Shown here: in pieces, positions 1 through 64,000 of the stretch
Layout: each line of letters begins with the position of its first letter
Position numbering within the stretch: the first letter of the stretch is position 1
Assembly (NCBI GenBank): GCA_022708105.1
Contig: JAKIZI010000005.1
Location: 2,820-66,819, forward strand
Length of the DNA: 64,000 bases
DNA from: Bacteroidota bacterium
Lineage (GTDB): Bacteria; Bacteroidota; Bacteroidia; Bacteroidales; WCHB1-69
Reading direction: 5' to 3'
Position numbers and translations under genes: made by a program
The notes under the pieces: generated by a model
Seen by the model: only the letters and a program-made list of their open reading frames with translations
Database searches by the model: none
What the model was told of the DNA's origin: nothing

Positions 1-194
<194 letters not shown>

Positions 195-233
195 TCAACA
201 AGTAACGTAATTTACATATACCGATAATCCTGA

Positions 234-1253
234 TTATTGTTCAATCAAAAAATCAAATAAATCGACAAAATCATTTGTAAGGGACATATAAGATTTTCCG
301 GGACGATAATTCTTTATAGGAATTTGGGCAGAAGTAATCCATGCACTTTGGTTTTCAACTTCAGAAATCCGAACAAAAAAATCTTCCAATGAGGTATAAT
401 ATTGATAATGGAGAATTCCTCGGCTTGTATGGAGAGCGTCATCTTCAATCATCATCAAAACTCCGGCATCTACATAAGAAATTTTATTAATAATATGGAT
501 TGTTTTTTGATAGTCCAAATGATTGAGGTAGAGATGATGGGTTGCTAATTCTCCGGCTTGTCGATTGAAAACAGCTATCAACGGATTAAAATCATAATTA
601 TGCGGGACAAAAAGTCGTGTTACGGTACCGGCTGCCTTTCCGAAATATTGAATTACATCATCAAACAAAGCGGCCAACTCCATATCGGTCTCCTTTCCCG
701 TCAACAGAGCACTGCTGCATCTCTGAGGAAATTCAAAAGTCGCCCTTTTTGAGAAATAACGATTGTGGTATTCAAAAGATCTCTGTTTTGAAGACATGAC
801 CATACAATTACATTGACGAAAATCGTCTGTTCCAATAATTCTGTCTTCAAAATTCATTTCAGGAATATCGGGATTTTGAACCAAAAAAGTCACTATAGGA
901 TTCCGTAAAAATATTTTTGGAACTACGCTACGATGTCCAGCAAGAAAGATAAGCAGCAGGCTGATAATTTCGACCAATAAATCTTCATTATTCAGAAACA
1001 ATGCGACCAATTGGGCGTTGTTCCTATTAAAATTTTTCTGAGTCGAAAGCTCCTGACAGTATTCTAAAAATTCATCGGAAAGAATATGGGGAATTGCTTG
1101 CAAAGAAGTATAGCTAAATTCTGGTAACTTCCATTTATCATAACGCGATTGTTGATAAATTACCTCCTCCAAGACTTTATCCTTATCCGATAAAAGCCGC
1201 ACCAATTCGTTACGCCAATTTCTGACAACATCAACTCGCGAATGCAAGGTCAT
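234..1253 (-). CDS. hypothetical protein (339 aa), no family recognised
   Basis: Long uninterrupted ORF, with a CAAAAATA (reverse of TAnnTTTG) box 20 nt upstream. No motif I can name. Confidence 0.5.
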   Translation of the reverse strand: MTLHSRVDVVRNWRNELVRLLSDKDKVLEEVIYQQSRYDKWKLPEFSYTSLQAIPHILSDEFLEYCQELSTQKNFNRNNAQLVALFLNNEDLLVEIISLLLIFLAGHRSVVPKIFLRNPIVTFLVQNPDIPEMNFEDRIIGTDDFRQCNCMVMSSKQRSFEYHNRYFSKRATFEFPQRCSSALLTGKETDMELAALFDDVIQYFGKAAGTVTRLFVPHNYDFNPLIAVFNRQAGELATHHLYLNHLDYQKTIHIINKISYVDAGVLMMIEDDALHTSRGILHYQYYTSLEDFFVRISEVENQSAWITSAQIPIKNYRPGKSYMSLTNDFVDLFDFLIEQ

Positions 1254-1272
1254 TTTTTCTTAATTTTAAAAG

Positions 1273-1280
1273 CAAAAATA
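1273..1280 (-). promoter_or_regulatory. putative Bacteroidota -7 box (TAnnTTTG)
   Basis: Plus-strand CAAAAATA equals TATTTTTG on the minus strand, 20 nt upstream of the ATG at 1253. Confidence 0.4.
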
Positions 1281-1365
1281 CAAAAAAGTACTCAATCAGT
1301 AAATTAAAAAAACAAAAACCCTGTTCTTCAAAGATTCCATTCCTCTTTAGTATTAAAAAAACTTG

Positions 1366-1373
1366 TAAATTTG
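1366..1373 (+). promoter_or_regulatory. putative -7 box (TAnnTTTG) for ffh
   Basis: TAAATTTG, 52 nt upstream of the ffh ATG. Confidence 0.45.
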
Positions 1374-1424
1374 CACCCTGAAAATTAAGGATATTGTTCA
1401 TCAATTAAAAAACAGGGAATCATT

Positions 1425-2759
1425 ATGTTTGAGAGTTTAACGGACAGATTGGAACGGGCGTTTAAAGTTTTAAAAGGGCAAGGATACATCACCGAGATCA
1501 ATGTAGCCGAAACCATGAAAGAGGTTCGTAAAGCTTTATTGGATGCGGATGTCAGCTACAAAATTGCGAAAGATTTTACCGACGAAGTAAAGAAAAAAGC
1601 ATTGGGGATGAATGTTTTGAAAGCCGTTTCTCCAAGTCAATTGATGGTAAAAATCGCATACGATGAACTTATTGCGTTGATGGGGCGGACTGCGGAAGAC
1701 ATCAACATCAAGTCGAATCCTTCGATTATTCTGATGGCCGGTTTGCAAGGGTCGGGAAAAACGACTCATGCTGCCAAATTGGCCTATTTATTAAAAAATA
1801 AACGCGGTAAAAAGCCACTTTTGGTAGCTTGTGACGTCTATCGTCCTGCTGCAATAGACCAACTTAAAGTGTTGGGCGAGCAGATTCAAGTGGAGGTTTT
1901 TGCAGACACTGAATCCAAAAAGCCGGTTGAAATCGCCAAAAAGGCCATTGCACACGCCAAGACATGGGGGCACGATGTGGTGATAATAGATACGGCAGGT
2001 CGTTTGGCTATTGACCGTGAAATGATGGAAGAAATCGGCAACATCAAGTCGGCGGTAAACCCGCATGAAATCTTATTTGTTGTGGATGCCATGACCGGTC
2101 AAGATGCCGTAAACACAGCAAAGGCATTTAACGATAAACTTAATTTTGATGGCGTCATCCTGACCAAGATGGATGGTGATACCCGCGGAGGTGCGGCTCT
2201 TACCGTGAAAGCCGTGGTGAATAAACCCATCAAATTCATCGGATTGGGAGAGAAAATGGAAGCTTTGGATGTTTTCCACCCCGATCGTATGGCAGAACGT
2301 ATCCTCGGTATGGGAGATATCCGCTCCTTTGTGGAACGCGCCCAAGAGCAAATCGATGAAGAAGAAGCCGCAAAACTGCAAAAGAAATTAGCAAAAAATC
2401 AATTCGACTTTAACGATTTTTTGGCACAAATACATCAGATTAAAAAAATGGGAAATGTCAAAGATTTAATGTCGATGATTCCCGGAATGGGTAAAATGGT
2501 CAAAGATATGGACATTGACGAAAACTCATTCAAAGGTGTAGAAGCCATTATTTTATCAATGACTCCCGACGAGCGAAAAAACCCCGATATTCTTAACGGA
2601 AGCAGAAAAAAGAGAATTGCGGTGGGCAGTGGAAATAACATTCAAGAGGTAAATAAACTGGTAAAACAATTTGAAGATACCCGCAAAGTTATGAAAATGG
2701 TTAACAGCGGGAAAGCCAAGAATTTAATGCAGGGATTATCCCGTCCAGGCAAACGTTAA
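1425..2759 (+). CDS. ffh: signal recognition particle protein Ffh (SRP54 GTPase)
   Basis: 444 aa. GTPase motifs GLQGSGKTT, DTAGR and TKMDGD, plus a Met-rich M domain (MGNVKDLMSMIPGMGKM). Confidence 0.95.
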   Translation: MFESLTDRLERAFKVLKGQGYITEINVAETMKEVRKALLDADVSYKIAKDFTDEVKKKALGMNVLKAVSPSQLMVKIAYDELIALMGRTAEDINIKSNPSIILMAGLQGSGKTTHAAKLAYLLKNKRGKKPLLVACDVYRPAAIDQLKVLGEQIQVEVFADTESKKPVEIAKKAIAHAKTWGHDVVIIDTAGRLAIDREMMEEIGNIKSAVNPHEILFVVDAMTGQDAVNTAKAFNDKLNFDGVILTKMDGDTRGGAALTVKAVVNKPIKFIGLGEKMEALDVFHPDRMAERILGMGDIRSFVERAQEQIDEEEAAKLQKKLAKNQFDFNDFLAQIHQIKKMGNVKDLMSMIPGMGKMVKDMDIDENSFKGVEAIILSMTPDERKNPDILNGSRKKRIAVGSGNNIQEVNKLVKQFEDTRKVMKMVNSGKAKNLMQGLSRPGKR

Positions 2760-2804
2760 TTGAAAAAAACAGTCTTCAATAGTTAATATTTCGAAAAAAA
2801 ATAT

Positions 2805-2812
2805 TAACTTTG
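2805..2812 (+). promoter_or_regulatory. putative -7 box (TAnnTTTG)
   Basis: TAACTTTG, 70 nt upstream of the ATG at 2882. Confidence 0.4.
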
Positions 2813-2881
2813 CATCTCATAGCCTTACAAGATAAAGGTTATTTGTTCTTTTTTATTTTCCCCAATTAATATTAGTAAAAT

Positions 2882-4393
2882 ATGACACTAACTCCTGAAA
2901 TAATGCTTTTGGTCGGATCAATTCTCATTTTTTTTGGAATTGTCATCTCCAAAGCAGGTTTCAAGTTCGGAGTTCCGGTATTGCTTTTGTTTCTCCTTGT
3001 TGGGATGTTGGCCGGTAGCGACGGCTTGGGCATTCAATTTTCAAGTCCCGAAATTGCCCAAGGGATTGGAATGGTTGCGTTGTGTATTATCCTCTTTTCC
3101 GGGGGGATGGATACCAAATATTCAGATATTAAGCCAATCGTCAAAGAGGGTATTACTTTGGCGACTGTGGGCGTGTTGCTCACCGCCGTTATCACAGGTA
3201 CATTTATCTGGTGGATTACCAATTATACAAAACTGCAGGACTTTGTTCAATTCAGTTTTATCGAATCCATGTTGCTGGCATCGGTGATGTCCTCTACCGA
3301 TTCGGCATCCGTTTTTTCTATTCTCAGATCAAAAAGCATTCATTTAAAAGAGAATTTGCGTCCTTTGCTGGAATTAGAGAGTGGAAGTAATGACCCCATG
3401 GCCTATTTACTAACCATTCTCTTCATTCAAATGCTACTTCCGGGAGACTCTTTTGGTGCCGGTGAGGCGGTAGGGTTTTTCTTTTTACAATTCATAATCG
3501 GAGCCATTGCAGGATTGCTTTTAGGAAAACTAAGCGTATGGATTATTAACAAAATCAATCTCGCCAACGATGGGCTTTATATGGTTACCATGTTGGTAAT
3601 TACATTTTTCATCTTCTCGGCGACGACGCTAATCAAGGGAAATGGTTATTTAGCAGTTTATCTGGGCGGATTGGTGATTGGAAACGCCAAATTCGTTCAT
3701 AAAAAATCGATTATCAAATTTTACGACGGATTGACGTGGCTATTCCAGATTATCATGTTCCTGGTATTGGGATTGTTGGTCAATCCGAAGGAACTTCTTC
3801 CCATCGCTGTTTTGGGATTAATCATCGGAGCATTCATGGTGATTTTCTCCCGTCCTATTTCTGTCATGCTTTCGCTTCTTCCTTTTAGGAAACTATCGTT
3901 TAACGCAAGAGCATACGTTTCATGGGTGGGTTTGCGCGGGGCAGTCCCCATCATCTTTGCCACCTATCCTTTGGTCGCCAATATCCCCCATGCACGAGAG
4001 ATGTTCAATATTGTTTTCTTTATCACACTCGTTTCCCTCATTGTTCAGGGCAGTACGATCCCTGTGTTTGCAAAACTATCCAGTTTGTGCCATCGTGATG
4101 AAGAAACCAAAAAGAGCGATTTTGGGTTTGATATTGAGTTTCCCGAAGAAGTAAAATCTGCCATGTCGGAAGTAAAAATTACCCGAGATAGTCTCAAGAA
4201 CGGAACAAAACTCATGGAGATTCCGCTTCCCGATAAATCATTGGTGGTGATGGTCAAAAGAGGTACTCGCTATTTCATTCCGAGAGGCAATACCCATTTG
4301 GAAGAAAATGATATATTATTAATTATTACCGACGATGAAGCTGCCTTGAAACAGACTTTTAAAGATTTAGGGCTTAAGGGCTATAAAGTATAA
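2882..4393 (+). CDS. potassium/proton antiporter, NhaP2/CvrA-like (cation:proton antiporter domain plus C-terminal TrkA-C-like domain)
   Basis: 503 aa. Polytopic N-terminal region of about 400 aa with ESGSNDPMA and VSWVGLRGAVPI motifs typical of CPA1 exchangers, followed by a soluble C-terminal domain of about 90 aa. Confidence 0.8.
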   Translation: MTLTPEIMLLVGSILIFFGIVISKAGFKFGVPVLLLFLLVGMLAGSDGLGIQFSSPEIAQGIGMVALCIILFSGGMDTKYSDIKPIVKEGITLATVGVLLTAVITGTFIWWITNYTKLQDFVQFSFIESMLLASVMSSTDSASVFSILRSKSIHLKENLRPLLELESGSNDPMAYLLTILFIQMLLPGDSFGAGEAVGFFFLQFIIGAIAGLLLGKLSVWIINKINLANDGLYMVTMLVITFFIFSATTLIKGNGYLAVYLGGLVIGNAKFVHKKSIIKFYDGLTWLFQIIMFLVLGLLVNPKELLPIAVLGLIIGAFMVIFSRPISVMLSLLPFRKLSFNARAYVSWVGLRGAVPIIFATYPLVANIPHAREMFNIVFFITLVSLIVQGSTIPVFAKLSSLCHRDEETKKSDFGFDIEFPEEVKSAMSEVKITRDSLKNGTKLMEIPLPDKSLVVMVKRGTRYFIPRGNTHLEENDILLIITDDEAALKQTFKDLGLKGYKV

Positions 4394-4493
4394 ATTCTCT
4401 ATTCTTTGTCCGCTCCTACTTTATGTCATCTCGAATAACCGCATCCTCCGATAAAATATTTTCATTCTTATATAAATCAAAAGAAAAAAAATG

Positions 4494-4501
4494 TAATTTT
4501 G
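4494..4501 (+). promoter_or_regulatory. putative -7 box (TAnnTTTG) for pyrH
   Basis: TAATTTTG overlaps the TTG at 4499 that the ORF track uses as the start. This argues for the ATG at 4517. Confidence 0.4.
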
Positions 4502-4516
4502 CAACAAATTTTAATC

Positions 4517-5233
4517 ATGAAGTATAAGAAAGTCTTATTAAAATTAAGCGGAGAATCTTTGATGGGAGATGATAATTACAGCATAGACTATCACAGAGTA
4601 AAGCATTTTGCAGATGAAATCAAGTCGGCAACCACATTAGGGGTTCAGATGGGTGTGGTTATCGGAGGCGGCAATATTTTTCGAGGATTGAATGGTGCCG
4701 GTAAAGGGTTCGACCGCAGACAAGGCGATTATATGGGGATGTTGGCCACTCTAATCAATGCGATGGCTTTACAAAATGTGCTTCAGGAAATTGGAGTTAA
4801 AGCTAAAGTTCTATCTGCCATAACCATTGAACCTGTTTGTGAAAAAACTTACTATATTAAAGCTTTACAATATATGCAGGAAGGATATGTGGTTATTTTC
4901 GGCGGCGGAACCGGAAACCCATTCTTCTCTACCGACTCCGGCGCAGCGCTTCGGGCACTCGAAATTAAAGCTGACTTGCTCATTAAAGGCACCCGTGTGA
5001 ATGGAATCTATACCGCAGATCCAGAAAAAGATCCTACGGCAATCAAGTATGACACACTCTCTTTTCAAGAAGCTTATGAAAAGAATCTCAAAATTATGGA
5101 CCTTACCGCCTTTACTTTGTGCAAAGATAATAAAATGCCTATCTGCGTGTATAATGCCAATGATAAAGGAAGTTTGATTAAAGTGCTGAAAGGTGAAAAA
5201 GTGGGCACTTTTTTACATAGTGATATTGAGTAA
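4517..5233 (+). CDS. pyrH: UMP kinase
   Basis: MKYKKVLLKLSGE..., GGGNIFRG, and GGGTGNPFFSTDSGAALRA motifs of PyrH. Start moved from TTG 4499 to ATG 4517. Confidence 0.93.
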   Translation: MKYKKVLLKLSGESLMGDDNYSIDYHRVKHFADEIKSATTLGVQMGVVIGGGNIFRGLNGAGKGFDRRQGDYMGMLATLINAMALQNVLQEIGVKAKVLSAITIEPVCEKTYYIKALQYMQEGYVVIFGGGTGNPFFSTDSGAALRALEIKADLLIKGTRVNGIYTADPEKDPTAIKYDTLSFQEAYEKNLKIMDLTAFTLCKDNKMPICVYNANDKGSLIKVLKGEKVGTFLHSDIE

Positions 5234-5249
5234 TATTAATAATATTTTT

Positions 5250-5615
5250 ATGGAAGAGAAACATATCGTGGACCAAGATCTTTATAAAACTGCCTCTAAA
5301 AGAGTCGGCTTTAAAGTACATGTAACCATTTTCTTGATTGTCATGGCTATGTTGTGGATTATTTATACGTTTATCTTCAAAAAAGAAACTCCCGAAGGAG
5401 AAGAAAACACTTTTTTTCAAGCCATTCTTTTCCTCAATTCAATATGGGCATTGGTCATTGTTGCTCATTATTTAATTGTCTATAAATGGAATAAATCCTT
5501 AATCGAAAAAGAAATTAAAAATATTGAAAAAGAAAACGAAAATTTAAAAAAGAAACTTATTTCAATACAAAAAGAACAAGAAAAAGTAAATGCTTCTAAT
5601 TCCGATAAAGTATAA
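5250..5615 (+). CDS. 2TM-domain membrane protein with C-terminal coiled coil
   Basis: Two hydrophobic helices (VHVTIFLIVMAMLWIIYTFIF, ILFLNSIWALVIVAHYLIVY) then a charged KE-rich tail. Start set at ATG 5250 because the 5193 start would overlap pyrH. Confidence 0.6.
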   Translation: MEEKHIVDQDLYKTASKRVGFKVHVTIFLIVMAMLWIIYTFIFKKETPEGEENTFFQAILFLNSIWALVIVAHYLIVYKWNKSLIEKEIKNIEKENENLKKKLISIQKEQEKVNASNSDKV

Positions 5616-5650
5616 CTTTTTTTTAATGTGAATATTAAAACAGACCTGAT

Positions 5651-6211
5651 ATGGAAGATACCAAACAATGCTTAGAACAGGCCAAGTCGAATATGGAATC
5701 GACTATTGTGTTTTTTGACAAAGAATTACAAAAAGTGCGTGCCGGCAAAGCAAGTCCTCAAATGCTGGATGGACTGAAAGTGGATTATTACGGAAATCCG
5801 ACTCCTATAGAACAAGTAGCCAATATCAACACGCCCGATGCTCGCCAAATCGTTGTTCAACCATGGGAAAGAAACATGCTCCCTATCATTGAAAAAGCAA
5901 TATTAGCAGCAAATTTGGGTTTTACGCCTCAAAATAACGGAGAATTCATTCGTATCGTTGTTCCTGCAATGACGGAAGAAAGAAGAAAAGAATTGGTAAA
6001 GAAAATCAAACAAGATTCCGAACAAAATAAAGTAATTATCCGAAATATCCGCAGAAATGCGAACGAATCTGCCAAGAAATTAAAAGATAACGGAACTCCG
6101 GAAGATGAAGTTAAGAAATTGGAAGCAGACATTCAAAAATTGACCGATGATTACGTGACAAAAATTGACAAAATAGCCGAACTCAAAGAAAAAGAAATAA
6201 TGACCGTATAA
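5651..6211 (+). CDS. frr: ribosome recycling factor
   Basis: 186 aa. LDGLKVDYYGNPTPIEQVANI, PALTEERRKELVK-like (VPAMTEERRKELVK) and IRNIRRNAN motifs. Confidence 0.95.
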   Translation: MEDTKQCLEQAKSNMESTIVFFDKELQKVRAGKASPQMLDGLKVDYYGNPTPIEQVANINTPDARQIVVQPWERNMLPIIEKAILAANLGFTPQNNGEFIRIVVPAMTEERRKELVKKIKQDSEQNKVIIRNIRRNANESAKKLKDNGTPEDEVKKLEADIQKLTDDYVTKIDKIAELKEKEIMTV

Positions 6212-6258
6212 AAACCGTATAAAAAAATTAATATTATTTATCTTAAAAAAATTGTATC

Positions 6259-6639
6259 ATGAATTTTCCTGAAAATTTAAAGTATTCAACCGACCATGAA
6301 TGGTTAAAGGTGGAAGGTGATGAGGTCTATGTAGGCATCACTGCCTATGCAGTTGACCAATTAGGAGATATTGTATTTCTTGATATTCCTTCTGTAGGTG
6401 AAACACTTACCTCAAAAGAACCATTTGGAACCGTTGAAGCCGTAAAAACCGTTTCTGATCTGTTCCTCCCCGTGGACGGCGAAGTACTCGAATTTAATGA
6501 AGCTTTAGAAGCAGACCCGGGAATTATTAATACCGATCCTTATAACGAAGGATGGATCGTAAAAATTAAACCAAGTCATCCTGCTGACATAGATACTCTT
6601 CTTGATGCAGAATCTTACAAAAAAATGATCGGCGAATAA
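6259..6639 (+). CDS. gcvH: glycine cleavage system protein H
   Basis: 126 aa. YSTDHEWLKVEG..., and the lipoyl-lysine context VEAVKTVSDL. Confidence 0.93.
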   Translation: MNFPENLKYSTDHEWLKVEGDEVYVGITAYAVDQLGDIVFLDIPSVGETLTSKEPFGTVEAVKTVSDLFLPVDGEVLEFNEALEADPGIINTDPYNEGWIVKIKPSHPADIDTLLDAESYKKMIGE

Positions 6640-6671
6640 TTTTGTCTCTTTTCAAATATTTATACTTTGTT

Positions 6672-6699
6672 AAGGCATTCTTGAACGGAATGCCTTTTA
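6672..6699 (+). terminator. rho-independent terminator after gcvH
   Basis: AAGGCATTC-ttgaacg-GAATGCCTT hairpin followed by TTAT. Confidence 0.6.
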
Positions 6700-6974
6700 T
6701 ATTGTATTTTTTATTAATCACTTAATTGTTTTTTATTATAGAAATAGCCCCATTGTTGTCAATAAAAAATACGTTTTTGTTGTTAAGCATTAAGAATAGA
6801 TAATTTTACCACAAAAACAAGGAATCTATAAGAAAATGTATTTGTCTTCATGGAGAGAATTTAAGAGTTATTGTTAGAACTATGAAATCATAAATTAGGA
6901 TTTTCAAGAAATTCCTTTTAATAATAATTTGATAAACAATAATAATATATCTTCATTCAGAATTTAATATTTTG

Positions 6975-6982
6975 TACTTTTG
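6975..6982 (+). promoter_or_regulatory. putative -7 box (TAnnTTTG) for the helicase/methylase operon
   Basis: TACTTTTG, 37 nt upstream of the ATG at 7019. Confidence 0.45.
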
Positions 6983-7018
6983 CATAAAATGATTTATAAT
7001 TTGAAATTTTTATAGATA

Positions 7019-10000
7019 ATGAGTAGTAACCATTTTATCACTAACAAAAAAGGAGAAAATTCCTTAGCTGACGTTATCAATCGTATTTTACCAACCAAAA
7101 CAAAAGCATTTGATGCACTTGTTGGATACTTTTACTTTAGCGGATTAACTGAAATATATAATAACCTTTCCGGAGTAAAAGTCCGAATTCTAGTAGGGCT
7201 AGATATGGAAAGAGAATTGATGAACAAAACTTCGGAAATTGATTTTTGGAACCAAGGACGAAAGCCGAATAAACTTACAATTCAAAAAGATTATTTTGAA
7301 TCACTAGTTAATCTTTCTAATACAAATTATTTTGATACGGAAGATCAGAAAAAAGCTTTTTCTATTTATTATCAGAAAATCAAAGATGGTTCTCTTGAAA
7401 TTCGTAAGACAAAAGAACCTTGTCATGCCAAAATGTATATTTTTAGTTTAAAAGACGAACTAAGTGAAGATGGAACAAAATTAGGAACATTGATAACAGG
7501 TTCAAGCAATTTGACTTTTAGTGGGTTACGCCGCCAAGACGAAATTAATGTCCGATTTGACGGAAATCCTGAAGTAGAAGAAGGAATGCAGATATTTGAA
7601 AATTTATGGAAAAAGGCAATTGTGATTGCTGATAAAGAAAATATTAAACCATTTGAAGATAATGTAATTAATAAAATTTGGATAGACAAACTTGTACCTC
7701 CCAATTTAGTATTTCTAAGAGTTTTACATGAATATTTTGCCATTGATTCAAGTAAACGCATCAGAACGCCATACGATATAACACATGGAAGGTTTCTAAA
7801 TCTTAAATATCAAGAAGATGCTGTCAGGTTAGCGATGCAAACCATTGAACAACATAATGGTGCAATTATAGCTGATGTAGTTGGATTAGGGAAAAGTATT
7901 ATTGCCGCAACAATTGCTAATAATTTGAATATAAGAACCATTATTATAACACCACCTCATCTTACAAAACAGTGGGAAGATTATCGTATTCAATTTAATA
8001 TCAATGCCATGGTTTTTAGTAGTGGCATTATAGAAAAAGCATATAATGAATATAATAATTTATCTCAAAATAGAGAAAAATGGCTAATTATTATTGATGA
8101 AGCACATAATTATCGGAATGAATATACAAAAGACTATTCTTTTTTAAAACAAATTTGCCAAGATAACAAAGTGTTATTGCTAACCGCCACCCCTTTTAAC
8201 AATAAACCGGAAGATATTTTTTCTATGGTTAAATTATTCCAAATTCCAGGCAAATCAACCATACAAACTGCCAGTAATTTAGGATATTATTTTCGTAACT
8301 GTATTTCCACATATAAGGATTTACGAAAATCTCAAAAAGAAAAAACTATATCCGAATCTGAATTGAAAAAAGAAACAGCCAACATTGCCAAGCGAATTCG
8401 AACAATTATACAACCTTTAGTAATAAGACGTTCTCGGATAGATCTTGAAAAAATTCCGGATTATAAAAAAGATTTGAAACGTCAAAAAATCGATTTTCCT
8501 GAAGTTGCTGACCCTATACTACTTGAATATCCTTTGGGTAATTTAGAAGATTTATACGCCCAAACGCTAAATCTTATTTCTCCCAAAAATACTATCAGGG
8601 AGACTAATAATAAAACAGAAAATCCAATTTCTTTTAAGGCAACTAGATATAAACCAATGCAATATATCAAAGAGAATTCTATCGCAGAATTACAACGTGA
8701 TATTGAAGAAGCTGGATTTGATTATGATTTATTTCGCGAGTCTCAACAGAATTTATCAAAGTTTATGCGATCTCTATTAGTTCGCAGATTTGAAAGTTCA
8801 CAAAGCGCATTTAAAACATCAATTAAAAATATGAGGAGAAATTGTGACAACATTCTTTTATGGGCTGAAAAACGCAATGCTGTCCCCATATATAAAAAAG
8901 GAAATCTGCCAGACATTAAAAGTTTGTATGATGAACCCAATGATGTCTATCCGGATCTTATTGAAGATATTGTTGGTGGCGAAATTAATAAATTGCAAGA
9001 AAAAGGACTCTTTGAAATCAAGACCAAGTATTTAAAAGAATCATTTTTTGAAGATTTAAAAGAAGATATTGCTATTCTAAAAAAAATTGAGAATGATTGG
9101 GCAAATGTAAGTTCTGACCCTAAAACAGAACATTTCATTGCCATAATAAAAGAAAAAATATTAAATGATCCCCAGCGTAAAATAATTGTTTTTACTGAAT
9201 TTGCTGATACGGCAAATTACTTAAGTGAACAACTCAAAAAATGCGACCTTCCGGTTTTTAAATACACCTCTGCTGATGCAAGCACATCAAATAAAGAAAA
9301 AATAAATTCTAATTTTGATGCAAGTTATTCTAAAAAAAATCAAAACAACGATTTTCAAATTCTTATTGCTACTGATGCTATTTCAGAGGGATATAATTTA
9401 CATCGAGCAGGTGCAATTTTCAACTATGATATTCCATATAATCCGACTCGTGTAATTCAACGTGTAGGACGTATCAATCGTATTAATAAACGAATGTTCG
9501 ATCAACTATTTATATTTAATTATTTCCCAACTGCTTTAGGAGAAGAAGAAACTCGTGGAAAAGAAATTTCAACTCTTAAAATGAATATGATACAAGCTCT
9601 TATGGGAGAAGATACTAAGATTTTAACTAAAGAAGAAGAATTACAATCATTTTTCAATGAACAATATCGAGAATTGATTAAAAAGAATGAAGAAGAATCT
9701 TGGAGTACAAAATACGAAATCAAGTTACAGCAAATGAGAGGAACACAAGAAATGAAAGAGGCTTTATCAATACCTCTACGTACTCGAATACGTCGTTTAA
9801 CTCATAAAGAACAAAAAGGGGTTTTAGTATTTGGGAAAAAAGGAAATAATTTTGTATTTAAAATCGGAAAAACTCCTTCTCTGATAGAAACTCTTGACCC
9901 TGAAAAAGCATTTTCTCTTTTTGAGCCAAACGAAGAGGATGAATTTTCATATAGTACTTCTGATAATTTTTATCCAATATACAATGCTGTTGAAAATGAA

Positions 10001-10360
10001 TTATTTAAACAAATTGATGATTCAAATATTGAAAAAAACAAACGTGATTCTATCGACAAAATTAAAATAATAAAAGATTCTGGTATTATTAAGGATGAAG
10101 AATATCTTGATGGTTTAATCGAGGCTTTAGAGTTAGAAGCATTAGAAGGATATGCCTTGAGAAAAATCAATAAACTTAAAGAAATTGATTTTCCAAAACT
10201 AAATGAAATTGTAAGTCGGGAATACTTGAATAAGATTTTAGATAAATCAAACCAGATCTCAAATGGCAAAGAAACATTAATTTTATCTGAAGAAATTGAA
10301 TCTGATTTTGCAAATCATAATTTGATGCATAATCAAAATCAAATAAGTATGAATATTTAA
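7019..10360 (+). CDS. PLD-family (HKD) nuclease domain fused to an SNF2-like SF2 helicase/translocase; putative restriction/effector subunit
   Basis: 1113 aa. Single HKD motif CHAKMYIF...LITGSSNLT (H136/K138, nt 7424..7513). SF2 motifs ADVVGLGKS (I), IIIDEAHNYRN (II, DEAH), LLTATPFNN (III) and RVIQRVGRINRI (VI). C-terminal extension of about 330 aa. Confidence 0.85.
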   Translation: MSSNHFITNKKGENSLADVINRILPTKTKAFDALVGYFYFSGLTEIYNNLSGVKVRILVGLDMERELMNKTSEIDFWNQGRKPNKLTIQKDYFESLVNLSNTNYFDTEDQKKAFSIYYQKIKDGSLEIRKTKEPCHAKMYIFSLKDELSEDGTKLGTLITGSSNLTFSGLRRQDEINVRFDGNPEVEEGMQIFENLWKKAIVIADKENIKPFEDNVINKIWIDKLVPPNLVFLRVLHEYFAIDSSKRIRTPYDITHGRFLNLKYQEDAVRLAMQTIEQHNGAIIADVVGLGKSIIAATIANNLNIRTIIITPPHLTKQWEDYRIQFNINAMVFSSGIIEKAYNEYNNLSQNREKWLIIIDEAHNYRNEYTKDYSFLKQICQDNKVLLLTATPFNNKPEDIFSMVKLFQIPGKSTIQTASNLGYYFRNCISTYKDLRKSQKEKTISESELKKETANIAKRIRTIIQPLVIRRSRIDLEKIPDYKKDLKRQKIDFPEVADPILLEYPLGNLEDLYAQTLNLISPKNTIRETNNKTENPISFKATRYKPMQYIKENSIAELQRDIEEAGFDYDLFRESQQNLSKFMRSLLVRRFESSQSAFKTSIKNMRRNCDNILLWAEKRNAVPIYKKGNLPDIKSLYDEPNDVYPDLIEDIVGGEINKLQEKGLFEIKTKYLKESFFEDLKEDIAILKKIENDWANVSSDPKTEHFIAIIKEKILNDPQRKIIVFTEFADTANYLSEQLKKCDLPVFKYTSADASTSNKEKINSNFDASYSKKNQNNDFQILIATDAISEGYNLHRAGAIFNYDIPYNPTRVIQRVGRINRINKRMFDQLFIFNYFPTALGEEETRGKEISTLKMNMIQALMGEDTKILTKEEELQSFFNEQYRELIKKNEEESWSTKYEIKLQQMRGTQEMKEALSIPLRTRIRRLTHKEQKGVLVFGKKGNNFVFKIGKTPSLIETLDPEKAFSLFEPNEEDEFSYSTSDNFYPIYNAVENELFKQIDDSNIEKNKRDSIDKIKIIKDSGIIKDEEYLDGLIEALELEALEGYALRKINKLKEIDFPKLNEIVSREYLNKILDKSNQISNGKETLILSEEIESDFANHNLMHNQNQISMNI

Positions 10361-10372
10361 AAAATATAATTT

Positions 10373-13300
10373 ATGATAGATTTTTCAAAACCTTACAACA
10401 GAGAAGATTTCCTCACGTTTTTAGAAGATGATTTGCTTCCGAATGATTTTGAAATTTGCGAAAAAGAGATACCTTTATCAGGTTTTCAACAAAGGTTTGT
10501 TTCATCAGTAACAAAATTAGGAACGTGTAAAAGCTTGGGGTTAGATGTTTTTGAAATGAAACATCAATCTTTACATGATGCACGTGTTGGAATCTCTAAA
10601 GATGCCTTTCAAATAATTCTTCATAAAAGTTTGAATAATAGAGCTTTGGTTATTTTTCTACCTCATCAAAATAATGAACAATATCGTTTTTCACTTATCC
10701 AAATTGAAACATCAATAGAAGATGATAAACTAAGAAGAAGTTATTCAAATCCACGCAGATATTCCTACATTCTAGGAAAAGGGACACCAACAACAACACC
10801 TACTCAATTTTTGGGAAAAGGAAGAATAAGAGCTACTGAAAAAAATTCATTATTCGATGATTTACAAAATCGTTTCTCTGTTGAAGTATTAACAAAACAA
10901 TTTTACAATGAATTGTTTGAATGGTATCAATGGGCTTTATCTCCACAAATGGGAATTACTTATCCTAATAATACAGATATTCTAAGCGATGACCGCCATA
11001 AAATTGAAGAGCATCTTATTCGTTTGATTACTAGAATTATGTTTGTTTGGTTCATTAAACAAAAAAAACTTGTTCCTGACAATCTGTTTGAAATTGACTT
11101 TTTAAAATCTATCTTGAAAGATTTTGATCCCCAAAGTAGAATTGTGGGTAATTACTACAATGCCATTTTGCAAAATCTATTTTTTGCAACACTTAATAAA
11201 GAAATTGGAAAAAGAGATTTTGCATATGATGAGGATGATCGCAATATGCGAAAAGAACATTATGGCATTAAAACTTTATATCGTTATAAAGAGATGTTTT
11301 CTATTTCAGATAATGAAATTGTTAAACTTTTCCAATCTGTTCCATTTCTTAATGGAGGATTATTTGAATGTCTTGATAAAGAAAAAGATGCTGATACAGA
11401 TCTAATCATTTATTACGACGGATTCAGCAGAAATAAAGATTTTTTTCCTAATACACAGACTTATAAGTGTAGAGCATTTATTCCTAATCAACTTTTTTTT
11501 GATGAACAAAAAGGATTAATCCCCTTACTTGCAAAATACAATTTTACTGTTGAAGAAAATTCACCAAATGATGCAGATGTAGCCCTTGATCCCGAATTAT
11601 TAGGAAAAGTTTTTGAAAATCTTTTAGGTGCTTATAATCCGGAAACGAAAGAGACTGCACGAAACCAATCCGGCTCTTTTTACACACCAAGAGAAATTGT
11701 TGATTATATGGTCAATGAATCGCTTATAGCCTATACCGAATCATCTTGTTCTAATTCTCCTAATAATATTCCAAAAGATATCTTTCGAGAATTATTTACG
11801 AAAGAAGATTTACCTGAATTTCTGGTTAATAGTCATGAATATTGCGAATTAATTGCCAATAAATTACGTTCAGCTAAAATATTAGATCCGGCCTGCGGTT
11901 CGGGCGCATTTCCAATGGGAATATTAAATAAAATGGTTCGTGTGTTAGAAAAATTGGATTGTAGAAAAGAAAAAACTGTTTATGCCCAAAAACTACATCT
12001 GATTGAAAATTGTATTTATGGGGTTGATATCCAAAATATTGCTGTTCAAATAAGCAAATTACGATTTTTTATTTCTTTAATATGCGAACAGGAAAAAGAT
12101 GAAACTAAGCCCAATTATGGAATTCCCACTCTTCCCAATTTGGAAACCAAATTTGTAGCAGCGAACACTTTAATTGACATTAAAAAACGTCCGGCTCAAG
12201 GTAATTTATTTGAAGACCCGGAAATAGAAATTACTCAAAAAGAGTTATTAGCAGTAAGAAAGCAACACTTTTCCGCAATCAATGCACAACAGAAAGCCGA
12301 ATGCCGTTTTAAGGATAAGCAATTACGCGAAAAATTGGCAAAATTACTCGCTGACAATGAAGAATACTCTCCTGACGATGCAATACAAATGGCCCATTGG
12401 AATCCTTATGACCAAAATGCCACTTCTCTGTTTTTTGATGCAGAGTGGATGTTCGGAGTCAATACAGGATTTGATATTGTAATTGGGAATCCGCCGTATA
12501 TTTCAACTAAAGGAGTAAAAGAAGATGATAAAAAAGCGCTTGAAAAGGAATTTGGCTTTGCTGACGATACGTATAACCATTTCTTTTTCAAAGGGAAACA
12601 ATTATTAAACACAAATGGAAACTTAACTTTTATCACTCCAAAAACATTTTGGACGACACAAACAAAACGTAATTTGCGAGATTTATTGCTCGATAATAAA
12701 ATCAATTATTTTTTCGATACGGCGAATCCGTTTGAGGCTGCAATGGTTGATGCATGCATTACTTCGTTTACAAATAAAACAGTAAAAAACAATGAAATTC
12801 GTTTTTTAGATGGAAGCAAAGATTTGTCTAATCCATTTAAATATTTCGTTTCTCAAGAGGTTTACCGCAACACACAGAACTCTGTAATTTTCAAACCAAC
12901 CCCCGAAAACATGCGTATTTACGAGAAATACGGTCAAAAGGTAAAAGAACTTTATGACAAATGGTGGGACAAAATCAAAACTTCGCGGGATATTGAAAAA
13001 AACAAAGAAGAACTTGAAGCCTATCGTAAGAGTTTGAAACCCGGTGATGTTGCTTTACTTGGTTGCTTAACAGAAGGTGGTCAGGGATTGGCTACTGCAA
13101 ACAACGGTAAATATATTGCCGTCAGAAAATCCACAAAATGGGCAAAAAATATTTTGGAATCACGTTCTAAAAAACTTGTCGAAGCCATACAAAAAAAGAA
13201 AATACAAGTGCAAGGTTTAGAGCAATTTGCTAATGTTACAGATTTTCTTACATCTTTGTCGGAAATTGAAATAGCAAAATTATTTGATGACCTCAAAGAA

Positions 13301-13987
13301 AAATATGGTCGTGATATTTTTGGTCAAGGTTATATTTATCGTTTAATAGACGATAATGAAGTCGCAAATGTAAATGAGTTAACGCAAGACGAAAAAGACA
13401 ATGGCATTGATACTTCCAAAAAGTATTATGTTCCTTACGATAAAGGTGATAAAGACGGAAACCGATGGTATCTTGAGACACCTTTTGCCATCGCTTGGAG
13501 CAAAGAAAATGTCCGTTTTTTGAAGACGAATTCAGGCAAAAAAGGTGAAGGCATGCCTGTCGTTAGAAATCCACAATTCTATTTTAGGGAGGGGCTCTGT
13601 TGGAATGATATAAATACTACATTTTTAAAATGTCGTTTAAAGGGTAAAAGTATTAATGACGTAAAAAGCATGAGTCTATTTCCCTTGTGTGATTTTGTTC
13701 CTATTTCCTTTATTGTTTGTGTTATAAATTCAACTTTTATAAGTTATTATGTTGATAATTATGTGAATAATACACAAACTTTTCAAATTAATGATGCAAG
13801 GCAACTTCCGATTGTTATTCCAACAAAAGAAACTTTGATAAGCTATAACAGAATTTTTGATGAAGCATATGCTGTTAAACAAGAGCTGTTTTGTAACAGC
13901 GTTAATATCAATGAGGATGAACAAAAATTAAACAGCATTCAAAAGAGAATAGATAAAATGGTTATACAATTATACGGTTTGGAGTAA
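10373..13987 (+). CDS. Eco57I-like gamma-class N6-adenine DNA methyltransferase with C-terminal TRD-like region (expressed copy of the shufflon)
   Basis: 1204 aa. Motif I DPACGSGAF (11885..11911) lies upstream of motif IV GNPPY (NPPY at 12488..12499). Starts 12 nt after the helicase stop. The C-terminal 135-160 aa are paralogous to two downstream cassettes. Confidence 0.85.
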   Translation: MIDFSKPYNREDFLTFLEDDLLPNDFEICEKEIPLSGFQQRFVSSVTKLGTCKSLGLDVFEMKHQSLHDARVGISKDAFQIILHKSLNNRALVIFLPHQNNEQYRFSLIQIETSIEDDKLRRSYSNPRRYSYILGKGTPTTTPTQFLGKGRIRATEKNSLFDDLQNRFSVEVLTKQFYNELFEWYQWALSPQMGITYPNNTDILSDDRHKIEEHLIRLITRIMFVWFIKQKKLVPDNLFEIDFLKSILKDFDPQSRIVGNYYNAILQNLFFATLNKEIGKRDFAYDEDDRNMRKEHYGIKTLYRYKEMFSISDNEIVKLFQSVPFLNGGLFECLDKEKDADTDLIIYYDGFSRNKDFFPNTQTYKCRAFIPNQLFFDEQKGLIPLLAKYNFTVEENSPNDADVALDPELLGKVFENLLGAYNPETKETARNQSGSFYTPREIVDYMVNESLIAYTESSCSNSPNNIPKDIFRELFTKEDLPEFLVNSHEYCELIANKLRSAKILDPACGSGAFPMGILNKMVRVLEKLDCRKEKTVYAQKLHLIENCIYGVDIQNIAVQISKLRFFISLICEQEKDETKPNYGIPTLPNLETKFVAANTLIDIKKRPAQGNLFEDPEIEITQKELLAVRKQHFSAINAQQKAECRFKDKQLREKLAKLLADNEEYSPDDAIQMAHWNPYDQNATSLFFDAEWMFGVNTGFDIVIGNPPYISTKGVKEDDKKALEKEFGFADDTYNHFFFKGKQLLNTNGNLTFITPKTFWTTQTKRNLRDLLLDNKINYFFDTANPFEAAMVDACITSFTNKTVKNNEIRFLDGSKDLSNPFKYFVSQEVYRNTQNSVIFKPTPENMRIYEKYGQKVKELYDKWWDKIKTSRDIEKNKEELEAYRKSLKPGDVALLGCLTEGGQGLATANNGKYIAVRKSTKWAKNILESRSKKLVEAIQKKKIQVQGLEQFANVTDFLTSLSEIEIAKLFDDLKEKYGRDIFGQGYIYRLIDDNEVANVNELTQDEKDNGIDTSKKYYVPYDKGDKDGNRWYLETPFAIAWSKENVRFLKTNSGKKGEGMPVVRNPQFYFREGLCWNDINTTFLKCRLKGKSINDVKSMSLFPLCDFVPISFIVCVINSTFISYYVDNYVNNTQTFQINDARQLPIVIPTKETLISYNRIFDEAYAVKQELFCNSVNINEDEQKLNSIQKRIDKMVIQLYGLE
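13511..13527. repeat. inverted repeat arm IR-1 (in the expressed MTase copy)
   Basis: GTCCGTTTTTTGAAGAC (encodes VRFLKT). Its perfect reverse complement is at 14767..14783. Confidence 0.9.
13577..13593. repeat. inverted repeat arm IR-2 (in the expressed MTase copy)
   Basis: TTCTATTTTAGGGAGGG (encodes FYFREG). Its perfect reverse complement is at 14719..14735. The match extends to 24/27. Confidence 0.9.
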
Positions 13988-13988
13988 T

Positions 13989-14016
13989 GAGGGATTTTGC
14001 TGGACAAATGTTTTAA
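13989..14016. repeat. inverted repeat arm IR-3 (cassette B side)
   Basis: GAGGGATTTTGCTGGACAAATGTTTTAA matches the reverse complement of 14696..14723 at 25/28. Confidence 0.7.
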
Positions 14017-14354
14017 ATCCACAAGCACGGCTTTTAAAAGCAAAAATGAAAGCAAAATCGGTAAATGACGTAGGTTCAATGGCATTATATTCAATGCTTT
14101 ACGTTACACCTAATTATTATTTTGTTGCATTACTAAATTCAGAATTATTGTTTGATTATTATCGTGATTATATAAATTGCACTGTAAATATTCAAATAAA
14201 CGATATTCGGCAGTTACCTATCATAATACCAACAGAAAAACAACTCAAAAAAATTGAAATAATTTTCCACAAGGCTGTGAGTTTGAAAAAAGACAGTAAT
14301 TCAATAATTGAACTCAATGAATTAGAAAATGAATTAGAAAAAGATATTAGAATA

Positions 14355-14369
14355 TTATATGAAATATAA
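14355..14369. repeat. 15-nt palindrome holding the stop codons of cassettes B and C
   Basis: TTATAT-GAA-ATATAA. TAA at 14367..14369 on the plus strand and TAA (reverse of 14355..14357) on the minus strand. Confidence 0.8.
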
Positions 14370-14695
14370 TTTTTGTATATATTTATCTATCTTATTTTGA
14401 ATAATTTCTAATTCTGAATCATTATCGTTGATGCGTAAAAGTATTGCTTGATCAAAAATATTTTTCACCTCTAATAATTCTTGTCTTGTTGGTACAACTA
14501 TTGGAATTAACTTGGCATCTCCAGTAGTACAATGCGAAGTTGAATTTACAAATGAATCAACATAGTAAGCAATTAAACGAGAGTTCATTACTGTTATCAT
14601 ATAAAATTCAGGAACATCTTCTGTTTCAGAAAAAAATGACATACTTTCTGTGCTATGTACCGTTGATTGTTTCTTTCTACATTTAATATGCGTGG

Positions 14696-14723
14696 TTAAA
14701 ACATTATTCCAACAAAATCCCTC
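14696..14723. repeat. inverted repeat arm IR-3 (cassette C side)
   Basis: Its reverse complement, GAGGGATTTTGTTGGAATAATGTTTTAA, matches 13989..14016 at 25/28. Confidence 0.7.
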
Positions 14724-14735
14724 CCTAAAATAGAA
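14719..14735. repeat. inverted repeat arm IR-2 (cassette C side)
   Basis: CCCTCCCTAAAATAGAA is the perfect reverse complement of 13577..13593. Confidence 0.9.
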
Positions 14736-14766
14736 CATATATCCTTGATAACGAGCCTTCGGGTCA

Positions 14767-14783
14767 GTCTTCAAAAAACGGAC
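14767..14783. repeat. inverted repeat arm IR-1 (cassette C side)
   Basis: GTCTTCAAAAAACGGAC is the perfect reverse complement of 13511..13527. It lies 12 nt from the recombinase stop codon. Confidence 0.9.
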
Positions 14784-14795
14784 GTTATTATAGAT

Positions 14796-15446
14796 TTAGT
14801 AAATTCCTCGTTTCCAACGTCCATTATTTGATTTTATTGGTTCGCGTACATTTGTATAAGCAAGGTATCGGTATAATGTTCCACGTGCTATTTTCAGGTG
14901 TTTTGCAATCAACGGAATACTTTCGCCTTGTGCAATTTTTCTGATAATATAATAGTGTTTTGTTGTACATTTCCGGTTTAGCGATTTGTTTCTAATGCCT
15001 TTTTGTCTGCCAATAATTTTCCCTTCCGCCTTTGCTCTCGCCAATGCCTCTTTTGTCCGCTGAGAAATCAAATTACGTTCAATTTCAGCCGAAAGTCCAA
15101 ATGCAAACGCTAAAACTTTGCTCGAAATGTCGCTACCAAGACGGTAATTGTCTTTAATCGTCCAAAGTTGGATTTCTTTTTTCATACAGGCGGAAAGTAC
15201 ATCCATAATCATAAACAGACTACGTCCTAAACGTGAAAGTTCGGAACAAATAAGAATGTCGTCCTTTTGTAGTTTTTTTAGCAATTTGCCCAATTGCCGT
15301 TTTTCAACGGCCTTAGTGCCGCTAATGGTTTCTTCAATCCATTCATCAATTTTCAAATTCTGTCGCTCACAAAAGTTATTAATTTCAAAGCGCTGGTTTT
15401 CTACTGTTTGTTTATCGCTGCTAACGCGAATGTATCCATAAATCAT
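14796..15446 (-). CDS. serine recombinase (resolvase/invertase family), candidate shufflon invertase
   Basis: MIYGYIRVSSDKQ catalytic-serine motif, SELSRLGRS, AEIERNLISQRTKEALA, and a C-terminal HTH (IAKHLKIARGTLYRYL). Start set at ATG 15446; the 29 upstream codons in the ORF track look spurious. Confidence 0.85.
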   Translation of the reverse strand: MIYGYIRVSSDKQTVENQRFEINNFCERQNLKIDEWIEETISGTKAVEKRQLGKLLKKLQKDDILICSELSRLGRSLFMIMDVLSACMKKEIQLWTIKDNYRLGSDISSKVLAFAFGLSAEIERNLISQRTKEALARAKAEGKIIGRQKGIRNKSLNRKCTTKHYYIIRKIAQGESIPLIAKHLKIARGTLYRYLAYTNVREPIKSNNGRWKRGIY

Positions 15447-15598
15447 AGTGTTTTTTTGTAGGGAAGATAAGAAAAAAATCTTACCACCAAAAAACAAAAT
15501 CCGCAGGCAGATACAAGACAAGAGTATCCGCAAATAGACAATATCTTGTATGAGGTGAATGAGAAGAAAATAAAAATGAGAAAAATAAATTGAGATTC

Positions 15599-15637
15599 GG
15601 TTGACAATTTAAAATATTTATATTACATTTGTCAACC
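15599..15637. promoter_or_regulatory. operator-like inverted repeat in the recombinase / XRE-ImmA divergent region
   Basis: GGTTGACAA (15599..15607) and TTGTCAACC (15629..15637), 9-bp arms separated by 21 nt. The right arm overlaps the -7 box TACATTTG. Confidence 0.4.
15624..15631 (+). promoter_or_regulatory. putative -7 box (TAnnTTTG) for the XRE-ImmA gene
   Basis: TACATTTG, 25 nt upstream of the ATG at 15656. Confidence 0.4.
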
Positions 15638-15655
15638 AAATAAAGATACTGAATT

Positions 15656-16708
15656 ATGAATATAAATTTTTCACAACGGCTTAAAAATGCGAGGGTTATG
15701 AACGGACTCTCGATGGATGACCTATGTAAGAAATTGAATAATATAGTGTCAAAACAATCCATTTCCAAATATGAAAGCGGCAAAATGATGCCTGATAGTA
15801 CTGTGCTGATAGCCCTATCTAACGCACTTAACGTAAAAATAGATTATTTTTTTCGTCCACTATCCGTTTCATTGGGGAATATTGAATTTAGAAAAAAAAC
15901 TAAATTATCGAATCGTGAACTTTTAACTATCAAAGAAATTATTCGCGATAAGTTGGAACGATATGTGGAAGTTGAGGATATATGTAATATGATATCCGAT
16001 TTCTCTACTGATTTTTCTAATGTTACCGTGCATGGCGAAGATGATATATATGCTCTTGCAGCACGATTAAAGAACGAATGGCAATTGGGCGAAGATGGCA
16101 TCAATAATCTTATTGAAATATTAGAAGAACACCAAATTAAGGTTATAGAAATTAATGAAGTTGATAGTTTTGATGGATTAAGCGGATTGGTCGGAGCAAA
16201 AAAACCGATAATTGTAATCAACAAATCATTTACCGTTGAGAGAAAACGTTTTACCGCTTTGCACGAATTAGGACATATTTTATTGCATTTTGACGAGAAT
16301 TTAGATTCAAAAGTAAAAGAACATTTATGCCATTTGTTCGCAAGCGAAATGCTTATCTCCCGTGATGTATTTTTTAAAATGATTGGAAATTCAAGGAAAG
16401 ATATTTCATTGAATGAACTTCGCGACATACAAACTCAATTTGGGATATCTGTTGACGCCTTGATGTTTAAAGCAAAACAGTTGAATATCATTAGCGAACA
16501 GCGACACAAATATTTCTGTATGCAGAAAAATAAAAATACGGAATTTAAGCACAAAGTTATGCTGAGTACGGCAAAACCAGAAAACTCAAACCGATTTGAA
16601 CGCTTGGTATATCGTGCATTAGCCAGCGATATTATTTCTTTGTCAAAAGCGTCTGTATTACTCAATATTCCGTTAACAACAGTTCGTAACGAATTAAATT
16701 TGGTATAG
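15656..16708 (+). CDS. fused XRE-family HTH regulator / ImmA-IrrE-type zinc metallopeptidase
   Basis: 350 aa. N-terminal HTH (LSMDDLCKKLNNIVSKQSISKYESGKMMP). HEXXH motif HELGH at 16262..16276 in a COG2856-like C-terminal domain. Confidence 0.8.
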   Translation: MNINFSQRLKNARVMNGLSMDDLCKKLNNIVSKQSISKYESGKMMPDSTVLIALSNALNVKIDYFFRPLSVSLGNIEFRKKTKLSNRELLTIKEIIRDKLERYVEVEDICNMISDFSTDFSNVTVHGEDDIYALAARLKNEWQLGEDGINNLIEILEEHQIKVIEINEVDSFDGLSGLVGAKKPIIVINKSFTVERKRFTALHELGHILLHFDENLDSKVKEHLCHLFASEMLISRDVFFKMIGNSRKDISLNELRDIQTQFGISVDALMFKAKQLNIISEQRHKYFCMQKNKNTEFKHKVMLSTAKPENSNRFERLVYRALASDIISLSKASVLLNIPLTTVRNELNLV

Positions 16709-16711
16709 AAT

Positions 16712-17215
16712 ATGGATATTGTTGTAAGCGATACAAATATATTTATTGACTTATACTTAATTGGTTTGCTGAATGAATTTTTTGCATTGCCATTTCATAT
16801 CCACACAGTTGATTTTGTTATCAATGAAATAACCGAAGAAAAACAAAAAAGAACGATAACAAAGTTCCTTACAGCTAATAGGCTATTTGTAAAAAAATAT
16901 TCAATTATTGAATTACAAGAGCTTGTAAAATTAAATATCTCGTGTAAAGGGAATGTTTCCATAACAGATTGTGCAGTTTGAAAATATGCCAGAACCAATA
17001 ATTACACACTATTAACAGGCGATAAACAATTGCGTAATCAGGCAATAATGGATGGAGTTACTGTAGCTGGTTTAATATTTATTTTTGATCAATTAGTTAA
17101 ATGCAATATTATAACGCCACTTATTGCTGCCGAGAAATTAGAAAAATTATTACAAAATAACAAACGTTTACCCAAACGAGAAATAGAAGAACGCTTGTTA
17201 AAATGGAAGAAATAA
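16712..17215 (+). pseudogene. PIN-like (DUF3368/PIN_3-type) nuclease gene interrupted by one in-frame TGA
   Basis: ORFs 16712..16981 and 17030..17215 are in the same frame. Read through TGA 16979..16981 they give MDIVVSDTNIFIDL...SITDCAV*KYARTNNYTLLTGDKQLRNQA...VAGLIFIFDQL. This has the N-terminal acidic PIN motif and the LLTGD motif on either side of the stop. Confidence 0.6.
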
Positions 17216-17493
17216 ATAATTTATTTATTTCCTGACAGCCTAAACTCTATTTTATAGTTTTTTTTCTCCAGCGTAATCCCGTAAAACGGATAAATTAAGT
17301 TATCTATTGGGTGATAACTTGATACAAAAATAACTGAGCAAAACGCAAGCAAATTGTATTAAAAAATGTTTTAAATCAGCCAATGGAGATAAAATGATTG
17401 CATGCAAAAAAGTCAAGAAAAAATATTTTGATTATTTGCTCATTAAATATGATTTGTATTTCTTTCTCGATAGCACTATAAAATCCCACTAAT

Positions 17494-17563
17494 GATAATA
17501 AGTCTCTCCGGCGAGCCGCAAGGCAGCATACTTGAGGGGCGTTACTTATTTTGGCTCATTATC
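17494..17563. other. GC-rich hairpin-forming island in an AT-rich spacer (unassigned; possible small structured RNA or repeat relic)
   Basis: AATAAGT (17497..17503) pairs with ACTTATT (17544..17550). The core CTCTCCGGCGAGCCGCAAGGCAGCATACTTGAGGGGCGTT contains a GCC-GCAA-GGC GNRA hairpin (17515..17524). Confidence 0.25.
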
Positions 17564-17684
17564 TATAATACTATTTCATAGTTTTTAAAATATAAACATT
17601 TGAAAATCAAATCTTTTGTTTGAACGAGAAAAATTGCAAAAAAGTTCAAAAAAGATACACTTGCATTTTATTTAAAAAAAATAA

Positions 17685-17692
17685 TACCTTTG
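17685..17692 (+). promoter_or_regulatory. putative -7 box (TAnnTTTG)
   Basis: TACCTTTG, 137 nt upstream of the ATG at 17829. Confidence 0.35.
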
Positions 17693-17828
17693 CACAATTA
17701 TTCAAGAGGATCATAGCACAAGTTTATTTATTATTATTGTTAAATTAAAGAAAATCTATTGTTAGAAAGGTATTGTTTATCTCCCTTTTCAATACTTAAT
17801 TTATTAATTCACTTAAAATTAGAATTTT

Positions 17829-18269
17829 ATGAAAAAAATGTTAATTTCCCTTTTCTGCTTAGTTTGTTTCTCTTTATCAGGATTCGGACAAATTGATCAA
17901 ATCCTCGGCCGCTGGAAAACGATTGATGATGAAGACGGAAAAGCCAAATCAATTGTCTATATTTTTAAAGCAACCAACGGAAAGTACTACGGAAAAATCG
18001 AAAAACTATTTAAAAATCCTGATGCTCTTTGTACGGAATGTTCCGGAGCCAATAAGAACAAACCCAAACTCGGCCTGCTCATTCTCAATGATATGGTGCT
18101 AAAAAACGGTTCTCTGACCGGCGGCACCATCTTAGACCCCAATAACGGGAAAGTCTATCGTTGTAATATCTCCCTTGACGCCAAAACCGGAAATCTTTCC
18201 GTACGCGGATCTTTAGATAAAGCCGGAATTCTTGGCCGTTCACAAACATGGATTCGGGTTAAGGAGTAG
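17829..18269 (+). CDS. DUF2147 domain-containing secreted protein
   Basis: 146 aa. Signal peptide. GRWKTIDDEDGKAKSIVYIF...GKYYGKIEKL...C..C...NKNKP..GL.IL..M...G.ILDP.NGKVYRC pattern of DUF2147. Confidence 0.75.
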   Translation: MKKMLISLFCLVCFSLSGFGQIDQILGRWKTIDDEDGKAKSIVYIFKATNGKYYGKIEKLFKNPDALCTECSGANKNKPKLGLLILNDMVLKNGSLTGGTILDPNNGKVYRCNISLDAKTGNLSVRGSLDKAGILGRSQTWIRVKE

Positions 18270-18406
18270 TTTTTTTATATAAACTCTTTTTTATTTTCAG
18301 CACTTTTATTTTTATTTCATTAATTATCATTGTTTTATATGAAATAAAAGTAAAATAATGGATGATTCTTTTCACATTATCTAAAGAGTTATCCAAAAAA
18401 ATGATG

Positions 18407-18414
18407 TAAATTTG
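18407..18414 (+). promoter_or_regulatory. putative -7 box (TAnnTTTG)
   Basis: TAAATTTG, 27 nt upstream of the ATG at 18441. Confidence 0.45.
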
Positions 18415-18440
18415 CAAAAAAATTCAAGAAGCTATTGCGG

Positions 18441-20234
18441 ATGAAGGCCCAACGAAACTTAATTCCCTTGATTAAACCCTACATAGGGAAATTATTGTTG
18501 GTTGTTCTGATTAATATTGCGGCTGTTTTCTTTTCCATTCTTACGTTTATGTTGATAGAACCTTTTGTAAAACTGATATTTACAGGAGAATCCTCAGGCT
18601 TATCTATGATCGGGGCATGGTTGATCCGACAAGTTTCACGTATTATGGACATATCGGCTTCGTCAAGTTCTTTGCTGGGAATGACGCTTTTTGTTTTTGT
18701 ACTCTTCTTTTTTAAAAATGTATTCTTCTTCCTTGCTCAAGTGGTAATGGCTCCGGTCAAGAGTGATTTTGTGAGACAGATACGCAATAAAATGTACGAT
18801 AAGGTGCTAATATTACCCATCTCTTTTTTCAGTGACCAAAAAAAAGGGGACGTCATCTCAAGAGCAGTAAATGATACACAGGAAATTGAGTTTACCGTAT
18901 TAAAAGCACTCCAACAACTTCTTACCGATCCGATTACAATTCTCTTTTATTTGATTACTTTAGGATTTTTACATTTTAAACTTACTATTTTCGTTTTGGT
19001 ATTGTTGCCACCCGCCGTTTTTTTTATCGGAAGAATTACGAAATCTCTGAGAGGAAAATCATTAGAGGCTAAAAATAAATTGGGAATTCTGCTGGCTCAT
19101 GTTGAAGAGACTATTTTAGGATTACGAATCATAAAAGGATTTAACGCTCAAGATCATGCAAATGAGGTTTTTGCGACTCACAACCGCGAATTTTCTCATT
19201 TGCAACAACGGATTCATCGACGCGCCGACCTTGCCTCGCCATTAAGTGAATTTCTTGGCGTGACTGTCGTGATGATTATCCTCGTGGTGGGAGGGATGAT
19301 TGTGCTTAACGGTAATTCAAATTTATCCGCCGCCCTCTTTATTACCTATATCGCCCTCTTTTCCCAAATTATTAATCCTGCCAAAAATATCTCTACTGCA
19401 ATCTCTAACTACCGGAGAGGTATTTCCGCATTGGACAGAATATATGACGTGCTGGATGCCGAAGAGGTAATCGAACAAAAACCAACTGCTATTCCCGTTT
19501 CCAAATTTAACAATCTTGTCGAATTTAAAGATGTGAGCTTTGCCTACCGACAAGTTCCGGTATTACAAAATATCAATTGCACCATCCCGAAAGGAGCATT
19601 AGTGGCATTAGTGGGACAATCAGGTTCCGGAAAATCCACCTTAGTTGATCTACTTCCCCGTTTCTATGATGTCTCATCCGGTGAAATAATGATTGACGGC
19701 GTTAATATTCAAGATTTTATTATTGATGATTTACGCGCACTTTTTGCTATTGTTTCTCAAGATGTCATTCTCTTTAATGATACCATTTTTAATAATATCG
19801 CTTTCGGGCAATCGGGAACGACCAAAGAACAAGTCATTGAAGCAGCTAAAATTGCCAATGCGTATGATTTTATTTTGGAACTTCCTGATGGGCTGGATAC
19901 CGTCATCGGAGACCGCGGTTTATCCCTATCCGGGGGACAGCGCCAACGCATCAGCATCGCACGCGCCGTCCTTCGCAACGCTGAAATACTGATTTTGGAC
20001 GAAGCCACTTCCGCTATGGACACCGAATCAGAAAAATTGGTTCAGGATGCATTGGATAAAGTGATGAAAAATCGCACCTCCATTGTCATTGCCCACCGCC
20101 TTTCTACCATCCAATACGCCGATATAATCATGGTGATGGAAGAAGGACGTATCGTAGAACAAGGCTCCCACCAAGAACTGCTCGCTCTGAAAGGCAGATA
20201 CTGCCAATTGGTTAATATTCAATATGCTCCTTAA
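18441..20234 (+). CDS. ABC transporter permease/ATP-binding protein, MsbA-like exporter
   Basis: Six-TM N-terminal domain plus an NBD with Walker A GQSGSGKST, signature LSGGQRQR and Walker B ILILDEATS. Start set at ATG 18441 (the ORF track starts at TTG 18435). Confidence 0.88.
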   Translation: MKAQRNLIPLIKPYIGKLLLVVLINIAAVFFSILTFMLIEPFVKLIFTGESSGLSMIGAWLIRQVSRIMDISASSSSLLGMTLFVFVLFFFKNVFFFLAQVVMAPVKSDFVRQIRNKMYDKVLILPISFFSDQKKGDVISRAVNDTQEIEFTVLKALQQLLTDPITILFYLITLGFLHFKLTIFVLVLLPPAVFFIGRITKSLRGKSLEAKNKLGILLAHVEETILGLRIIKGFNAQDHANEVFATHNREFSHLQQRIHRRADLASPLSEFLGVTVVMIILVVGGMIVLNGNSNLSAALFITYIALFSQIINPAKNISTAISNYRRGISALDRIYDVLDAEEVIEQKPTAIPVSKFNNLVEFKDVSFAYRQVPVLQNINCTIPKGALVALVGQSGSGKSTLVDLLPRFYDVSSGEIMIDGVNIQDFIIDDLRALFAIVSQDVILFNDTIFNNIAFGQSGTTKEQVIEAAKIANAYDFILELPDGLDTVIGDRGLSLSGGQRQRISIARAVLRNAEILILDEATSAMDTESEKLVQDALDKVMKNRTSIVIAHRLSTIQYADIIMVMEEGRIVEQGSHQELLALKGRYCQLVNIQYAP

Positions 20235-20239
20235 TAATT

Positions 20240-20920
20240 ATGGGAAAAAATAAATTACAACGTTTTGCAGAAAACGAAACTTTTGAGAATCTGTACCAAC
20301 ATTCAAATTACGATATTCGTAACAGCATTTTCCCTCTGAAAGGAAAATGGCAGAAACAGCACTTTCACAACCAGAATCCCATCATTCTCGAAGTTGGATG
20401 CGGCAGAGGTGAATATACTGTTGCTTTGGCGCAACGTTTCCCTGATTGCAATTTTATCGGCATTGATCGTAAGGGCGCCCGAATATGGAGAGGATGCAAA
20501 GATGCACTGACCCAACAACTCCATAATGCCGCATTTATAAGGACCAAAATTGAAGATATCGAATTTTTCTTCGACACAGACGAGATTAGCGAAATATGGA
20601 TTACCTTCCCCGACCCGCAACCGCGTAAAAGCAGAAGACGATTAATCTCTCCGAACTTCGTGGAAAAATACAAGAAATTTCTAAAACCCGACGGCATCAT
20701 ACATCTTAAAACCGATAGCCGACTACTCTACGAATATACACTCGAAACCGTCCAAACCGAAAACTGGATTGTACTCGAAAATATTGAAGATGTTTACAAT
20801 CAAACCGAAAATCCTCTGTTAAAAGATATTCAAACCTTTTATGAAAAAAAATGGTTGGCAGAAGCATCTTTAATCTCTTATCTAAAGATTCGCATTCCCC
20901 AACCATCTATTCTCTTATAA
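20240..20920 (+). CDS. trmB: tRNA (guanine46-N7)-methyltransferase
   Basis: 226 aa. LEVGCGRGEYTVALA SAM motif, FPDPQPRK, and HLKTDS blocks typical of TrmB. Confidence 0.9.
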   Translation: MGKNKLQRFAENETFENLYQHSNYDIRNSIFPLKGKWQKQHFHNQNPIILEVGCGRGEYTVALAQRFPDCNFIGIDRKGARIWRGCKDALTQQLHNAAFIRTKIEDIEFFFDTDEISEIWITFPDPQPRKSRRRLISPNFVEKYKKFLKPDGIIHLKTDSRLLYEYTLETVQTENWIVLENIEDVYNQTENPLLKDIQTFYEKKWLAEASLISYLKIRIPQPSILL

Positions 20921-20928
20921 TATTCTTT

Positions 20929-22374
20929 TTAATCCGGAATATTTTTAAAAAAAAGATCTCTCGAATCGTCGTCAATATTTATATAACTTTGATTCTGAAT
21001 TAAAGTTTCGGTTTGTGTATTTTTTTGCGTTTGGATTTCTCTCAAAACAGAAGGCTGTGTGTATAAATTCTCAAAAACAGTAGGATTCTCAAATCCCATG
21101 TTGTTTCCATCTTTAATACACTCAGGATTTCCATTGCGGTGACTCGAATCTGAATTACCAAAATTTGCTGTTCTCGGATTCTGGGTTGTTGCAAAAGAAT
21201 TTTCCGAATTATTTGGTTCCGGCCATGAATATCCTTTCGGGAATATTCCTGAATCTCCTTGTCTTGAAGGAGATACCGAATCAGAAAACATATCGTCAAA
21301 TGGATTCTTAGGCTTTGTCTGTACCGTGGGCGTAGGATTATTAATCGGTACGTTTATCTCTATCGGAACTTCGTTAGTTTTCTTAACTTTTTGTTCATCC
21401 TGTGTTCTGAAATTAGTGATAATAACAGATAATTTCACTGCTGAACCAAGAGATTCATCTTCTGCACGTCCCCAAATAACCGTAGCATCCCGATTTTTAA
21501 TCTCATCAAATTTCTGCGTAAGCATATCCAATTCTGAAATGAGCAACTCTTTTTCACTTCCGTAAGTAATAAAGAAAAGAAAATTCTTCGCATTGGTAAT
21601 CAAATCCCCATCATTGAGCAATGGTGAAGACAAGGCTCTGTCAACAACTTCCGAAATTCTGTTTTCTCCTTCCGCAACCGCATGCCCCAACATGGCTTCT
21701 CCACTATTCGTCATTATGGTGGCAATATCATTAAAGTCAACATTCTGATGGGCATGGACAGTAATAAGTTCTGCAATACACTTTACTGCATTTTTAAGCA
21801 CATCATCAGCATAGCCGAAAGCGGTCTTGATCGAAGCATCACTATAATACTTCATAATATTCTGATTTTTAATAATCAGCAAAGAATCCACATGTTTCCT
21901 TAATTCTTCAATCCCTTTTTGTGCTAAATCTGCTCTCACCATACCTTCAAAACCAAAAGGATAAGTAACTACTGCTATAGTAAGAATTCCCATTTCCTTG
22001 GCAATTTCAGCTACTACAGGGGCTGCTCCGGTACCTGTTCCTTTTCCCATTCCGGCTGTAATAAAAAGCATCTTTGTTTCTTCCCCTATAAAGGAACGTA
22101 TCCGATCTCTACTGCTTAACGCTAATTCTCGTGCAACCTCAGGATTTGCCCCTGCCCCTAATCCGGTGTCTCCTAATACCAATTTGGACGAAACCCGATT
22201 ATTATCCAATGCTTGCCTGTCTGTGTTACATACCAAAAAATCCACACCGACAATACCTTCACTGTACATGTGCATTACCGCATTTCCACCGCCACCGCCA
22301 ACTCCGATGACCTTGATTATGGAACTATTTTCTTTTGTACCATAATTGGGGGTAAAATCTATTTTATCTCTCAT
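20929..22374 (-). CDS. ftsZ: cell division protein FtsZ
   Basis: IKVIGVGGGGGNAV and ITAGMGKGTGTGAAPVVA tubulin signature motifs, with a long disordered C-terminal linker. Confidence 0.97.
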   Translation of the reverse strand: MRDKIDFTPNYGTKENSSIIKVIGVGGGGGNAVMHMYSEGIVGVDFLVCNTDRQALDNNRVSSKLVLGDTGLGAGANPEVARELALSSRDRIRSFIGEETKMLFITAGMGKGTGTGAAPVVAEIAKEMGILTIAVVTYPFGFEGMVRADLAQKGIEELRKHVDSLLIIKNQNIMKYYSDASIKTAFGYADDVLKNAVKCIAELITVHAHQNVDFNDIATIMTNSGEAMLGHAVAEGENRISEVVDRALSSPLLNDGDLITNAKNFLFFITYGSEKELLISELDMLTQKFDEIKNRDATVIWGRAEDESLGSAVKLSVIITNFRTQDEQKVKKTNEVPIEINVPINNPTPTVQTKPKNPFDDMFSDSVSPSRQGDSGIFPKGYSWPEPNNSENSFATTQNPRTANFGNSDSSHRNGNPECIKDGNNMGFENPTVFENLYTQPSVLREIQTQKNTQTETLIQNQSYINIDDDSRDLFFKNIPD

Positions 22375-22429
22375 GATTTTTGATTTTATATATATTACTT
22401 TTTTGATTATTCAATGGATAAATACCTAT

Positions 22430-23737
22430 CTATTCAGTAGTTTCTAACATCTTGTAGAAGAATGACTGAATCTTCTTAAAAATTCCGTTTTCCGGATTTC
22501 CTTCATACTTTTCCGGTTTTACAGTGACAACAGGGGAGCTCTTAGGCTGAGTACTTTTATTTTCCATGATGCCATATTTCAGCAATCCCAACGCAGTTGC
22601 ATACATAGGATTATTTAATTCGCTTGGCATGGATTTATTAAACCCGATATCCGGCTTCCCGATACGGGCAGGCATCACTAAAGAGTATTGAAAGAGTTCC
22701 TTCAGATGATTCAACATGGCACCACCTCCCGTCAATACAATCCCTGCATTGATATTGGATGCATAATTCGAATCCGCAATCACTTTCTTCACCGGATTGA
22801 CAATAGATTCTACTACACGTGCATTGATAATTTTCGCCAAATAAGGTTCACTGATTTGTGAAGGTTTTGTTTCATGAAAACTTGGAATGGTAATCGTGTT
22901 GTTTTTATCGCTCCGCTCCTCAATACAAGTTCCGTATTTCTTTTTCAAACTCTCTGCCAACTCTTCCGTAATCCTACACACATGGGCAATGTCCTTCGTA
23001 ATCACATTCCCACCAAACGGAATTACCTCCGAATATACGGGATTTCCATTATAAAAAATCGCAACATCAGTAGTTCCGCCACCAATATCAATCAGCACTA
23101 CACCTTGTTTTTTTTCTTCATCCCGCAAACAAGACAACCCTGAAGCAATCGGTTCCAAAATGATATCCGTAACGTTCAATTGAGCATCATTCACACACTT
23201 CACAATCTTTTTTATCTCATTTTCATTCCCGGTAATTACTTGAAAATAACCTACAATTAACTCTCCCATTTCCCCTACCGGCTCATTGGTTTCCCGCTCC
23301 CCATCTATGATGAAACGCTGTGGAATTACTGTAATAATTTTTTCTCCTACCGGCAATAAAATATTCTCAACATCATGAACCATTTGGTCTATTTCCTCTT
23401 GCTCAATGACCGTATCTTTACCATTAATACGCTGAATCTCGTGCTTATACTCTTTATTCTTGATGTGGCGTCCGGCAATCCCTGCATAAACCTCGTCTAT
23501 CTGCTGTCCGGAACGATCATGCGCCATTGTCACCGATTGCTCTACTCCATGTACCGTCTTGTTTATGTTGAAGATTAACCCATGCTGAACCCCTGTAGAT
23601 TCTGCTTTTCCATATCCTAATACCTCAATTCGCCCCTCTTCATTCTTATAACCGACAATAGTGGCAATCTTTGTCGTCCCAATATCTAATCCGACAATAA
23701 TGTCAGGATTTGTGAATTCCTTTCGCACTTTTTTCAT
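22430..23737 (-). CDS. ftsA: cell division protein FtsA
   Basis: 435 aa. Actin-like ATPase motifs VGLDIGTTKI, DIGGGTTDVAI and VLTGGGAML. Sits between ftsQ and ftsZ. Confidence 0.95.
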   Translation of the reverse strand: MKKVRKEFTNPDIIVGLDIGTTKIATIVGYKNEEGRIEVLGYGKAESTGVQHGLIFNINKTVHGVEQSVTMAHDRSGQQIDEVYAGIAGRHIKNKEYKHEIQRINGKDTVIEQEEIDQMVHDVENILLPVGEKIITVIPQRFIIDGERETNEPVGEMGELIVGYFQVITGNENEIKKIVKCVNDAQLNVTDIILEPIASGLSCLRDEEKKQGVVLIDIGGGTTDVAIFYNGNPVYSEVIPFGGNVITKDIAHVCRITEELAESLKKKYGTCIEERSDKNNTITIPSFHETKPSQISEPYLAKIINARVVESIVNPVKKVIADSNYASNINAGIVLTGGGAMLNHLKELFQYSLVMPARIGKPDIGFNKSMPSELNNPMYATALGLLKYGIMENKSTQPKSSPVVTVKPEKYEGNPENGIFKKIQSFFYKMLETTE

Positions 23738-23754
23738 ATCTAATTCGCTTGTAT

Positions 23755-24522
23755 TTAGTTAATCCTCTTTTTGGCAATAATTCTATTTTTATATCTTAAA
23801 TCTAATAATGTATATTTGTCCGGATTCATATAAACTAATCCCTGACGATAAGCCTCTGTCAATTGAAAAAGTTTTTCTGCAGCATTATTTTCCTTCTCTA
23901 ATAAAATAATTTGACTCCCAACTGTCGGAATCAACTCTATATCATCTTCCTGATTGACATACAATTGTTTATACTGTGCTCTATAAAAATCACTCGTATC
24001 TATTGTCTTCGCAATATCATACAACGCTACCAGCATCGAGTCAGTATTTTTGACCAATGCTCCCGCACGATAGCCCGCCTGCAAGTATCCATTCGCAATT
24101 AATAACCGTTCTTGCACATTATGGTTATACGGAAGCAAAAAACCCTCTTGGTCAACAAAATACTGCTGTCCCACCATCGGATATACATGCAATAACAACT
24201 TTCGCAACTCAATGTCTATGATAAGTTTCTGCCCTGAAAAACGAATAGGATTGATTTGCTTGATGTAGGGATGAGCTTTCAACTTCTCGAAAATTGCTTT
24301 TTGGTCAACATCTTTCAACTCCTCCCCGACAATCTTAATCTTATTTTTCTTTAATATAGCCAGCACCTCCTCCTGCGTAACCGTCAATCCCTTCATCTCC
24401 GAATGAATCATGATCTCAATTTTCTCACACTTCCTATGCTGCATCTTCACTACTGCAATAACAACAACAACGATTGCAAATAGTGATAAGAAAATAAGAA
24501 GCAGTAGTTTTACTATTTTCAT
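23755..24522 (-). CDS. ftsQ: cell division protein FtsQ
   Basis: 255 aa. Single N-terminal TM helix, POTRA-like region, and position immediately upstream of ftsA. Confidence 0.8.
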   Translation of the reverse strand: MKIVKLLLLIFLSLFAIVVVVIAVVKMQHRKCEKIEIMIHSEMKGLTVTQEEVLAILKKNKIKIVGEELKDVDQKAIFEKLKAHPYIKQINPIRFSGQKLIIDIELRKLLLHVYPMVGQQYFVDQEGFLLPYNHNVQERLLIANGYLQAGYRAGALVKNTDSMLVALYDIAKTIDTSDFYRAQYKQLYVNQEDDIELIPTVGSQIILLEKENNAAEKLFQLTEAYRQGLVYMNPDKYTLLDLRYKNRIIAKKRIN

Positions 24523-24605
24523 GAAAATAACTCGGAAATAATGGAATAATCAGGTTCTATAGATAGATGTATTTTAATGATTTAACTTTTTTTTACGATA
24601 GTTGA

Positions 24606-24613
24606 CAAAGATA
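24606..24613 (-). promoter_or_regulatory. putative -7 box (TAnnTTTG) for ftsQAZ
   Basis: Plus-strand CAAAGATA equals TATCTTTG on the minus strand, 84 nt upstream of the ftsQ ATG. Confidence 0.4.
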
Positions 24614-24762
24614 TTGGATTTTTTACATTCATACAAGGATTTTGTTACATGAATAATGAACAACTTAATGTTAATTTCTGACAAATTAAATGAGAATAGA
24701 TGCACTTTTAAACATGACAAAAATTGACACTTTTTTACCTCCACCCCTCTGTTGAAAATCCT

Positions 24763-25341
24763 CTATTTTTGGTAAAAATTCATTTTGTCAATATGCTCGC
24801 CAACCGCTTGGGGCAAGTAATAACGAACCATTCGCCGGGCTTTAATCGACTCCCGAATGAAGGTAGCCGAAATCTCTATCTGAGGCGCTTGCGTGAATAT
24901 GACGGAAGGATGATTCCGATATTGGGTGTTTTCTTTCCCAACACGAGGATATACATATATCGGATAATTGGCTAAAATAAACTCAAAATTTTTCCATTTT
25001 TCAATGTTGGCCAAATTGTCCTCGCCCATGATGAGCGCAAACTCTTTCTGCGGATAAAGCTCTGCCAACTTGACTAACGTATGGCTGGTATAGGAAGGAT
25101 ATGGCAACTTAAACTCCACATCAGATGCCCGAAAACGAGAATCCTCCTCTATGGCCAATTTGACCATGTACAACCGATGATGCGCATCCAACAGATTCTC
25201 CCGCTTTTTTAACGGATTATTCGGCGAAACAACAAACCAAACCTCCTTTAAATCAGTATTCTCCGCCATATATTCCGCAATCATCAAATGACCGATGTGT
25301 ATGGGATTGAACGACCCAAAAAATAACCCTATCCTGGCCAT
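24763..25341 (-). CDS. nadD: nicotinate-nucleotide adenylyltransferase
   Basis: 192 aa. GLFFGSFNPIHIGHL (HxGH nucleotidyltransferase motif) and ISATFIR (ISST-like motif). Confidence 0.9.
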   Translation of the reverse strand: MARIGLFFGSFNPIHIGHLMIAEYMAENTDLKEVWFVVSPNNPLKKRENLLDAHHRLYMVKLAIEEDSRFRASDVEFKLPYPSYTSHTLVKLAELYPQKEFALIMGEDNLANIEKWKNFEFILANYPIYVYPRVGKENTQYRNHPSVIFTQAPQIEISATFIRESIKARRMVRYYLPQAVGEHIDKMNFYQK

Positions 25342-25345
25342 AATA

Positions 25346-25912
25346 TTACAGGTTTAAAAATTGTTTTACCAATGCTTCCGTTTCCTGTTGTGCTGTCTTT
25401 AAACAATCATTCACAATAACTTTGTCGAATTCGTGCTCAAAAGAAAGTTCATACTCCGCTTTGGCCATCCGCTTTTCCAATGAAGCACTGTCTTCGGTGC
25501 CACGGCAACATAAACGCTCTTTCAAAACCTCTTTATGCGGCGGCTTCACAAATATAGCCATCGCCCGCGCTCCGTATTCCTTTTTGATATTCAAACCACC
25601 CACCACATCTACATCAAACAAAACATGCTTCCCGGTACTCCAAATCCTCTCTATTTCCGACTTTAACGAACCATAATACTGGTCCTTGTAAACCTCTTGC
25701 CATTCCAAAAAATCCCCGGCCTGAATTTTACTTTTGAACTCTTCTGCCGTGATGAAATAGTAATCCTTCGCATCCGTTTCACTCTCCCGCTTCGGCCTAC
25801 TCGTAGCAGATACCGAAAATGCCAACGGAAGCCCCGTCGCTAATAAATGCCTTACAATTGACGTTTTACCCGCACCGGACGGCGCAGAAATGATAATTAC
25901 TTTTCCTTCCAT
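25346..25912 (-). CDS. gmk: guanylate kinase
   Basis: MEGKVIIISAPSGAGKTS P-loop, and SATSRPKRESE. Start set at ATG 25912 because the TTG at 25939 lies beside the -7 box. Confidence 0.92.
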   Translation of the reverse strand: MEGKVIIISAPSGAGKTSIVRHLLATGLPLAFSVSATSRPKRESETDAKDYYFITAEEFKSKIQAGDFLEWQEVYKDQYYGSLKSEIERIWSTGKHVLFDVDVVGGLNIKKEYGARAMAIFVKPPHKEVLKERLCCRGTEDSASLEKRMAKAEYELSFEHEFDKVIVNDCLKTAQQETEALVKQFLNL

Positions 25913-25943
25913 ATCTAAGTCTTGATTGAAATGTTTCAAAAAG

Positions 25944-25951
25944 CAAAAATA
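25944..25951 (-). promoter_or_regulatory. putative -7 box (TAnnTTTG) for gmk-nadD
   Basis: Plus-strand CAAAAATA equals TATTTTTG on the minus strand, 32 nt upstream of the ATG at 25912. Confidence 0.4.
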
Positions 25952-26009
25952 CGATTTTTATATCGTTCTTGTCTTTTATTTTTAAGGTATTTATTTTTTT
26001 TATTTTTAT

Positions 26010-26035
26010 GGGGGGTCGGCTGCGCCGTCGGTCTC
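26010..26035. repeat. GC-rich repeat fragment (same family as 52529.. and 61017..)
   Basis: A T-rich run is followed by GGGGGGTCGGCTGCGCCGTCGGTCTC. Compare TTTTTTGGGCGTATCGGCTTCGGATGGC (52.5 kb) and TATGGGCGTGCCGGCTTCGCCGCCGGCG (61.0 kb). Confidence 0.4.
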
Positions 26036-26049
26036 ATAATTTATTTTTG

Positions 26050-26057
26050 TACTTTTG
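26050..26057 (+). promoter_or_regulatory. putative -7 box (TAnnTTTG)
   Basis: TACTTTTG, 30 nt upstream of the ATG at 26087. Confidence 0.45.
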
Positions 26058-26086
26058 GCAAATCATTATCCTAATATGTATCATTT

Positions 26087-29000
26087 ATGAAAAAATTAGC
26101 CGTTATTTCTTTTCTTCTGGTTGCCCTCAATTGCTTCGGACAACAATCCCCCCAAGAGATTAAAGCCATCCTTTCCGATTTAAAAACCTTGCAGGAAACT
26201 CATGACGATTTCTACGATTCTGCACATACAATAATCCAATACCAAATTCAACAAATCGAATCGGCTCCCAATCTTACTATTACAGATCCCCGACAAATTA
26301 CACTCGCCATCTGGCATAGCTCCATGGCAGACCTGTTTGTAGCTTTTTACGACAATCATCAATACGAAATTTTGAATAGAACCAACGTCAGCGGAGAGAA
26401 AAATGCCGACTTTAAAACCTGGGATATTCAAACGTTAGTCCAAGAAATCATCTACCATTATAACCAATCCCTCGTAGCGGAAGATCTTTTACAACAAACG
26501 CCCGTTACAAACTATTTAACACTGATGACCGATTCCACTTCCGGTATCGATTATCGCCCTACTATGTATGATTTTTTAACCCATAAAGCACTCTCTTTTT
26601 TCATGGAAAAATTATATGGACTCTCTCTGCCCATAAATCCTTTTACCTTAAATGATTCGCTCTATTTTTCAGATAATAAAACGTTTAGCAAATTATCTAT
26701 CACAACAACCGACGAGAATTCCACAGAATATCTTTCACTTCGCATTTTCCAAAAACTAACATTGTTCCACCTTCAATCCGGCAACAGCAAAGCCCTCATA
26801 GACCTTTCTCTGGAACGAATCAACTACCTGTACAATAATTACTCCTTAAAAAATAAAGAATCTCTGTACCTCTCTTTCTTAAATGCTTTGGAAGAAACCT
26901 ATCGTAATGCCCCCGGCCACGAAGATATCTGCTTCGCTCTTGGGAATTATTACAACGAATTAGGAAACAGATATACATCACAACCTTCCGAAAAATCAAG
27001 AACCGCTTTGACGGAAGCCGTCCGTTGGTATCAAAAAGCCATCGCCACTGCTCCCGAATCTATTGCCGCTTATAATGCCCAAGTCAATATCTTTAATATT
27101 CAAAAGGAATCCATTGAACTTTCTTTAAATACGCAATTGATTCCCAATCAGGAAAGTCTGATATCCTGTCATTATAAAAATATACACCATATTACTTTTA
27201 GAATCATTCCCATTACTAAAAAAGAAGCTGAAAAATTAGGTCCATACTATCTTGATCAGGAAATGAAAAAAATTCTAAATTATAAAGAATTGCACACATG
27301 GACATTAAAAACACCATATAGCGAAGATTATCAATCTCAAACTGCCGACATCAATATCCCCGCTTTAGCGCCGGGAAATTATCTCATAATTGCAATTCCT
27401 GATAACCAAAAAGAAGATTCTATCTCCGGATTTACATATACAAAAATAAATGTAACCAATATAGGATCCTGCATTTCATATCTTCCCAACTCAATGGAAT
27501 TTCTCATCTTCGAACACACTACCGGAGAACCACTTAAAAGTCATCCCGTTATCGTATTTTATACTGATTATAACCAAAATCACTACCATCAGAAAATCTA
27601 TAAAACCAATAAAAATGGTATTATAGAAGTTCCATTTCATGAAAAATATAACCAAATCGGAATAGCAATCACTAAAGGAAAAGATATCTACGAATCAATT
27701 GCATATTATTATACTCAGAATAAACCCGACTCTGTCGTTTCGGTTAAGTTGTTCACCGACAGAGCTATCTATCGCCCGGGACAAACCATCTATTTTAAAG
27801 GCATCGTTATTCAATCTTCTTATAAAAAAAATGTGCTTAAAACAAATATGCCGGTAAAGGTCTCACTCAAAGACAACAATTGGCAAACTGTTCGGGAAAT
27901 GGAGTTCACTACGAATGAATTTGGCTCTTTTGCAGGATCTTATACAATTCCGAATGAGGGCATAACCGGAAAATTTTCCCTTAATTGTTTGAATCAAAGC
28001 CACTCCGTCTCCGTTGAAGAGTACAAACGCCCTCAATTTGAAGTAATTCTCAATCCTCCCAAAGAAGATTATAAAATTAATGAGTGGATTACCATTTCCG
28101 GAAATGCAAAAGCTTACGCCGGCTATGCCATTGACGGAGCAAGCGTAACATATCGGGTGAAAAAAACCGCCTCGTTTCCATACCGATATAAATGGAATTC
28201 TTTTTACCCCTCCCGACAAGAACAAGAAATTGCCCAAGGAACGCTCACTACCGACCAAAACGGAGAATTTACAATTTCGTTTCAAGCTATTACAGATCCA
28301 AATGACCAAGAGTTCGATCCCATATACAATTTTCAAATAATCGCCGATGTGACCGATATGAACGGAGAAACCCATTCCGCAAACACCCATATTCCCGTAA
28401 GTAAAAAAGCCTTAATCCTCGAACTCGACATGCCGGAAGTGATTCTCTCCGATCAAAATGAATCTCAATTTTCACTCTCCGCCCTCAACCTGCAACGAGA
28501 AATCCAGGAAGTAACCGTGGAATGTCGTATCTTCCACCTCGAAATGCCCCCCTTTTACCGTCATCCGCATAATGAACAAATTCCCAATTCCACCTTGGTA
28601 GATTCCCAATTGCTGGCAAGGCTTTTCCCATATATAGATCTTAATCAAGGAAACAATCCGGAAAAATGGAAAACAGTAGCCGAAAAACCGATTTTTTATA
28701 TCCAAACCGGAGAAAATAATTCCTTCGTCATTCCTAATCTCAATAATTATCAGGAGGGAGCTTATAAAATTGTGGTAACGGCTCAAGATAAATACGGACA
28801 ACCGGTGGAAACAACCTCCTTTTTCTTTATTCAAAAAACAGATAATAAGAAATGTAGTATCTATAAACCCCTTTGGGTGGCTGCAGATCGCGAAACCGTA
28901 AATCCCGAACAAACTGTGACTATCTACCTCGGTACCTACCTACCCGAAGCCCATATATGGTTGGAAATCATCTCCAATGACTCGGTGATGCACCGTGAAT

Positions 29001-32000
29001 GGATTTATCTCAAAAAAGGGATTATTCAATATCAGCTCCCCATCCAAGAAAAACATTATGGAAGTCTGATTATCAGCACTTTATTATTCAATAATGGGTA
29101 TCATTATCAGGAAACCATGACCGTAAAAGTTCCCTTCACCCACAAAAAACTAAATATGGAATTAGCCACCTTCAAAAATATACTCGAGCCGGGTGCGAAA
29201 GAAGAGTGGATGTTGAAAGTGAAAGGAAAAGAAGGAGAACAATTAGCCGCCGAAGTCCTCTGTAATATGTACGACGCCTCTTTGGATGCCTTCCTCAATC
29301 ATCAGTTTGATTTCACCATTAACTACCTTAACCTCAAAAATAACCTTAGTCCTTTTAGGTTTTATGATAATAATTATGGATATAATAACAGTTTTTATCA
29401 TATTCTACGCCCCTCCCCCTGTTGTTATAAGTACAAATCATATTACTCGTGGGGATTTCCTTTTGTTCCTTCATATTACTATTCCGGAGGGAGAGGAATT
29501 GCTGGTTATCCTTTCGCCACAATAGAAGAATCTTTCCAAATTCCCATGGAAAAGAATTGGGATTACGATAATGTGGTAATTCTGAAGTATACTAAAGATG
29601 AAAGCATCAGTGATGAAGAAACTTCATTAAAAACGGGAACACCCGCCGCCCCAATCCCTCGCTCCAATTTCAATGAAACCGCATTCTTTTTACCGCAACT
29701 CAAAACAGATGCCAAAGGAAGTGTGATTTTTTCTTTTACCATGCCGGAAAGTATTACCAAATGGAAATTTCAAAGTGTGGCTCATACCAAAGACTTGAAA
29801 ATAGGAACTTTAGAACAGTTTGTCCAAACACAAAAAGAGCTCATGATTGTTCCTAATCTTCCTCGCTTTCTGAGAGAAGATGACTATATTCTGTTTTCCG
29901 CAAAGGTAGTCAATATGCAAAACCATGACCTCGCCGGCTCCGTATCGCTCACCCTCACAGATGCAATGACCGACACCAAATTGGACCTCATTGAGAACGA
30001 CAACCCACAACCCTTTGTATCGGCTAAAGGAGAAAGTGCCGAAGTCTTTTTCAAAGTGGCTGTTCCACGAGGAATTACCGCTATCCGGTTGTCTATGATC
30101 GCCACCTCAAACGAAGACCTCAACACCGGGATGGTCTATTCCGATGGAATAGAAACCGTATTGCCCGTGCTCTCCAACCGAATCAGAGTCATCGAAAGTC
30201 TCCCTCTGTTCGTAAATAGTCAGCAAACCAAAACTTTTGTGTTTGATAAATTGAAAATCAAAGCCAATTCTGCTTCCAACGAAGACCTCGGAATTCTTAC
30301 TTTTGAATTTACCCCCAATCCGATATGGTATGCCGTTCAAGCGCTCCCCTATATGATGGAATTCCCTCATGAATGCAACGAGCAGATTTTCAACCGAATG
30401 TATGCCAACGCCATCGCCACTTATATTGCCAACTCTTCCCCAAAAATAAAAGCTGTTTTTGATGCATGGAAAAATAAAACTCCCGACGCTTTTTATTCGA
30501 ATCTTCAAAAAAATGAGGAACTTAAAAATATAGTTCTCGAAGAAACCCCATGGGTATTGGATGCTCAAAATGAACAAGCTGCCAAACAAAGAATCGGACT
30601 ACTATTTGATCTACAAAACATGGCTTCTCAAAAGAAAAATGCACTAAAGAAACTTGAAAAAAATCAAAACAGCAATGGCTCTTGGAGTTGGTTCTCCAAC
30701 GGCTATGAAAATCGCTACATCACGCAATACATCGTTTCGGGATTTGGACATCTGAATACAATGGGTGTCATCCGAAAAGAGAATTCTTCGATGTCACCAA
30801 TGATAAAAAAAGCGACGCAATATATGGATCAAAAAATTAATGAAGATTATCTGGAATTAAAAAAGAATCCGAGAATAAATATCCAAGAGTACCCAATCGG
30901 CTATCATCAAATTCAATATTTATATGCAAGAAGCTATTTTCTTAACGATTATGATATTGCAAAAAAAGATCGTGACGCCTATTTTTTCTACCTGAATCAA
31001 GCAAAAAAACAGTGGAAAGAGAACAAGTCCGTCTATATGCAAGCCATGATTGCACTTGCGCTGTACAGAAATAAAGAGGTGGAAACAGCAACACAGATTA
31101 TGGAATATTTGAGAAGTCGAGCTCAATATTCTGAAGAGATGGGCATGTATTGGAAAAAGGAAGGTTCCGGCTTCTATTGGTATGAGTCTGCGATTGAACG
31201 ACAAAGTTTGCTTATTGAGGCATTCCTTACTATTTTGAAAGATGAAAATTCTGCAGATAAGATGAAACAATGGTTGCTCAAACAAAAACAAACGCAAAAT
31301 TGGGGTTCGACAAGAAGTACCGCCGAAGCCTGCTTTGCCCTGCTGATTGACCCGAACAAATCAGGGAAATCATTGATTCTAGATCCTTCTCCGATTACGG
31401 TAACAATGGGAAGTGAGGAATTTCATTTTACAGAATCTTCCACTGCACCGGTCTATCGTGGCACTACCCCTGAACCCGGAACCGGTTATGTGAAAACCTC
31501 TTGGAAAAATGAAGAAATCACGTCCGATAAAGCCACTGTTGTAATTAATCAACCGGGGAAAGGCATTGCATGGGGCGCCTTATATTGGCAGTATTTTGAA
31601 GAATCGGAAAATATCACAGAATCAGCGCAAAATCCGATATCTTTGAAAAAAATGCTTTACAAAGTAGGTTTAACAGAGAAAGGCGAAACCCTAATCCCGA
31701 TAACCGAAGAACAACCGCTCAAAGTTGGGGACAAAGTGCGTGTGCGAATCGAACTGCGGTGCGACCGAGATATGGAATTTGTACACCTTAAAGATATGAG
31801 AGCCTCCGGATTTGAACCCACCAACGTCTTATCCGGCTACAAATATCAAGATGGTTTGTATTATTATGAATCAACCCGCGATGCCGCCACCAACTTCTTC
31901 TTCGACTATATCTCTAAAGGAACGTATGTCTTTGAATATACCCTCTTCGCTACATTGGCGGGAAATTATCACAACGGAATCTCGTCCGTACAATGTATGT

Positions 32001-32056
32001 ATGCACCCGAATTTACCAGCCACAGTGCAGGAACGCTCGTACGAATTACTAAATAA
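26087..32056 (+). CDS. alpha-2-macroglobulin family protein (large bacterial A2M-like protease trap)
   Basis: 1989 aa. Signal peptide. CxEQ thioester-type motif FPHECNEQ (CNEQ at 30374..30385, Cys1430). Size and repetitive beta-rich MG-like organisation fit the family. Confidence 0.8.
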   Translation: MKKLAVISFLLVALNCFGQQSPQEIKAILSDLKTLQETHDDFYDSAHTIIQYQIQQIESAPNLTITDPRQITLAIWHSSMADLFVAFYDNHQYEILNRTNVSGEKNADFKTWDIQTLVQEIIYHYNQSLVAEDLLQQTPVTNYLTLMTDSTSGIDYRPTMYDFLTHKALSFFMEKLYGLSLPINPFTLNDSLYFSDNKTFSKLSITTTDENSTEYLSLRIFQKLTLFHLQSGNSKALIDLSLERINYLYNNYSLKNKESLYLSFLNALEETYRNAPGHEDICFALGNYYNELGNRYTSQPSEKSRTALTEAVRWYQKAIATAPESIAAYNAQVNIFNIQKESIELSLNTQLIPNQESLISCHYKNIHHITFRIIPITKKEAEKLGPYYLDQEMKKILNYKELHTWTLKTPYSEDYQSQTADINIPALAPGNYLIIAIPDNQKEDSISGFTYTKINVTNIGSCISYLPNSMEFLIFEHTTGEPLKSHPVIVFYTDYNQNHYHQKIYKTNKNGIIEVPFHEKYNQIGIAITKGKDIYESIAYYYTQNKPDSVVSVKLFTDRAIYRPGQTIYFKGIVIQSSYKKNVLKTNMPVKVSLKDNNWQTVREMEFTTNEFGSFAGSYTIPNEGITGKFSLNCLNQSHSVSVEEYKRPQFEVILNPPKEDYKINEWITISGNAKAYAGYAIDGASVTYRVKKTASFPYRYKWNSFYPSRQEQEIAQGTLTTDQNGEFTISFQAITDPNDQEFDPIYNFQIIADVTDMNGETHSANTHIPVSKKALILELDMPEVILSDQNESQFSLSALNLQREIQEVTVECRIFHLEMPPFYRHPHNEQIPNSTLVDSQLLARLFPYIDLNQGNNPEKWKTVAEKPIFYIQTGENNSFVIPNLNNYQEGAYKIVVTAQDKYGQPVETTSFFFIQKTDNKKCSIYKPLWVAADRETVNPEQTVTIYLGTYLPEAHIWLEIISNDSVMHREWIYLKKGIIQYQLPIQEKHYGSLIISTLLFNNGYHYQETMTVKVPFTHKKLNMELATFKNILEPGAKEEWMLKVKGKEGEQLAAEVLCNMYDASLDAFLNHQFDFTINYLNLKNNLSPFRFYDNNYGYNNSFYHILRPSPCCYKYKSYYSWGFPFVPSYYYSGGRGIAGYPFATIEESFQIPMEKNWDYDNVVILKYTKDESISDEETSLKTGTPAAPIPRSNFNETAFFLPQLKTDAKGSVIFSFTMPESITKWKFQSVAHTKDLKIGTLEQFVQTQKELMIVPNLPRFLREDDYILFSAKVVNMQNHDLAGSVSLTLTDAMTDTKLDLIENDNPQPFVSAKGESAEVFFKVAVPRGITAIRLSMIATSNEDLNTGMVYSDGIETVLPVLSNRIRVIESLPLFVNSQQTKTFVFDKLKIKANSASNEDLGILTFEFTPNPIWYAVQALPYMMEFPHECNEQIFNRMYANAIATYIANSSPKIKAVFDAWKNKTPDAFYSNLQKNEELKNIVLEETPWVLDAQNEQAAKQRIGLLFDLQNMASQKKNALKKLEKNQNSNGSWSWFSNGYENRYITQYIVSGFGHLNTMGVIRKENSSMSPMIKKATQYMDQKINEDYLELKKNPRINIQEYPIGYHQIQYLYARSYFLNDYDIAKKDRDAYFFYLNQAKKQWKENKSVYMQAMIALALYRNKEVETATQIMEYLRSRAQYSEEMGMYWKKEGSGFYWYESAIERQSLLIEAFLTILKDENSADKMKQWLLKQKQTQNWGSTRSTAEACFALLIDPNKSGKSLILDPSPITVTMGSEEFHFTESSTAPVYRGTTPEPGTGYVKTSWKNEEITSDKATVVINQPGKGIAWGALYWQYFEESENITESAQNPISLKKMLYKVGLTEKGETLIPITEEQPLKVGDKVRVRIELRCDRDMEFVHLKDMRASGFEPTNVLSGYKYQDGLYYYESTRDAATNFFFDYISKGTYVFEYTLFATLAGNYHNGISSVQCMYAPEFTSHSAGTLVRITK

Positions 32057-32257
32057 TCATTGGACTGAGAATACACCGAAAAATTCTATTCTCCGTTTAT
32101 TTGATACAAATAATTTTCTTTTTCAGGGCGGAAACATCATTGTTTTCTCACAATTCAATTGATTATAAAACTATTGAATTTTGAGTGATAAAGTCAGGAA
32201 AAATTAAAATTGTTAATAACTTTTTAAAAAAGTGTTATCAAAGTATAAATTATTTTA

Positions 32258-32265
32258 TATCTTTG
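32258..32265 (+). promoter_or_regulatory. orphan -7-box-like motif (TAnnTTTG) with no downstream ORF
   Basis: TATCTTTG points toward the sprA 3' end. It is followed by two ATCCCACCTTT direct repeats (32290..32300, 32313..32323). Confidence 0.25.
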
Positions 32266-32357
32266 TATTTGAAACAAGGCATCCGGAACATCCCACCTTT
32301 TAAAACAACATTATCCCACCTTTAAGTATTTGGCATAACTCTTTATACCCGGATTGC

Positions 32358-35300
32358 CTATTGAGAGAGCATGAGGCGGACTTTGATTCCGGCGTTGATG
32401 TTCATGTTGTTATATTGATTGGAGATGTATGGACGATTGATAACGTGGTCGTAGAAGAAGGCCAATCCGACCATGTTGCTGATTTGGTAATCGGCAGAAA
32501 CATTGATGGTCATGGTAAGCATACCGGAAGATACTTGAGTAAGGTCTTCGACGATTTTGCGGAGAACGGTTTTATTGTCGCGGAGGGAGAAATTGACAGT
32601 CAGGTTAAGGTCGCTGACCACTTGACGTTTCATTCCGGAGAAGATAAATCCGATGGTAATATCTTTAAAACGGTAGCCACCGCCGAAGGTAAACTCATGG
32701 GAATTTACTTCGGTAATTTGGTTATTAGCGAAGCTCAGAGAGATATTCCGGCTTTTCTTAAACTCGACTTTGAAGAGTAAGCTGTTGGTGAAGGTCATAT
32801 CGAGTCCGATGAGAGGACTGAACTGTTCGGTGAGGGTAACTTGCCCTATTTCGTAAGTCGGAATAAAATTACGGTTGGCATCGAGTTTATTGGGCATTCC
32901 ATTTACATCTTCGCCATAATTAAGATTGGAAGCATAGTTACCAACAGAATAATTAGAAACGTAGGCATGATTGATGGAAAAATTTTGGAAAACCTTATTA
33001 ACTCCTTTAATTTTGGTCAATCCGGTATAATTAAGCCGCCAGTTGGGAAGTGGTACTTTCACGAATGGAGAAGATATATCGAGTGTTTTAACATTTTGTC
33101 CACCATAAGCAGCCAAGAAAGCGGAAATGAGTACATCCTGAGAGGTGGCGGAGTAGCCGAAAGGATATCCGGTTGCGGTATCGATAATACCGTTAGAATT
33201 TTCGTTCATCAAGGAGTAGCGGTCGGCCAATTCGCGGCGGAGGAGTTTGAAATTTTGGAAGACATCTTCGTTGTCGCTAAAGAAAGTGGACAAAGCAAAG
33301 AAAGAGGTTGAGAAAGTCCCGGTTGTTTGAGGGGTATAGGATTTATATTCGCCTTGTGCGTTGGGCACGTAGTATTCCGTGAAGTTGCGTGTCACATTAC
33401 GATTAGCGGTCACATCAATACGAAAATCTTTAAACGGTTCAATCGAAGCACGTGCGTTGATTACTTGGTTGTAGCGAGACTGGAAAGCGGTATTGAGTAG
33501 CGTATCTTTGGTCATCCAACCGGATTCGGAGGCAATATGTCGGATATCGGGCTGGCCGCCGAATACGAAGAGGAATCCCGGAGCACTATTTTTGAAATTC
33601 AATCCGAAGAGGTTGGGCGCGGGCATAAATCCGGGCAAAGAGGTTCCTGTTCCTTCGCTGTAGCTGAACGAAGCATTACGCACCATCATGAGGAAGCGGA
33701 GGGTTCCGTCAAGGATTAATTTACCTACATTAATTTTGAAAGTATCTTGTTTTTCTTTCGCAGATTCGCTGTCGGCGTATTCTTGTCCCATACTCGGATC
33801 AAACTTCTTTTTAGAATTGGCATTCTTTTTTCCTTTATCCTTATCGGCCTGACGATAAGCTTGTTCCTGCATCCGGATAATTCCCTGATTTACTTTTTTC
33901 AAGTAAGGAATATTGTTGTACAGCGTCACAAAATTGACATTGACATTTCCTTGAAATGTGTTGGAGTTCTCGATGGTGTTCCCCAGACTTTTCATAGAGA
34001 GCGCCGAAGCAAGATAGTTGTATGTAGAGGTATATCGAACATTCGCAGTAATCCAGTTAAAGAGCGGAATCATATTGATGGGGATTCGATAAGAGGCATC
34101 AAAGCGTTGGTTAAAATTGGTAACGCGGCCTCCATTGCCAAAGTTTCTCCAAAGGGTATCTTTTTCGGTACGGGTATCGATACGACCTTGCGGCTCATCA
34201 ATTCGGGTTTGGGCAATAGCTGAATATTCGAACTTAAGTCCTTGCGACAAATCCCATCTCAGATTATAGGTTCTTGACCATTGAAAATCCTTCACGAAAG
34301 AGGTGTCTATAATAATATTTCCTTGACTTTTCGGGCGGAGTTTAAACTCATTCATCTCTCTGGTCACATTCGTACGGAACGTAAACATTTGAGGCAAGAG
34401 ATAGAAGTTAAACTCGCGGAAAAGTTGCAGCCAAGGGGATTTGAATGCTTTAACAGAACCTAACGGTCTGAAGTTTTTTGGATTATGTTTGAAAGAGTAA
34501 CCGATTTCACCTTCGTGGCGGAACTCATTATCAAATTCGGTATTGACATCTCTACTTTTCACTTCGGAATAGGCATAAGAGAGGTCGAAGTTTTCGATAT
34601 CCCAAGGTCTGATTTTAATCTCTTTATCAAAATTACGTTCTTTACGAACATTCATAATATTAAGATTTTGACGAACCACCATTTCCGTAGTCATTGCTTG
34701 AATGGAATCCCTGTCTTCTTTACGAAGATAGGTTTTAAGATCTTCCTTCAGTTTCACATCGGGGTTAAGAGGGTTGTACTCGGGAATAGACATATTGAGG
34801 TTATAGTCGTAGTGTACGGGGATTTTGATATTCCATTTTTGGGGGAATAAGATTTTTCCGGCGTCAACATTTGTCGCAATATCGATGGTATAAAGTGTTT
34901 CTTTCTGAGTTTCGCTGACTTTCTGCTCTAAGGTTCCAAAGCCGGGAGTTGAATAAGTTCCGGAGAGGGTAAAGTCCCCGAGGTCGGCGAGATTCATTCG
35001 CATTTGTCCGCGAGCAGCAAAGCCGGAAGATTCGTCATAGCCGCTAAGTCTTAGCTCATTGATCCATACTTCGACTGATTTAGGGAGCATATCATCGCCA
35101 TCATTAAGATTTTGTTTTTTGGGGTTACGCACACCGACCATAATAGTATTTACTTCGGAAAGACTTGGGGAACCCACAACAGTAATCAATTTCCCGTTAA
35201 TAACGGTTTCATAAGGTATTGTAATCGAGTATTCTCCTGAGCGGGAGAGTACATTTCTTTCTTGTTTGGCCGCAACAAGGTCGGCAAGATTAATTTCCAT

Positions 35301-38300
35301 TCGGTTATTTACGGGCCAAATGGCGGTAGAATCTGCCCCTACCCCCCAAGGAGTTATTTCAAGAGGAATTTCATATTCGTAATAATTTTCAGTAAAGTCG
35401 GAGCCCAAACGAATGAATACGGTAACATCGCCATTTTTAATATTATCTTGGGCAAACATCTTTTCACCATGCACAAACATTCTCAATTTTTTAAACTTGC
35501 GGATATCAAAAACCGTATTTTTATAAATGGCACGTGCATCCCCGTCGGAGAGGTCTTTCACTTTCATGGTCAGCGCCTGCTCATTCACGTAATAGACTTG
35601 TGTCCCGCCGAAGCCCTGTTCTCTTTCGATTCCCGGAGGCAATACGTAAGGAATAGGCGTTCTGTTGGCATTTTCTTCATAACTGAGCGTAGAAACATTG
35701 ATAGTAGTATTGCCGCTTCCAGGACCTGGAATATAATCTCCGTCGTCCATTAAGTCGAGACTATAGACACGCCAATCGCTGCGTACCAACTCAAAAGTAG
35801 CCAAACGGCAAAAGATGGGTTCCGAAAAGTCTTTCATGAAGACGCGCATGAAGCGAATAGAGTTAAAGCCATTGATACCTCCTACCACTTTATCCGGGTT
35901 TTTGATCGGAATTTTAAATTGATACCATTTGGTGGTTGGGCGGCTTCCGTCCGGTAGAGGCTCGGGAACTGCTTCAAAAACATCATTAATGTAGTTTTCT
36001 CCCACCACCATTTTATCAGGACGAAGATCGATGACATATTGGTAATATTTTTCATCTTCGCTCAATGTATTGTCGTTATTAACATCTTCGACATTTGGAA
36101 TGGTTGATCCTGTAGTAGGATACTGTTCTGTAGATTGATTGTCCGTTGGAGAGTTTCCATCAGCGTTGTTATAATATTTATAACGTTCCAATATTTTTAC
36201 GTTGTCAGCGTCATAGTCGCTGCCTCTGAAATAATGGAAATTATCTGCTGATGGGTCTTCGAGTGCAGCGATATACGCGGGGGAAGAGGTTCCGAACTCA
36301 TTGGCAAGCAATTCGAGATAGGTATTATTGTAGTGTGTTCGTTCAATATCGTCATGGAGTCCATCGTAACCGACATCCTGATATTGTCTGGCTGCCGGGT
36401 CATTTTCGAAGGCATTCACAATCATTTGCATGGTAGGCACCCGTCCCCAAACGGTATATTCCACACCATCGTCTGTTCCGTCGGGCGGAAGTCCGTTTTC
36501 AAAGAACTTCAGACCATCACGGAGGATATCTTCAGAAACATCACCCAAGTTAAAGTACAATTTCCCTCCTTGGTGATTAGGGTTTTCAATAAAAGGGTCC
36601 ATCATCCAGAACTCAATATACTCGTAATTCGAAGCCTCAAAATCAGTATTATCCATTTTGCGCATGATTCCCCCCCAACGACTGTCTGGGTTTTTGAGAG
36701 TTCCGTCCGGATTCATCCCGTCGGATAATCCTTCGGCACCATTTACATCATAGTTATAGGGTCCTTTTTCGGCAGGATAAAATGCCATATTAAAGACTGC
36801 CATATAGGTAGCTTCTGCAGCATTTGCCTGTTGTTTAAAGGGAAATAACTCTGTTTCATATACTTCACGAGCGTAAGGTTTTGATTGATCTTCACGCGTG
36901 ATATTGGAGGGCGTTGCACTATTGTTGCGATAAAAAATAGGATCGATTACATACCAGGCCAATCGAGCGCGATTGTAGCCGTATGCCAATTTGCGACGGG
37001 CATGGTCTCCGGCGGATACCGGTCGTGCCTCAGGGAAAAGTGTCGGTTGTTGTTGCGGTGTAGAAGCCAACACCCAACTATTGACATTTTTAAGATCTAC
37101 CGTTGACTTCGTAGCTTCGAAATCATCAATATAGGTAACACCTTCTTTGCCGACAGCCCTTGAGTGTCCGGGAATAAAATGAGCAAACTCACCTTCAAAC
37201 TGAATATTGGATTCTGCGGTAGTAGAATAGAACGGTAAGAAATCGACTATCTTGGTAATAAAATTGGCTTTGGTTTTGTATGCGGTTCGCATCCCCCATA
37301 TGGTATTCTTGATCGGCTCATCTCCGTAATTCACCTTTTGCGTAATCGGTTGTTCGCGAAGATTGAGGATGGTGGCACCCACATTAAAATTTTCCGAAAA
37401 TTTATACTCTAAATCTGCCCCAAACATATATTTCGTGGAGATGCCGAACGTTGATTTATTTTCCAACGAAATAGAAATCGGAGTTCCCGACTTAAGGACG
37501 CCTTCGTTGATAATACTCACGGTTCCCATGCTGTAGTTAACCGTATAGTCCACATTTTCTGTTAGGGTAATACCGCCGGCCGTCACCTTTACAGAACCTT
37601 CGGGAACGTTCATTGCATTAAGACTAATTTCCGAACCGGAGGAAGATTTATACACTCCTTCAAGATAATACTTATTTCGAGCAGTATATTGTTGGGCAAT
37701 GGCTTTAGTAGTTGTGTAGAGGGAGTCAAACGCATATTTATCGGCAAATTCGTCATTTCCGAGAGCTTCCCGCAAATCTTTCCCGAAAGGTTCCACCGTG
37801 GGGAAATAAATTCTTCCGTTGTAAGCATTGATAGTTCCACCCAACGTATGAGCATTATCGATAAAGTCAAAAATTCCATCCGGATAAGGATCTTTCTGTT
37901 GGTTCAAATTATCCAATCCCAATAAACGAATCAAAGGAATCCCTTTTTTAGGTCCTAAGTTAAAAAAGCCGTTGGGAATTCCTTCTGCATCTCCGGTATA
38001 GAGAACATTAAGTCGGAAATCTTCCGCTTTTACTTGATAAGAAGATAAACTGTAGACATTCTTCATCATCAACTTCCAAAGAGGAGATTGTGTATTGAGC
38101 GTTGTACTTTTCAACAACTTAGCGCGGATACATTGCGGAGCATTGACCTCATTGGAGAACTCCCCTACTTGATACACCCGATCATCTCCGATAACCGTGT
38201 ACTGGTAAGATACCGCCAGCACCTGGTCCGAATTGAGTGCCGTATTCAGTGAGATAAACCCCAATTTACTATTAAATGTATATTCAGAAGGATCAAGCAG

Positions 38301-39695
38301 ACGTGCATTTTCAATTTTTTCATAATCAACACCCGCTGTAAATCCTTTGCTATTCAGGTTGGTTGATACCGAGCTCAAGTTTCGGATATCGGAAGAATCG
38401 ACCACAATATAGAGGTCATTGATTCGGTTATCGGGATAATTTCCACTAACATATTGCACTCTTGAAGATTGGATATAGCCACTACCCTCACCTAGGTCGG
38501 TAAATGCTACCACATTACGATTATTCGTGGTTGCGGAGCCAATGGTAGTTCGCCATACTTCAATTTTAGTAATGACAATAGGAGAACTTACCAATGGTAA
38601 GGTGGAAAGATACTGACTATAATGGTCTCTGTAAAATTGATTAAGGAAAAAGTGCCTATTTTCTTCGTATTCATCGGCCCTGAAATAAAACTCCGTCATT
38701 TGAGCTCCGCCGGAAACAGTAATCGTCTTTGATTCAGACTCTTGTTGAGACATAACAGCCGTGACGTTCAACTTTCCAAATTGCAATTGCGTTTTCAATC
38801 CAAATAGACTCTGACTCCCCACAATGAGTGAACTGCTAAGAGGCATTGTAACATCCCCAAACTCCAACAATTTAATAATTTCATCCTCTTTACCTTCATA
38901 CTTCAATTTCATTTTATTCTCAAAATCGAAATTAGCTTCGGTATTATAATTAAGGTTAAAATCAATTTTATCTCCAATTTTGGCAAGCACATTCAACTGA
39001 ATATTCTCATCAAAATTAAATTGGGTAACTTTCCTTTGTTTGACGGGCAGATTCGGATTATCGTTTTGGTTATAGATGACGCCAAAAATCAGCTCTGCAT
39101 TTCCGGAAGGGCGGATGTCGATAGTATTACTCCCAAAAATACCTTCAAAGAGGTCCCCACCGACGTGCAATTGCGGAATAATTCCTCCTCCGCGGCGATT
39201 ACTTCCCTGAGAAAAACTCACTCCGTTCTCACGCCAATAATCTTCAATACTCTTACGAAGATCATAATCAATATATTCATTGATATCCATGGAACCCGAT
39301 GGCCCGTATGGCTTACCCCCGATGGTATTTTGAAAATTATAAGAATTAGTTTCGGGATCATATTCAATAGAAGTCCCCATATTGGAAGGGTTACTCATAT
39401 AAAAAGGACTATTGTAATTGTTCTCCTCCAACGGATTATTAATTGGTTGAGGAATGGGCACTTGCAACCCTGTGTCCGGTGGCAGGCTGAGTCCGTCTGT
39501 CTGAATCGACTCATCTAAAACAATAACTTCTGATTCTGAAACAGCAGAGATCTCGGAATCTTTTTGCGAATTATAAGTAAATGAGGGTGCATTGCTCCCG
39601 AAATGCGGTGCCGGTATAGCCCATATTACTGAATACAAAGCACAAACAATAAATGCAGGGACAATATAAAATTTAGTGTTTTTTCCGATGGCCAC
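32358..39695 (-). CDS. sprA: cell surface protein SprA (T9SS translocon)
   Basis: 2445 aa with an N-terminal signal/TM segment and a giant beta-rich protein. Size and sequence character match Bacteroidota SprA/Sov. GTG start as given by the ORF track. Confidence 0.8.
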   Translation of the reverse strand: MAIGKNTKFYIVPAFIVCALYSVIWAIPAPHFGSNAPSFTYNSQKDSEISAVSESEVIVLDESIQTDGLSLPPDTGLQVPIPQPINNPLEENNYNSPFYMSNPSNMGTSIEYDPETNSYNFQNTIGGKPYGPSGSMDINEYIDYDLRKSIEDYWRENGVSFSQGSNRRGGGIIPQLHVGGDLFEGIFGSNTIDIRPSGNAELIFGVIYNQNDNPNLPVKQRKVTQFNFDENIQLNVLAKIGDKIDFNLNYNTEANFDFENKMKLKYEGKEDEIIKLLEFGDVTMPLSSSLIVGSQSLFGLKTQLQFGKLNVTAVMSQQESESKTITVSGGAQMTEFYFRADEYEENRHFFLNQFYRDHYSQYLSTLPLVSSPIVITKIEVWRTTIGSATTNNRNVVAFTDLGEGSGYIQSSRVQYVSGNYPDNRINDLYIVVDSSDIRNLSSVSTNLNSKGFTAGVDYEKIENARLLDPSEYTFNSKLGFISLNTALNSDQVLAVSYQYTVIGDDRVYQVGEFSNEVNAPQCIRAKLLKSTTLNTQSPLWKLMMKNVYSLSSYQVKAEDFRLNVLYTGDAEGIPNGFFNLGPKKGIPLIRLLGLDNLNQQKDPYPDGIFDFIDNAHTLGGTINAYNGRIYFPTVEPFGKDLREALGNDEFADKYAFDSLYTTTKAIAQQYTARNKYYLEGVYKSSSGSEISLNAMNVPEGSVKVTAGGITLTENVDYTVNYSMGTVSIINEGVLKSGTPISISLENKSTFGISTKYMFGADLEYKFSENFNVGATILNLREQPITQKVNYGDEPIKNTIWGMRTAYKTKANFITKIVDFLPFYSTTAESNIQFEGEFAHFIPGHSRAVGKEGVTYIDDFEATKSTVDLKNVNSWVLASTPQQQPTLFPEARPVSAGDHARRKLAYGYNRARLAWYVIDPIFYRNNSATPSNITREDQSKPYAREVYETELFPFKQQANAAEATYMAVFNMAFYPAEKGPYNYDVNGAEGLSDGMNPDGTLKNPDSRWGGIMRKMDNTDFEASNYEYIEFWMMDPFIENPNHQGGKLYFNLGDVSEDILRDGLKFFENGLPPDGTDDGVEYTVWGRVPTMQMIVNAFENDPAARQYQDVGYDGLHDDIERTHYNNTYLELLANEFGTSSPAYIAALEDPSADNFHYFRGSDYDADNVKILERYKYYNNADGNSPTDNQSTEQYPTTGSTIPNVEDVNNDNTLSEDEKYYQYVIDLRPDKMVVGENYINDVFEAVPEPLPDGSRPTTKWYQFKIPIKNPDKVVGGINGFNSIRFMRVFMKDFSEPIFCRLATFELVRSDWRVYSLDLMDDGDYIPGPGSGNTTINVSTLSYEENANRTPIPYVLPPGIEREQGFGGTQVYYVNEQALTMKVKDLSDGDARAIYKNTVFDIRKFKKLRMFVHGEKMFAQDNIKNGDVTVFIRLGSDFTENYYEYEIPLEITPWGVGADSTAIWPVNNRMEINLADLVAAKQERNVLSRSGEYSITIPYETVINGKLITVVGSPSLSEVNTIMVGVRNPKKQNLNDGDDMLPKSVEVWINELRLSGYDESSGFAARGQMRMNLADLGDFTLSGTYSTPGFGTLEQKVSETQKETLYTIDIATNVDAGKILFPQKWNIKIPVHYDYNLNMSIPEYNPLNPDVKLKEDLKTYLRKEDRDSIQAMTTEMVVRQNLNIMNVRKERNFDKEIKIRPWDIENFDLSYAYSEVKSRDVNTEFDNEFRHEGEIGYSFKHNPKNFRPLGSVKAFKSPWLQLFREFNFYLLPQMFTFRTNVTREMNEFKLRPKSQGNIIIDTSFVKDFQWSRTYNLRWDLSQGLKFEYSAIAQTRIDEPQGRIDTRTEKDTLWRNFGNGGRVTNFNQRFDASYRIPINMIPLFNWITANVRYTSTYNYLASALSMKSLGNTIENSNTFQGNVNVNFVTLYNNIPYLKKVNQGIIRMQEQAYRQADKDKGKKNANSKKKFDPSMGQEYADSESAKEKQDTFKINVGKLILDGTLRFLMMVRNASFSYSEGTGTSLPGFMPAPNLFGLNFKNSAPGFLFVFGGQPDIRHIASESGWMTKDTLLNTAFQSRYNQVINARASIEPFKDFRIDVTANRNVTRNFTEYYVPNAQGEYKSYTPQTTGTFSTSFFALSTFFSDNEDVFQNFKLLRRELADRYSLMNENSNGIIDTATGYPFGYSATSQDVLISAFLAAYGGQNVKTLDISSPFVKVPLPNWRLNYTGLTKIKGVNKVFQNFSINHAYVSNYSVGNYASNLNYGEDVNGMPNKLDANRNFIPTYEIGQVTLTEQFSPLIGLDMTFTNSLLFKVEFKKSRNISLSFANNQITEVNSHEFTFGGGYRFKDITIGFIFSGMKRQVVSDLNLTVNFSLRDNKTVLRKIVEDLTQVSSGMLTMTINVSADYQISNMVGLAFFYDHVINRPYISNQYNNMNINAGIKVRLMLSQ

Positions 39696-39716
39696 GTCTT
39701 CTCTACCGGTTTTAGA

Positions 39717-40307
39717 TTATAACAACTTTAACGCTTTTTTTATCAAATCTTCCACCGAAAGAGAAATCCCTTCCGATTGAATAATTTTATCGAGCATGGC
39801 TTCCGCGGAATTCTTTGCAAAACCCAAGGAAACTAATGCTGATAACGCCTCATTTTTGTTATTATTGTTAATTTTAGAAAATTTATCTGTATTTTGAGGT
39901 ACTGTTTTCATTATTTTATCCTTCAAATCAAGGACTATACGTTGCGCAGTCTTACTACCGATACCTTTCACCGATTGAATAGTCCGCACATCTTCGGTCG
40001 CAATGGCTTGGCATAACTCTTGGGCATTAAGGGAAGAAAGAATCAATCGAGCCGTATTGGCACCGATTCCATTCACACTTATCAACAACCGAAACAGCAT
40101 ACGCTCGTCTTCATCCGCAAAGCCGTATAAAAGATGCGCATCTTCTTTTATTAGATAATGTGTGAAAATTTTAACCTGATTTTCCTCTTTTAATTTAGTA
40201 AATGTATATAAGGAAATATGTACGAAATAAGCTACGCCACCTGCTGTTTCCACAATCAGATAAGCGGGATTTTTTTCTATTAACTTTCCTGTAATATAGG
40301 TAATCAT
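39717..40307 (-). CDS. ruvA: Holliday junction branch migration protein RuvA
   Basis: MITYITGKL..., HhH motifs LISVNGIGANTA and VKGIGSKTAQRIVLDLK. Start at ATG 40307; the TTG at 40328 lies inside the -7 box. Confidence 0.92.
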   Translation of the reverse strand: MITYITGKLIEKNPAYLIVETAGGVAYFVHISLYTFTKLKEENQVKIFTHYLIKEDAHLLYGFADEDERMLFRLLISVNGIGANTARLILSSLNAQELCQAIATEDVRTIQSVKGIGSKTAQRIVLDLKDKIMKTVPQNTDKFSKINNNNKNEALSALVSLGFAKNSAEAMLDKIIQSEGISLSVEDLIKKALKLL

Positions 40308-40325
40308 TGCGGTAAAATAAAGTTG

Positions 40326-40333
40326 CAAAGATA
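40326..40333 (-). promoter_or_regulatory. putative -7 box (TAnnTTTG) for ruvA-sprA
   Basis: Plus-strand CAAAGATA equals TATCTTTG on the minus strand, 19 nt upstream of the ATG at 40307. Confidence 0.4.
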
Positions 40334-40486
40334 TAAAAAAAAGTCTTTGTCATAAAGCCTTAGCACAAACAGAAAAGAGAAATTCGCAAGCTTTAGAATG
40401 TAAAAACAGCTAAGAAAATCTTTTTCAAACGGTTACCATTCGGAAAAAAAATATTTTTGATACTATTTTTGAATTGAAAAAAAGTG

Positions 40487-40494
40487 TATTTTTG
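40487..40494 (+). promoter_or_regulatory. putative -7 box (TAnnTTTG) for infC-rpmI-rplT
   Basis: TATTTTTG, 60 nt upstream of the proposed infC start. Confidence 0.45.
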
Positions 40495-40553
40495 CACTCA
40501 ATTTTTTATAAATAAAGTTATTATAAAAATAATTTAAGAAAGGAGAACAAAGT

Positions 40554-41111
40554 ATCGCAACACAACGTACTCAAACTGCATTTAATCGCAGGCTTCCCCA
40601 TAAGCGTGAGGCTGCTCACAAAATTAATGAATTCATCACTTCCCAGACGGTCCGGGTTGTGGCTGACGGCATGGAGCCAAAAATCGTTCCGATTAAAGAG
40701 GCATTGGATTTGGCCAATCAATACGAATTGGATTTAGTTGAAATTTCTCCCCAAGCCAACCCTCCTGTTTGCAAAATTATGGATTATCAAAAATTCCTTT
40801 ACGAACAGAAGAAAAAGCAGAAAGAGATTAAAGCGAAATCGGCAAAAATTGTCATTAAAGAGATTCGTCTCGGGCCTCAAACAGATGAACATGACTTTGA
40901 GTTTAAAGTCAACCATGCGGTTAAGTTTCTGAAAGACGGATGCAAAGTTAAAGTCGATGTCTTCTTCAAAGGACGGTCAATCGTTTACAAAGAACAGGGA
41001 GAATTGATCTTGTTGAAATTCGCGCAAGCCGTTGAAGATTATGGAAAACCCGAGCAACTTCCGAAATTGGAAGGAAAACGGATGATTATCATTCTTAATC
41101 CTAAAAAATAG
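40554..41111 (+). CDS. infC: translation initiation factor IF-3 (probable non-AUG ATC start)
   Basis: The frame is open from 40533. Upstream of the ORF-track GTG (40659), the in-frame peptide [39 protein letters not shown] is a typical IF-3 N-terminus (INE-I---VRV). AAGGAG (40540..40545) lies 8 nt before ATC 40554. No in-frame ATG is available upstream. Confidence 0.7.
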
Positions 41112-41157
41112 AAAATTGCAATACCACTCTAAATAGTAACCTTAAAAATCTTTAGAA

Positions 41158-41352
41158 ATGCCAAAAATGAAAACCAAATCCGCTGTCAAAAAAAGGTTTA
41201 CCCTTACCGGCACCGGAAAAGTAAAAAGACACCACGCCTATCACAGCCACATCCTTACGAAAAAATCGAATAAGAGAAAACGTAATCTGGCTTATAGTGC
41301 CATCGTGGACAAGACCATGGAACGTACTGTAAAACAAATGCTTGGTCTGTAA
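41158..41352 (+). CDS. rpmI: 50S ribosomal protein L35
   Basis: 64 aa. [22 protein letters not shown]. Confidence 0.95.
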
Positions 41353-41435
41353 AAAAAATTATTAACTTTACGCACAGCCCTAAAAGAGTTTAATTATGTT
41401 AAACCGCTGACGTAAGCAAAAGAAAGGAGAATATT

Positions 41436-41783
41436 ATGCCAAGATCAGTGAATCATGTTGCTTCAAAAGCAAGAAGAAAAAAGATTTTGAATCGTACCAA
41501 AGGGTACTTCGGAAAGCGTAAAAATGTTTGGACCGTTGCCAAGAATACTTGGGAAAAAGGACAACAATATGCTTACCGCGATCGTAAAAACAAAAAAAGA
41601 GCATTTAGAAGTTTGTGGATTACCCGTATCAATGCGGGCGTTCGCGAATACGGCTTATCCTATTCCTCTTTTATGGGAATGGTTGCTAAGAAGGGAATTG
41701 AGTTAAATCGCAAAACCCTCGCCGACCTCGCAATGAATAATCCGGCGGCATTCAAAGCTATCGTTGACCTGGTAAAAAAATAA
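41436..41783 (+). CDS. rplT: 50S ribosomal protein L20
   Basis: 115 aa. [18 protein letters not shown]...AYRDRK..KR.FR.LWI.RINA. Confidence 0.95.
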
Positions 41784-41834
41784 AACCTGTCAATAAAGTT
41801 GTATTTCATCCGAGTGGATTGCAATCCCTAAAGA

Positions 41835-41860
41835 GCGGACCCTTGTGGCCCGCTTTTTTT
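41835..41860 (+). terminator. rho-independent terminator after rplT
   Basis: GCGGACC-cttgt-GGCCCGC (one mismatch) followed by T7. Confidence 0.6.
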
Positions 41861-41906
41861 CTGAAAAAATATTTTGGAAAATAAGCGTTCCTTTGAAAAA
41901 AAATTG

Positions 41907-41914
41907 TATTTTTG
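41907..41914 (+). promoter_or_regulatory. putative -7 box (TAnnTTTG) for tRNA-Leu
   Basis: TATTTTTG, 12 nt upstream of the mature tRNA 5' end. Confidence 0.45.
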
Positions 41915-41925
41915 CAGCCTCAAAA

Positions 41926-42009
41926 GCCCAGGTGGTGGAATTGGTAGACACGCTACTTTGAGGGGGTAGTGGGAGGACTCCCGTGCAAGTTCGACTCTTG
42001 TCCTGGGCA
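41926..42009 (+). tRNA. tRNA-Leu (anticodon GAG), class II with long variable arm
   Basis: Hand-folded. Acceptor GCCCAGG/CCTGGGC. D arm GTG-GAATTGGTAGA-CAC. Anticodon stem CTACT/GGTAG with loop TT-GAG-GG. Variable arm GGGA..TCCC. T arm GCAAG-TTCGACT-CTTGT. Discriminator A. CCA is not encoded. Confidence 0.9.
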
Positions 42010-42017
42010 CTGAATCT

Positions 42018-42047
42018 AAAGACCGTTTTTCGCGGTCTTTTTTTATT
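42018..42047 (+). terminator. rho-independent terminator after tRNA-Leu
   Basis: AAAGACCG-tttttcg-CGGTCTTT followed by a T run. Confidence 0.65.
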
Positions 42048-42194
42048 TTCCGATATTTTCTTTCTATTTTAATTTATTGTTGTCCGGTAAAAAATAAACA
42101 TCTGATTAGGGGCAATCATTGTAGGAACTTTGTATTGAAAACCTTCCTCGAATTCATACATAGTTATGCTCAAACTCGCACATAGTTATGTACA

Positions 42195-42282
42195 GCTCAA
42201 AATGAAGCGTGGTTTTACTCAAAATGAAGCGTGGTTTTACTCAAAATGAAGCGTGGTTTTACTCAAAATGAAGCGTGGTTTT
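42195..42282. repeat. tandem repeat, 4 x 22 bp
   Basis: (G/A)CTCAAAATGAAGCGTGGTTTT x4. Copies 2-4 are identical and copy 1 differs only at its first base. Preceded by two ACATAGTTATG copies (about 42165 and about 42180). Confidence 0.9.
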
Positions 42283-42338
42283 TGTTCGAAGGAAGTTAAC
42301 AATAAAAAGTTTCTCAGATGATAACTGTTAAGCAGCAG

Positions 42339-42369
42339 TTTATAAAAAGAGTCAGAGTCTTTTTATAAA
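42339..42369. terminator. AT-rich hairpin, possible terminator of the minus-strand GT2 operon
   Basis: TTTATAAAAAGA-gtcagag-TCTTTTTATAAA, a 12-bp stem 100 nt downstream of the stop at 42469. Confidence 0.35.
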
Positions 42370-42468
42370 TAATCATTAAAGATTGATACAACAAACGATT
42401 TGCTCTACTTACACAAATTTATAGTTTTACGAATGATAATAAAGAAACTCTAAAGAAAAATTATTCTC

Positions 42469-43419
42469 TTATAATGTTTTCTCTACAAGATATTTATTGC
42501 GATCCTGGGAGGAACGGGAAATCAATTCGGCAATAAAACCGGACAAGAATAGCTGCATCCCGATAATCATCGCCAACAGGGCAATGTAGAAAAGCGGCTG
42601 GTCGGTAACCTGACGATAGATGGTATGCTGCCCAATGGCAACAAGTTTCTGAATGATGAGAACCAACGCAATAATGCCTCCGAGCAGGAAAGAGGCAGAA
42701 CCGAGCAATCCGAAGAAATGCATCGGTTTTTTGCCGAAACGGGTCACAAAAGAGATGGTAATCAAATCGAGATAACCATTCACAAATCTGGTCCATCCGA
42801 ATTTGCTGACACCATATTTTCGTTTTTGGTGTTGCACTACTTTTTCGCCAATCTTATGAAAGCCAGCCCATTTGGCGATTACAGGGATGTAACGATGCAT
42901 ATCACCATAGATTTCAATAGTTTTTACTACCTCTTTGCGATAAGCTTTGAGACCGCAATTGAAATCATGTAACTTTATTTTCGACATTCTACGCGTAGTC
43001 CAGTTGAAGAACTTGGAAGGAATATTTTTAGCCCATTTAGAATCATATCTTACCTTTTTCCATCCAGAAACGATATCAAACCCCTCTTGGGTAATCATTT
43101 GGTACAATTCGGGAATTTCGTCGGGACTATCCTGTAAATCGGCATCCATAGTAATGACTACATCGCCTTCAACGATTTCGAAAGCAGCATTCAGGGCAGC
43201 CGATTTCCCGTAATTCCGTCTGAATTTAATTCCTTTAATCGACTCGTTTTTCGCTTTAAGTTGCTCAATCACCGACCATGATTTATCGGTTGACCCATCA
43301 TCAATCAATATAATTTCATAGGAAAGTTGATGCGTTTCCATCACGCGATGAATCCATTCCACCAATTCGGGTAGAGACTCTTCTTCATTATATAAGGGAA
43401 TAACAACCGATATATTCAT
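42469..43419 (-). CDS. family 2 glycosyltransferase, polyprenol-phosphate glycosyltransferase-like (GtrB/ArnC/DPM1 type)
   Basis: 316 aa. VVIPLYNEEESL and DDGSTD motifs, DxD (TMDADLQD), and two C-terminal TM helices. Confidence 0.85.
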   Translation of the reverse strand: MNISVVIPLYNEEESLPELVEWIHRVMETHQLSYEIILIDDGSTDKSWSVIEQLKAKNESIKGIKFRRNYGKSAALNAAFEIVEGDVVITMDADLQDSPDEIPELYQMITQEGFDIVSGWKKVRYDSKWAKNIPSKFFNWTTRRMSKIKLHDFNCGLKAYRKEVVKTIEIYGDMHRYIPVIAKWAGFHKIGEKVVQHQKRKYGVSKFGWTRFVNGYLDLITISFVTRFGKKPMHFFGLLGSASFLLGGIIALVLIIQKLVAIGQHTIYRQVTDQPLFYIALLAMIIGMQLFLSGFIAELISRSSQDRNKYLVEKTL

Positions 43420-43429
43420 AATTTTAACA

Positions 43430-44320
43430 TTAAGGATTTTCCGGACTGTCTGTCTCTTTTTTTCGATAGAGGTACAGAGCGGTAAATATATTTACAAAAA
43501 TGCCGTAGCAAAAAATTAAAGAGGCACTGATAAACGCAATGGTGAAAATACTATCGTAGCGGGGTATTTTAGAGGAACTCTGTTCCAATCTCAGACTTAA
43601 GGGAGAATAATTATCGAGTTCTTTTTGGGTTTCTGCCACTATCTGTTGAATTCCCCGGACACAAGCTTCGTTACTTTCGGGGAAAGTTTTGATATGCTGC
43701 TCTGTAATCTCCCACAAAGTTTTTCGGGCAAAGCGGGTGAAATTTTTAATAGCATAGAGCGCCGTGTCCGATTTTACTTTCGGACCGAGTATCCGAATTG
43801 ACAAATAGGAATTGATAGTATCTATGGCATTGCGGAGGCAAGCGGAATCGGCAGTATCGTTCTGCTGTACGAAAGTGTCGGTTTGGCATTGCAGTGATTG
43901 GCGCGCGGTTGTCAAAAAGTGTTCTAATTCAGCGGAATTAAGTGTATCTTTTTGTACTTTTTCTAGATAAAGTTGTTCATTTTTCTTGTTAATTCTATCG
44001 ATGCCGTCAGGCTCAATTGATTTGTAGTGCAGAAACATATAGCCAAAGTAGAGAACGAATGCGGTCACGGTAATAAGTGCTCCGAAGCCAAACGCCTTCG
44101 CGTATGTAATGGTTTTGTTTTTAAGAGAATCTCGGTATTGTTTTGTACCGACCAAAATGATGCCAATCAGGACAATAATGAGCAACAAATCGTAGATAGC
44201 CGAAAAAGAATAGTCGATTTTACGAGCGACCATTCTCAACAATTCGAGGATGGCAAGGCACAATGCCAACAATCCTCCCCATTGTAAGAACATCTTTATC
44301 CTTTTCCCCGACATACCCAA
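43430..44320 (-). CDS. membrane protein (possibly DUF4199-like) with an inserted soluble segment
   Basis: 296 aa with four predicted TM helices. Co-directional and tightly packed with the GT2 gene. Family assignment is tentative. Confidence 0.5.
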   Translation of the reverse strand: MGMSGKRIKMFLQWGGLLALCLAILELLRMVARKIDYSFSAIYDLLLIIVLIGIILVGTKQYRDSLKNKTITYAKAFGFGALITVTAFVLYFGYMFLHYKSIEPDGIDRINKKNEQLYLEKVQKDTLNSAELEHFLTTARQSLQCQTDTFVQQNDTADSACLRNAIDTINSYLSIRILGPKVKSDTALYAIKNFTRFARKTLWEITEQHIKTFPESNEACVRGIQQIVAETQKELDNYSPLSLRLEQSSSKIPRYDSIFTIAFISASLIFCYGIFVNIFTALYLYRKKETDSPENP

Positions 44321-44339
44321 GCAGCGTTAATCATGATTA

Positions 44340-45041
44340 TTATTCTTCCTCATCGGTGCCCAGTCCGAGCATGCTTTTCACTTCCGCAGGAGCATCAGCA
44401 ATAGCTACCCAGCCGGCAGGAAGTAAAAAGTCGATGGCTTTAATTTTCTTATTGGGAATTACTTCTGTAGCTTCAATTACAACCATATAAGGAGAACCGG
44501 CATTGTCTATTTCCACTGCCGTGTACAATGGATATCCTTTCAATCCCGGATAGTCATAAGATTTATAGGTGGAAGGATTCATTAGTTTATCTGTCACATA
44601 AAGCGTTACGGTTTGTACTTCGTCGGTTTCAAGGTCAGTCATGGTCACGATTGCTTTTTTACATTCGTAGCCGGCGATGGTTTTCACATCAGATTCGTCA
44701 TAAACGAAATCGTATTGAGTCAACTTATAGTTTGCAGTATCGCTAATAAGGTATTTTCCATATGCCATAGAAGAGAGATCAAGAATAATATGCATAATTC
44801 CGGTATTTCCGTTACGAATAACAACTTGTCCCATTCCACCGGGGCTAGTAACGACTATCTTAGTTTGACTGCCCAATACGGTTTCATCGTACTCCCCTTT
44901 CACTTGTGAAAGAATATTCGGATCGGTAGTACCATCGGCATAAGTTTTCAATTTAATTACTCCGCCAAAATCTTTTTGCGCATAAACGGTTGTGGATAAA
45001 ACGGTTACCAATAGTAGCCCTAAAATAAATAATTTTCTCAT
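44340..45041 (-). CDS. secreted hypothetical protein
   Basis: 233 aa. Signal peptide MRKLFILGLLLVTVLSTTVYAQ, beta-rich body and acidic tail. Confidence 0.55.
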   Translation of the reverse strand: MRKLFILGLLLVTVLSTTVYAQKDFGGVIKLKTYADGTTDPNILSQVKGEYDETVLGSQTKIVVTSPGGMGQVVIRNGNTGIMHIILDLSSMAYGKYLISDTANYKLTQYDFVYDESDVKTIAGYECKKAIVTMTDLETDEVQTVTLYVTDKLMNPSTYKSYDYPGLKGYPLYTAVEIDNAGSPYMVVIEATEVIPNKKIKAIDFLLPAGWVAIADAPAEVKSMLGLGTDEEE

Positions 45042-45085
45042 TGTGCTTTTATTTTATTAATAATTTCTTTATATAAATTGAAATG

Positions 45086-45093
45086 CAAAGATA
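45086..45093 (-). promoter_or_regulatory. putative -7 box (TAnnTTTG)
   Basis: Plus-strand CAAAGATA equals TATCTTTG on the minus strand, 45 nt upstream of the ATG at 45041. Confidence 0.4.
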
Positions 45094-45115
45094 GTAAAAA
45101 TATATTGTCTAACTG

Positions 45116-46744
45116 TTAATTTATCTTTTTAAACATTCTGTTCCAGCGAATTTTATTTTCGCCCCAATTTTTAAATTTATCCACAGAAAGCCAAACAAAG
45201 AGAGTTTTACCCACAATATGATCTTCGGGAACAACACCCCAGAAACGAGAATCGGCTGAATTGTGTCGATTGTCTCCCATCATAAAAAAGTAGTCCATTT
45301 TAAATGTATAGGAAGAAGCTTCTTTTCCATTGATGTAGATAACTTTATCTTTAATTTCGAGTTTATTATGTTCATAATTCCTGATAATTTTATCGTAGAG
45401 CACAATGGTCGAATCATTGAGTTGTACCGTCTCTCCTTTTTTCGGAATAACGAATGGACCAAAATTATCTCTATTCCATTTGTAACGAGGATCATGCGGA
45501 AAAATATTGACATCATAATCCTCTTCTTCTTCATTAAAGAGTATCACTTCCTTGCCCATTTTTTCAATTTTCTGTTTCTGGTCTTTGTTGAGGCAATACA
45601 AATAAGTATAGGGGTCTACTTGCTGCATATCTTCCTCATTAATATTGAGTTCTTTGCGTTTCTTTTTGGAAAGCCCGCCTCCAATTTGATCTCTGACGAA
45701 ATAAGAGAACTGCATATTTTTCGGATTAGAAGCCATTTTTCCATTTACATAAAGTTGTCCGTTCACAATGAGAAGTTCATCCCCCGGAAGGCCAATGCAA
45801 CGTTTTACATAGTTTTCTCTTTTGTCGACTGGTCTTGCCGCTACCTTATACTCACTCCATACGGCAGCACGTCCTTTTCCCGGGTAATAATCACCGGCAT
45901 ATTTAAGATTATACCTGTTCATTTGGTCGCCGTATTTATAATACATTCGATTTCGCTCGTCGGGATTGGCATTCGGATTGAGCATGGTTTCAAACTCCCT
46001 GACTATCGCGTAATAGCTTTCACTTTGCCGTTCCAACACTACGGTATCGCCATCCGGGTAATTAAAGACCACCACATTGTTATGTTCAATCTTGTTGATG
46101 GCAGGAAATTTCATATAAGGCAACTTCACCCACTCAACGTATGATTTGGTAAACTTGGTCATGGGAAGTGTATGGTGAACGAACGGAAAGGCAATGGGCG
46201 TCATGGGCACTCTTGCTCCGTAATTCATCTTGCCTACTGCCAAATAATCCCCAACCATCAAAGAACTTTCCATCGAAGAGGTCGGAATTTTGTAAAACTC
46301 GAACAAAAACATACGGATGATATAGGCAGCTGCCACGGCAAAAATAATGGCATCTCCCCATTCTCGAGCTTTACTTTTCTTAAATTTTGGTAAATTTTCC
46401 GGCAATATAAACACTTCTTTTTGGGAAAAACCTATATAAGGTAAATATATAAAAAAGAAAAAAGTTCCGAAAATGAGCGGCAGATAACTTCTTTTTCCGT
46501 ACAAACGTATCGTTTTCCAAATCATCATATAAATCATAAAAAATGAGATGAACGGAAAAAAAATAAGCAACATCCACCAACGGGGACGGGCAATAATCGA
46601 GAGCCATACCCACATGTTGTATATCGGAATTAAACTCAACCATGGTCTTTGTCCTGCTTTTTGAAAAATGCCCCATAGTCCGACTTGAAAGCCTAAGAAA
46701 GAGATAATAAGAATGATATACACTGCTAAATTTGACAATTCCAT
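45116..46744 (-). CDS. lepB: signal peptidase I with extended N-terminal membrane domain
   Basis: 542 aa. S26 motifs IPTSSMESSLMVGDYL (Ser nucleophile), YVKRCIGLPGD (Lys) and GDNRHNSADSRFWG. Confidence 0.9.
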   Translation of the reverse strand: MELSNLAVYIILIISFLGFQVGLWGIFQKAGQRPWLSLIPIYNMWVWLSIIARPRWWMLLIFFPFISFFMIYMMIWKTIRLYGKRSYLPLIFGTFFFFIYLPYIGFSQKEVFILPENLPKFKKSKAREWGDAIIFAVAAAYIIRMFLFEFYKIPTSSMESSLMVGDYLAVGKMNYGARVPMTPIAFPFVHHTLPMTKFTKSYVEWVKLPYMKFPAINKIEHNNVVVFNYPDGDTVVLERQSESYYAIVREFETMLNPNANPDERNRMYYKYGDQMNRYNLKYAGDYYPGKGRAAVWSEYKVAARPVDKRENYVKRCIGLPGDELLIVNGQLYVNGKMASNPKNMQFSYFVRDQIGGGLSKKKRKELNINEEDMQQVDPYTYLYCLNKDQKQKIEKMGKEVILFNEEEEDYDVNIFPHDPRYKWNRDNFGPFVIPKKGETVQLNDSTIVLYDKIIRNYEHNKLEIKDKVIYINGKEASSYTFKMDYFFMMGDNRHNSADSRFWGVVPEDHIVGKTLFVWLSVDKFKNWGENKIRWNRMFKKIN

Positions 46745-46868
46745 GGTGGCTGATATTTATGTTGTAAAATTTATTTATTGGTTTAATCTAAAATGATTAA
46801 TTATTTTTAATAAACGTTCTCTTCCGAAAAAAAGTATAATCCGTCATTCGTGAAATCAGACAAAATCA

Positions 46869-47609
46869 TTATTTCAACAATTGAGGAAAAATATCTTTAA
46901 ATTCGTAAATTCCATGGTTATTCACAAGCCAAAGGGCGGCTTTTACGGCTCCATGAGCAAAACCTGTCCGATCGTGGGCATTATGTATAATTTGGATGGT
47001 ATCTTCGGGAGATTCGTATGTAACCTGATGAATCCCGGTTGTATCTCCTTCCCGATGCGCTATAATTTGAATTTGTCCGGGTTCGGGATTGGGGCTCATG
47101 GTCCATTCGGTTTTACGTTTCAATTGACCCATAATCATTTCGGCAGTAGTGATGGCCGTACCGCTGGGCGCATCTTTTTTATGAATATGATGTGTCTCTT
47201 CAATATGTACCTCATATTGATATTGATTATTCATCAATTCGGCAGCAATCTTATTGAGCATCAAAAATAAATTTGCGCCGACGCTGAAATTGGAACCATA
47301 CACAAAAGAGGCGGAATGTTGCCGGGCTTTATTCAGAATTTCCGGGAGTTGTTTGTACCAACCGGTAGTGCCCGCAACCAATGGAATTCCTGCCTCAAAA
47401 CAGTGATAAAAATTACCAATGGCTGTTTCAGGTGTAGAAAACTCAATTGCTACATCACTGTTTCGAAAAAAATCATACTTTTCCGTCCACTCTTGTTCAT
47501 TATCTATCGTCACGGAAACAACATGTCCCATTCCAAGCAGGGCTGCTTCCACCATTTTACCCATTCGACCATAACCCAAAAGTGCAATTTTATATTTCTG
47601 TTTCATCAT
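46869..47609 (-). CDS. dapB: 4-hydroxy-tetrahydrodipicolinate reductase
   Basis: 246 aa. IALLGYGRMGK Rossmann motif and EETHHIHKKDAPSGTA signature. Confidence 0.9.
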   Translation of the reverse strand: MMKQKYKIALLGYGRMGKMVEAALLGMGHVVSVTIDNEQEWTEKYDFFRNSDVAIEFSTPETAIGNFYHCFEAGIPLVAGTTGWYKQLPEILNKARQHSASFVYGSNFSVGANLFLMLNKIAAELMNNQYQYEVHIEETHHIHKKDAPSGTAITTAEMIMGQLKRKTEWTMSPNPEPGQIQIIAHREGDTTGIHQVTYESPEDTIQIIHNAHDRTGFAHGAVKAALWLVNNHGIYEFKDIFPQLLK

Positions 47610-47631
47610 TTATTCTTTCCTGTTAAAAATG

Positions 47632-47639
47632 CAAAAGTA
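47632..47639 (-). promoter_or_regulatory. putative -7 box (TAnnTTTG) for dapB
   Basis: Plus-strand CAAAAGTA equals TACTTTTG on the minus strand, 23 nt upstream of the ATG at 47609. Confidence 0.4.
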
Positions 47640-47737
47640 GCTATTTTTTTAACATTGTCAACTTCATTTTATCTATACTTTTTCGGCATTTTTGACATGT
47701 GGCAAATGAAAGAATGACCGTTTCTTCCCAATATGCA

Positions 47738-48958
47738 TTACTCATAGCGCAACGCATTAATTGGATCAAGATTGGCGGCTCGTTTGGCGGGATACCAGCC
47801 AAAAAAGATTCCAGTAGCCGCACAAACCAAAAAGGATATTAAAATAGCCCCCTCGCTGACAATAAAAGGCCAATTCAAAACCTTCGACAAACCGAAAGAG
47901 AGCAACAATCCGAGCATAATACCGATAATGCCTCCCAATAAACTAAGAATAACACTTTCTGATAAGAATTGAATTAAAATATCACGTTGTTGTGCCCCGA
48001 TGGACATTCGCAAGCCGATTTCTTTGGTACGTTCCGTCACGGTCACATACATAATATTCATAATACCGATACCGCCGACCACCAAAGAGATTGAGGCAAT
48101 GGCCGCCAACAATAGGGTTAGCATTTTGGTAATTGAGTTGATGGTTGTAAGCAACTCTTCCTGGGTGCGGATGTCAAAATCGTCCTCTGTCCCCTCTTTT
48201 ATATTGTGATTATGCCGCAAGATATAAGTAATTTCTGTGGCCGCAAGTTCGGATTCCGATTCGGATACGGCCGAAACAAAAAGCATATTAAAATAGGTAA
48301 TAGCCATAAAACGTTTTTGGACAGTTGTATAAGGAACAAACACAACGTCATCCTGATCTTGTCCCATTTGATTTTGTCCTTTACTTTTGAGTACTCCGAC
48401 CACCTTCATCGGAATGGCTCCGAAGCGAATGGTTTTACCCAGAGGATTTTCTCCATCGGGAAAGAGATTATCAACCACTGTTTTTCCGATAACACATACT
48501 TTTGAATAGCGTTTAATGTCATCCTCGGTGAACATGGCCCCATTTTCGAGTTCATACTTACGGATATCGAGATATTCCGGGTTGACTCCTTGTATGGACC
48601 CCGGATGGTTTCGTCCGCCCACGATAAGTTGGGCAGCGGTAGTAACCAATGGGGATATTTTGTCCACATACTTAGCATTTTGTCGGATAGTCTGTAAATC
48701 CTTTTTATCTAAGGAGCGGGCATTGGTTCTTCCCAAATTGACACCTCCTCTCATTTGACGGGCAGGACTCACCATAATCATATTGGAGCCCATCGAAGAG
48801 AGCTCCTCGGTAACACTAATGGTAGAACTTTGCCCCAAACTCACCATAGCAATGACCGAGGCAATTCCGATGATAATCCCCAACATTGTCAACAAAGTAC
48901 GACCTTTGTTTCGAAGCAGAGCTCTTACGGCAATTTTTATAAGATTAAATAAATTCAT
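47738..48958 (-). CDS. ABC transporter permease, MacB/FtsX-like
   Basis: 406 aa. N-terminal TM, large periplasmic domain and C-terminal FtsX-type 3-TM bundle. Confidence 0.85.
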   Translation of the reverse strand: MNLFNLIKIAVRALLRNKGRTLLTMLGIIIGIASVIAMVSLGQSSTISVTEELSSMGSNMIMVSPARQMRGGVNLGRTNARSLDKKDLQTIRQNAKYVDKISPLVTTAAQLIVGGRNHPGSIQGVNPEYLDIRKYELENGAMFTEDDIKRYSKVCVIGKTVVDNLFPDGENPLGKTIRFGAIPMKVVGVLKSKGQNQMGQDQDDVVFVPYTTVQKRFMAITYFNMLFVSAVSESESELAATEITYILRHNHNIKEGTEDDFDIRTQEELLTTINSITKMLTLLLAAIASISLVVGGIGIMNIMYVTVTERTKEIGLRMSIGAQQRDILIQFLSESVILSLLGGIIGIMLGLLLSFGLSKVLNWPFIVSEGAILISFLVCAATGIFFGWYPAKRAANLDPINALRYE

Positions 48959-48976
48959 TTTTAATGAATTAAAATA

Positions 48977-49717
48977 TTATGGTTCTTCACTAATAGGCAA
49001 CAACTCCAAAGCTTTTTTAGCAAACTGTTTCTCAATGGGTTCATCTTTGATAATATATCCGTCGCGGAGTAGAATGGTTCGGTCGGTAAAAGCTGCGATG
49101 TCGGCTTCGTGTGTCACAAAGGCAATGGTTTTTCCTTTGGCATGAAGCTCTTGAAACAAACTCATGATTTCGTAAGAGGTTCGGGTATCCAAATTCCCTG
49201 TTGCCTCATCGGCAAGCACAATAACGGGGTCATTCACCAATGCCCGCGCAATAGCGACGCGTTGTTGCTGTCCTCCGGACAATTGATTGGGCATGTGATA
49301 CATCCGAGATTCGAGCCCCACAGAAACCAAAGCTGACATAGCTCGTTCATGTCGTTCTTTTGTCGATATGGTATGATTGTACAACAAGGGCAACTCCACA
49401 TTTTCTAATGCAGTAGTACGGGCTAACAGATTATAACTTTGGAAAACAAAACCGATTTTGCGATTTCGCAGAACCGAAAGTTGATTCCGCGACTGCATGC
49501 TTACCTTAACCCCGTCAATCATATACTCCCCGGAAGTCGGCGTATCGAGACAACCGAGGATATTGAGCAAGGTGGACTTGCCGGAACCGCTAGCTCCCAT
49601 AATGCTCACAAATTCCCCTTGTCGGATGGAAAAGGAAATGCCCTTCAGGGCATGAACATTCTCAGCCCCAACTATAAATGTACGCTTTAACTCTTCTATT
49701 TTAATAATTTCGTTCAC
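48977..49717 (-). CDS. ABC transporter ATP-binding protein (MacB/LolD-type)
   Basis: Walker A GASGSGKST, signature LSGGQQQRVAIARA and Walker B VLADEATGNLD. Confidence 0.92.
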   Translation of the reverse strand: MNEIIKIEELKRTFIVGAENVHALKGISFSIRQGEFVSIMGASGSGKSTLLNILGCLDTPTSGEYMIDGVKVSMQSRNQLSVLRNRKIGFVFQSYNLLARTTALENVELPLLYNHTISTKERHERAMSALVSVGLESRMYHMPNQLSGGQQQRVAIARALVNDPVIVLADEATGNLDTRTSYEIMSLFQELHAKGKTIAFVTHEADIAAFTDRTILLRDGYIIKDEPIEKQFAKKALELLPISEEP

Positions 49718-49741
49718 CTCGGCAGTTGTATTATTTTGATT

Positions 49742-50962
49742 TTATCTTTTTTTCCTTTCAGGTGGTCCCATTTTCAATCCGGATGAAGAGGGCTCTTCTT
49801 TCATTCCTTTCTTTTCCGAGAGAGAGAGCACTACAGATTCGCCTTCTTTGATTCCACTATCAACCAACACCTTAACACCGTCATTCACGCCAATCTTAAC
49901 TGTTTTTCTTTTCAATTCATTCCCATTCTTCACCCAAATCGATTTTTTATCCACTTCTTTCAAACTATTGGTCAACTCCTCTTGGGAGACAAAATCATCC
50001 TGAACCTTTATATTTTGTTTTTGCAACTCTTTTTTCTCTTTTTCATCCGGAGTAAAATAGATTGCTTGCATAGGAATTACGATTCCATCCTGATTTTTGG
50101 TAATAATCGTCACGGCAGCCGTCATTCCCGGAAATAATTTTTCCTGCGGATTGGGGGCGTCGATGATAACGGTGTATGTAACCACATTAGAGGTTATAGT
50201 CGGTTCGAGGCGGACTTGTTTCACAATTCCGGTAAACACGTCATCAGGGAAAGCATCCACGGTAAAAGTAACTGGTTGACCTACTTTGACTCTTCCGATA
50301 TCGGCTTCATCCACATCGGCTTCTACTTGCATCTGTTTCAAATCGTTGGCTATCGTAAACAAGGTGGGCGTACTGAAAGAGGCGGCTACCGTTTGTCCTT
50401 CTTCCACCGCTTTATTCAACACTACTCCGGAAATGGGAGAATAGATTTTGGAGTAGGATAAATTTACCTGCGCTTTTTGAAGGTTAGACTTAGAGGTAGT
50501 TACCTTATTTTTCGCCTGAATCAACTGATTGGTTGCATCTTCGTAGGCCTCTTTTGTGGCAGCATTTTTTTCATACAATTGTTTCACCCGTTCATAGTTT
50601 TGGGAAACAAACTGTAGATTACTTTCGGCATCGGAAAGCGTTGCTTCCGACTGACGCACTTGTTCCAACAGGGTGGATCTATCCAATTCTGCAAGCAATT
50701 GACCTTTCGATACGGTCGCATTAAAATCGACATAAATTTTCTCTACAATTCCTGACACCTGAGTTCCCACATCAATCTTATAGACGGGCTGAATTTCTCC
50801 GGTTGCCGTTACCGTTAATTGAACACTATCTTGTACAGAAGTAGCACAAACGAGGTCAAATACCATCCCTTTCTCTTTTTTCAGAACGAGCCAACTAACT
50901 CCGAGAAGCAATAGGAGAACAACGACCACCGACCAAATAATAATTTTTTTCTTCTTTTTCAT
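49742..50962 (-). CDS. efflux transporter periplasmic adaptor subunit (HlyD/MacA family)
   Basis: 406 aa. N-terminal TM, lipoyl/coiled-coil/beta-barrel organisation, and position between the TolC-like and ABC genes. Confidence 0.85.
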   Translation of the reverse strand: MKKKKKIIIWSVVVVLLLLLGVSWLVLKKEKGMVFDLVCATSVQDSVQLTVTATGEIQPVYKIDVGTQVSGIVEKIYVDFNATVSKGQLLAELDRSTLLEQVRQSEATLSDAESNLQFVSQNYERVKQLYEKNAATKEAYEDATNQLIQAKNKVTTSKSNLQKAQVNLSYSKIYSPISGVVLNKAVEEGQTVAASFSTPTLFTIANDLKQMQVEADVDEADIGRVKVGQPVTFTVDAFPDDVFTGIVKQVRLEPTITSNVVTYTVIIDAPNPQEKLFPGMTAAVTIITKNQDGIVIPMQAIYFTPDEKEKKELQKQNIKVQDDFVSQEELTNSLKEVDKKSIWVKNGNELKRKTVKIGVNDGVKVLVDSGIKEGESVVLSLSEKKGMKEEPSSSGLKMGPPERKKR

Positions 50963-50988
50963 ATTTATAAAATTATGATATTCTTTAT

Positions 50989-52287
50989 TTACAACTTAAC
51001 AGGTACTCCCATATAAATATCCAATACTTTTCTATTCAACAGAAAAGCATATTTTGTCTGTAAAAACTCATTCAGCACATTGAGATAGTTTGTTTGTTGT
51101 TGCAAGAGTTCCACCGTGGTGATGACACCTGCTTTAAACTTTTCGTTATACGCCATATAACTTGCATGATAGGCTTTTTCTTGAATTTCCAGAACTTGAT
51201 AACTATTCAAATATTGTTTGGTTTTCAAGTACTCTTGTTCCAGTTCCCGAACTACATCCAATTCTTGTTGCAGTTTCTGGATTTCCGTTTGTTGCAATGC
51301 AATTTTAGCTTGACTCACCCGTGAGCGGGTGGCATATTGATTGAAAATCGGAATATTCAGTTGAATTCCGACATTTTCACCCAAATTTTCACCCAATTGA
51401 GTACCGTAAGGATTGGTAAAATTCAAATAAGAAGTAGATACGCCCGCTTGCATGGACAAAGAGGGATAATAATCTGATTTTGCGATTTTTACATCATATT
51501 CGGCAGCCGCTAATTGGGCATCCGCCATTTTCAGCCGCGGCAAATAGTTCAGCGTTTGTTCGAGCACCACTTTCATCTCCGGCATCTGCGGCACCGGAAT
51601 CGCCTCCGCGTTCGCCGGCTTAATCACAGATAATGTATAATCATGCGATAATGCAAGTAAATTCTTTAACGTCAACAAATTATTGGCAATGGTAATTTTG
51701 GTATTCTCAATCGTATATTGGTCAGAGGCATATTGAGCTTTCAGCAACAGATAATCACTTTCCATAATCTTCCCGACCTGATATTGAATTTCTCCTTGCT
51801 TGAGCTGCTCTTCAGATGTTTTTGCTACCTCTTCCTGATAAGCCAGTAATTCTTGATTCATCAAAACCGTTAAAAAGGCCTGAATAATTTCAATCTTCAC
51901 ATAATCCTTTTCATGCTCAATTTGCAAATCGGCATAGGTCAGATTGAGTTTACTTTGTTGAATTGCATGATATTTACTCAACCCCTTAAATAAAGACATA
52001 TTGACATTCAAACCATAAGAGCCGTTCCATGAACTGCCCCCATTCGTCGGATGATGCGAGTACCCGTAACCTTGCGACGCAGAAGCCGATACCGTCGGGG
52101 CTATCGCATTTTTCGACTGACGATAGGTAATTTCCGAAGACTCACGATTTAATTGCGCCGATTTTAGCGTCAGGTTATGCGTTTCAGCATACTGAATACA
52201 ATCTTCCAACGTAAACTCCAATACTTGCTGTGATTGCACCTCCCCCACCAAATAGATAAAAAAGAACAGAAATAATATTTTTTTCAT
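50989..52287 (-). CDS. TolC family outer membrane efflux protein
   Basis: Signal peptide MKKILFLFFFIYLVGEVQSQ and two coiled-coil/beta repeats. Start moved to ATG 52287; the ORF-track TTG at 52386 lies upstream of the -7 box. Confidence 0.85.
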   Translation of the reverse strand: MKKILFLFFFIYLVGEVQSQQVLEFTLEDCIQYAETHNLTLKSAQLNRESSEITYRQSKNAIAPTVSASASQGYGYSHHPTNGGSSWNGSYGLNVNMSLFKGLSKYHAIQQSKLNLTYADLQIEHEKDYVKIEIIQAFLTVLMNQELLAYQEEVAKTSEEQLKQGEIQYQVGKIMESDYLLLKAQYASDQYTIENTKITIANNLLTLKNLLALSHDYTLSVIKPANAEAIPVPQMPEMKVVLEQTLNYLPRLKMADAQLAAAEYDVKIAKSDYYPSLSMQAGVSTSYLNFTNPYGTQLGENLGENVGIQLNIPIFNQYATRSRVSQAKIALQQTEIQKLQQELDVVRELEQEYLKTKQYLNSYQVLEIQEKAYHASYMAYNEKFKAGVITTVELLQQQTNYLNVLNEFLQTKYAFLLNRKVLDIYMGVPVKL

Positions 52288-52334
52288 TGACCTCATTAAT
52301 AAAAAACTCAATTTTATGTATCTAAGAAAGGATA

Positions 52335-52342
52335 CAAAAATA
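52335..52342 (-). promoter_or_regulatory. putative -7 box (TAnnTTTG) for the efflux operon
   Basis: Plus-strand CAAAAATA equals TATTTTTG on the minus strand, 48 nt upstream of the ATG at 52287. Confidence 0.4.
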
Positions 52343-52528
52343 TACAAAAAAAGGTTACTATCAAATTGATTATTAAAAGATTTCAATAAACGATGTTAAA
52401 TAATCAATAAAATCTCTGTTTGATTAATTAAACATAAAATATAAAAACCGTCAATAACTCGTTTTTTAAAGATAACGGGGGCAAAATGAAACTTTTGATT
52501 CTTTTTATTGGGTGTTTTTTATTTTTTT

Positions 52529-52590
52529 GGGCGTATCGGCTTCGGATGGCAAAATCTTTGCAACTTAGCGACTTTGCGGTAATTTTTCAA
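52529..52590. repeat. GC-rich repeat copy (short form)
   Basis: GGGCGTATCGGCTTCGGATGGC...TTAGCGACTTTGCGGTAATTTTTC. Its head resembles 61017.. and its tail resembles 63790..63813 (TTAGCGGTAATATTTTTC). Confidence 0.45.
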
Positions 52591-52650
52591 CCTGAGTTCG
52601 ACTTATAAGTAAATTTATATCAATAAATTAAATAGTTAAAAGAGCTAAAA

Positions 52651-53136
52651 TTATTTATCTTTTTCGAAATAATAGAGAGAAAGTCCGAAATTGGCAACTC
52701 CTTTAACATGATCGGTGCGCATCCCCTGTCTGACTTCAAAACGATAAGTTCCCTTCATCGGAAAACGAACTTTAGGTTTAAGTAAAAACCGATTATCTTT
52801 CAGTCTGCCCATACCTTTGCCAGTCCATTTTCCATAAGGATCGCTTATAATACATCCGAGGGTATCTTGAGCCGTAAATCCGTCAGGAAATTCAGTCTTC
52901 ATAAAAACGTAGAAATTTTGGGTTTCAAAATCGACAGAATTTCTTATATTTACGTACATATTATAATACTGAAGCGTATCTTCGATTTGAATTTCATAAG
53001 TAAGTACGTCATTAATATTCCAAGTTTCATTTTCTATAGGATCAATTTTTTCATAAAAGACCTTGCTGCCGCATGCAGAGAAAAAAATTGAAAATGTAAG
53101 TGTGAGTAATAATACGACTATAACTTTTTTATTCAT
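52651..53136 (-). CDS. gldH: gliding motility lipoprotein GldH
   Basis: 161 aa. Lipobox FFSAC, then W..........YN.YVN.RN...F..QNFY........G......L.....D..GKW.GKG.G pattern as remembered for GldH. Confidence 0.6.
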   Translation of the reverse strand: MNKKVIVVLLLTLTFSIFFSACGSKVFYEKIDPIENETWNINDVLTYEIQIEDTLQYYNMYVNIRNSVDFETQNFYVFMKTEFPDGFTAQDTLGCIISDPYGKWTGKGMGRLKDNRFLLKPKVRFPMKGTYRFEVRQGMRTDHVKGVANFGLSLYYFEKDK

Positions 53137-53138
53137 CT

Positions 53139-53819
53139 TTATTTAAAAATAATAATGCGGAATTCTTCTTTTCCTTTTTTAAATTTAGCCGTCTTAGCTC
53201 TTGCAACGCAATCGGCTTGAATTTTGGAATTGGTAATGGTGGTTGGAAATTTGCTGTTACTGATTATTCTGGCTTCTATAACGTTTCCTGCTTCATTGAC
53301 ATGGACTTCAACATACACAACTCCGTTTTCATTGTCGATTTCCAAATTGGGCATATAGGTATATCCGCGAGGTCCTGTTCCATAGCCAATATTTCCGCCG
53401 CTACCACCACCTTCACCCTGTCCGAAACCGGAACCTTTGCCGGGTCCTGTTCCCGAGCCTTCGCCCCCGCCGCTGCCGGTACCGCCTCTTCCGCCTTTAT
53501 ACATGGAACGTTCATCCACTTTCGGAGTTTGAATGAGGTTTGCATTGGTTTTAGGGGTAGAATTAAGAGAAGGGGCATCTACTGCATTTTGAGTGGCCAC
53601 ATCATCTCCTGAAACCGTGCGTTGCGAGGAGTTATTTACTTGTGTGGCACCACCGCCGCCGCCACCACCCGCAGAAAGTTCTATATAAATAGCTTTTTGG
53701 GGAGGAGGAGGGGGAACTTCATATTTTAAGCCCAAGAATAACAATAACAACAACAAAATAGTCATTGATGCGGCAGTCACACCGGAAGAAATCCATTTAT
53801 TTTTCTGCTCTTTTGTCAT
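53139..53819 (-). CDS. TonB family energy transducer
   Basis: 226 aa. N-terminal TM anchor, Pro run (PPPPPQ), Gly-rich linker and a C-terminal TonB-like domain (VVYVEVHVNEAGNVIEARI). Follows exbB-exbD. Confidence 0.75.
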   Translation of the reverse strand: MTKEQKNKWISSGVTAASMTILLLLLLFLGLKYEVPPPPPQKAIYIELSAGGGGGGGATQVNNSSQRTVSGDDVATQNAVDAPSLNSTPKTNANLIQTPKVDERSMYKGGRGGTGSGGGEGSGTGPGKGSGFGQGEGGGSGGNIGYGTGPRGYTYMPNLEIDNENGVVYVEVHVNEAGNVIEARIISNSKFPTTITNSKIQADCVARAKTAKFKKGKEEFRIIIFK

Positions 53820-53821
53820 GG

Positions 53822-54259
53822 TTATTTTGCTTCGGTAGCCAATAATACTTTATATCTGTTATTCTCGTCAAATCCTTCATTTAACTGATTTAATACATCC
53901 ATCACATTAACCAACTCTTCGACGGGAACACTTTTATCTGCTCTAAGAATAATTGTTTTCTCTGTTGATTGGTCTTGGGCCGCAACACTCCTTAAGGCAT
54001 CCAATAAAAGTTCATAACTGATCGGAGCCGAATTGGGTTCAGGGTTTACATAAAATTGCTTCGCTTCATCAATATAAACTTCTATATTTCGAGAGGCCAA
54101 TTGTTTTCCGGAATCGCTTTTCGGTAATATCAGATTGATGGCATTCGGAGCCACCAAAGTTGATGTAATCATAAAGAAAATTAAAAGCAAAAAAACCAAA
54201 TCTGACATTGACGCACTACTAAACTCGGCATTCCTTTTATTTCGCAATTGTATGCTCAT
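53822..54259 (-). CDS. exbD: biopolymer transporter ExbD
   Basis: SMSDLVFLLLIFFMITS TM helix with the conserved Asp. Start set at ATG 54259. Confidence 0.85.
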   Translation of the reverse strand: MSIQLRNKRNAEFSSASMSDLVFLLLIFFMITSTLVAPNAINLILPKSDSGKQLASRNIEVYIDEAKQFYVNPEPNSAPISYELLLDALRSVAAQDQSTEKTIILRADKSVPVEELVNVMDVLNQLNEGFDENNRYKVLLATEAK

Positions 54260-54312
54260 AACCAAACTATTTAAAAATGAGAACTATTCAAAATTAACGA
54301 ATTAACTTGTTG

Positions 54313-55035
54313 TTATACAGGTTCATGCAACAAATCCATAAATTCAGTAGTTTTTGCTTCCAACACAAAAACGACATGAGACATTTTAGAAAGAAGAAGA
54401 TTGTAGAAAATATTAGCTAAAATTCCAACAATCAAACCGGCTACGGTCGTAATCATCGCTGTATAGATTCCTGAAGATAAAGTGCTAATATTCAAATTAT
54501 TCGGATCTGCCGACATGCTATGAAACGCTATAACCATTCCGACAACTGTTCCCAAGAATCCAAGCATTGGAGCTACGCCCGCAATAGTTGCCAAAAGAGA
54601 AACTCTCTTTTCCAATCGTTGAATTTCCAGTTTTCCCGTATTTTCAATAGCAGTAGCGATATCATTCAAAGGTTTCCCAATTCTGGAAATCCCTTTTTCT
54701 ATCATTCGTGCCAAAGGTGTGTCATTGCCTTTACACAGAGCTTTCGCTGACTCAATTTTTCCTTCATGAACAAAATCCCTGATATTATTCATAAAATTAC
54801 GTTCTTCTTTAGACGCTTGATTGATGGTAAGCCATCTTTCGACAAAATAGTAGATTGCAAAAATCAACATGACTATCAGTGGAATCATAATCCACAAGCT
54901 ATTCGGATCAAAAACAAGTTCGAAAATACTTAATTCTTTAACTTCCGGAGTAATGACAGGAAGGGTGGACACGGATCCGGATGCCGTATCAACAAGTCCT
55001 TGAGCAGGAGCTTGTAATAAAAAGGGAGTATTCAT
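54313..55035 (-). CDS. exbB: MotA/TolQ/ExbB proton channel family protein
   Basis: 240 aa, three TM helices, LATIAGVAPMLGFLGTVVGM motif. Confidence 0.88.
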   Translation of the reverse strand: MNTPFLLQAPAQGLVDTASGSVSTLPVITPEVKELSIFELVFDPNSLWIMIPLIVMLIFAIYYFVERWLTINQASKEERNFMNNIRDFVHEGKIESAKALCKGNDTPLARMIEKGISRIGKPLNDIATAIENTGKLEIQRLEKRVSLLATIAGVAPMLGFLGTVVGMVIAFHSMSADPNNLNISTLSSGIYTAMITTVAGLIVGILANIFYNLLLSKMSHVVFVLEAKTTEFMDLLHEPV

Positions 55036-55051
55036 AATTTATAAAATTTAT

Positions 55052-55059
55052 CAAAAATA
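55052..55059 (-). promoter_or_regulatory. putative -7 box (TAnnTTTG) for exbB-exbD-tonB-gldH
   Basis: Plus-strand CAAAAATA equals TATTTTTG on the minus strand, 17 nt upstream of the ATG at 55035. Confidence 0.4.
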
Positions 55060-55115
55060 CAATCTTGTCCTCTATCTATACTTCTGTAATAACTAATTTT
55101 TCAAACACTTTATTG

Positions 55116-56075
55116 TTAATAATAGATATTATTTTTTGTGTTTAATATATGTGCTGTTTCCTGAATAAAATGGTTTAACTCATTAATTCTAAAGATTCTT
55201 TTTTGTTCCTCTTCATCCAGTTGAAAAGCAACAGAGAGATAATGCCACAACTCTTTGAGGTTGGCAAGTGCGCCCTTTTCGTTGCGATGTTCGCGAAGTG
55301 TTTCTATTAAATCTCCATAAAAGTTGATTAGCCGTTGGGAATAAGGGGAAGCATCTTCTGTCGGTTTTTCCGACATAGCAACTATTTGCTCCGCCAAAAA
55401 AGGATTTTGCAAAATCCCGCGACCTAACATCCAATCTTGAATTTTCGGAAAGCGTGACGAGAGTTGCTGGAATATTTCCACTGAATTAATATCTCCGCTA
55501 TATACAATCGGATGCAATGACATTTGGGACCTCTCTTCAAACGCTTCCCAATCAGGAACTCCTTCATATTGTTGAATACCTAAACGGGGATGTATTACCA
55601 AAAAATCGAGGGGATAATTATTGATTCTATGGATAATATCGAGGCTCTCCGAAGCATCATACAAACCAAGTCTCATTTTTAGGGATAAGTGACAAGACGT
55701 TTGCTGCGTTGTTAATCGCACCACATCTTCAACCATTTGAGGATAAGGCATTAAACCGCAACCTCTCTTTTTTCGGGTTATTTGAGCTGCAGGACAACCG
55801 ATATTCCAATTAATCTGTTCATAGCCCAAATCCATCAACGCCCTTACCGTATCCACAAAGTGGGTGGGATTATTCCCAATGAGTTGCGGAATAATTTTCA
55901 TTCCCTGATTGTTCTCGGGGAGCACATCCGTCCAACGCTTTACTCTTAGTTTAGTTACCTCCTGAATAGGCAAAAACGGCGTAATCGCCGTTTTGATTGT
56001 CTTAGTATGTCTATAGAGACAATTTCTAAAATGATAAAGGGTTATTCCGTGAAGCGGAGCCAACCAAAGCCTCAT
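55116..56075 (-). CDS. tRNA-dihydrouridine synthase family protein
   Basis: LAPLHGIT, NIGCPA and IHPR motifs of Dus TIM-barrel flavoenzymes. Start set at ATG 56075 (the ORF track uses TTG 56084). Confidence 0.8.
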   Translation of the reverse strand: MRLWLAPLHGITLYHFRNCLYRHTKTIKTAITPFLPIQEVTKLRVKRWTDVLPENNQGMKIIPQLIGNNPTHFVDTVRALMDLGYEQINWNIGCPAAQITRKKRGCGLMPYPQMVEDVVRLTTQQTSCHLSLKMRLGLYDASESLDIIHRINNYPLDFLVIHPRLGIQQYEGVPDWEAFEERSQMSLHPIVYSGDINSVEIFQQLSSRFPKIQDWMLGRGILQNPFLAEQIVAMSEKPTEDASPYSQRLINFYGDLIETLREHRNEKGALANLKELWHYLSVAFQLDEEEQKRIFRINELNHFIQETAHILNTKNNIYY

Positions 56076-56076
56076 T

Positions 56077-57015
56077 TTACTCAATTACCACTTTTTGATA
56101 AGAAACTTTGTTATCTTGAGTAACTTGCAAAAGATAGGTTCCGGCAGATAAATGAGCAACCGGAATAGAAGCATTCTCAGTTAATTTTTCTAATTGCAAA
56201 ACCTTACGTCCTGACAAATCGAACATTTCAACAGTAAATGCTCCAATTTCCTGTGTGTGAATGGTAATAACATCTGAAGACGGATTTGGAGTTACCGAAA
56301 ATGAAAATGAATTGAATTCCTTAATGCCGGATGGGGTTTCCACAGAAATATCATCAACAAACAATTCTGCTTCTCCACAATTATATCCTGCAGCGGTAGA
56401 AAAAATAATATTGAGATTTTCAGGAGTTTCACCGTCAATAAGAACCTCAATAGGGATCGTCACTTCGGTGTAATCATTCATCGCATTGTTGTTATAATAT
56501 AAACCTTGTGCTACAATTTGATCCCCTGTCAACTCATTGTGTTTGGTTAAATAAACTGCAATTAGCATTGTATCTGTTACATTTCCGTCGGGAATAAATT
56601 TTACCCATGCTTTCACATTAATAGGAATTTGAGTAAAAGGAACACCTCCACCCATCATTCGAGCAAGATCTAAATCGTATTGTTGTGACATTACCATACT
56701 GATAATAGTATCAATATTAAATTCGCCTAACTGACAAAGACCGGGCACCTGAAATGTTTGGCTCATCGCCGAAATAGTTTGGCGTTGCAGTTGCATTGCG
56801 TATGAACCCGAATGAGCATCGGTAGTTTGAGTTCCCGCACTGTAGCTTACCGGAATAAATCCCATAATGGTAGTTGAAAAACTTGAATTCCAATCAGTAG
56901 CATTGCTGTTTGATTCCCAATTTTCAAAACCGGGATTTGGAATAACATTTTGTGCTGTCACAGAAAAATGGAGCATAAAAACACTTAGAAATGAGATCAA
57001 TAAGAACTTTTTCAT
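56077..57015 (-). CDS. T9SS C-terminal-domain (type A sorting) secreted protein
   Basis: Signal peptide. C-terminal domain of about 80 aa, VTPNPSSDVITIH...VEMFDLSGRKVL...LSAGTYLLQV...KVVIE, typical of Por/T9SS CTDs. Confidence 0.8.
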   Translation of the reverse strand: MKKFLLISFLSVFMLHFSVTAQNVIPNPGFENWESNSNATDWNSSFSTTIMGFIPVSYSAGTQTTDAHSGSYAMQLQRQTISAMSQTFQVPGLCQLGEFNIDTIISMVMSQQYDLDLARMMGGGVPFTQIPINVKAWVKFIPDGNVTDTMLIAVYLTKHNELTGDQIVAQGLYYNNNAMNDYTEVTIPIEVLIDGETPENLNIIFSTAAGYNCGEAELFVDDISVETPSGIKEFNSFSFSVTPNPSSDVITIHTQEIGAFTVEMFDLSGRKVLQLEKLTENASIPVAHLSAGTYLLQVTQDNKVSYQKVVIE

Positions 57016-57041
57016 TTTATTACAAATTATTATTATTAAAA

Positions 57042-57356
57042 TTACATTAATGCATCAAACTTCTTAGCAAGAACATTCTTCGGTGCCAATCCGACATGAA
57101 GATCTTTAATTTCTCCATTTTTAATAAATACCAACTGAGGAATACTTCTCACTTGAAAACGAATCGCCAAATCATTATTTTGATCCGTATCACATTTGGT
57201 AACCACCACTTTTCCTTTATATTCTTCAGACAATTCCTCCATAATGGGACCCATAGCTCTACAAGGGCCGCACCATGGTGCCCAAAAATCAATAACCACC
57301 AATTTATCGGTCTTTATCACAGACTCGAAGTTGCTTTCGTTAATTTCTAATACCAT
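57042..57356 (-). CDS. trxA: thioredoxin
   Basis: 104 aa, WAPWCGPC active site. Confidence 0.95.
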   Translation of the reverse strand: MVLEINESNFESVIKTDKLVVIDFWAPWCGPCRAMGPIMEELSEEYKGKVVVTKCDTDQNNDLAIRFQVRSIPQLVFIKNGEIKDLHVGLAPKNVLAKKFDALM

Positions 57357-57395
57357 TTTCTTTGTTTTTTTAATTAATAAATTTATTTAAAGAAG

Positions 57396-57403
57396 CAAAA
57401 ATA
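57396..57403 (-). promoter_or_regulatory. putative -7 box (TAnnTTTG) for trxA
   Basis: Plus-strand CAAAAATA equals TATTTTTG on the minus strand, 40 nt upstream of the ATG at 57356. Confidence 0.4.
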
Positions 57404-57561
57404 CAAAAAATATTTACTTCATTTTATGCTGTTATCTTTTTTTTATTCTCTTATTCGATTAATAATTCTTCAAATTCAAGATTTGATTCATATATACATT
57501 AATCAACAACAAAATGTTCATTATTATCACAAAAAAAGAAGAAATTTTAAAGTCATTCCTT

Positions 57562-57569
57562 TACTTTTG
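57562..57569 (+). promoter_or_regulatory. putative -7 box (TAnnTTTG)
   Basis: TACTTTTG, 21 nt upstream of the ATG at 57590. Confidence 0.45.
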
Positions 57570-57589
57570 TAAAAATATACTCATTTTTC

Positions 57590-58690
57590 ATGAAACTATC
57601 ATTAAGTGCTATTCAGGAAAAAATTAAATTCAAAGGGGACCCCATCATCCTTTTCATTACTATTATTCTATCTTTAATTTCTCTATATGCCGTTTATAGT
57701 TCTACCGGCAACATCACCTCTCATTTTTTCCATCTTGTTATCTGCTATGTATTAATGTTTCTTACTTATCGGATTGACTATAAACTTTTGTCCGCTTTTT
57801 CACAATTATTTATCATCATTGCGGGAATATTACTCATTCTGACCATAACTACCGGAGGAGAAGACAATCGTGGAATTTCCCTTGGATTTATGGAATTTCA
57901 GACCTTTTATCTCATTGGGTTTTTGGTAATTTTCTTCATTTCAAAGTACATAGGAAGTATATTAAATAAAGAGGAAGAGTTATCTAAAAAAAATAGTTAT
58001 GTTTTGATCGGCATTATTCTCTTCTTTTGCGGAGGGATTGCCACAACCAACATCTCTACCGCAATTATTTTATTGGCAACCAGTACAATTGTTTTATTTA
58101 TCGGAACAATCCGATTAAAATATATATTATGCTTGCTTTCTGTTGTCATTTTGGGAGGAACTTTATTTTTATACACAGGCTTTGGTCGTGGGGAGACGTT
58201 TAAGGGGCGTGTTCAGTTTTATCTGACAGAAGACAATTCAAAAGGTTACGGAGATCAGATTATTTTAGCAAAAGCAGCCATCGCACGGTCGGGGTTTAAA
58301 CCTACAGGTCCCGGACAAGGAGTAATCAAAAACGCACTTCCCGAAAAAGAGACCGATTATGTTTATGCAACGGTTTTCGAAGAAACCGGTATTCTTGTCG
58401 GATTTTGGATTTTATTCAGTTACCTCATCCTATTTACTCGAGCATGGAAAATTTCCAGAGATAATGAAGGGGCCTTTGCAAAACTTTTGGCCATTGGTAT
58501 TGGCTTTTGGTTTTCGTGCCAAGGATTGGTGCACATTGCGGTGAATACGGAGTTATTCCCGGCAACGGGACAAACATTGCCATTTATCAGCCGGGGAGGT
58601 TCTTCACTATTCACCTCCGGAATTATGATTGGCGTGTTGCTCAATATCAGCAAAAATAGAAAATCAAATCCAAAAAAACAATTGTCATAA
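57590..58690 (+). CDS. FtsW/RodA/SpoVE (SEDS) family peptidoglycan glycosyltransferase
   Basis: 366 aa, polytopic. ETDYVYATVFEETG and LPFISRGGSS motifs. I cannot tell FtsW from RodA. Confidence 0.85.
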   Translation: MKLSLSAIQEKIKFKGDPIILFITIILSLISLYAVYSSTGNITSHFFHLVICYVLMFLTYRIDYKLLSAFSQLFIIIAGILLILTITTGGEDNRGISLGFMEFQTFYLIGFLVIFFISKYIGSILNKEEELSKKNSYVLIGIILFFCGGIATTNISTAIILLATSTIVLFIGTIRLKYILCLLSVVILGGTLFLYTGFGRGETFKGRVQFYLTEDNSKGYGDQIILAKAAIARSGFKPTGPGQGVIKNALPEKETDYVYATVFEETGILVGFWILFSYLILFTRAWKISRDNEGAFAKLLAIGIGFWFSCQGLVHIAVNTELFPATGQTLPFISRGGSSLFTSGIMIGVLLNISKNRKSNPKKQLS

Positions 58691-60940
58691 AGACATCGGT
58701 ATAGATAATTCAATACCCACTTCAGGCTTTGGTAAATCAGATTTATTTATAAAAATATTTGATAATCTATATTGGGCATAAATAGCAATAAGTTCAAATC
58801 CCAGTCTCGCACGAACACCCCATTGGAAAGGAGCTACAAAATCAAGTTTTTTTCTTGTTTCGGTATAGATAATATTATTCACTTCTTTCTTCATGAAGTG
58901 TTTATTCCCAAAAATCCACGAACCATATATTCCGGCATCAAAATAGAGTCCCATTCCGAACATCTCCGCCGGAGCTAATCGGAATCGTTGATAAAATTCG
59001 AGATTCAACATCGTTGTCTTCACATATTCTTTATTGTAAGTGATGGTCGGAACATCAAGTCCCCGCACACTAAACCAGGTGGAGCCCACTTCGAGATTAG
59101 CTCCAAGATTGTACCATTTACATACATTTCCTTTAAAGCGAATTCCAAAAAGGAAGGATTCGGATCTTCCATAATTAACATCATATTGGTCCGAAGCAAA
59201 CGGCGGAAGCACAAAACCCCATGCCAAATAGGGATGAATGTAATATTTTGCCAATGGTCCGAATGACGATGTTTTATAATTTTTTGCAGGGGCACGTTCA
59301 AGCAGATAATTAAAATTTTGGGTGTCATATTTGTCGGGAAGCCATTGTGCCGGCTCTTCTTGTCCAAAAGAAAAAGTTTTCACCTCATCATGAAAGCGAA
59401 CCATCAAACGCTCTCCTTGATGAAACCGATTTTTGTCAATAGCAAAGGCGGACGGAACCTGTCTGATAAATTCAACTTGCCAGTATGCTTCCAGAGTACC
59501 TTCCGAATTTTGGATATGAGCGAGCAGTACATTTTCCTGTAAATCATCAGGATGAACTAGAATATAAATAGAGTTTTCGTCTTGCATAAACTGAATGGCC
59601 GGAGTTTTGGAAGCAAGGAAAGTTTTCTGAACGTTCAAAAAATAGTCGGCCTGAGGCACCCCATAGCCGTATGCATAATCAAAATAGGGATAATGGTCTG
59701 CCGATTTTTCCACTTCTGCTTTGATTTCCATGGCCGTCATATTCGGTCGGGTTTGCCACGCACACGCAACAAAACCGGCAACAAGGGGACTCGAAAAAGA
59801 GGTTCCTGAAGCAGAAGTATAGCCGCCTTTAGGATGAGCAACGCGAGCCGTTCCAAACGCAGACACATTGGGTTTCATTCTACCGTCGTACGTTGGACCG
59901 TAAGAACTGAAATTGATATGCTCGTTGGTTTCTGGCTCAATTCCTCCCACGGAAAGGACACTATCGGCATCTGCAGGAGTAATCAATACGCGCCATGCCT
60001 TGTCCATTCCCTCATTGCCCATAGAGTTACACACCAGCATTCCTTTGGCGGCAGCCATATTGGCAGCTTTGCTCACCAAAGATTTCTTTCCGTCCATATC
60101 CTTAGGATTATATCGTGACTTTCCGTATCCCAAAGAACTGTTAATTACATCTGCCCCATTTTTATCCGCCCATTCTACTGCTTGCATCCACCACACTTCC
60201 TCTTTAGCCGGCTCAAGACCGATTTCTGTTCGCGCCAATAGAAATTCAGCCCCGGTAGCCAATCCCATTTTCTTCCCATTTTCCATACCGGCAATACAAC
60301 TCAGCACCATCGTTCCATGCGAATTCCATCCGTACACATTCTCTTTTTTGGCAGGAAAATTCCATGTTTTGAGAATCTGATTATTTTTACGTAAATGAGC
60401 GAATGCGCGATGTTTATCCACCCCCGGGAAACCACCGTCAAACACGGCAATACGAATCCCCTTTCCATCAATCTGATTCTGAACAAACAATTCCCCGTTA
60501 AATCGTTGCACCTGCTCGAGCAGTTCATCAATCGATTCCGCCTTCTCCTCTTCGTACATTATATGTTCATCGGAAGACGATGCCAATACCGCATCATTAT
60601 CAATCAATTCCACTTCTTTAACAAAAGGAAAACTTCTAATAATCTCCAGAGACGCTTCGTCAACAACAACAGCCACGGCATTAAACCAACGGGTTTCTCC
60701 GACAACCTCCTCCGATAAGTCCGCAATAGCTGCTTTGTAACTGTCGTTGAGTGGATAATCGGAGAGCTCATACAGCGAAATATGATTCAATTCACGCCTT
60801 TCAATTGCTTTTGCATCAAAATAGGCATACGGGTCAAAAGTTACGTTGGCTTTATCCGTAAAGAAAACCCAATAAGTTTGTTGGGCAAAGAGCATTTCTC
60901 CAATCAACAAAACAGAAAACAACAGTACTATTCTTTTCAT
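58685..60940 (-). CDS. S8 family (subtilisin-like) serine peptidase with a C-terminal beta-barrel-like domain
   Basis: 751 aa. Signal peptide. Catalytic triad contexts IAVFDGGF (D), NSHGTMVLS (H) and SGTSFSSPLVAG (S). The C-terminal region of about 220 aa shows an alternating hydrophobic pattern. TGA stop overlaps the SEDS gene stop by 6 nt. Confidence 0.85.
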   Translation of the reverse strand: MKRIVLLFSVLLIGEMLFAQQTYWVFFTDKANVTFDPYAYFDAKAIERRELNHISLYELSDYPLNDSYKAAIADLSEEVVGETRWFNAVAVVVDEASLEIIRSFPFVKEVELIDNDAVLASSSDEHIMYEEEKAESIDELLEQVQRFNGELFVQNQIDGKGIRIAVFDGGFPGVDKHRAFAHLRKNNQILKTWNFPAKKENVYGWNSHGTMVLSCIAGMENGKKMGLATGAEFLLARTEIGLEPAKEEVWWMQAVEWADKNGADVINSSLGYGKSRYNPKDMDGKKSLVSKAANMAAAKGMLVCNSMGNEGMDKAWRVLITPADADSVLSVGGIEPETNEHINFSSYGPTYDGRMKPNVSAFGTARVAHPKGGYTSASGTSFSSPLVAGFVACAWQTRPNMTAMEIKAEVEKSADHYPYFDYAYGYGVPQADYFLNVQKTFLASKTPAIQFMQDENSIYILVHPDDLQENVLLAHIQNSEGTLEAYWQVEFIRQVPSAFAIDKNRFHQGERLMVRFHDEVKTFSFGQEEPAQWLPDKYDTQNFNYLLERAPAKNYKTSSFGPLAKYYIHPYLAWGFVLPPFASDQYDVNYGRSESFLFGIRFKGNVCKWYNLGANLEVGSTWFSVRGLDVPTITYNKEYVKTTMLNLEFYQRFRLAPAEMFGMGLYFDAGIYGSWIFGNKHFMKKEVNNIIYTETRKKLDFVAPFQWGVRARLGFELIAIYAQYRLSNIFINKSDLPKPEVGIELSIPMSL

Positions 60941-60969
60941 GATTATTTATATTTTAAATTAACAAAAAG

Positions 60970-60977
60970 CAAAAGTA
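60970..60977 (-). promoter_or_regulatory. putative -7 box (TAnnTTTG) for the S8 peptidase
   Basis: Plus-strand CAAAAGTA equals TACTTTTG on the minus strand, 30 nt upstream of the ATG at 60940. Confidence 0.4.
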
Positions 60978-61016
60978 CAAAAATTCATCATCTATTAATA
61001 TTCTTCTTTTTTATAT

Positions 61017-61114
61017 GGGCGTGCCGGCTTCGCCGCCGGCGTCCGGGTCCAAGTCCGCAGCCGGAAACCGTGATGCCGCAAAGCTGCAAAAAGAGCTTCC
61101 TCCGGTCGCTTTTT
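61017..61114. repeat. GC-rich palindromic repeat, left half (split by IS21)
   Basis: GGGCGTGCCGGCTTCGCCGCCGGCG...GATGCCGCAAAGCTGCAAAAAG.... Its arm is complementary to 63712..63735 on the other side of the IS. Confidence 0.55.
61107..61114. repeat. target site duplication (left) of the IS21-family element
   Basis: CGCTTTTT immediately 5' of TGTAAT. The same 8-mer is at 63704..63711. Confidence 0.6.
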
Positions 61115-61140
61115 TGTAATCGGTAATTTTGCACCGACAG
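61115..61140. repeat. IS21 left terminal inverted repeat
   Basis: TGTAATCGGTAATTTTGCACCGACAG, compared with the reverse complement of the right end, TGTAATCTGCAAATAAAAAACCAACA (first 7 identical, 11/14). Confidence 0.6.
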
Positions 61141-61246
61141 TTTTTGGTAAATAACAACCGACAGAAATCGGTAAATAAAAACCAACAGATTTGGGAACTA
61201 TAATCGTTAATTATCTCAAATTTGTTGCATAATAAAACCCGAAAAG

Positions 61247-62821
61247 ATGAAAGTAAGACAAATAATCAAAACCAAAACAATTATGTGGAGCAAAATTAAA
61301 GAATTATCAGATGAAGGTTATAGTAAAAGTAAGATAGCCAGAAATTTAGATATTCATCGAGACACAGTTCGTCATTATCTGTCGATGAGTGAATCAGAAT
61401 ATTATAGGTGGTTGGAAAAGAGTCATTATCGGATAAAGAAACTGGATGGTTATCGCGATCATATAAAGGCATTATTAAGGAAAGATGGGTCATTATCGTC
61501 AGCAGCCATTCACGACAGACTATTGGAGAATTATCCTGACTTACCTATAGTGAGTGAAAAGACCGTTTATAACTATGTAGAATATATTAGAAAAAGCTGT
61601 TCTCTTCCGAAAAGAGAACCTCCAAAACTACGACAATATGAGCGCCGAGAAGAGAGTCCATATGGTGAGTATGCACAAGTAGATTTTGGAGAAAAATGGA
61701 TGCAAACCATTAGTGGCAGACGCCATAAGGTATATTTTATGGTTATGGTTTTATGTCGTAGCCGATATAAGTTTTATTATTATCAAAGTCGTTCATTTAC
61801 GGCAGAGAGTGCCATTTTATCACATGATAAGGCATTTGCGTTTTTTGGAGGTCAACCGCGAAAGATAATTTATGATCAAGACTCGGTATTTATAAATAAG
61901 GAGAATCTTGGAGATTATATTCTGAGCAAAGAGTTTCAATCTTATGTATCCCAAATGGACTTTGAGCCGGTATTCTGTCGTCCCTCCGATCCTGAGAGTA
62001 AGGGAATGGTTGAAAATTATGTGAAGTATGCGAAGAGTAATTTTCTTAAAGGCCGTGAATACGTGAATGACCAACATCTTAATGACTTGTCCATGTCATG
62101 GTTGTCACGTACCGGCAATGGCAAAGTGCACTCCGTTACCCATTTAATACCGAAAGAAGAGTGGGAAAAAGAACGCCCCTATTTGATATCCTTAAAACCG
62201 GAACAACGAATAGGAGTCAAGGAGTCATTGGAGGTTCGTAATGTAATCAAAGACAATACCTTAAATTACTTTGGAAATCGTTATTCCTTGCCATTAGGGA
62301 CTTATAGGGGGCATAATACTATAGTACGGGTATCAGAGGAAAACGACAAATTATTTATTATGGATGAATACGGTGTTCTCATTGCGCAACATGATATCTG
62401 CCATTTAAAAGGTCAATTCATAAAAAACACGAGCCATGGAAGAGACCGAACACTCTCAATAGAGAAGGCAAAAAAAGAACTCATGGAAGCCTATCCTGAT
62501 GAAATAGTGCGTCTGTTTTTAGATTGTTTTCCTGCCAGTAAGTCACGTCATCTGCACGATAATATTCGCATTCTCAAAAGAGAACTTGGCGGGTTTACGG
62601 AAAAAATAAGGAAAGAGGCAATCAGGTATTGTATTGAAAACGATTTATTTAATGCATACAATGTTATAGAGGCAGCAAAAAAGATGACAGAAGAGATAAA
62701 AAGTTCAGAGTTTATTTTGTGCCCAAATATTGAAACCCACTTGCCCAGTTCAGTACAGTTGAGAGATACAACCCCAATGAAAAGTAATATCAATACTTAT
62801 ACAAACATATTAAATCAATAA
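61247..62821 (+). CDS. istA: IS21 family transposase IstA
   Basis: 524 aa. N-terminal HTH (SKSKIARNLDIHRDTVRHYL). DDE contexts AQVDFGE, IIYDQDSVF and DPESKGMVEN. The true start may be the Met at 61283 (MWSKIKEL). Confidence 0.88.
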   Translation: MKVRQIIKTKTIMWSKIKELSDEGYSKSKIARNLDIHRDTVRHYLSMSESEYYRWLEKSHYRIKKLDGYRDHIKALLRKDGSLSSAAIHDRLLENYPDLPIVSEKTVYNYVEYIRKSCSLPKREPPKLRQYERREESPYGEYAQVDFGEKWMQTISGRRHKVYFMVMVLCRSRYKFYYYQSRSFTAESAILSHDKAFAFFGGQPRKIIYDQDSVFINKENLGDYILSKEFQSYVSQMDFEPVFCRPSDPESKGMVENYVKYAKSNFLKGREYVNDQHLNDLSMSWLSRTGNGKVHSVTHLIPKEEWEKERPYLISLKPEQRIGVKESLEVRNVIKDNTLNYFGNRYSLPLGTYRGHNTIVRVSEENDKLFIMDEYGVLIAQHDICHLKGQFIKNTSHGRDRTLSIEKAKKELMEAYPDEIVRLFLDCFPASKSRHLHDNIRILKRELGGFTEKIRKEAIRYCIENDLFNAYNVIEAAKKMTEEIKSSEFILCPNIETHLPSSVQLRDTTPMKSNINTYTNILNQ

Positions 62822-62823
62822 AC

Positions 62824-63573
62824 ATGAATGATCTAAAACAAATAAAAGAATATGCCGATTATCTTAGGCTAACCAATTTACGCAATAATTTAGAAAGCCT
62901 TATCCATCAAGCACAGATAGATAATCCAACGTATATGGAATTTATACGGAATATTGTTTGTCAAGAGGTAAAACAGCGACAAAGCAGCGATCTTGACAGA
63001 CGTCGCAAATTAGCAAAATTACTCAAAAATAGCAATTTGGATGATTATGATTTTAATCATATTAATGGTCTTGACAGACAACAATTTAAGCAATTAAGAG
63101 AACTTCTTTGGGTAGAGCAAGCATACAATCTCATTCTTATGGGCCCGAGTGGCACGGGAAAATCATATATTGCTTCCGGACTGGTCAACGATGCTATAAA
63201 TAAGGGCTATAAAGCCTATTTTCTTACTATGGAAGAGCTTGTTAACATTTTAAAGACCAAAGATATGATTGCTAATTCTTTATCAGCCTACAATCGATTA
63301 ATCAAGGCAAATCTTGTCGTAATAGACGACATTATGATGTTCCCTGTAAAGAAAGTAGAAGCAACGTCATTTTTCAATTTAATAAACCACTTACATCAGC
63401 AATGTTCTGTTATCATTACTACCAATAAATCCCCTCAGCAGTGGGTAGAAGCCTTGGATGATGAAGTTTTAGTAACAGCACTTTTAGACAGACTTCTGTA
63501 TCACTGTCAAGTTATAAAATTGCAAGGAAACAGTTACAGAATGGAAAATAGAAAGGAGATCTTTGACAAATAA
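62824..63573 (+). CDS. istB: IS21 helper ATPase IstB
   Basis: 249 aa. Walker A GPSGTGKSY, Walker B LVVIDDIM, and LLDRLLYHC. Starts 2 nt after the istA stop. Confidence 0.9.
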   Translation: MNDLKQIKEYADYLRLTNLRNNLESLIHQAQIDNPTYMEFIRNIVCQEVKQRQSSDLDRRRKLAKLLKNSNLDDYDFNHINGLDRQQFKQLRELLWVEQAYNLILMGPSGTGKSYIASGLVNDAINKGYKAYFLTMEELVNILKTKDMIANSLSAYNRLIKANLVVIDDIMMFPVKKVEATSFFNLINHLHQQCSVIITTNKSPQQWVEALDDEVLVTALLDRLLYHCQVIKLQGNSYRMENRKEIFDK

Positions 63574-63584
63574 AGAATAGAAAA

Positions 63585-63629
63585 GCAGTCTTCCTTCGGT
63601 GGCTACGCCACCGAAGGAAGACTGCTTTT
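63585..63629 (+). terminator. strong hairpin terminator after istB (inside the IS)
   Basis: GCAGTCTTCCTTCGGTGGC-tac-GCCACCGAAGGAAGACTGC, a 19-bp perfect stem flanked by A4 and T4. Confidence 0.7.
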
Positions 63630-63677
63630 CTGCTCATAATCTAATTGAAAAACTGCCGAAAATTATTTACGAAAAAT

Positions 63678-63703
63678 TGTTGGTTTTTTATTTGCAGATT
63701 ACA
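63678..63703. repeat. IS21 right terminal inverted repeat
   Basis: Ends ...GCAGATTACA (reverse complement TGTAATCTGC). Confidence 0.6.
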
Positions 63704-63711
63704 CGCTTTTT
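63704..63711. repeat. target site duplication (right) of the IS21-family element
   Basis: CGCTTTTT immediately 3' of the IS end. Confidence 0.6.
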
Positions 63712-63813
63712 TGCAGCAGCGGCACATCGGCTTCCGTCTTTGCGGGCTTTCCGCCTACTGCCTCACGCCTTGGACGGCAAGGGGTTTGCGTCTTAGCGGT
63801 AATATTTTTCTGC
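63704..63813. repeat. GC-rich palindromic repeat, right half (split by IS21)
   Basis: ...TGCAGCAGCGGCACATCGGCTTCC...GGACGGCAAGGGGTTTGCGTCTTAGCGGTAATATTTTTC. It is the inverted partner of 61017..61106 and its tail resembles the tail of the 52.5-kb copy. Confidence 0.55.
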
Positions 63814-64000
63814 TAAAAATTGACCAAATTCAGGATATTTGTGTTCCGTAAATTCGATTTTTTGGATTAATGATTTTTGAGACGGTGCGCTGCATCTTGA
63901 AGATTTGTTCGGTATTTTGATTTGCTACAAATGACAATGAATAGAAGGGGTACACATAACACTGGTTTTGCGTCAGGCGGGGTGTCGTGCAAACTTGAAA

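What the first reader, a model, noticed from the sequence alone, without database searches (positions are those of the whole stretch)
7019..13987. Minimal two-gene R-M-like module: PLD(HKD)-nuclease/SNF2-translocase fusion plus an Eco57I-like MTase-TRD protein
Gene 1 carries one HKD phospholipase-D-family nuclease motif (H136-A-K138...GSSN, nt 7424..7513). It sits N-terminal to a complete SF2/SNF2-like ATPase (GLGKS, DEAH, TATP, QRVGRINR) and is followed by a tail of about 330 aa.

Gene 2 starts 12 nt downstream. It is a gamma-class N6-adenine MTase (motif I at 11885..11911 before NPPY at 12488..12499) with large N- and C-terminal extensions.

The island contains none of these genes: a separate endonuclease, HsdS, Res, PglZ/BrxC, or DrmA/DrmB (DUF1998).

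Functionally it resembles Type III/ISP logic, with an ATP-driven translocase-nuclease plus a MTase carrying its own TRD. The parts differ, though: a PLD nuclease replaces PD-(D/E)xK, and SNF2 replaces Res/HsdR. The same domain families (SNF2 DrmD, PLD DrmC, Eco57I-like DrmMI) occur in class 1 DISARM, but here they are condensed into two ORFs without the DISARM core.

Single-HKD nucleases act as dimers, which implies the effector dimerises.

I cannot tell from sequence alone whether this exact architecture has been characterised.
Basis: partly seen in the sequence, partly recalled or inferred. Interest (0 to 1): 0.7.

Follow-up and report, generated by a model that had tools for sequence, protein, structure and literature searches.

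The report
Phase-variable PLD–SNF2 restriction-modification module
The two genes are real and form the conserved core of a widespread, unnamed restriction-modification-like defence module, and in this genome it also carries spare DNA-recognition cassettes and an invertase that can probably switch which sequence it targets.

Summary

Gene 1 is a single-HxK PLD nuclease fused to a Snf2-family ATPase, plus a family-specific tail. Gene 2 is a gamma-class m6A methyltransferase with a PglX/Type IIG-like recognition domain. Its N-terminal domain has no conserved nuclease catalytic residues.

The pair is not a one-off. Relatives occur in 523 species genomes, and all 73 informative loci among the 80 examined have the gene 2 homologue directly downstream. 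None of the contexts examined holds DUF499, DUF3780, PglZ, BrxC or DrmA/B.

Together they form a shufflon offering three alternative C-termini.

The architecture has been listed before, in a Bacteroides ovatus locus with long-read-confirmed inversion (Milman 2023), but I found no name or functional study. The nearest characterised system, MANTIS/Gao_RL, needs two further proteins.

Verdict: a new variant of a known kind, of moderate interest.

The parts
6975..6982 (+). Candidate Bacteroidota-type -7 promoter box (TACTTTTG), 37 nt upstream of the gene 1 start codon.
   Evidence: The pattern TAnnTTTG is enriched in the window: 110 matches against 78 +/- 10 expected. It sits just upstream of several housekeeping genes. 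There is no such box in the 12-nt gap between genes 1 and 2. This is weak, consensus-only evidence.
7019..10360 (+). Gene 1 (1113 aa): PLD nuclease, Snf2-family ATPase and a family-specific C-terminal tail. Predicted motor-nuclease effector.
   Evidence: The closest solved structures by sequence are Snf2 proteins (DDM1, RapA, ISWI, E about 1e-8).
7166..7609 (+). PLD-like nuclease domain (aa 50-197). It has a single HxK (H136/K138, nt 7424-7432) and GSSN (nt 7499-7510).
   Evidence: PLDc_2 E 4e-13, above gathering score. The motif residues are invariant in 25 homologues. Sequence.
7805..9487 (+). Snf2-type SF2 ATPase core. N-lobe aa 263-483, with GLGKS at 7883-7897, DEAH at 8096-8107 and TATP at 8183-8194. 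A long inter-lobe insert follows. C-lobe aa 710-823, with QRVGR at 9458-9472.
9494..10357 (+). C-terminal tail of gene 1 (aa 826-1113), a domain found only in this protein family.
   Evidence: - No Pfam or PADLOC match.
- 239 clusters at 50% identity among 1.84 billion proteins. In every full-length hit (about 1060-1220 aa) the domain is C-terminal.
- AlphaFold model: mean pLDDT 74.
- The best Foldseek hits are RapA, but they are not significant (E 0.5).
10373..13987 (+). Gene 2 (1204 aa): N-terminal domain, helical linker, gamma-class N6-adenine methyltransferase and C-terminal recognition domain. Predicted specificity and modification subunit.
   Evidence: A profile of the family matches BrxX/PglX structures (9EWZ, 8C45) at E about 1e-24.
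10373..10867 (+). N-terminal domain of gene 2 (aa 1-165): an alpha/beta fold without a conserved nuclease catalytic site.
   Evidence: - Model pLDDT is about 90 over aa 1-135.
- R71 is the best-conserved residue of aa 1-100 (invariant in 24 homologues; 42 of 45); R105 and R129 are invariant in 45.
- E61 is present in 22 of 45 homologues and K63 in 16 of 45. There is no conserved acidic residue in the preceding strand.
- No PADLOC match for aa 1-214.
- No significant Foldseek match in the PDB.
11885..12499 (+). Methyltransferase catalytic region, from motif I (DPACGSGAF, 11885-11911) to motif IV (NPPY, 12488-12499).
   Evidence: In sister-strain contigs L086 and L087 the gene is about 99.5% identical up to NPPY and unrelated after it.
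13508..13984 (+). The recognition-domain cassette currently expressed (aa 1046-1204 of gene 2). This is the exchangeable part.
   Evidence: The profile aligns it with E. coli BrxX residues 750-871. That stretch is the second half of the BrxX recognition domain and holds the base-reading residues R751, Q784 and N823 (PMC11842806).
13508..13527 (+). Left arm of the outer inverted repeat (AATGTCCGTTTTTTGAAGAC), the proposed crossover site.
   Evidence: It is 19/20 complementary to 14767-14786 (I11). Homology of the inverted cassette starts exactly here, and stop codons lie just beyond it. The same site, GTCCGyTTyTTGAAGAC, is found in L013 and L075 and, more diverged, in L010 and L089.
13577..13633 (+). 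Inner repeat in gene 2, coding for FYFREG(L/F)CWN. It is paired with 14679-14735 (-).
   Evidence: I1: 57 nt, 74%. (30 nt, 90%).
13989..14369 (+). Silent cassette A, in direct orientation, with no start codon or promoter of its own. It begins at the inner repeat (13989-14016).
   Evidence: - tblastn to the gene 2 C-terminus: E 6e-19.
- 38% identity with a conserved framework.
- Weak TaqI_C match.
- Matches positions 787-884 of the PglX model.
- The 28-nt repeat is 89% complementary to 14696-14723 (I2).
14355..14786 (-). Silent cassette B, in inverted orientation. It carries both the inner repeat (14696-14723) and the outer repeat (14767-14786).
   Evidence: - tblastn E 2e-32.
- 43% identity to the expressed cassette.
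- Matches positions 774-888 of the PglX model.
- Sequence read.
14796..15446 (-). Mpi-family serine DNA invertase. The ORF is listed as 14796..15533 from a TTG, but the likely start is the ATG at 15446 (MIYGYIRVSS).
   Evidence: - Pfam Resolvase plus HTH_7.
- NCBIfam NF009949 'master DNA invertase Mpi family': 319 bits against a cut-off of 272.
- In 41 related loci with enough downstream DNA, cassette and invertase occur together in 12 and neither occurs in 29. Neither is ever found alone.

Best explanation
This is an ATP-dependent, methylation-guided restriction-modification-like defence module with a built-in specificity switch.

**Gene 2.** It is the sequence reader and self-marker. Its recognition domain binds a short site, probably asymmetric, and its gamma-class methyltransferase puts m6A on one strand. 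It has no nuclease of its own.

**Gene 1.** It is the effector. Once gene 2 sits on an unmethylated site, the Snf2 motor of gene 1 hydrolyses ATP to move on double-stranded DNA. Its PLD domains pair up, two single-HxK domains making one active site, and cut the foreign DNA.

**Discrimination after replication.** Because only one strand would be marked, telling self from foreign probably depends on two unmodified sites in inverted orientation, as in Type III, Type ISP and MANTIS.

**The invertase.** The Mpi-family invertase recombines the inverted repeats. This swaps the last ~135-160 aa of gene 2, the half of the recognition domain that reads bases, among three cassettes. Methylation and restriction specificity then change together in a fraction of cells.

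**Shown here.** The domains and motifs; the strict gene linkage; the cassettes, repeats and invertase; and a natural inversion in a related locus.

**Inferred.** Contact between the two proteins, translocation, cleavage, hemimethylation, and the change of specificity.
For: **Catalytic motifs intact.** The PLD, Snf2 and methyltransferase motifs are all present and invariant.

**Strict operon linkage.**
- Relatives of gene 1 occur in 523 species genomes.
- In 73 of 73 informative loci the gene 2 homologue follows directly. About 50 of these have a gap under 100 nt.
- The pair is also found in loci from Capnocytophaga and a Helicobacteraceae MAG and on a record filed as a Parabacteroides plasmid.

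**No other partner.** No other nuclease, ATPase loader, or BREX/DISARM core gene appears in the window or in the annotated contexts examined.

**Gene 2 has no nuclease site.** Its N-terminal domain lacks a conserved catalytic site, which leaves the PLD of gene 1 as the only candidate nuclease.

**Behaves like a restriction operon.** When a gene sits between the two, it is of a kind I recall as typical hitchhikers of Type I RM operons: RhuM, Bro-N or Schlafen/AlbA_2; Milman et al. do list RhuM among genes enriched near programmed inversions.

**The swapped segment reads bases.**
- It aligns with BrxX 750-871, which carries base-reading residues.
- My hand-mapping of the alignments puts different residues in the three cassettes at the positions matching BrxX Q784/G785 (VK, VG, ST) and N823 (T, N, H).

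**The shufflon is a unit and is active in nature.**
- Cassette and invertase co-occur in 12 of 12 loci.
- Two metagenomes with identical gene 1 (L081, L082) differ by exchange of inverted segments.
- Milman 2023 confirmed inversions by long reads in a B. ovatus locus of the same described architecture.

**Precedent for the effector.** The MANTIS protein MtsD is a PLD-SF2 dimer with one PLD site, and it is needed for restriction of unmethylated DNA.

**A probable family member is an active methyltransferase.** In Prevotella intermedia 17F the locus is an upstream SNF2 helicase, a 3354-nt 'Type IIG' gene and an inverted 918-nt ORF. The cloned gene alone methylates GGYGAB, while the native strain shows three related motifs. 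That is what a shufflon would give.
Against: - No restriction or phage-defence activity has been shown for any member of this family.
- MANTIS cleavage could not be reconstituted in vitro, and its methyltransferase needs an AAA+ loader that is absent here. The analogy is therefore incomplete.
- The solitary Type IIG relative Cj0031 restricts phage on its own, so a gene-2-like protein is not necessarily nuclease-free.
- About half of the family, this window included, keeps an E-x-K triplet in the N-terminal domain.
- The models of the gene 2 N-terminal region and of the gene 1 tail gave no significant structural match. Neither their fold class nor any role in contact between the two proteins is established.
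- Homology of the P. intermedia and B. ovatus literature loci to this window was inferred from their described architecture and sizes. It was not tested on sequence.
- Inversion has not been observed in this strain; only one assembly state is available.
Confidence: 0.6

Rival explanations
1. Gene 2 is a self-sufficient Type IIG restriction-methyltransferase like Cj0031, MmeI or Eco57I. Its N-terminal domain cuts DNA near the site. Gene 1 is an accessory or a second line of defence, for example a motor that improves restriction or degrades DNA already cut, rather than the primary nuclease.
For: - The best PADLOC match of gene 2 is 'Type IIG restriction enzyme-methyltransferase' (3e-60).
- Milman 2023 calls such genes Cj0031 homologues and finds them solitary or with other partners.
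- Cj0031 alone restricts phage 5- to 1000-fold.
- The N-terminal domain model has an alpha-beta-beta-beta-alpha-beta order of elements, and the window copy has D58-x-x-E61-x-K63.
Against: - The E-x-K triplet is kept in only 16-22 of 45 homologues, and no acidic residue is conserved in the preceding strand.
- Members that lack it (P0175, P0207) still sit next to the PLD-Snf2 gene.
- The PADLOC Type IIG models match only from aa 215 onward, not the N-terminal domain.
- Linkage to gene 1 is 73 of 73 among the loci retrieved through gene 1, with operon spacing.
Confidence: 0.15
2. The module acts like BREX or DISARM. The methyltransferase and the Snf2 protein block replication of unmethylated DNA without cutting it, and the PLD domain is dispensable or has another role.
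For: - The closest solved relatives of gene 2 are BrxX/PglX.
- The best PADLOC and NCBIfam matches of gene 1 are DrmD, BrxHII, DpdE and HmaA.
- By my recollection, DNA cleavage has not been shown for classical BREX.
Against: - The PLD catalytic residues are invariant across the family, which argues for selection on nuclease activity.
- The BREX/DISARM core proteins (PglZ, BrxC, DrmA/B) are absent.
- In BR type-2/MANTIS the fused HKD nuclease is regarded as the primary effector.
Confidence: 0.1
3. The locus is mainly an epigenetic switch (a phasevarion). Inversion changes the methylation motif and thereby gene expression, and defence is secondary or absent.
For: - Cj0031 phase variation alters transcript levels.
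- The shufflon changes the recognition domain.
- An Mpi-family invertase is present. By my recollection, Mpi controls many invertible promoters in Bacteroides.
Against: - About 70% of related loci have no cassette or invertase, yet they keep the nuclease-motor gene.
- A methyltransferase used only for regulation would not need an invariant PLD-Snf2 partner.
- The two roles are not exclusive.
Confidence: 0.07

Closest known systems
Unnamed 'Type II RM gene with immediately upstream PLD + SNF gene' in Bacteroides ovatus (CP083813.1:5322008-5329826), Milman, Yelin and Kishony 2023 (PMC9881135)
   Same: - Same described gene order and domains.
- The gene is a target of programmed inversion, confirmed there by long reads.
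- Homologues are reported in three phyla, matching.
- This is most probably the same family.
   Different: It is only listed in a table, with no name, no functional test, and no analysis of the partner gene. I could not fetch the sequence, so homology rests on the description.
MANTIS / Gao_RL / BREX-related (BR) type 2 (MtsA-D); PMC12839542 and bioRxiv 10.64898/2026.09.23.753747
   Same: - An N-terminal HKD/PLD nuclease fused to a Swi2/Snf2-type helicase serves as effector, paired with an N6-adenine methyltransferase that supplies site recognition.
- There is an ATP-dependent RM-like logic.
- The PLD dimer has one active site.
- Hemimethylation of an asymmetric site is shown there and predicted here.
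   Different: - MANTIS needs a DUF499 AAA+ ATPase (MtsA) and a small DUF3780 protein (written DUF3870 in the MANTIS preprint; MtsB) to load and activate the methyltransferase. Neither is in the window or in the related loci whose neighbours were annotated.
- Gene 1 scores 125.6 bits against a cut-off of 1100 on NCBIfam's PLD anti-phage model. Whether that model is MtsD I could not check.
- Gene 2 is of the PglX/Eco57I type with a large N-terminal extension.
Class 1 DISARM (DrmA, DrmB, DrmC, DrmD, DrmMI)
   Same: The same three domain families are present: a Snf2 helicase (DrmD), a PLD nuclease (DrmC) and an Eco57I-like adenine methyltransferase (DrmMI).
   Different: - There is no DrmA (YprA helicase) and no DrmB (DUF1998).
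- Here the PLD is fused to the Snf2 protein.
- The DrmD model scores 160.5 bits against a cut-off of 610.
Type ISP restriction enzymes (LlaGI, LlaBIII)
   Same: The functional parts list is the same: nuclease, SF2 motor, gamma-class m6A methyltransferase and recognition domain. The predicted logic of one-strand methylation with site-orientation dependence is also shared.
   Different: - Type ISP enzymes are one polypeptide with an Mrr/PD-(D/E)xK nuclease and a non-Snf2 motor. This is from my own knowledge of the family.
- Here there are two polypeptides, a PLD nuclease and a Snf2 motor.
SauUSI (Type IV) and NgoAVII/CglI (ATP-dependent Type II)
   Same: A PLD nuclease is coupled to an SF2 helicase-like ATPase, and cleavage requires ATP (PMC5861437).
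   Different: - SauUSI is a stand-alone enzyme that attacks modified DNA through its own C-terminal recognition domain.
- CglI puts the PLD and the DNA-binding domain in one subunit and a DEAD-Z1 motor in another, with a separate methyltransferase.
- Neither has a PglX-like partner.
BREX PglX/BrxX and its shufflons (Lacticaseibacillus BREX-1)
   Same: - These are the closest solved structures to gene 2.
- The swapped cassette matches BrxX 750-871.
- PglX genes are among the most enriched targets of programmed inversion.
   Different: - PglZ, BrxC, BrxA, BrxB and BrxL are all absent.
- The PglX model scores 114 bits against a cut-off of 500.
- The N-terminal domains are not alignable.
Pin17FIII locus of Prevotella intermedia 17F (PMC5608340)
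   Same: - A 7.6-kb locus: an upstream SNF2/RAD54 helicase gene, a 3354-nt 'Type IIG' gene and an inverted 918-nt ORF.
- The cloned gene alone gives m6A at GGYGAB, while the native methylome shows three related motifs.
   Different: - The authors read it as a Type IIG system.
- Restriction was not tested.
- An invertase and inversion were not discussed.
- Homology to this window was not verified on sequence.

Membership tests
PLD (HKD) nuclease superfamily | A PLD-like domain with the catalytic HxK and the downstream GSxN. | tested here: met
   PLDc_2 scores 49.8 bits against a gathering score of 27. H136, K138 and G161-S-S-N164 are invariant in 25 homologues. The canonical Asp is replaced (HAKMYIFS).
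Snf2 family of SF2 ATPases | A Snf2-related N-lobe plus a Helicase_C lobe, with motifs I, II, III and VI intact. | tested here: met
   SNF2-rel_dom scores 50.5 bits against 24.9, and Helicase_C 63.8 against 23.5. The best PDB sequence matches are DDM1, RapA, ISWI, Chd1 and INO80. The motifs are invariant.
Gamma-class N6-adenine DNA methyltransferase (Eco57I/PglX-like) | Motif I (xxDPACGSG) upstream of motif IV (NPPY), with the recognition domain C-terminal. | tested here: met
   Eco57I scores 106.6 bits against 25.3. D505-F513 and N706-Y709 are invariant or nearly so. The C-terminal part aligns with the BrxX recognition domain.
Type IIG/IIL restriction-methyltransferase (MmeI, Eco57I, Cj0031) | An N-terminal PD-(D/E)xK nuclease domain with conserved catalytic residues, in the same polypeptide. 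| tested here: not met
   - E61 is present in 22 of 45 homologues and K63 in 16 of 45, with no conserved upstream acidic residue.
- The PADLOC Type IIG models do not match aa 1-214.
- Foldseek found no significant PDB match.
- Activity in the window copy itself cannot be excluded from sequence.
Class 1 DISARM | The core genes drmA (YprA-like helicase) and drmB (DUF1998) in the locus. | tested here: not met
   No such domain occurs in any ORF of at least 80 aa in window 1-24000 or in related loci with precomputed Pfam annotation.
Class 1 DISARM | DrmD equivalog score. | tested here: not met
   NF038317 scores 160.5 bits against a cut-off of 610, and NF038318 71 against 950.
BREX (any type) | PglZ phosphatase and BrxC/PglY ATPase in the locus, and a PglX equivalog score. 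| tested here: not met
   There is no PglZ or BrxC. The BREX-1 PglX model scores 114.3 bits against a cut-off of 500.
BR type 2 / MANTIS (Gao_RL) | An HKD nuclease fused N-terminally to a Swi2/Snf2-type helicase, plus an N6-methyltransferase. | tested here: met
   The definition is taken from PMC12839542.
BR type 2 / MANTIS (Gao_RL) | A DUF499 AAA+ ATPase (MtsA) and a DUF3780 protein (MtsB) in the locus. DUF3780 is present in 98% of type-2 loci. | tested here: not met
   Neither is in the window, in five related contexts with Pfam annotation, or in the RefSeq-annotated plasmid locus. When a gene lies between genes 1 and 2 it is RhuM, Bro-N or Schlafen-like.
Type ISP restriction enzymes | A single polypeptide carrying a PD-(D/E)xK (Mrr-like) nuclease, motor, methyltransferase and recognition domain. 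| tested here: not met
   There are two ORFs separated by stop and start codons, and the nuclease is a PLD.
SauUSI-like Type IV enzymes | A stand-alone PLD-SF2 protein with a C-terminal recognition domain for modified cytosine (DUF3427). | tested here: not met
   The tail has no Pfam or PADLOC match, and the gene is always linked to a methyltransferase. Whether the enzyme depends on modified DNA cannot be tested here.
Mpi-family serine DNA invertase | NCBIfam equivalog score above the cut-off, with a Resolvase catalytic domain and an HTH. | tested here: met
   NF009949 scores 319.1 bits against a cut-off of 272. Resolvase plus HTH_7.
Programmed-inversion shufflon of a specificity gene | Silent homologous cassettes, inverted repeats at the homology boundary, and an adjacent invertase. 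| tested here: met
   Cassette and invertase co-occur in 12 of 12 loci.
Programmed-inversion shufflon of a specificity gene | More than one orientation observed in a population. | tested here: inconclusive
   This cannot be tested for this strain, which has a single assembly. In a related locus with identical gene 1, two metagenomes differ by exchanged inverted segments (L081 against L082). Long-read proof exists for the B. ovatus locus in the literature.

The most novel reading that the evidence does not exclude
The pair is a self-sufficient two-protein class of ATP-dependent restriction enzyme. A PglX-like methyltransferase bound to an unmethylated site directly licenses a Snf2-PLD motor-nuclease, with no AAA+ loader (BrxC, DUF499 or MtsA) and no YprA helicase. 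The docking surfaces would be the two family-specific domains, the gene 2 N-terminal domain and the gene 1 tail.

If so, this is the minimal working form of the Snf2 + PglX-like pair embedded in BREX-3, class 1 DISARM, ARMADA and BR/MANTIS. It would offer a tractable model for how that shared pair turns recognition of an unmethylated site into an effector response. Here it also comes with a natural three-way specificity switch.
Probability: 0.35. Interest if true: 0.7.

Novelty: new variant of a known kind. Interest (0 to 1): 0.52.

Why it matters
Methylation-based defences built around a Snf2 helicase and a PglX-like methyltransferase (BREX, DISARM, ARMADA, BR/MANTIS) are common. How site recognition by the methyltransferase is converted into restriction is still unclear for BREX and only partly resolved for MANTIS.

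This family strips the machinery down to those two proteins plus a fused nuclease. It is abundant in gut and oral Bacteroidota: 523 species genomes, and thousands of protein clusters. It therefore offers a small system in which that coupling could be reconstituted.

It also matters for annotation. Judging from the model scores, current tools would most likely call gene 2 'Type IIG RM' or 'PglX' and leave gene 1 as an orphan 'DrmD-like' or 'helicase-related' protein.

The invertase-driven cassette exchange adds a ready-made experiment on how a recognition-domain half sets specificity. It could also explain methylomes with several related unassigned motifs, such as Prevotella intermedia 17F.

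Tried and rejected
- **Single-protein genome scan.** A scan of the genome collection with gene 1 found nothing. It was repeated with an alignment and succeeded.
- **Structure search, gene 2 N-terminal region.** Foldseek of the 480-aa model against the PDB gave no hit below E 0.01. The fold class is left open.
- **Structure search, gene 1 tail.** The best hits were RapA at E 0.5-2. This is too weak to claim the RapA-like tail that PMC12839542 describes for BR helicases.
- **PADLOC model C3a139 'HKD+Snf2'.** It covers aa 15-993 at only 105 bits. It turned out to be a type III CRISPR accessory family from Shah et al. 2018 (PMC6546367), so it is not this system.
- **Mpi recognition consensus.** A full-text search for the Mpi inverted-repeat consensus as I remembered it found no paper. 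No claim is made that the repeats match a known Mpi site.
- **HTH-Peptidase_M78 gene.** I considered the gene at 15656..16708 and the broken PIN-like ORFs as part of the system. I rejected this because they have no counterpart next to the pair in any related locus.
- **L018 and L033.** These loci seemed to lack gene 2. In both, another ORF follows gene 1 and the contig then ends. They are uninformative, not exceptions.
- **Host identification.** A Bacteroidota host is inferred from gene content, promoter boxes and the names attached to homologues.

Full report
**1.

They lie in a low-GC stretch of about 30%, against about 39% for the flanks. The flanks hold housekeeping genes: ffh, a Na/H exchanger, pyrH, frr and gcvH upstream, and DUF2147, an ABC transporter, trmB, ftsZ and ftsA downstream.

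Gene 1 matches Pfam PLDc_2 (aa 50-197), SNF2-rel_dom/ResIII (aa 263-483) and Helicase_C (aa 710-823), all above gathering score. By sequence, its nearest solved structures are Snf2 proteins: DDM1, RapA, ISWI, Chd1 and INO80.

In an alignment of 25 homologues at 52-83% identity, these residues are all invariant:
- H136-A-K138
- G161-S-S-N164
- GLGKS 289-293
- DEAH 360-363
- TATP 389-392
- Q814-R-x-G-R818

One small correction: the Asp of the textbook HKD motif is not there (HAKMYIFS).

Gene 2 matches Eco57I, N6_Mtase and MmeI_Mtase. DPACGSGAF (aa 505-513) lies upstream of NPPY (aa 706-709), and both are invariant or nearly so. The gamma-class assignment is therefore right.

**2. The pair is a conserved unit of a large family**

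A search with gene 1 returned more than 7600 full-length-type homologues, capped by the tool. Most are from Bacteroidales and carry only generic names such as 'helicase-related protein', 'SNF2-related' or 'phospholipase D-like'.

A profile scan of one genome per species found relatives in 523 genomes, and 80 loci were fetched.
- In every locus with enough DNA (73 of 73), a gene 2 homologue lies directly downstream on the same strand.
- About 50 of these have a gap under 100 nt.
- The two apparent exceptions, L018 and L033, are contigs that end after an inserted gene.

Where a gene is inserted between the two (about 20 loci), it is RhuM, Bro-N or Schlafen-AlbA_2/HATPase_c_4. By my recollection these are the usual passengers of Type I restriction operons.

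The same order is seen in three further settings:
- Capnocytophaga, next to relaxase genes.
- A Helicobacteraceae MAG.
- A record filed as a Parabacteroides distasonis plasmid, where RefSeq calls the genes 'SNF2-related protein' and 'N-6 DNA methylase'.

None of the contexts with domain annotation shows DUF499, DUF3780, PglZ, BrxC, a YprA helicase or DUF1998.

**3.

Directly after the stop codon of gene 2 lie two promoterless copies of its last ~135-160 aa.
- Cassette A is at 13989..14369 on the + strand.
- Cassette B is at 14355..14786 on the - strand.
- tblastn against the gene 2 C-terminus gives E 6e-19 and 2e-32.
- They are 38-43% identical to the expressed cassette, with a shared framework: EG-CW, SM, NS, N-T, D, PI--PT, IF, LY.

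An Mpi-family serine invertase follows at 14796..15446 on the - strand. NCBIfam NF009949 scores 319 bits against a cut-off of 272.

A 20-nt repeat in gene 2 (13508-13527, AATGTCCGTTTTTTGAAGAC) is 19/20 complementary to 14767-14786, at the invertase-proximal edge of cassette B. Homology of cassette B begins exactly there, and stop codons lie just beyond it.

A second repeat, coding for FREG(F/L)CWN, occurs three times: 13577-13633 (+), 13989-14016 (+) and 14696-14723 (-). One inversion at the outer repeat would fuse cassette B to gene 2. A further inversion at the inner repeat would bring in cassette A. Three C-termini are therefore reachable.

Among 41 related loci with a complete gene 2 and at least 2.5 kb downstream:
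- 12 have one or more inverted cassettes, and the same 12 have an Mpi-like invertase just beyond.
- 29 have neither.
- None has only one of the two.

The shufflon is thus an optional add-on, present in about 30% of loci. It is present here. The two-gene core is what is universal.

Two metagenome contigs with an identical gene 1 protein (L081, L082) differ by exchange of inverted segments around a collinear middle piece. This is the signature of nested inversions in natural populations.

**4. What the swapped piece is**

A profile of the gene 2 family matches E. coli BrxX (9EWZ) in two stretches. One is the methyltransferase core. The other, profile positions 1051-1175 against BrxX 750-871, is exactly the exchangeable cassette.

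In the BrxX-DNA structure the recognition domain is residues 651-837. R751, Q784 and N823 read bases 1, 3' and 4 of the site, and changing G785/N823 alters specificity (PMC11842806).

I hand-mapped the two printed alignments onto each other.
- At the positions matching Q784/G785, the three cassettes carry V-K, V-G and S-T.
- At the position matching N823, they carry T, N and H.

This is an inference from alignment, not a measurement. It does make a change of recognition sequence the most likely consequence of inversion.

A coarser kind of exchange is also visible. Two contigs from sister strains are 96.5% identical to the window across 12.5 kb and about 99.5% identical within genes 1 and 2. 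They diverge completely right after the NPPY codons, into a different methyltransferase C-half and recognition domain.

**5. Where the nuclease is**

The N-terminal 165 aa of gene 2 model with high confidence as an alpha/beta domain (pLDDT about 90).

Several tests argue against an active nuclease there:
- R71 is the best-conserved residue of the first 100 aa (invariant in 24 homologues, 42 of 45). R105 and R129 are invariant in 45 homologues.
- The E-x-K seen in the window copy is present in only 16-22 of 45 homologues.
- No acidic residue is conserved in the preceding strand.
- Members without E-x-K are still linked to the PLD-Snf2 gene.
- The PADLOC Type IIG models match gene 2 only from aa 215 onward.
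- Foldseek found nothing significant.

By contrast, the PLD site of gene 1 is invariant. I therefore take gene 1 as the nuclease and gene 2 as reader and methyltransferase.

The rival view is that gene 2 cuts by itself, as the solitary Cj0031 appears to do. It is not excluded, and I give it 0.15.

The 288-aa tail of gene 1 matches no library model. It occurs only at the C-terminus of proteins of about 1060-1220 aa: 239 clusters at 50% identity among 1.84 billion proteins. Its best structural neighbours are RapA, but not significantly (E 0.5).

**6. Most likely mechanism**

*Shown:* intact catalytic motifs, strict operon linkage, no other partner, cassettes plus invertase, and natural inversion in a relative.

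*Inferred, by analogy with Type III, Type ISP and MANTIS:*
- Gene 2 binds a short asymmetric site and methylates one strand.
- On unmethylated sites it recruits or activates gene 1.
- The Snf2 motor translocates on duplex DNA using ATP.
- Two PLD domains form one active site and cut.
- Inverted pairs of unmodified sites are probably the preferred target, which would protect freshly replicated host DNA.

The PLD-dimer point has direct precedent in the 2.2 Å structure of MtsD and in SauUSI.

Literature on a probable family member fits this picture. In Prevotella intermedia 17F a 7.6-kb locus holds an upstream SNF2/RAD54 helicase gene, a 3354-nt 'Type IIG' gene and an inverted 918-nt ORF.
- The cloned gene alone methylates GGYGAB in E. 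coli.
- The native strain shows three related motifs that the authors could not assign (PMC5608340).

That is what an autonomous methyltransferase with a three-state shufflon would give. I could not verify homology on sequence.

**7. Comparison with known systems**

By the best available evidence, the same architecture was listed by Milman et al. 2023. [quoted passage not shown] It is targeted by long-read-confirmed programmed inversions and has homologues in three phyla. It was neither named nor tested.

The nearest characterised system is BR type 2, also called MANTIS or Gao_RL. It has an HKD-Swi2/Snf2 effector and an N6-methyltransferase, but also a DUF499 AAA+ ATPase and a small DUF3780 protein (written DUF3870 in the MANTIS preprint). 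The latter two are required even for methylation.

Membership in named families fails on defining features.

| Family model | Score (bits) | Cut-off (bits) |
|---|---|---|
| DrmD (NF038317) | 160 | 610 |
| NCBIfam PLD anti-phage protein | 126 | 1100 |
| DpdE | 109 | 500 |
| BREX-1 PglX | 114 | 500 |

The core genes of DISARM, BREX and BR are also absent.

A Snf2 helicase paired with a PglX-like methyltransferase recurs in BREX-3, in BR/Hma and in ARMADA, and by my recollection in class 1 DISARM (DrmD with DrmMI). The present family is that pair alone, with a nuclease fused on.

**8. Verdict**

Its question about prior description has an answer: the architecture has been seen and its relatives partly characterised, but this two-protein form has, as far as I could find, neither a name nor a functional study.

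I rate it a new variant of a known kind, with interest about 0.5. It is valuable mainly as a minimal, abundant model for the Snf2-PglX coupling, with a natural specificity switch.

Noticed in passing
window 12488-13000, compared with loci L086 and L087: Sister-strain metagenome contigs encode an identical gene 1 protein and are about 99.5% identical through gene 2 up to the NPPY codons. They then switch abruptly to an unrelated methyltransferase C-half and recognition domain ('IGNPPYIQLQNNGGELGK...'). The whole specificity half has been replaced, with the breakpoint at motif IV.
   Followed up: partly
window 15656-17215: An HTH_3 + Peptidase_M78 gene (spr1629-like repressor/antitoxin, below cut-off) is followed by two short ORFs (16712..16981 and 17030..17215). 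They read like one broken PIN-like gene ('MDIVVSDTNIFIDL...'). The cluster is not found next to the system in any related locus, so it is probably separate cargo of the same low-GC island.
   Followed up: partly
loci L012, L021, L031, L032, L039, L042, L047, L049, L051 and L054, between the gene 1 and gene 2 homologues: About 20 of 73 related loci carry an extra gene between the two core genes: RhuM, Bro-N, or Schlafen-AlbA_2/HATPase_c_4 with or without an HTH. By my recollection the same passengers occur in Type I restriction operons.
   Followed up: partly
window about 6700-17800: A low-GC island (about 29-33% against 37-42% elsewhere) is bounded by gcvH and a DUF2147 gene. In a Paludibacter-like contig (L081) the same system also lies a few kb from frr and pyrH, which may be coincidence.
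   Followed up: no
whole window, for example 1366, 1424, 2805, 4494, 6975, 15624 and 18407: The Bacteroidota -7 promoter box TAnnTTTG is over-represented (110 matches against 78 +/- 10 expected). It sits just upstream of many start codons, which is consistent with a Bacteroidota host.
   Followed up: partly
L091 (Allomeiothermus silvanus plasmid pMESIL02, NC_014214.1), locus 4834-12375: A distant relative of gene 1 (30% identity over 89% of its length) has a 787-aa 'DNA methyltransferase' two genes upstream instead of a downstream PglX-like gene. Similar 'helicase-related proteins' occur on plasmids of Thermus, cyanobacteria, actinobacteria and archaea. These look like other arrangements of the same effector.
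   Followed up: no
L090 (Parabacteroides distasonis 'plasmid 18', NZ_OY725763.1), locus 5210-17243: Here the pair sits in what looks like a defence island. An HTH gene and an 'RNA-binding domain' (Schlafen-like) gene lie upstream. A TIR-domain protein and an AAA protein lie downstream.
   Followed up: no
L018 9281-11275: The 664-aa ORF after gene 1 is unrelated to the Schlafen-like inserts. From its sequence motifs it looks to me like an IS66-type transposase, but I did not check this with a family search.
   Followed up: no

Follow-up and report, generated by a model that had tools for sequence, protein, structure and literature searches.

Can the end of a DNA methyltransferase be rewritten by programmed inversion in this Bacteroidota genome and, if so, which part of the enzyme would change? 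Within the window, the whole 64-kb stretch of DNA that was analyzed, a large methyltransferase gene is followed by two silent partial copies of its own 3' end and by a recombinase gene. This locus is very probably a three-cassette inversion switch (shufflon) that rewrites the last 135–160 codons of a PglX/MmeI-like N6-adenine methyltransferase.

Locus composition

The methyltransferase (10373..13987, plus strand; 1204 aa) is an N6-adenine enzyme of the Eco57I/MmeI type, with Pfam matches to Eco57I (2e-30), N6_Mtase, and MmeI_Mtase, a PADLOC match to REase_MTase_IIG (3e-60), and BrxX/PglX, CamA, and MmeI as its nearest solved structures. The constant part of the gene (10373..13510, plus strand) encodes the N-terminal region, the catalytic domain, and the first half of the recognition domain; a Pfam search found no domain in residues 1–400. 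The neighboring gene (7019..10360, plus strand), which stops 12 nt short of the methyltransferase start codon, encodes a 1113-aa fusion of a PLD (HKD) nuclease and an SNF2 helicase (Pfam PLDc_2, SNF2-rel_dom, and Helicase_C) that matches the PADLOC models C3a139 'HKD+Snf2' (6.7e-31, almost full length) and DrmD (4e-36). That PLD-SNF2 is encoded by a gene of its own points to a nuclease provided in trans, and the protein is presumed to be the restriction/effector partner of the methyltransferase. The pair would constitute a two-gene, restriction-modification-like defense system, located between pyrH, frr, and gcvH upstream and housekeeping genes downstream.

Several named defense systems with related components were considered and rejected. 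BREX type 1 was set aside based on the PglX model (NF033452; 114 bits against a cut-off of 500) and a locus without brxA/B/C, pglZ, or brxL. Class 1 DISARM was set aside based on the NCBIfam DrmD model (160 bits against a cut-off of 610) and the lack of a YprA/DUF1998 gene at the locus. The BREX-related type 2/MANTIS (Gao_RL) system is characterized by loci that encode a DUF499 AAA+ ATPase and DUF3780, and was rejected because only two genes lie between gcvH and the cassettes.

Cassettes and crossover sites

The end of the methyltransferase exists as three paralogous cassettes (38–43% amino acid identity to the expressed copy), all of which retain open frames and conserved structural motifs. 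The body of cassette A, now expressed, provides the second half of the recognition domain and the C-terminal helices (13594..13987, plus strand). Cassette B (13989..14369, plus strand) is silent, headless, and without a start codon, and its frame opens 1 nt past the methyltransferase TAA. Cassette C, silent and inverted, has a frame that runs from 14795 down to 14355 on the minus strand with a body at 14355..14718, and overlaps cassette B tail-to-tail by 15 nt. An earlier note on this DNA, made from the sequence alone, had placed two silent paralogues of the methyltransferase C-terminus at these positions, B on the plus and C on the minus strand, and the conserved blocks it described as common to the three cassettes are present.

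Inverted repeats connect the expressed head with cassette C at two nested positions. The outer repeat (13508–13527 and 14767–14786; 19 of 20 positions matching) contains a perfect 17-mer, GTCCGTTTTTTGAAGAC, referred to as site 1, with an expressed copy at 13511..13527 (plus strand) that encodes VRFLKT and a silent copy at 14767..14783 (minus strand). The inner repeat (13577–13633 and 14679–14735) opens with a second perfect 17-mer, TTCTATTTTAGGGAGGG, referred to as site 2. Its expressed copy (13577..13593, plus strand) encodes FYFREG and holds the core GAGGG at 13589–13593, and its silent copy (14719..14735, minus strand) holds the core at 14719–14723 on the complement. Between the two sites lies a linker of 49 nt in the expressed head (NSGKKGEGMPVVRNPQ; 13528..13576, plus strand), predicted to be exchangeable with the 31-nt linker of the silent cassette C head (DPKARYQGYM; 14736..14766, minus strand). 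A third repeat (13989–14016 and 14696–14723; 25 of 28 positions matching) begins directly after the cassette A stop codon with a headless site, GAGGGATTTTG (13989..13999, plus strand), which has only the right half of site 2 in common with it. All repeats reported previously, two perfect 17-bp pairs and one 25/28 match, were thereby recovered.

Chance is a poor source for such repeats. When the 2.6-kb region was simulated 1000 times with a first-order Markov model, perfect inverted repeats of 17 nt or longer occurred in 0.2% of the runs, and the second-longest repeat was never longer than 14 nt; the observed region has two 17-mers. No further copies of site 1 or site 2 were present in the 64-kb window with up to three mismatches allowed, which suggests that the invertase acts locally. 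In-silico recombinants at each site retained intact ORFs of 1188–1198 aa, in agreement with the proposal that inversion yields an intact chimeric ORF. Site 1 has partial dyad symmetry with an A-tract and a T-tract arm and presumably resembles the hix/gix sites. Site 2 lacks any evident dyad symmetry, a feature that dimer sites of serine recombinases would be expected to show. A similar T-tract half-site (SGNTTTTKG) occurs in both sites.

The recombinase gene (14796..15446, minus strand) is located outside the invertible segment and ends 12 nt from the outer repeat, the same distance as originally noted. The 216-aa protein begins MIYGYIRVSSDKQ, has its catalytic serine in YIRVSS, contains SRLGRS, and matches Pfam Resolvase (3.7e-35) along with a C-terminal HTH_7. 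Against NCBIfam NF009949 (Mpi) it scores 319.1 bits over residues 1–202, above the equivalog cut-off of 272, which upholds the earlier assignment as a serine recombinase and places it among the Mpi-family DNA invertases. Orthologues with 67–76% amino acid identity adjoin similar methyltransferase/cassette loci in Alistipes, Muribaculaceae, and two further loci, L078 and L080.

Natural recombinants and relatives

Public contigs of the same species, with 98–100% identity to the window, contain both of the recombinant junctions, B/C and A/C, expected from the inversion claim. Contig L001 (SRR25621791) runs from 15945 to 14696 and then from 13989 to 14060, joining the cassette C head to the B body with a crossover inside the 11-mer of the headless site. 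Contig L003 (JGI 3300010355) runs from 15573 to 14703 and then from 13577 to 13713, joining the C head to the A body with a crossover inside the site 2 17-mer. The identity shared at these junctions (11–17 nt) is shorter than typical assembler k-mers, and as such the joins must exist in the reads. Each alternative junction originates from a different sample. The only hint that variants coexist within one sample comes from contigs that end directly past the sites, which include L002, ending at 14767, the exact last base of the silent copy of the outer repeat, and 7 of 80 heads.

Scanning for the two 17-mers yielded 68 metagenome loci and 6 loci in genomes; Alistipes putredinis, Alistipes sp., Muribaculaceae, and Bacteroidales are represented among them. 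Either linker and any body can be found at the expression or the silent site of these loci. In relatives, the spacers downstream of site 1 occur on the methyltransferase side and on the recombinase side, and in the Alistipes loci each of the two linker types is seen on both sides of the switch. Among 110 expressed homologues, the cassette bodies fall into discrete recurring types, and both linker types are combined with at least five body types in all combinations. NCBI homologues ending at about 1035–1076 aa carry the label 'partial'.

Under a three-site inversion model, the body arrangements should form a closed set of four, and the cassette with the headless site should never occupy the middle position. 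Every complete three-cassette locus among the Alistipes relatives (32 of 32) fits this model, and for one cassette set all four states were found, in 4, 7, 2, and 2 loci. The permutations in these relatives, along with contig L001, fit the two-step route by which the earlier note would load B into the expressed position. In relatives, one particular cassette invariably has the headless site behind its stop codon. The base after GAGGG moves with the body, and polymorphisms to the left of GAGGG move with the head or with the tail of the preceding cassette; because the flanking polymorphisms segregate around it, the inner-site crossover can be assigned to this 5-nt core. Two homologous loci retrieved independently at the protein level, L078 and L080, are built in the same way. 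Their inverted repeats fall at both of these protein positions and differ in DNA sequence from the repeats in the window, and the invertases are orthologous.

The swapped segment

A profile of the swapped region (A6) aligns to E. coli BrxX (9ewz_C, residues 750–858; E = 8.8e-9) and Salmonella PglX (8c45_A, residues 735–874; E = 2.5e-5), proteins in which the recognition domain spans residues 651–837 and 662–849, respectively. Residues shown by experiment to set specificity are BrxX G785 and N823 (PglX T802 and S838). At the first of these positions, cassettes A, B, and C have K, G, and E, and at the second, T, N, and H. The Pfam TaqI_C model gives weak matches to cassettes B (E = 0.002) and C (E = 0.006), at 17–19 bits against a gathering cut-off of 26.5, and no match to A; it is a distant model, and the direct BrxX profile match is significant. 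The AlphaFold model of the variable region is unreliable (pLDDT <40); the domain was instead assigned by sequence-profile homology, which supports the placement of the swapped segment in the DNA-recognition domain. About 60 residues of C-terminal helices also fall within the segment and differ between cassettes. The HMM or structure search that the earlier note had suggested for this segment returns the recognition domains of both BrxX and PglX. Its proposal of a recognition-module swap holds in so far as the segment aligns to that domain, but the exchange covers the second half and the terminal helices only, not the whole domain.

Proposed mechanism and alternatives

In the most likely mechanism, the adjoining Mpi-family serine invertase would recognize two nested sites and invert the DNA that lies between oppositely oriented copies of either. 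Site 1 has one copy in the expressed head and one in the silent head. Site 2, with its GAGGG crossover core, is present in both heads, and a third, headless copy stays attached to cassette A at its 3' end. The cassette bodies would be exchanged by inversion at site 2, and inversion at site 1 would exchange the 10- or 16-residue linker too. Four body arrangements and two linker states would produce eight DNA configurations, and these would encode six full-length methyltransferase variants (three bodies by two linkers). Each body is equivalent to the target-recognition domain's second subdomain, with its base-contacting positions, such that a switch should alter which motif is methylated and probably also which one is restricted. 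The adjacent invertase would catalyze all of the crossovers, and the PLD-SNF2 protein would read the same specificity as the methyltransferase. A more far-reaching reading is better regarded as possible than as probable. In it, a single Mpi-family invertase would act on two sequence-unrelated nested site classes (one hix-like, the other asymmetric with a GAGGG core and one copy reduced to a single half-site), linker and recognition subdomain would accordingly be shuffled independently into six proteins from eight DNA states, and methylation and PLD-SNF2 restriction would be retargeted together. Such joint retargeting, if true, would need a safeguard against self-restriction after each switch.

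The asymmetry between the site classes raises the alternative that the adjacent invertase acts at the hix-like site 1 only, and that the GAGGG sites, including the headless one, are crossed by an enzyme encoded elsewhere (e.g., a tyrosine invertase) or by short-homology recombination. The paired A-tract and T-tract arms of site 1, taken to be hix/gix-like, and the single right arm common to site 2 and the headless site would agree with this division of labor. Further, some inversions persist after a nearby recombinase has been deleted (Milman et al.; PMC9881135). This alternative is nonetheless unlikely. Crossovers at site 2 are limited to the 5-nt core in dozens of independent loci, a confinement typical of site-specific and not homology-driven recombination. 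Additionally, no second recombinase gene is conserved beside the loci, whereas the Mpi-like gene is always present, and the T-tract half-site is similar in both sites.

A different objection concerns the cassettes themselves, which could be decaying fragments of a duplicated gene, with the alternative junctions as fixed strain differences or assembly chimeras. The origin of each junction from a separate sample would be compatible with this, but open frames and structural motifs survive in all of the cassettes, the junction identities are too short for de Bruijn chimeras, the relatives follow the exact four-state orbit with zero exceptions, a dedicated invertase is conserved beside the cassettes, and long reads have confirmed the same locus class in Bacteroides ovatus (PMC9881135), making decay extremely improbable. 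It could also be argued that the switch alters a trait other than specificity, such as the interaction with PLD-SNF2 or on/off activity through the C-terminal helices. The cassette-variable helices within the swapped segment and the exchange of only half of the recognition domain lend this some weight, but it is very unlikely given that the equivalents of the BrxX/PglX specificity residues are inside the swapped part and differ among the cassettes, and that the bodies occur as discrete recurring types, as recognition domains do.

Implications and comparison with known systems

As an inversion switch of recognition cassettes, the locus could allow one clone to display several methylation, and probably restriction, specificities, which would be a hedge against phages and may alter gene regulation through methylation. 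The locus and its relatives represent a natural set of interchangeable recognition subdomains in which the variable positions align with the residues engineered in BrxX and PglX, and the pairing of cassette types with motifs would help to decode or redesign specificity in the MmeI/BrxX class. The three GAGGG-core sites and two outer sites also offer a compact, mapped substrate for the Mpi-family invertases, for which site requirements are poorly defined. At such loci, assemblies from gut Bacteroidales and Alistipes are broken or disagree with one another.

The use of a small serine invertase with a C-terminal HTH and several short sites to swap the C-terminal parts of an expressed gene is familiar from Min of plasmid p15B and from Gin, Cin, and Hin. 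These systems vary phage tail-fiber or flagellin genes and their enzymes need Fis and an enhancer; the recombinase in the window belongs instead to the Bacteroidales Mpi family. In Type I hsdS inversion systems (S. pneumoniae SpnD39III/ivr with PsrA and the phase-variable Bacteroides fragilis Type I R-M), silent recognition cassettes are likewise inverted into one expressed gene, resulting in several methylation specificities within one clone. The target there is a separate HsdS subunit in which whole domains or half-subunits are swapped, and the pneumococcal recombinase is a tyrosine enzyme, while the window has the fused recognition domain of a single-chain methyltransferase, of which only the second subdomain is exchanged, and a serine invertase. 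Cj0031 of Campylobacter jejuni (cited in PMC9881135) is, like the enzyme in the window, a phase-variable Type IIG-class methyltransferase. It is switched on and off through a poly-G tract, with no cassette-exchange change in specificity. The inverting BREX type 1 pglX of Lacticaseibacillus rhamnosus (NC_013198.1; Milman 2023, PMC9881135) encodes a homologous methyltransferase with an alignable recognition domain, and inversion changes the recognition region in both systems. The variable part of that PglX lies mid-protein and requires two nested inversions with unstable one-inversion intermediates, whereas the C-terminal position of the module in the window means that each inversion yields a complete ORF.

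The closest precedent was published by Milman, Yelin & Kishony (NAR 2023; PMC9881135), who used long reads from Bacteroides ovatus (CP083813.1, 5322008–5329826; also CP044495.1) to confirm programmed inversions in Cj0031-like Type II methyltransferases that neighbor a PLD-SNF gene, and who reported 16-fold enrichments of 'Eco57I RM methylase domain' proteins among inversion targets and of Mpi-family serine invertases among their neighbors. Both loci are from Bacteroidota and are alike in architecture: a large Type II methyltransferase adjoins a PLD+SNF helicase gene, inverted repeats cover the 3' portion of the methyltransferase gene, and silent partial copies are close by. Three features of the published class (class b, gene-altering programmed inversions) are found in the window, namely a Type II methyltransferase target, a PLD-SNF2 neighbor, and inverted repeats over the gene and a partial inverted paralogue. 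The newness that the earlier note implied for this combination is therefore lost to the 2023 publication, and the novelty of the present locus is modest. Beyond the main text of that study (PMC9881135), the window contributes a pair of nested sites in each head, a third site that lacks a head, a 5-nt crossover core, and an alignment of the swapped part with the residues that set specificity in BrxX/PglX. These are advances in detail, not in kind, and the locus is a well-resolved further example of a published principle.

Organization of the locus

The best-supported interpretation of this locus is a serine-invertase shufflon. The methyltransferase ORF (10373..13987, plus strand; 1204 aa) carries Eco57I, N6_Mtase and MmeI_Mtase domains, and the C-terminal part that it expresses, cassette A, is accompanied by two silent copies. 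Cassette B (13989..14369, plus strand) is an open frame without a start codon that begins 1 nt past the methyltransferase TAA, and cassette C (14795 down to 14355, minus strand) is an open frame opposite the methyltransferase strand. Both are paralogues of the methyltransferase C-terminus (38–43% amino-acid identity), and the conserved blocks common to the cassettes (NVRFLKT, FYFREG(L/F)CW, SMS, LNS...YYVD and QLPIxIPT) are separated by divergent stretches. A repeat finder recovered three inverted pairs, two of which are perfect 17-mers: the outer site, or site 1 (13511–13527 and 14767–14783), and site 2 (13577–13593 and 14719–14735). Together with the linker between them, these two sites form the head of a cassette; the body follows a GAGGG core, a third copy of which, at 13989, has no head. 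Of 1000 Markov simulations of the region, 0.2% produced a perfect inverted repeat 17 nt or longer, the second-longest repeat was at most 14 nt in all 1000, and no further copies of either site were found within the 64-kb window. Recombination in silico at each site leaves intact ORFs of 1188–1198 aa. The cassettes, the three inverted repeats and the intact chimeric ORFs had all been described in an earlier note, and ORF prediction, alignment, repeat finding and the in-silico recombinants reproduce each of them.

Cassettes B and C share a 15-nt tail-to-tail overlap (14355–14369), and the conserved C-terminal codons of the cassettes (LY.I stop) read TTATAT...ATATAA, which is self-complementary. 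The equivalent junction in L078, a related locus, is a perfect 21+21-nt palindrome (8550–8591). This junction could be a bidirectional terminator or a mere consequence of the conserved ending.

The adjacent recombinase gene (14796..15446, minus strand) encodes Resolvase and HTH_7 domains and scores 319 bits against the NCBIfam equivalog model for Mpi-family serine invertases (cut-off 272), in keeping with the serine recombinase proposed previously. The putative recognition sequence of Mpi, ARACGTWCGT, carries no weight as evidence here. Beyond the invertase stop codon (14796–14798), cassette C continues in frame on that strand (14793–14798), so that transcription of the invertase would run antisense into the methyltransferase cassettes.

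The gene upstream of the methyltransferase encodes an SNF2 helicase with a fused PLD (HKD) nuclease, and the island is chromosomal, located between pyrH-frr-gcvH and housekeeping genes. Assignment to BREX, DISARM or the BREX-related/MANTIS systems was rejected, as the family models scored well short of their cut-offs and none of the other defining genes is present. Divergent from the invertase is a gene for a 350-aa HTH_3 and Peptidase_M78 (ImmA/IrrE-like) protein (15656–16981), which matches PADLOC RmrA (5.6e-42) and, below the cut-off, the NCBIfam spr1629 antitoxin family; an 89-aa ORF that follows it has no family match. This segment may encode a toxin-antitoxin or defence module; alternatively, it may regulate the island.

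Recombinant junctions within the species

A look-up of the exact recombinase protein in public assemblies returned three short contigs of the same species from three samples (L001–L003), two of which contain the junctions that the earlier note had predicted. The alignment of L001 (SRR25621791) to the window descends from 15945 to 14696 and resumes from 13989 to 14060, so that the C head is joined to the B body, with the crossover within GAGGGATTTTG. L003 (JGI 3300010355) aligns from 15573 down to 14703 and then from 13577 to 13713, so that here the C head is continued by the expressed body, that of cassette A, with the crossover within TTCTATTTTAGGGAGGG. The stretches of identity at the two junctions are only 11–17 nt, which is too short for chimeric joining by k-mer assemblers. 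The third contig, L002 (SRR17648133), stops precisely on the final base of the outer 17-mer (14767), where an assembly graph would branch if the sample held both continuations.

Upstream of the invertase, positions 1–95 of L003 have no match to the window beyond 15573, and thus this flank differs between strains. Exact-protein look-ups of the ORFs within cassettes B and C returned no additional same-species contigs on record, and that of the PLD-SNF2 protein returned three short contigs, each ending within the methyltransferase ahead of the switch.

Arrangements among relatives

Scans for both 17-mers, 25–55 nt apart, identified 68 loci on metagenome contigs, for the most part from the human gut, and 6 loci in species-representative genomes (Alistipes putredinis, Alistipes sp., Muribaculaceae, a Bacteroidales MAG from the rumen, and two further MAGs, one under the label Bacteroides with 95% identity to A. 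putredinis and one labelled Bacillota). At these loci, the methyltransferase has only ~75% identity to that of the window over its constant part, and the layout is shared: constant region, head, body, headless body, inverted body and head, and invertase. Linkers of 31 nt and 49 nt, as well as every body type, were found on both the methyltransferase and the invertase sides, and among 110 expressed homologues at least five recurring body types occur with two linker types in every combination.

These loci were compared with a model of three GAGGG-core sites, two in heads and a headless one tied to the 3' end of a single cassette. Under this model, exactly four body arrangements should form a closed set, and none of them should have the cassette with the headless site in the central position. 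The 32 complete three-cassette loci all conform, and for one cassette set each of the four predicted states was observed (in 4, 7, 2 and 2 loci). Polymorphisms left of GAGGG segregate with the head or the tail of the preceding cassette, and the base on its right segregates with the body, which places the crossover inside the 5-nt GAGGG; the L001 and L003 junctions agree with this placement. Additionally, contigs end 5–44 nt away from 7 of 80 heads, suggesting that mixed orientations broke the assemblies there.

Two of the related loci have peculiarities of their own. The same methyltransferase, together with the cassettes and the invertase, is present in L075 (JAIKVQ010000182.1), from the MAG labelled Bacillota bacterium, and its two 17-mers do not differ from those of Bacteroidota loci; this implies either that the locus crossed phyla by horizontal transfer or that the contig was mis-binned. 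On L022, an Alistipes-like contig, the methyltransferase (5749–9474) is divided into two ORFs of 764 and 406 aa, which may reflect a frameshift, a pseudogene or an assembly error.

Homologues found by protein, independently of the sites, extend the comparison. L078 and L080 each contain the methyltransferase, an inverted silent cassette of ~140 aa, a Resolvase gene and, farther downstream, a PLD-SNF2 gene. Their inverted repeats fall at the same two protein positions as in the window and consist of different DNA (e.g., GTCCGGTTTCTTAAAAC), and their invertases are 67–69% identical to that of the window, with a diverged C-terminal DNA-binding region. As both the site DNA and the DNA-binding region differ, judged by sequence the sites appear to co-vary with the enzyme. 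The Ornithobacterium homologue (L079) has no cassette. Homologues from Weeksella, Empedobacter and Paludibacter (P0072, P0073, P0086 and P0095) are designated 'partial' in NCBI at 1035–1076 aa and end where the variable cassette starts; these isolate assemblies are thus probably broken at an invertible region.

Both L078 and L080 are located in defence islands. Upstream in L080 (1–4053) are a gene for a Piwi-domain protein (prokaryotic Argonaute) and a deaminase-domain gene, and an AbiEii gene (9855–11519) lies between the invertase and the PLD-SNF2 gene. Upstream in L078 (869–4892) are an OLD-TOPRIM ATPase and a UvrD helicase, a Gabija-like pair.

The exchanged module

A C-terminal profile derived from 18 sequences, the three window variants among them, matches residues 750–858 of E. 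coli BrxX (E = 8.8e-9) and 735–874 of Salmonella PglX (E = 2.5e-5), whose recognition domains span residues 651–837 and 662–849, respectively. Experiments have altered specificity at BrxX G785/N823 and at PglX T802/S838, the second pair being equivalent to MmeI A774/R810. These positions align to NDV[K]SMS and NNTQ[T]F of cassette A, and the residues at the two positions are K/T in A, G/N in B and E/H in C. According to this alignment, the cassettes exchange the recognition domain's second subdomain, including its base-contacting positions, together with the terminal helices, and the first subdomain is constant. The specificity-like module of the earlier note is therefore upheld by the match to the BrxX/PglX recognition domain, though of that domain it covers the second subdomain only.

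An AlphaFold2 model of residues 400–1204 (72 homologues) reached an overall pLDDT of 72.5 and fell below 40 across the variable region, probably because different cassette types were mixed in the alignment, and it was left out of the domain assignment for this reason. A Foldseek search with the model recovered only an overall relationship to PglX/BrxX, CamA and MmeI, and Pfam TaqI_C gave only sub-threshold matches. The assignment consequently rests on the profile match to solved structures.

Mechanism and comparison with known systems

The feature is real, and its interpretation as an inversion switch is supported. Inversion between the GAGGG sites, which are asymmetric and putative substrates of the invertase, would permute the three bodies, and inversion at the outer site would additionally exchange the linker; in combination, 8 states of the DNA would encode 6 proteins. 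The methylation motif may change with the switch, and the PLD-SNF2 protein may follow the new specificity. Both site classes contain a candidate T-tract half-site (SGNTTTTKG) beside a possible 2-nt crossover, an arrangement akin to hix; the candidate dinucleotides are TC at 13512–13513 and AG at 13590–13591, 13990–13991 and 14721–14722.

It should be noted that the combination of elements, regarded as new in the earlier note, was already present in the survey of Milman, Yelin & Kishony (NAR 2023, PMC9881135), and that claim is not correct. Eco57I-domain methylases and PglX are among the most enriched inversion targets in that study, and Mpi-family serine invertases are among the most enriched neighbours of such targets. 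With long reads, the study confirmed programmed inversions of Cj0031-like Type II methyltransferases in Bacteroides ovatus. A PLD+SNF gene lies immediately upstream at one of its loci (Bacteroides ovatus CP083813.1) and downstream at another (CP044495.1). The advance over the main text of Milman et al. is one of detail and comprises the heads with two nested sites, the third site without a head, the four-state orbit, the 5-nt crossover core and the mapping of the cassettes onto the specificity residues of BrxX/PglX.
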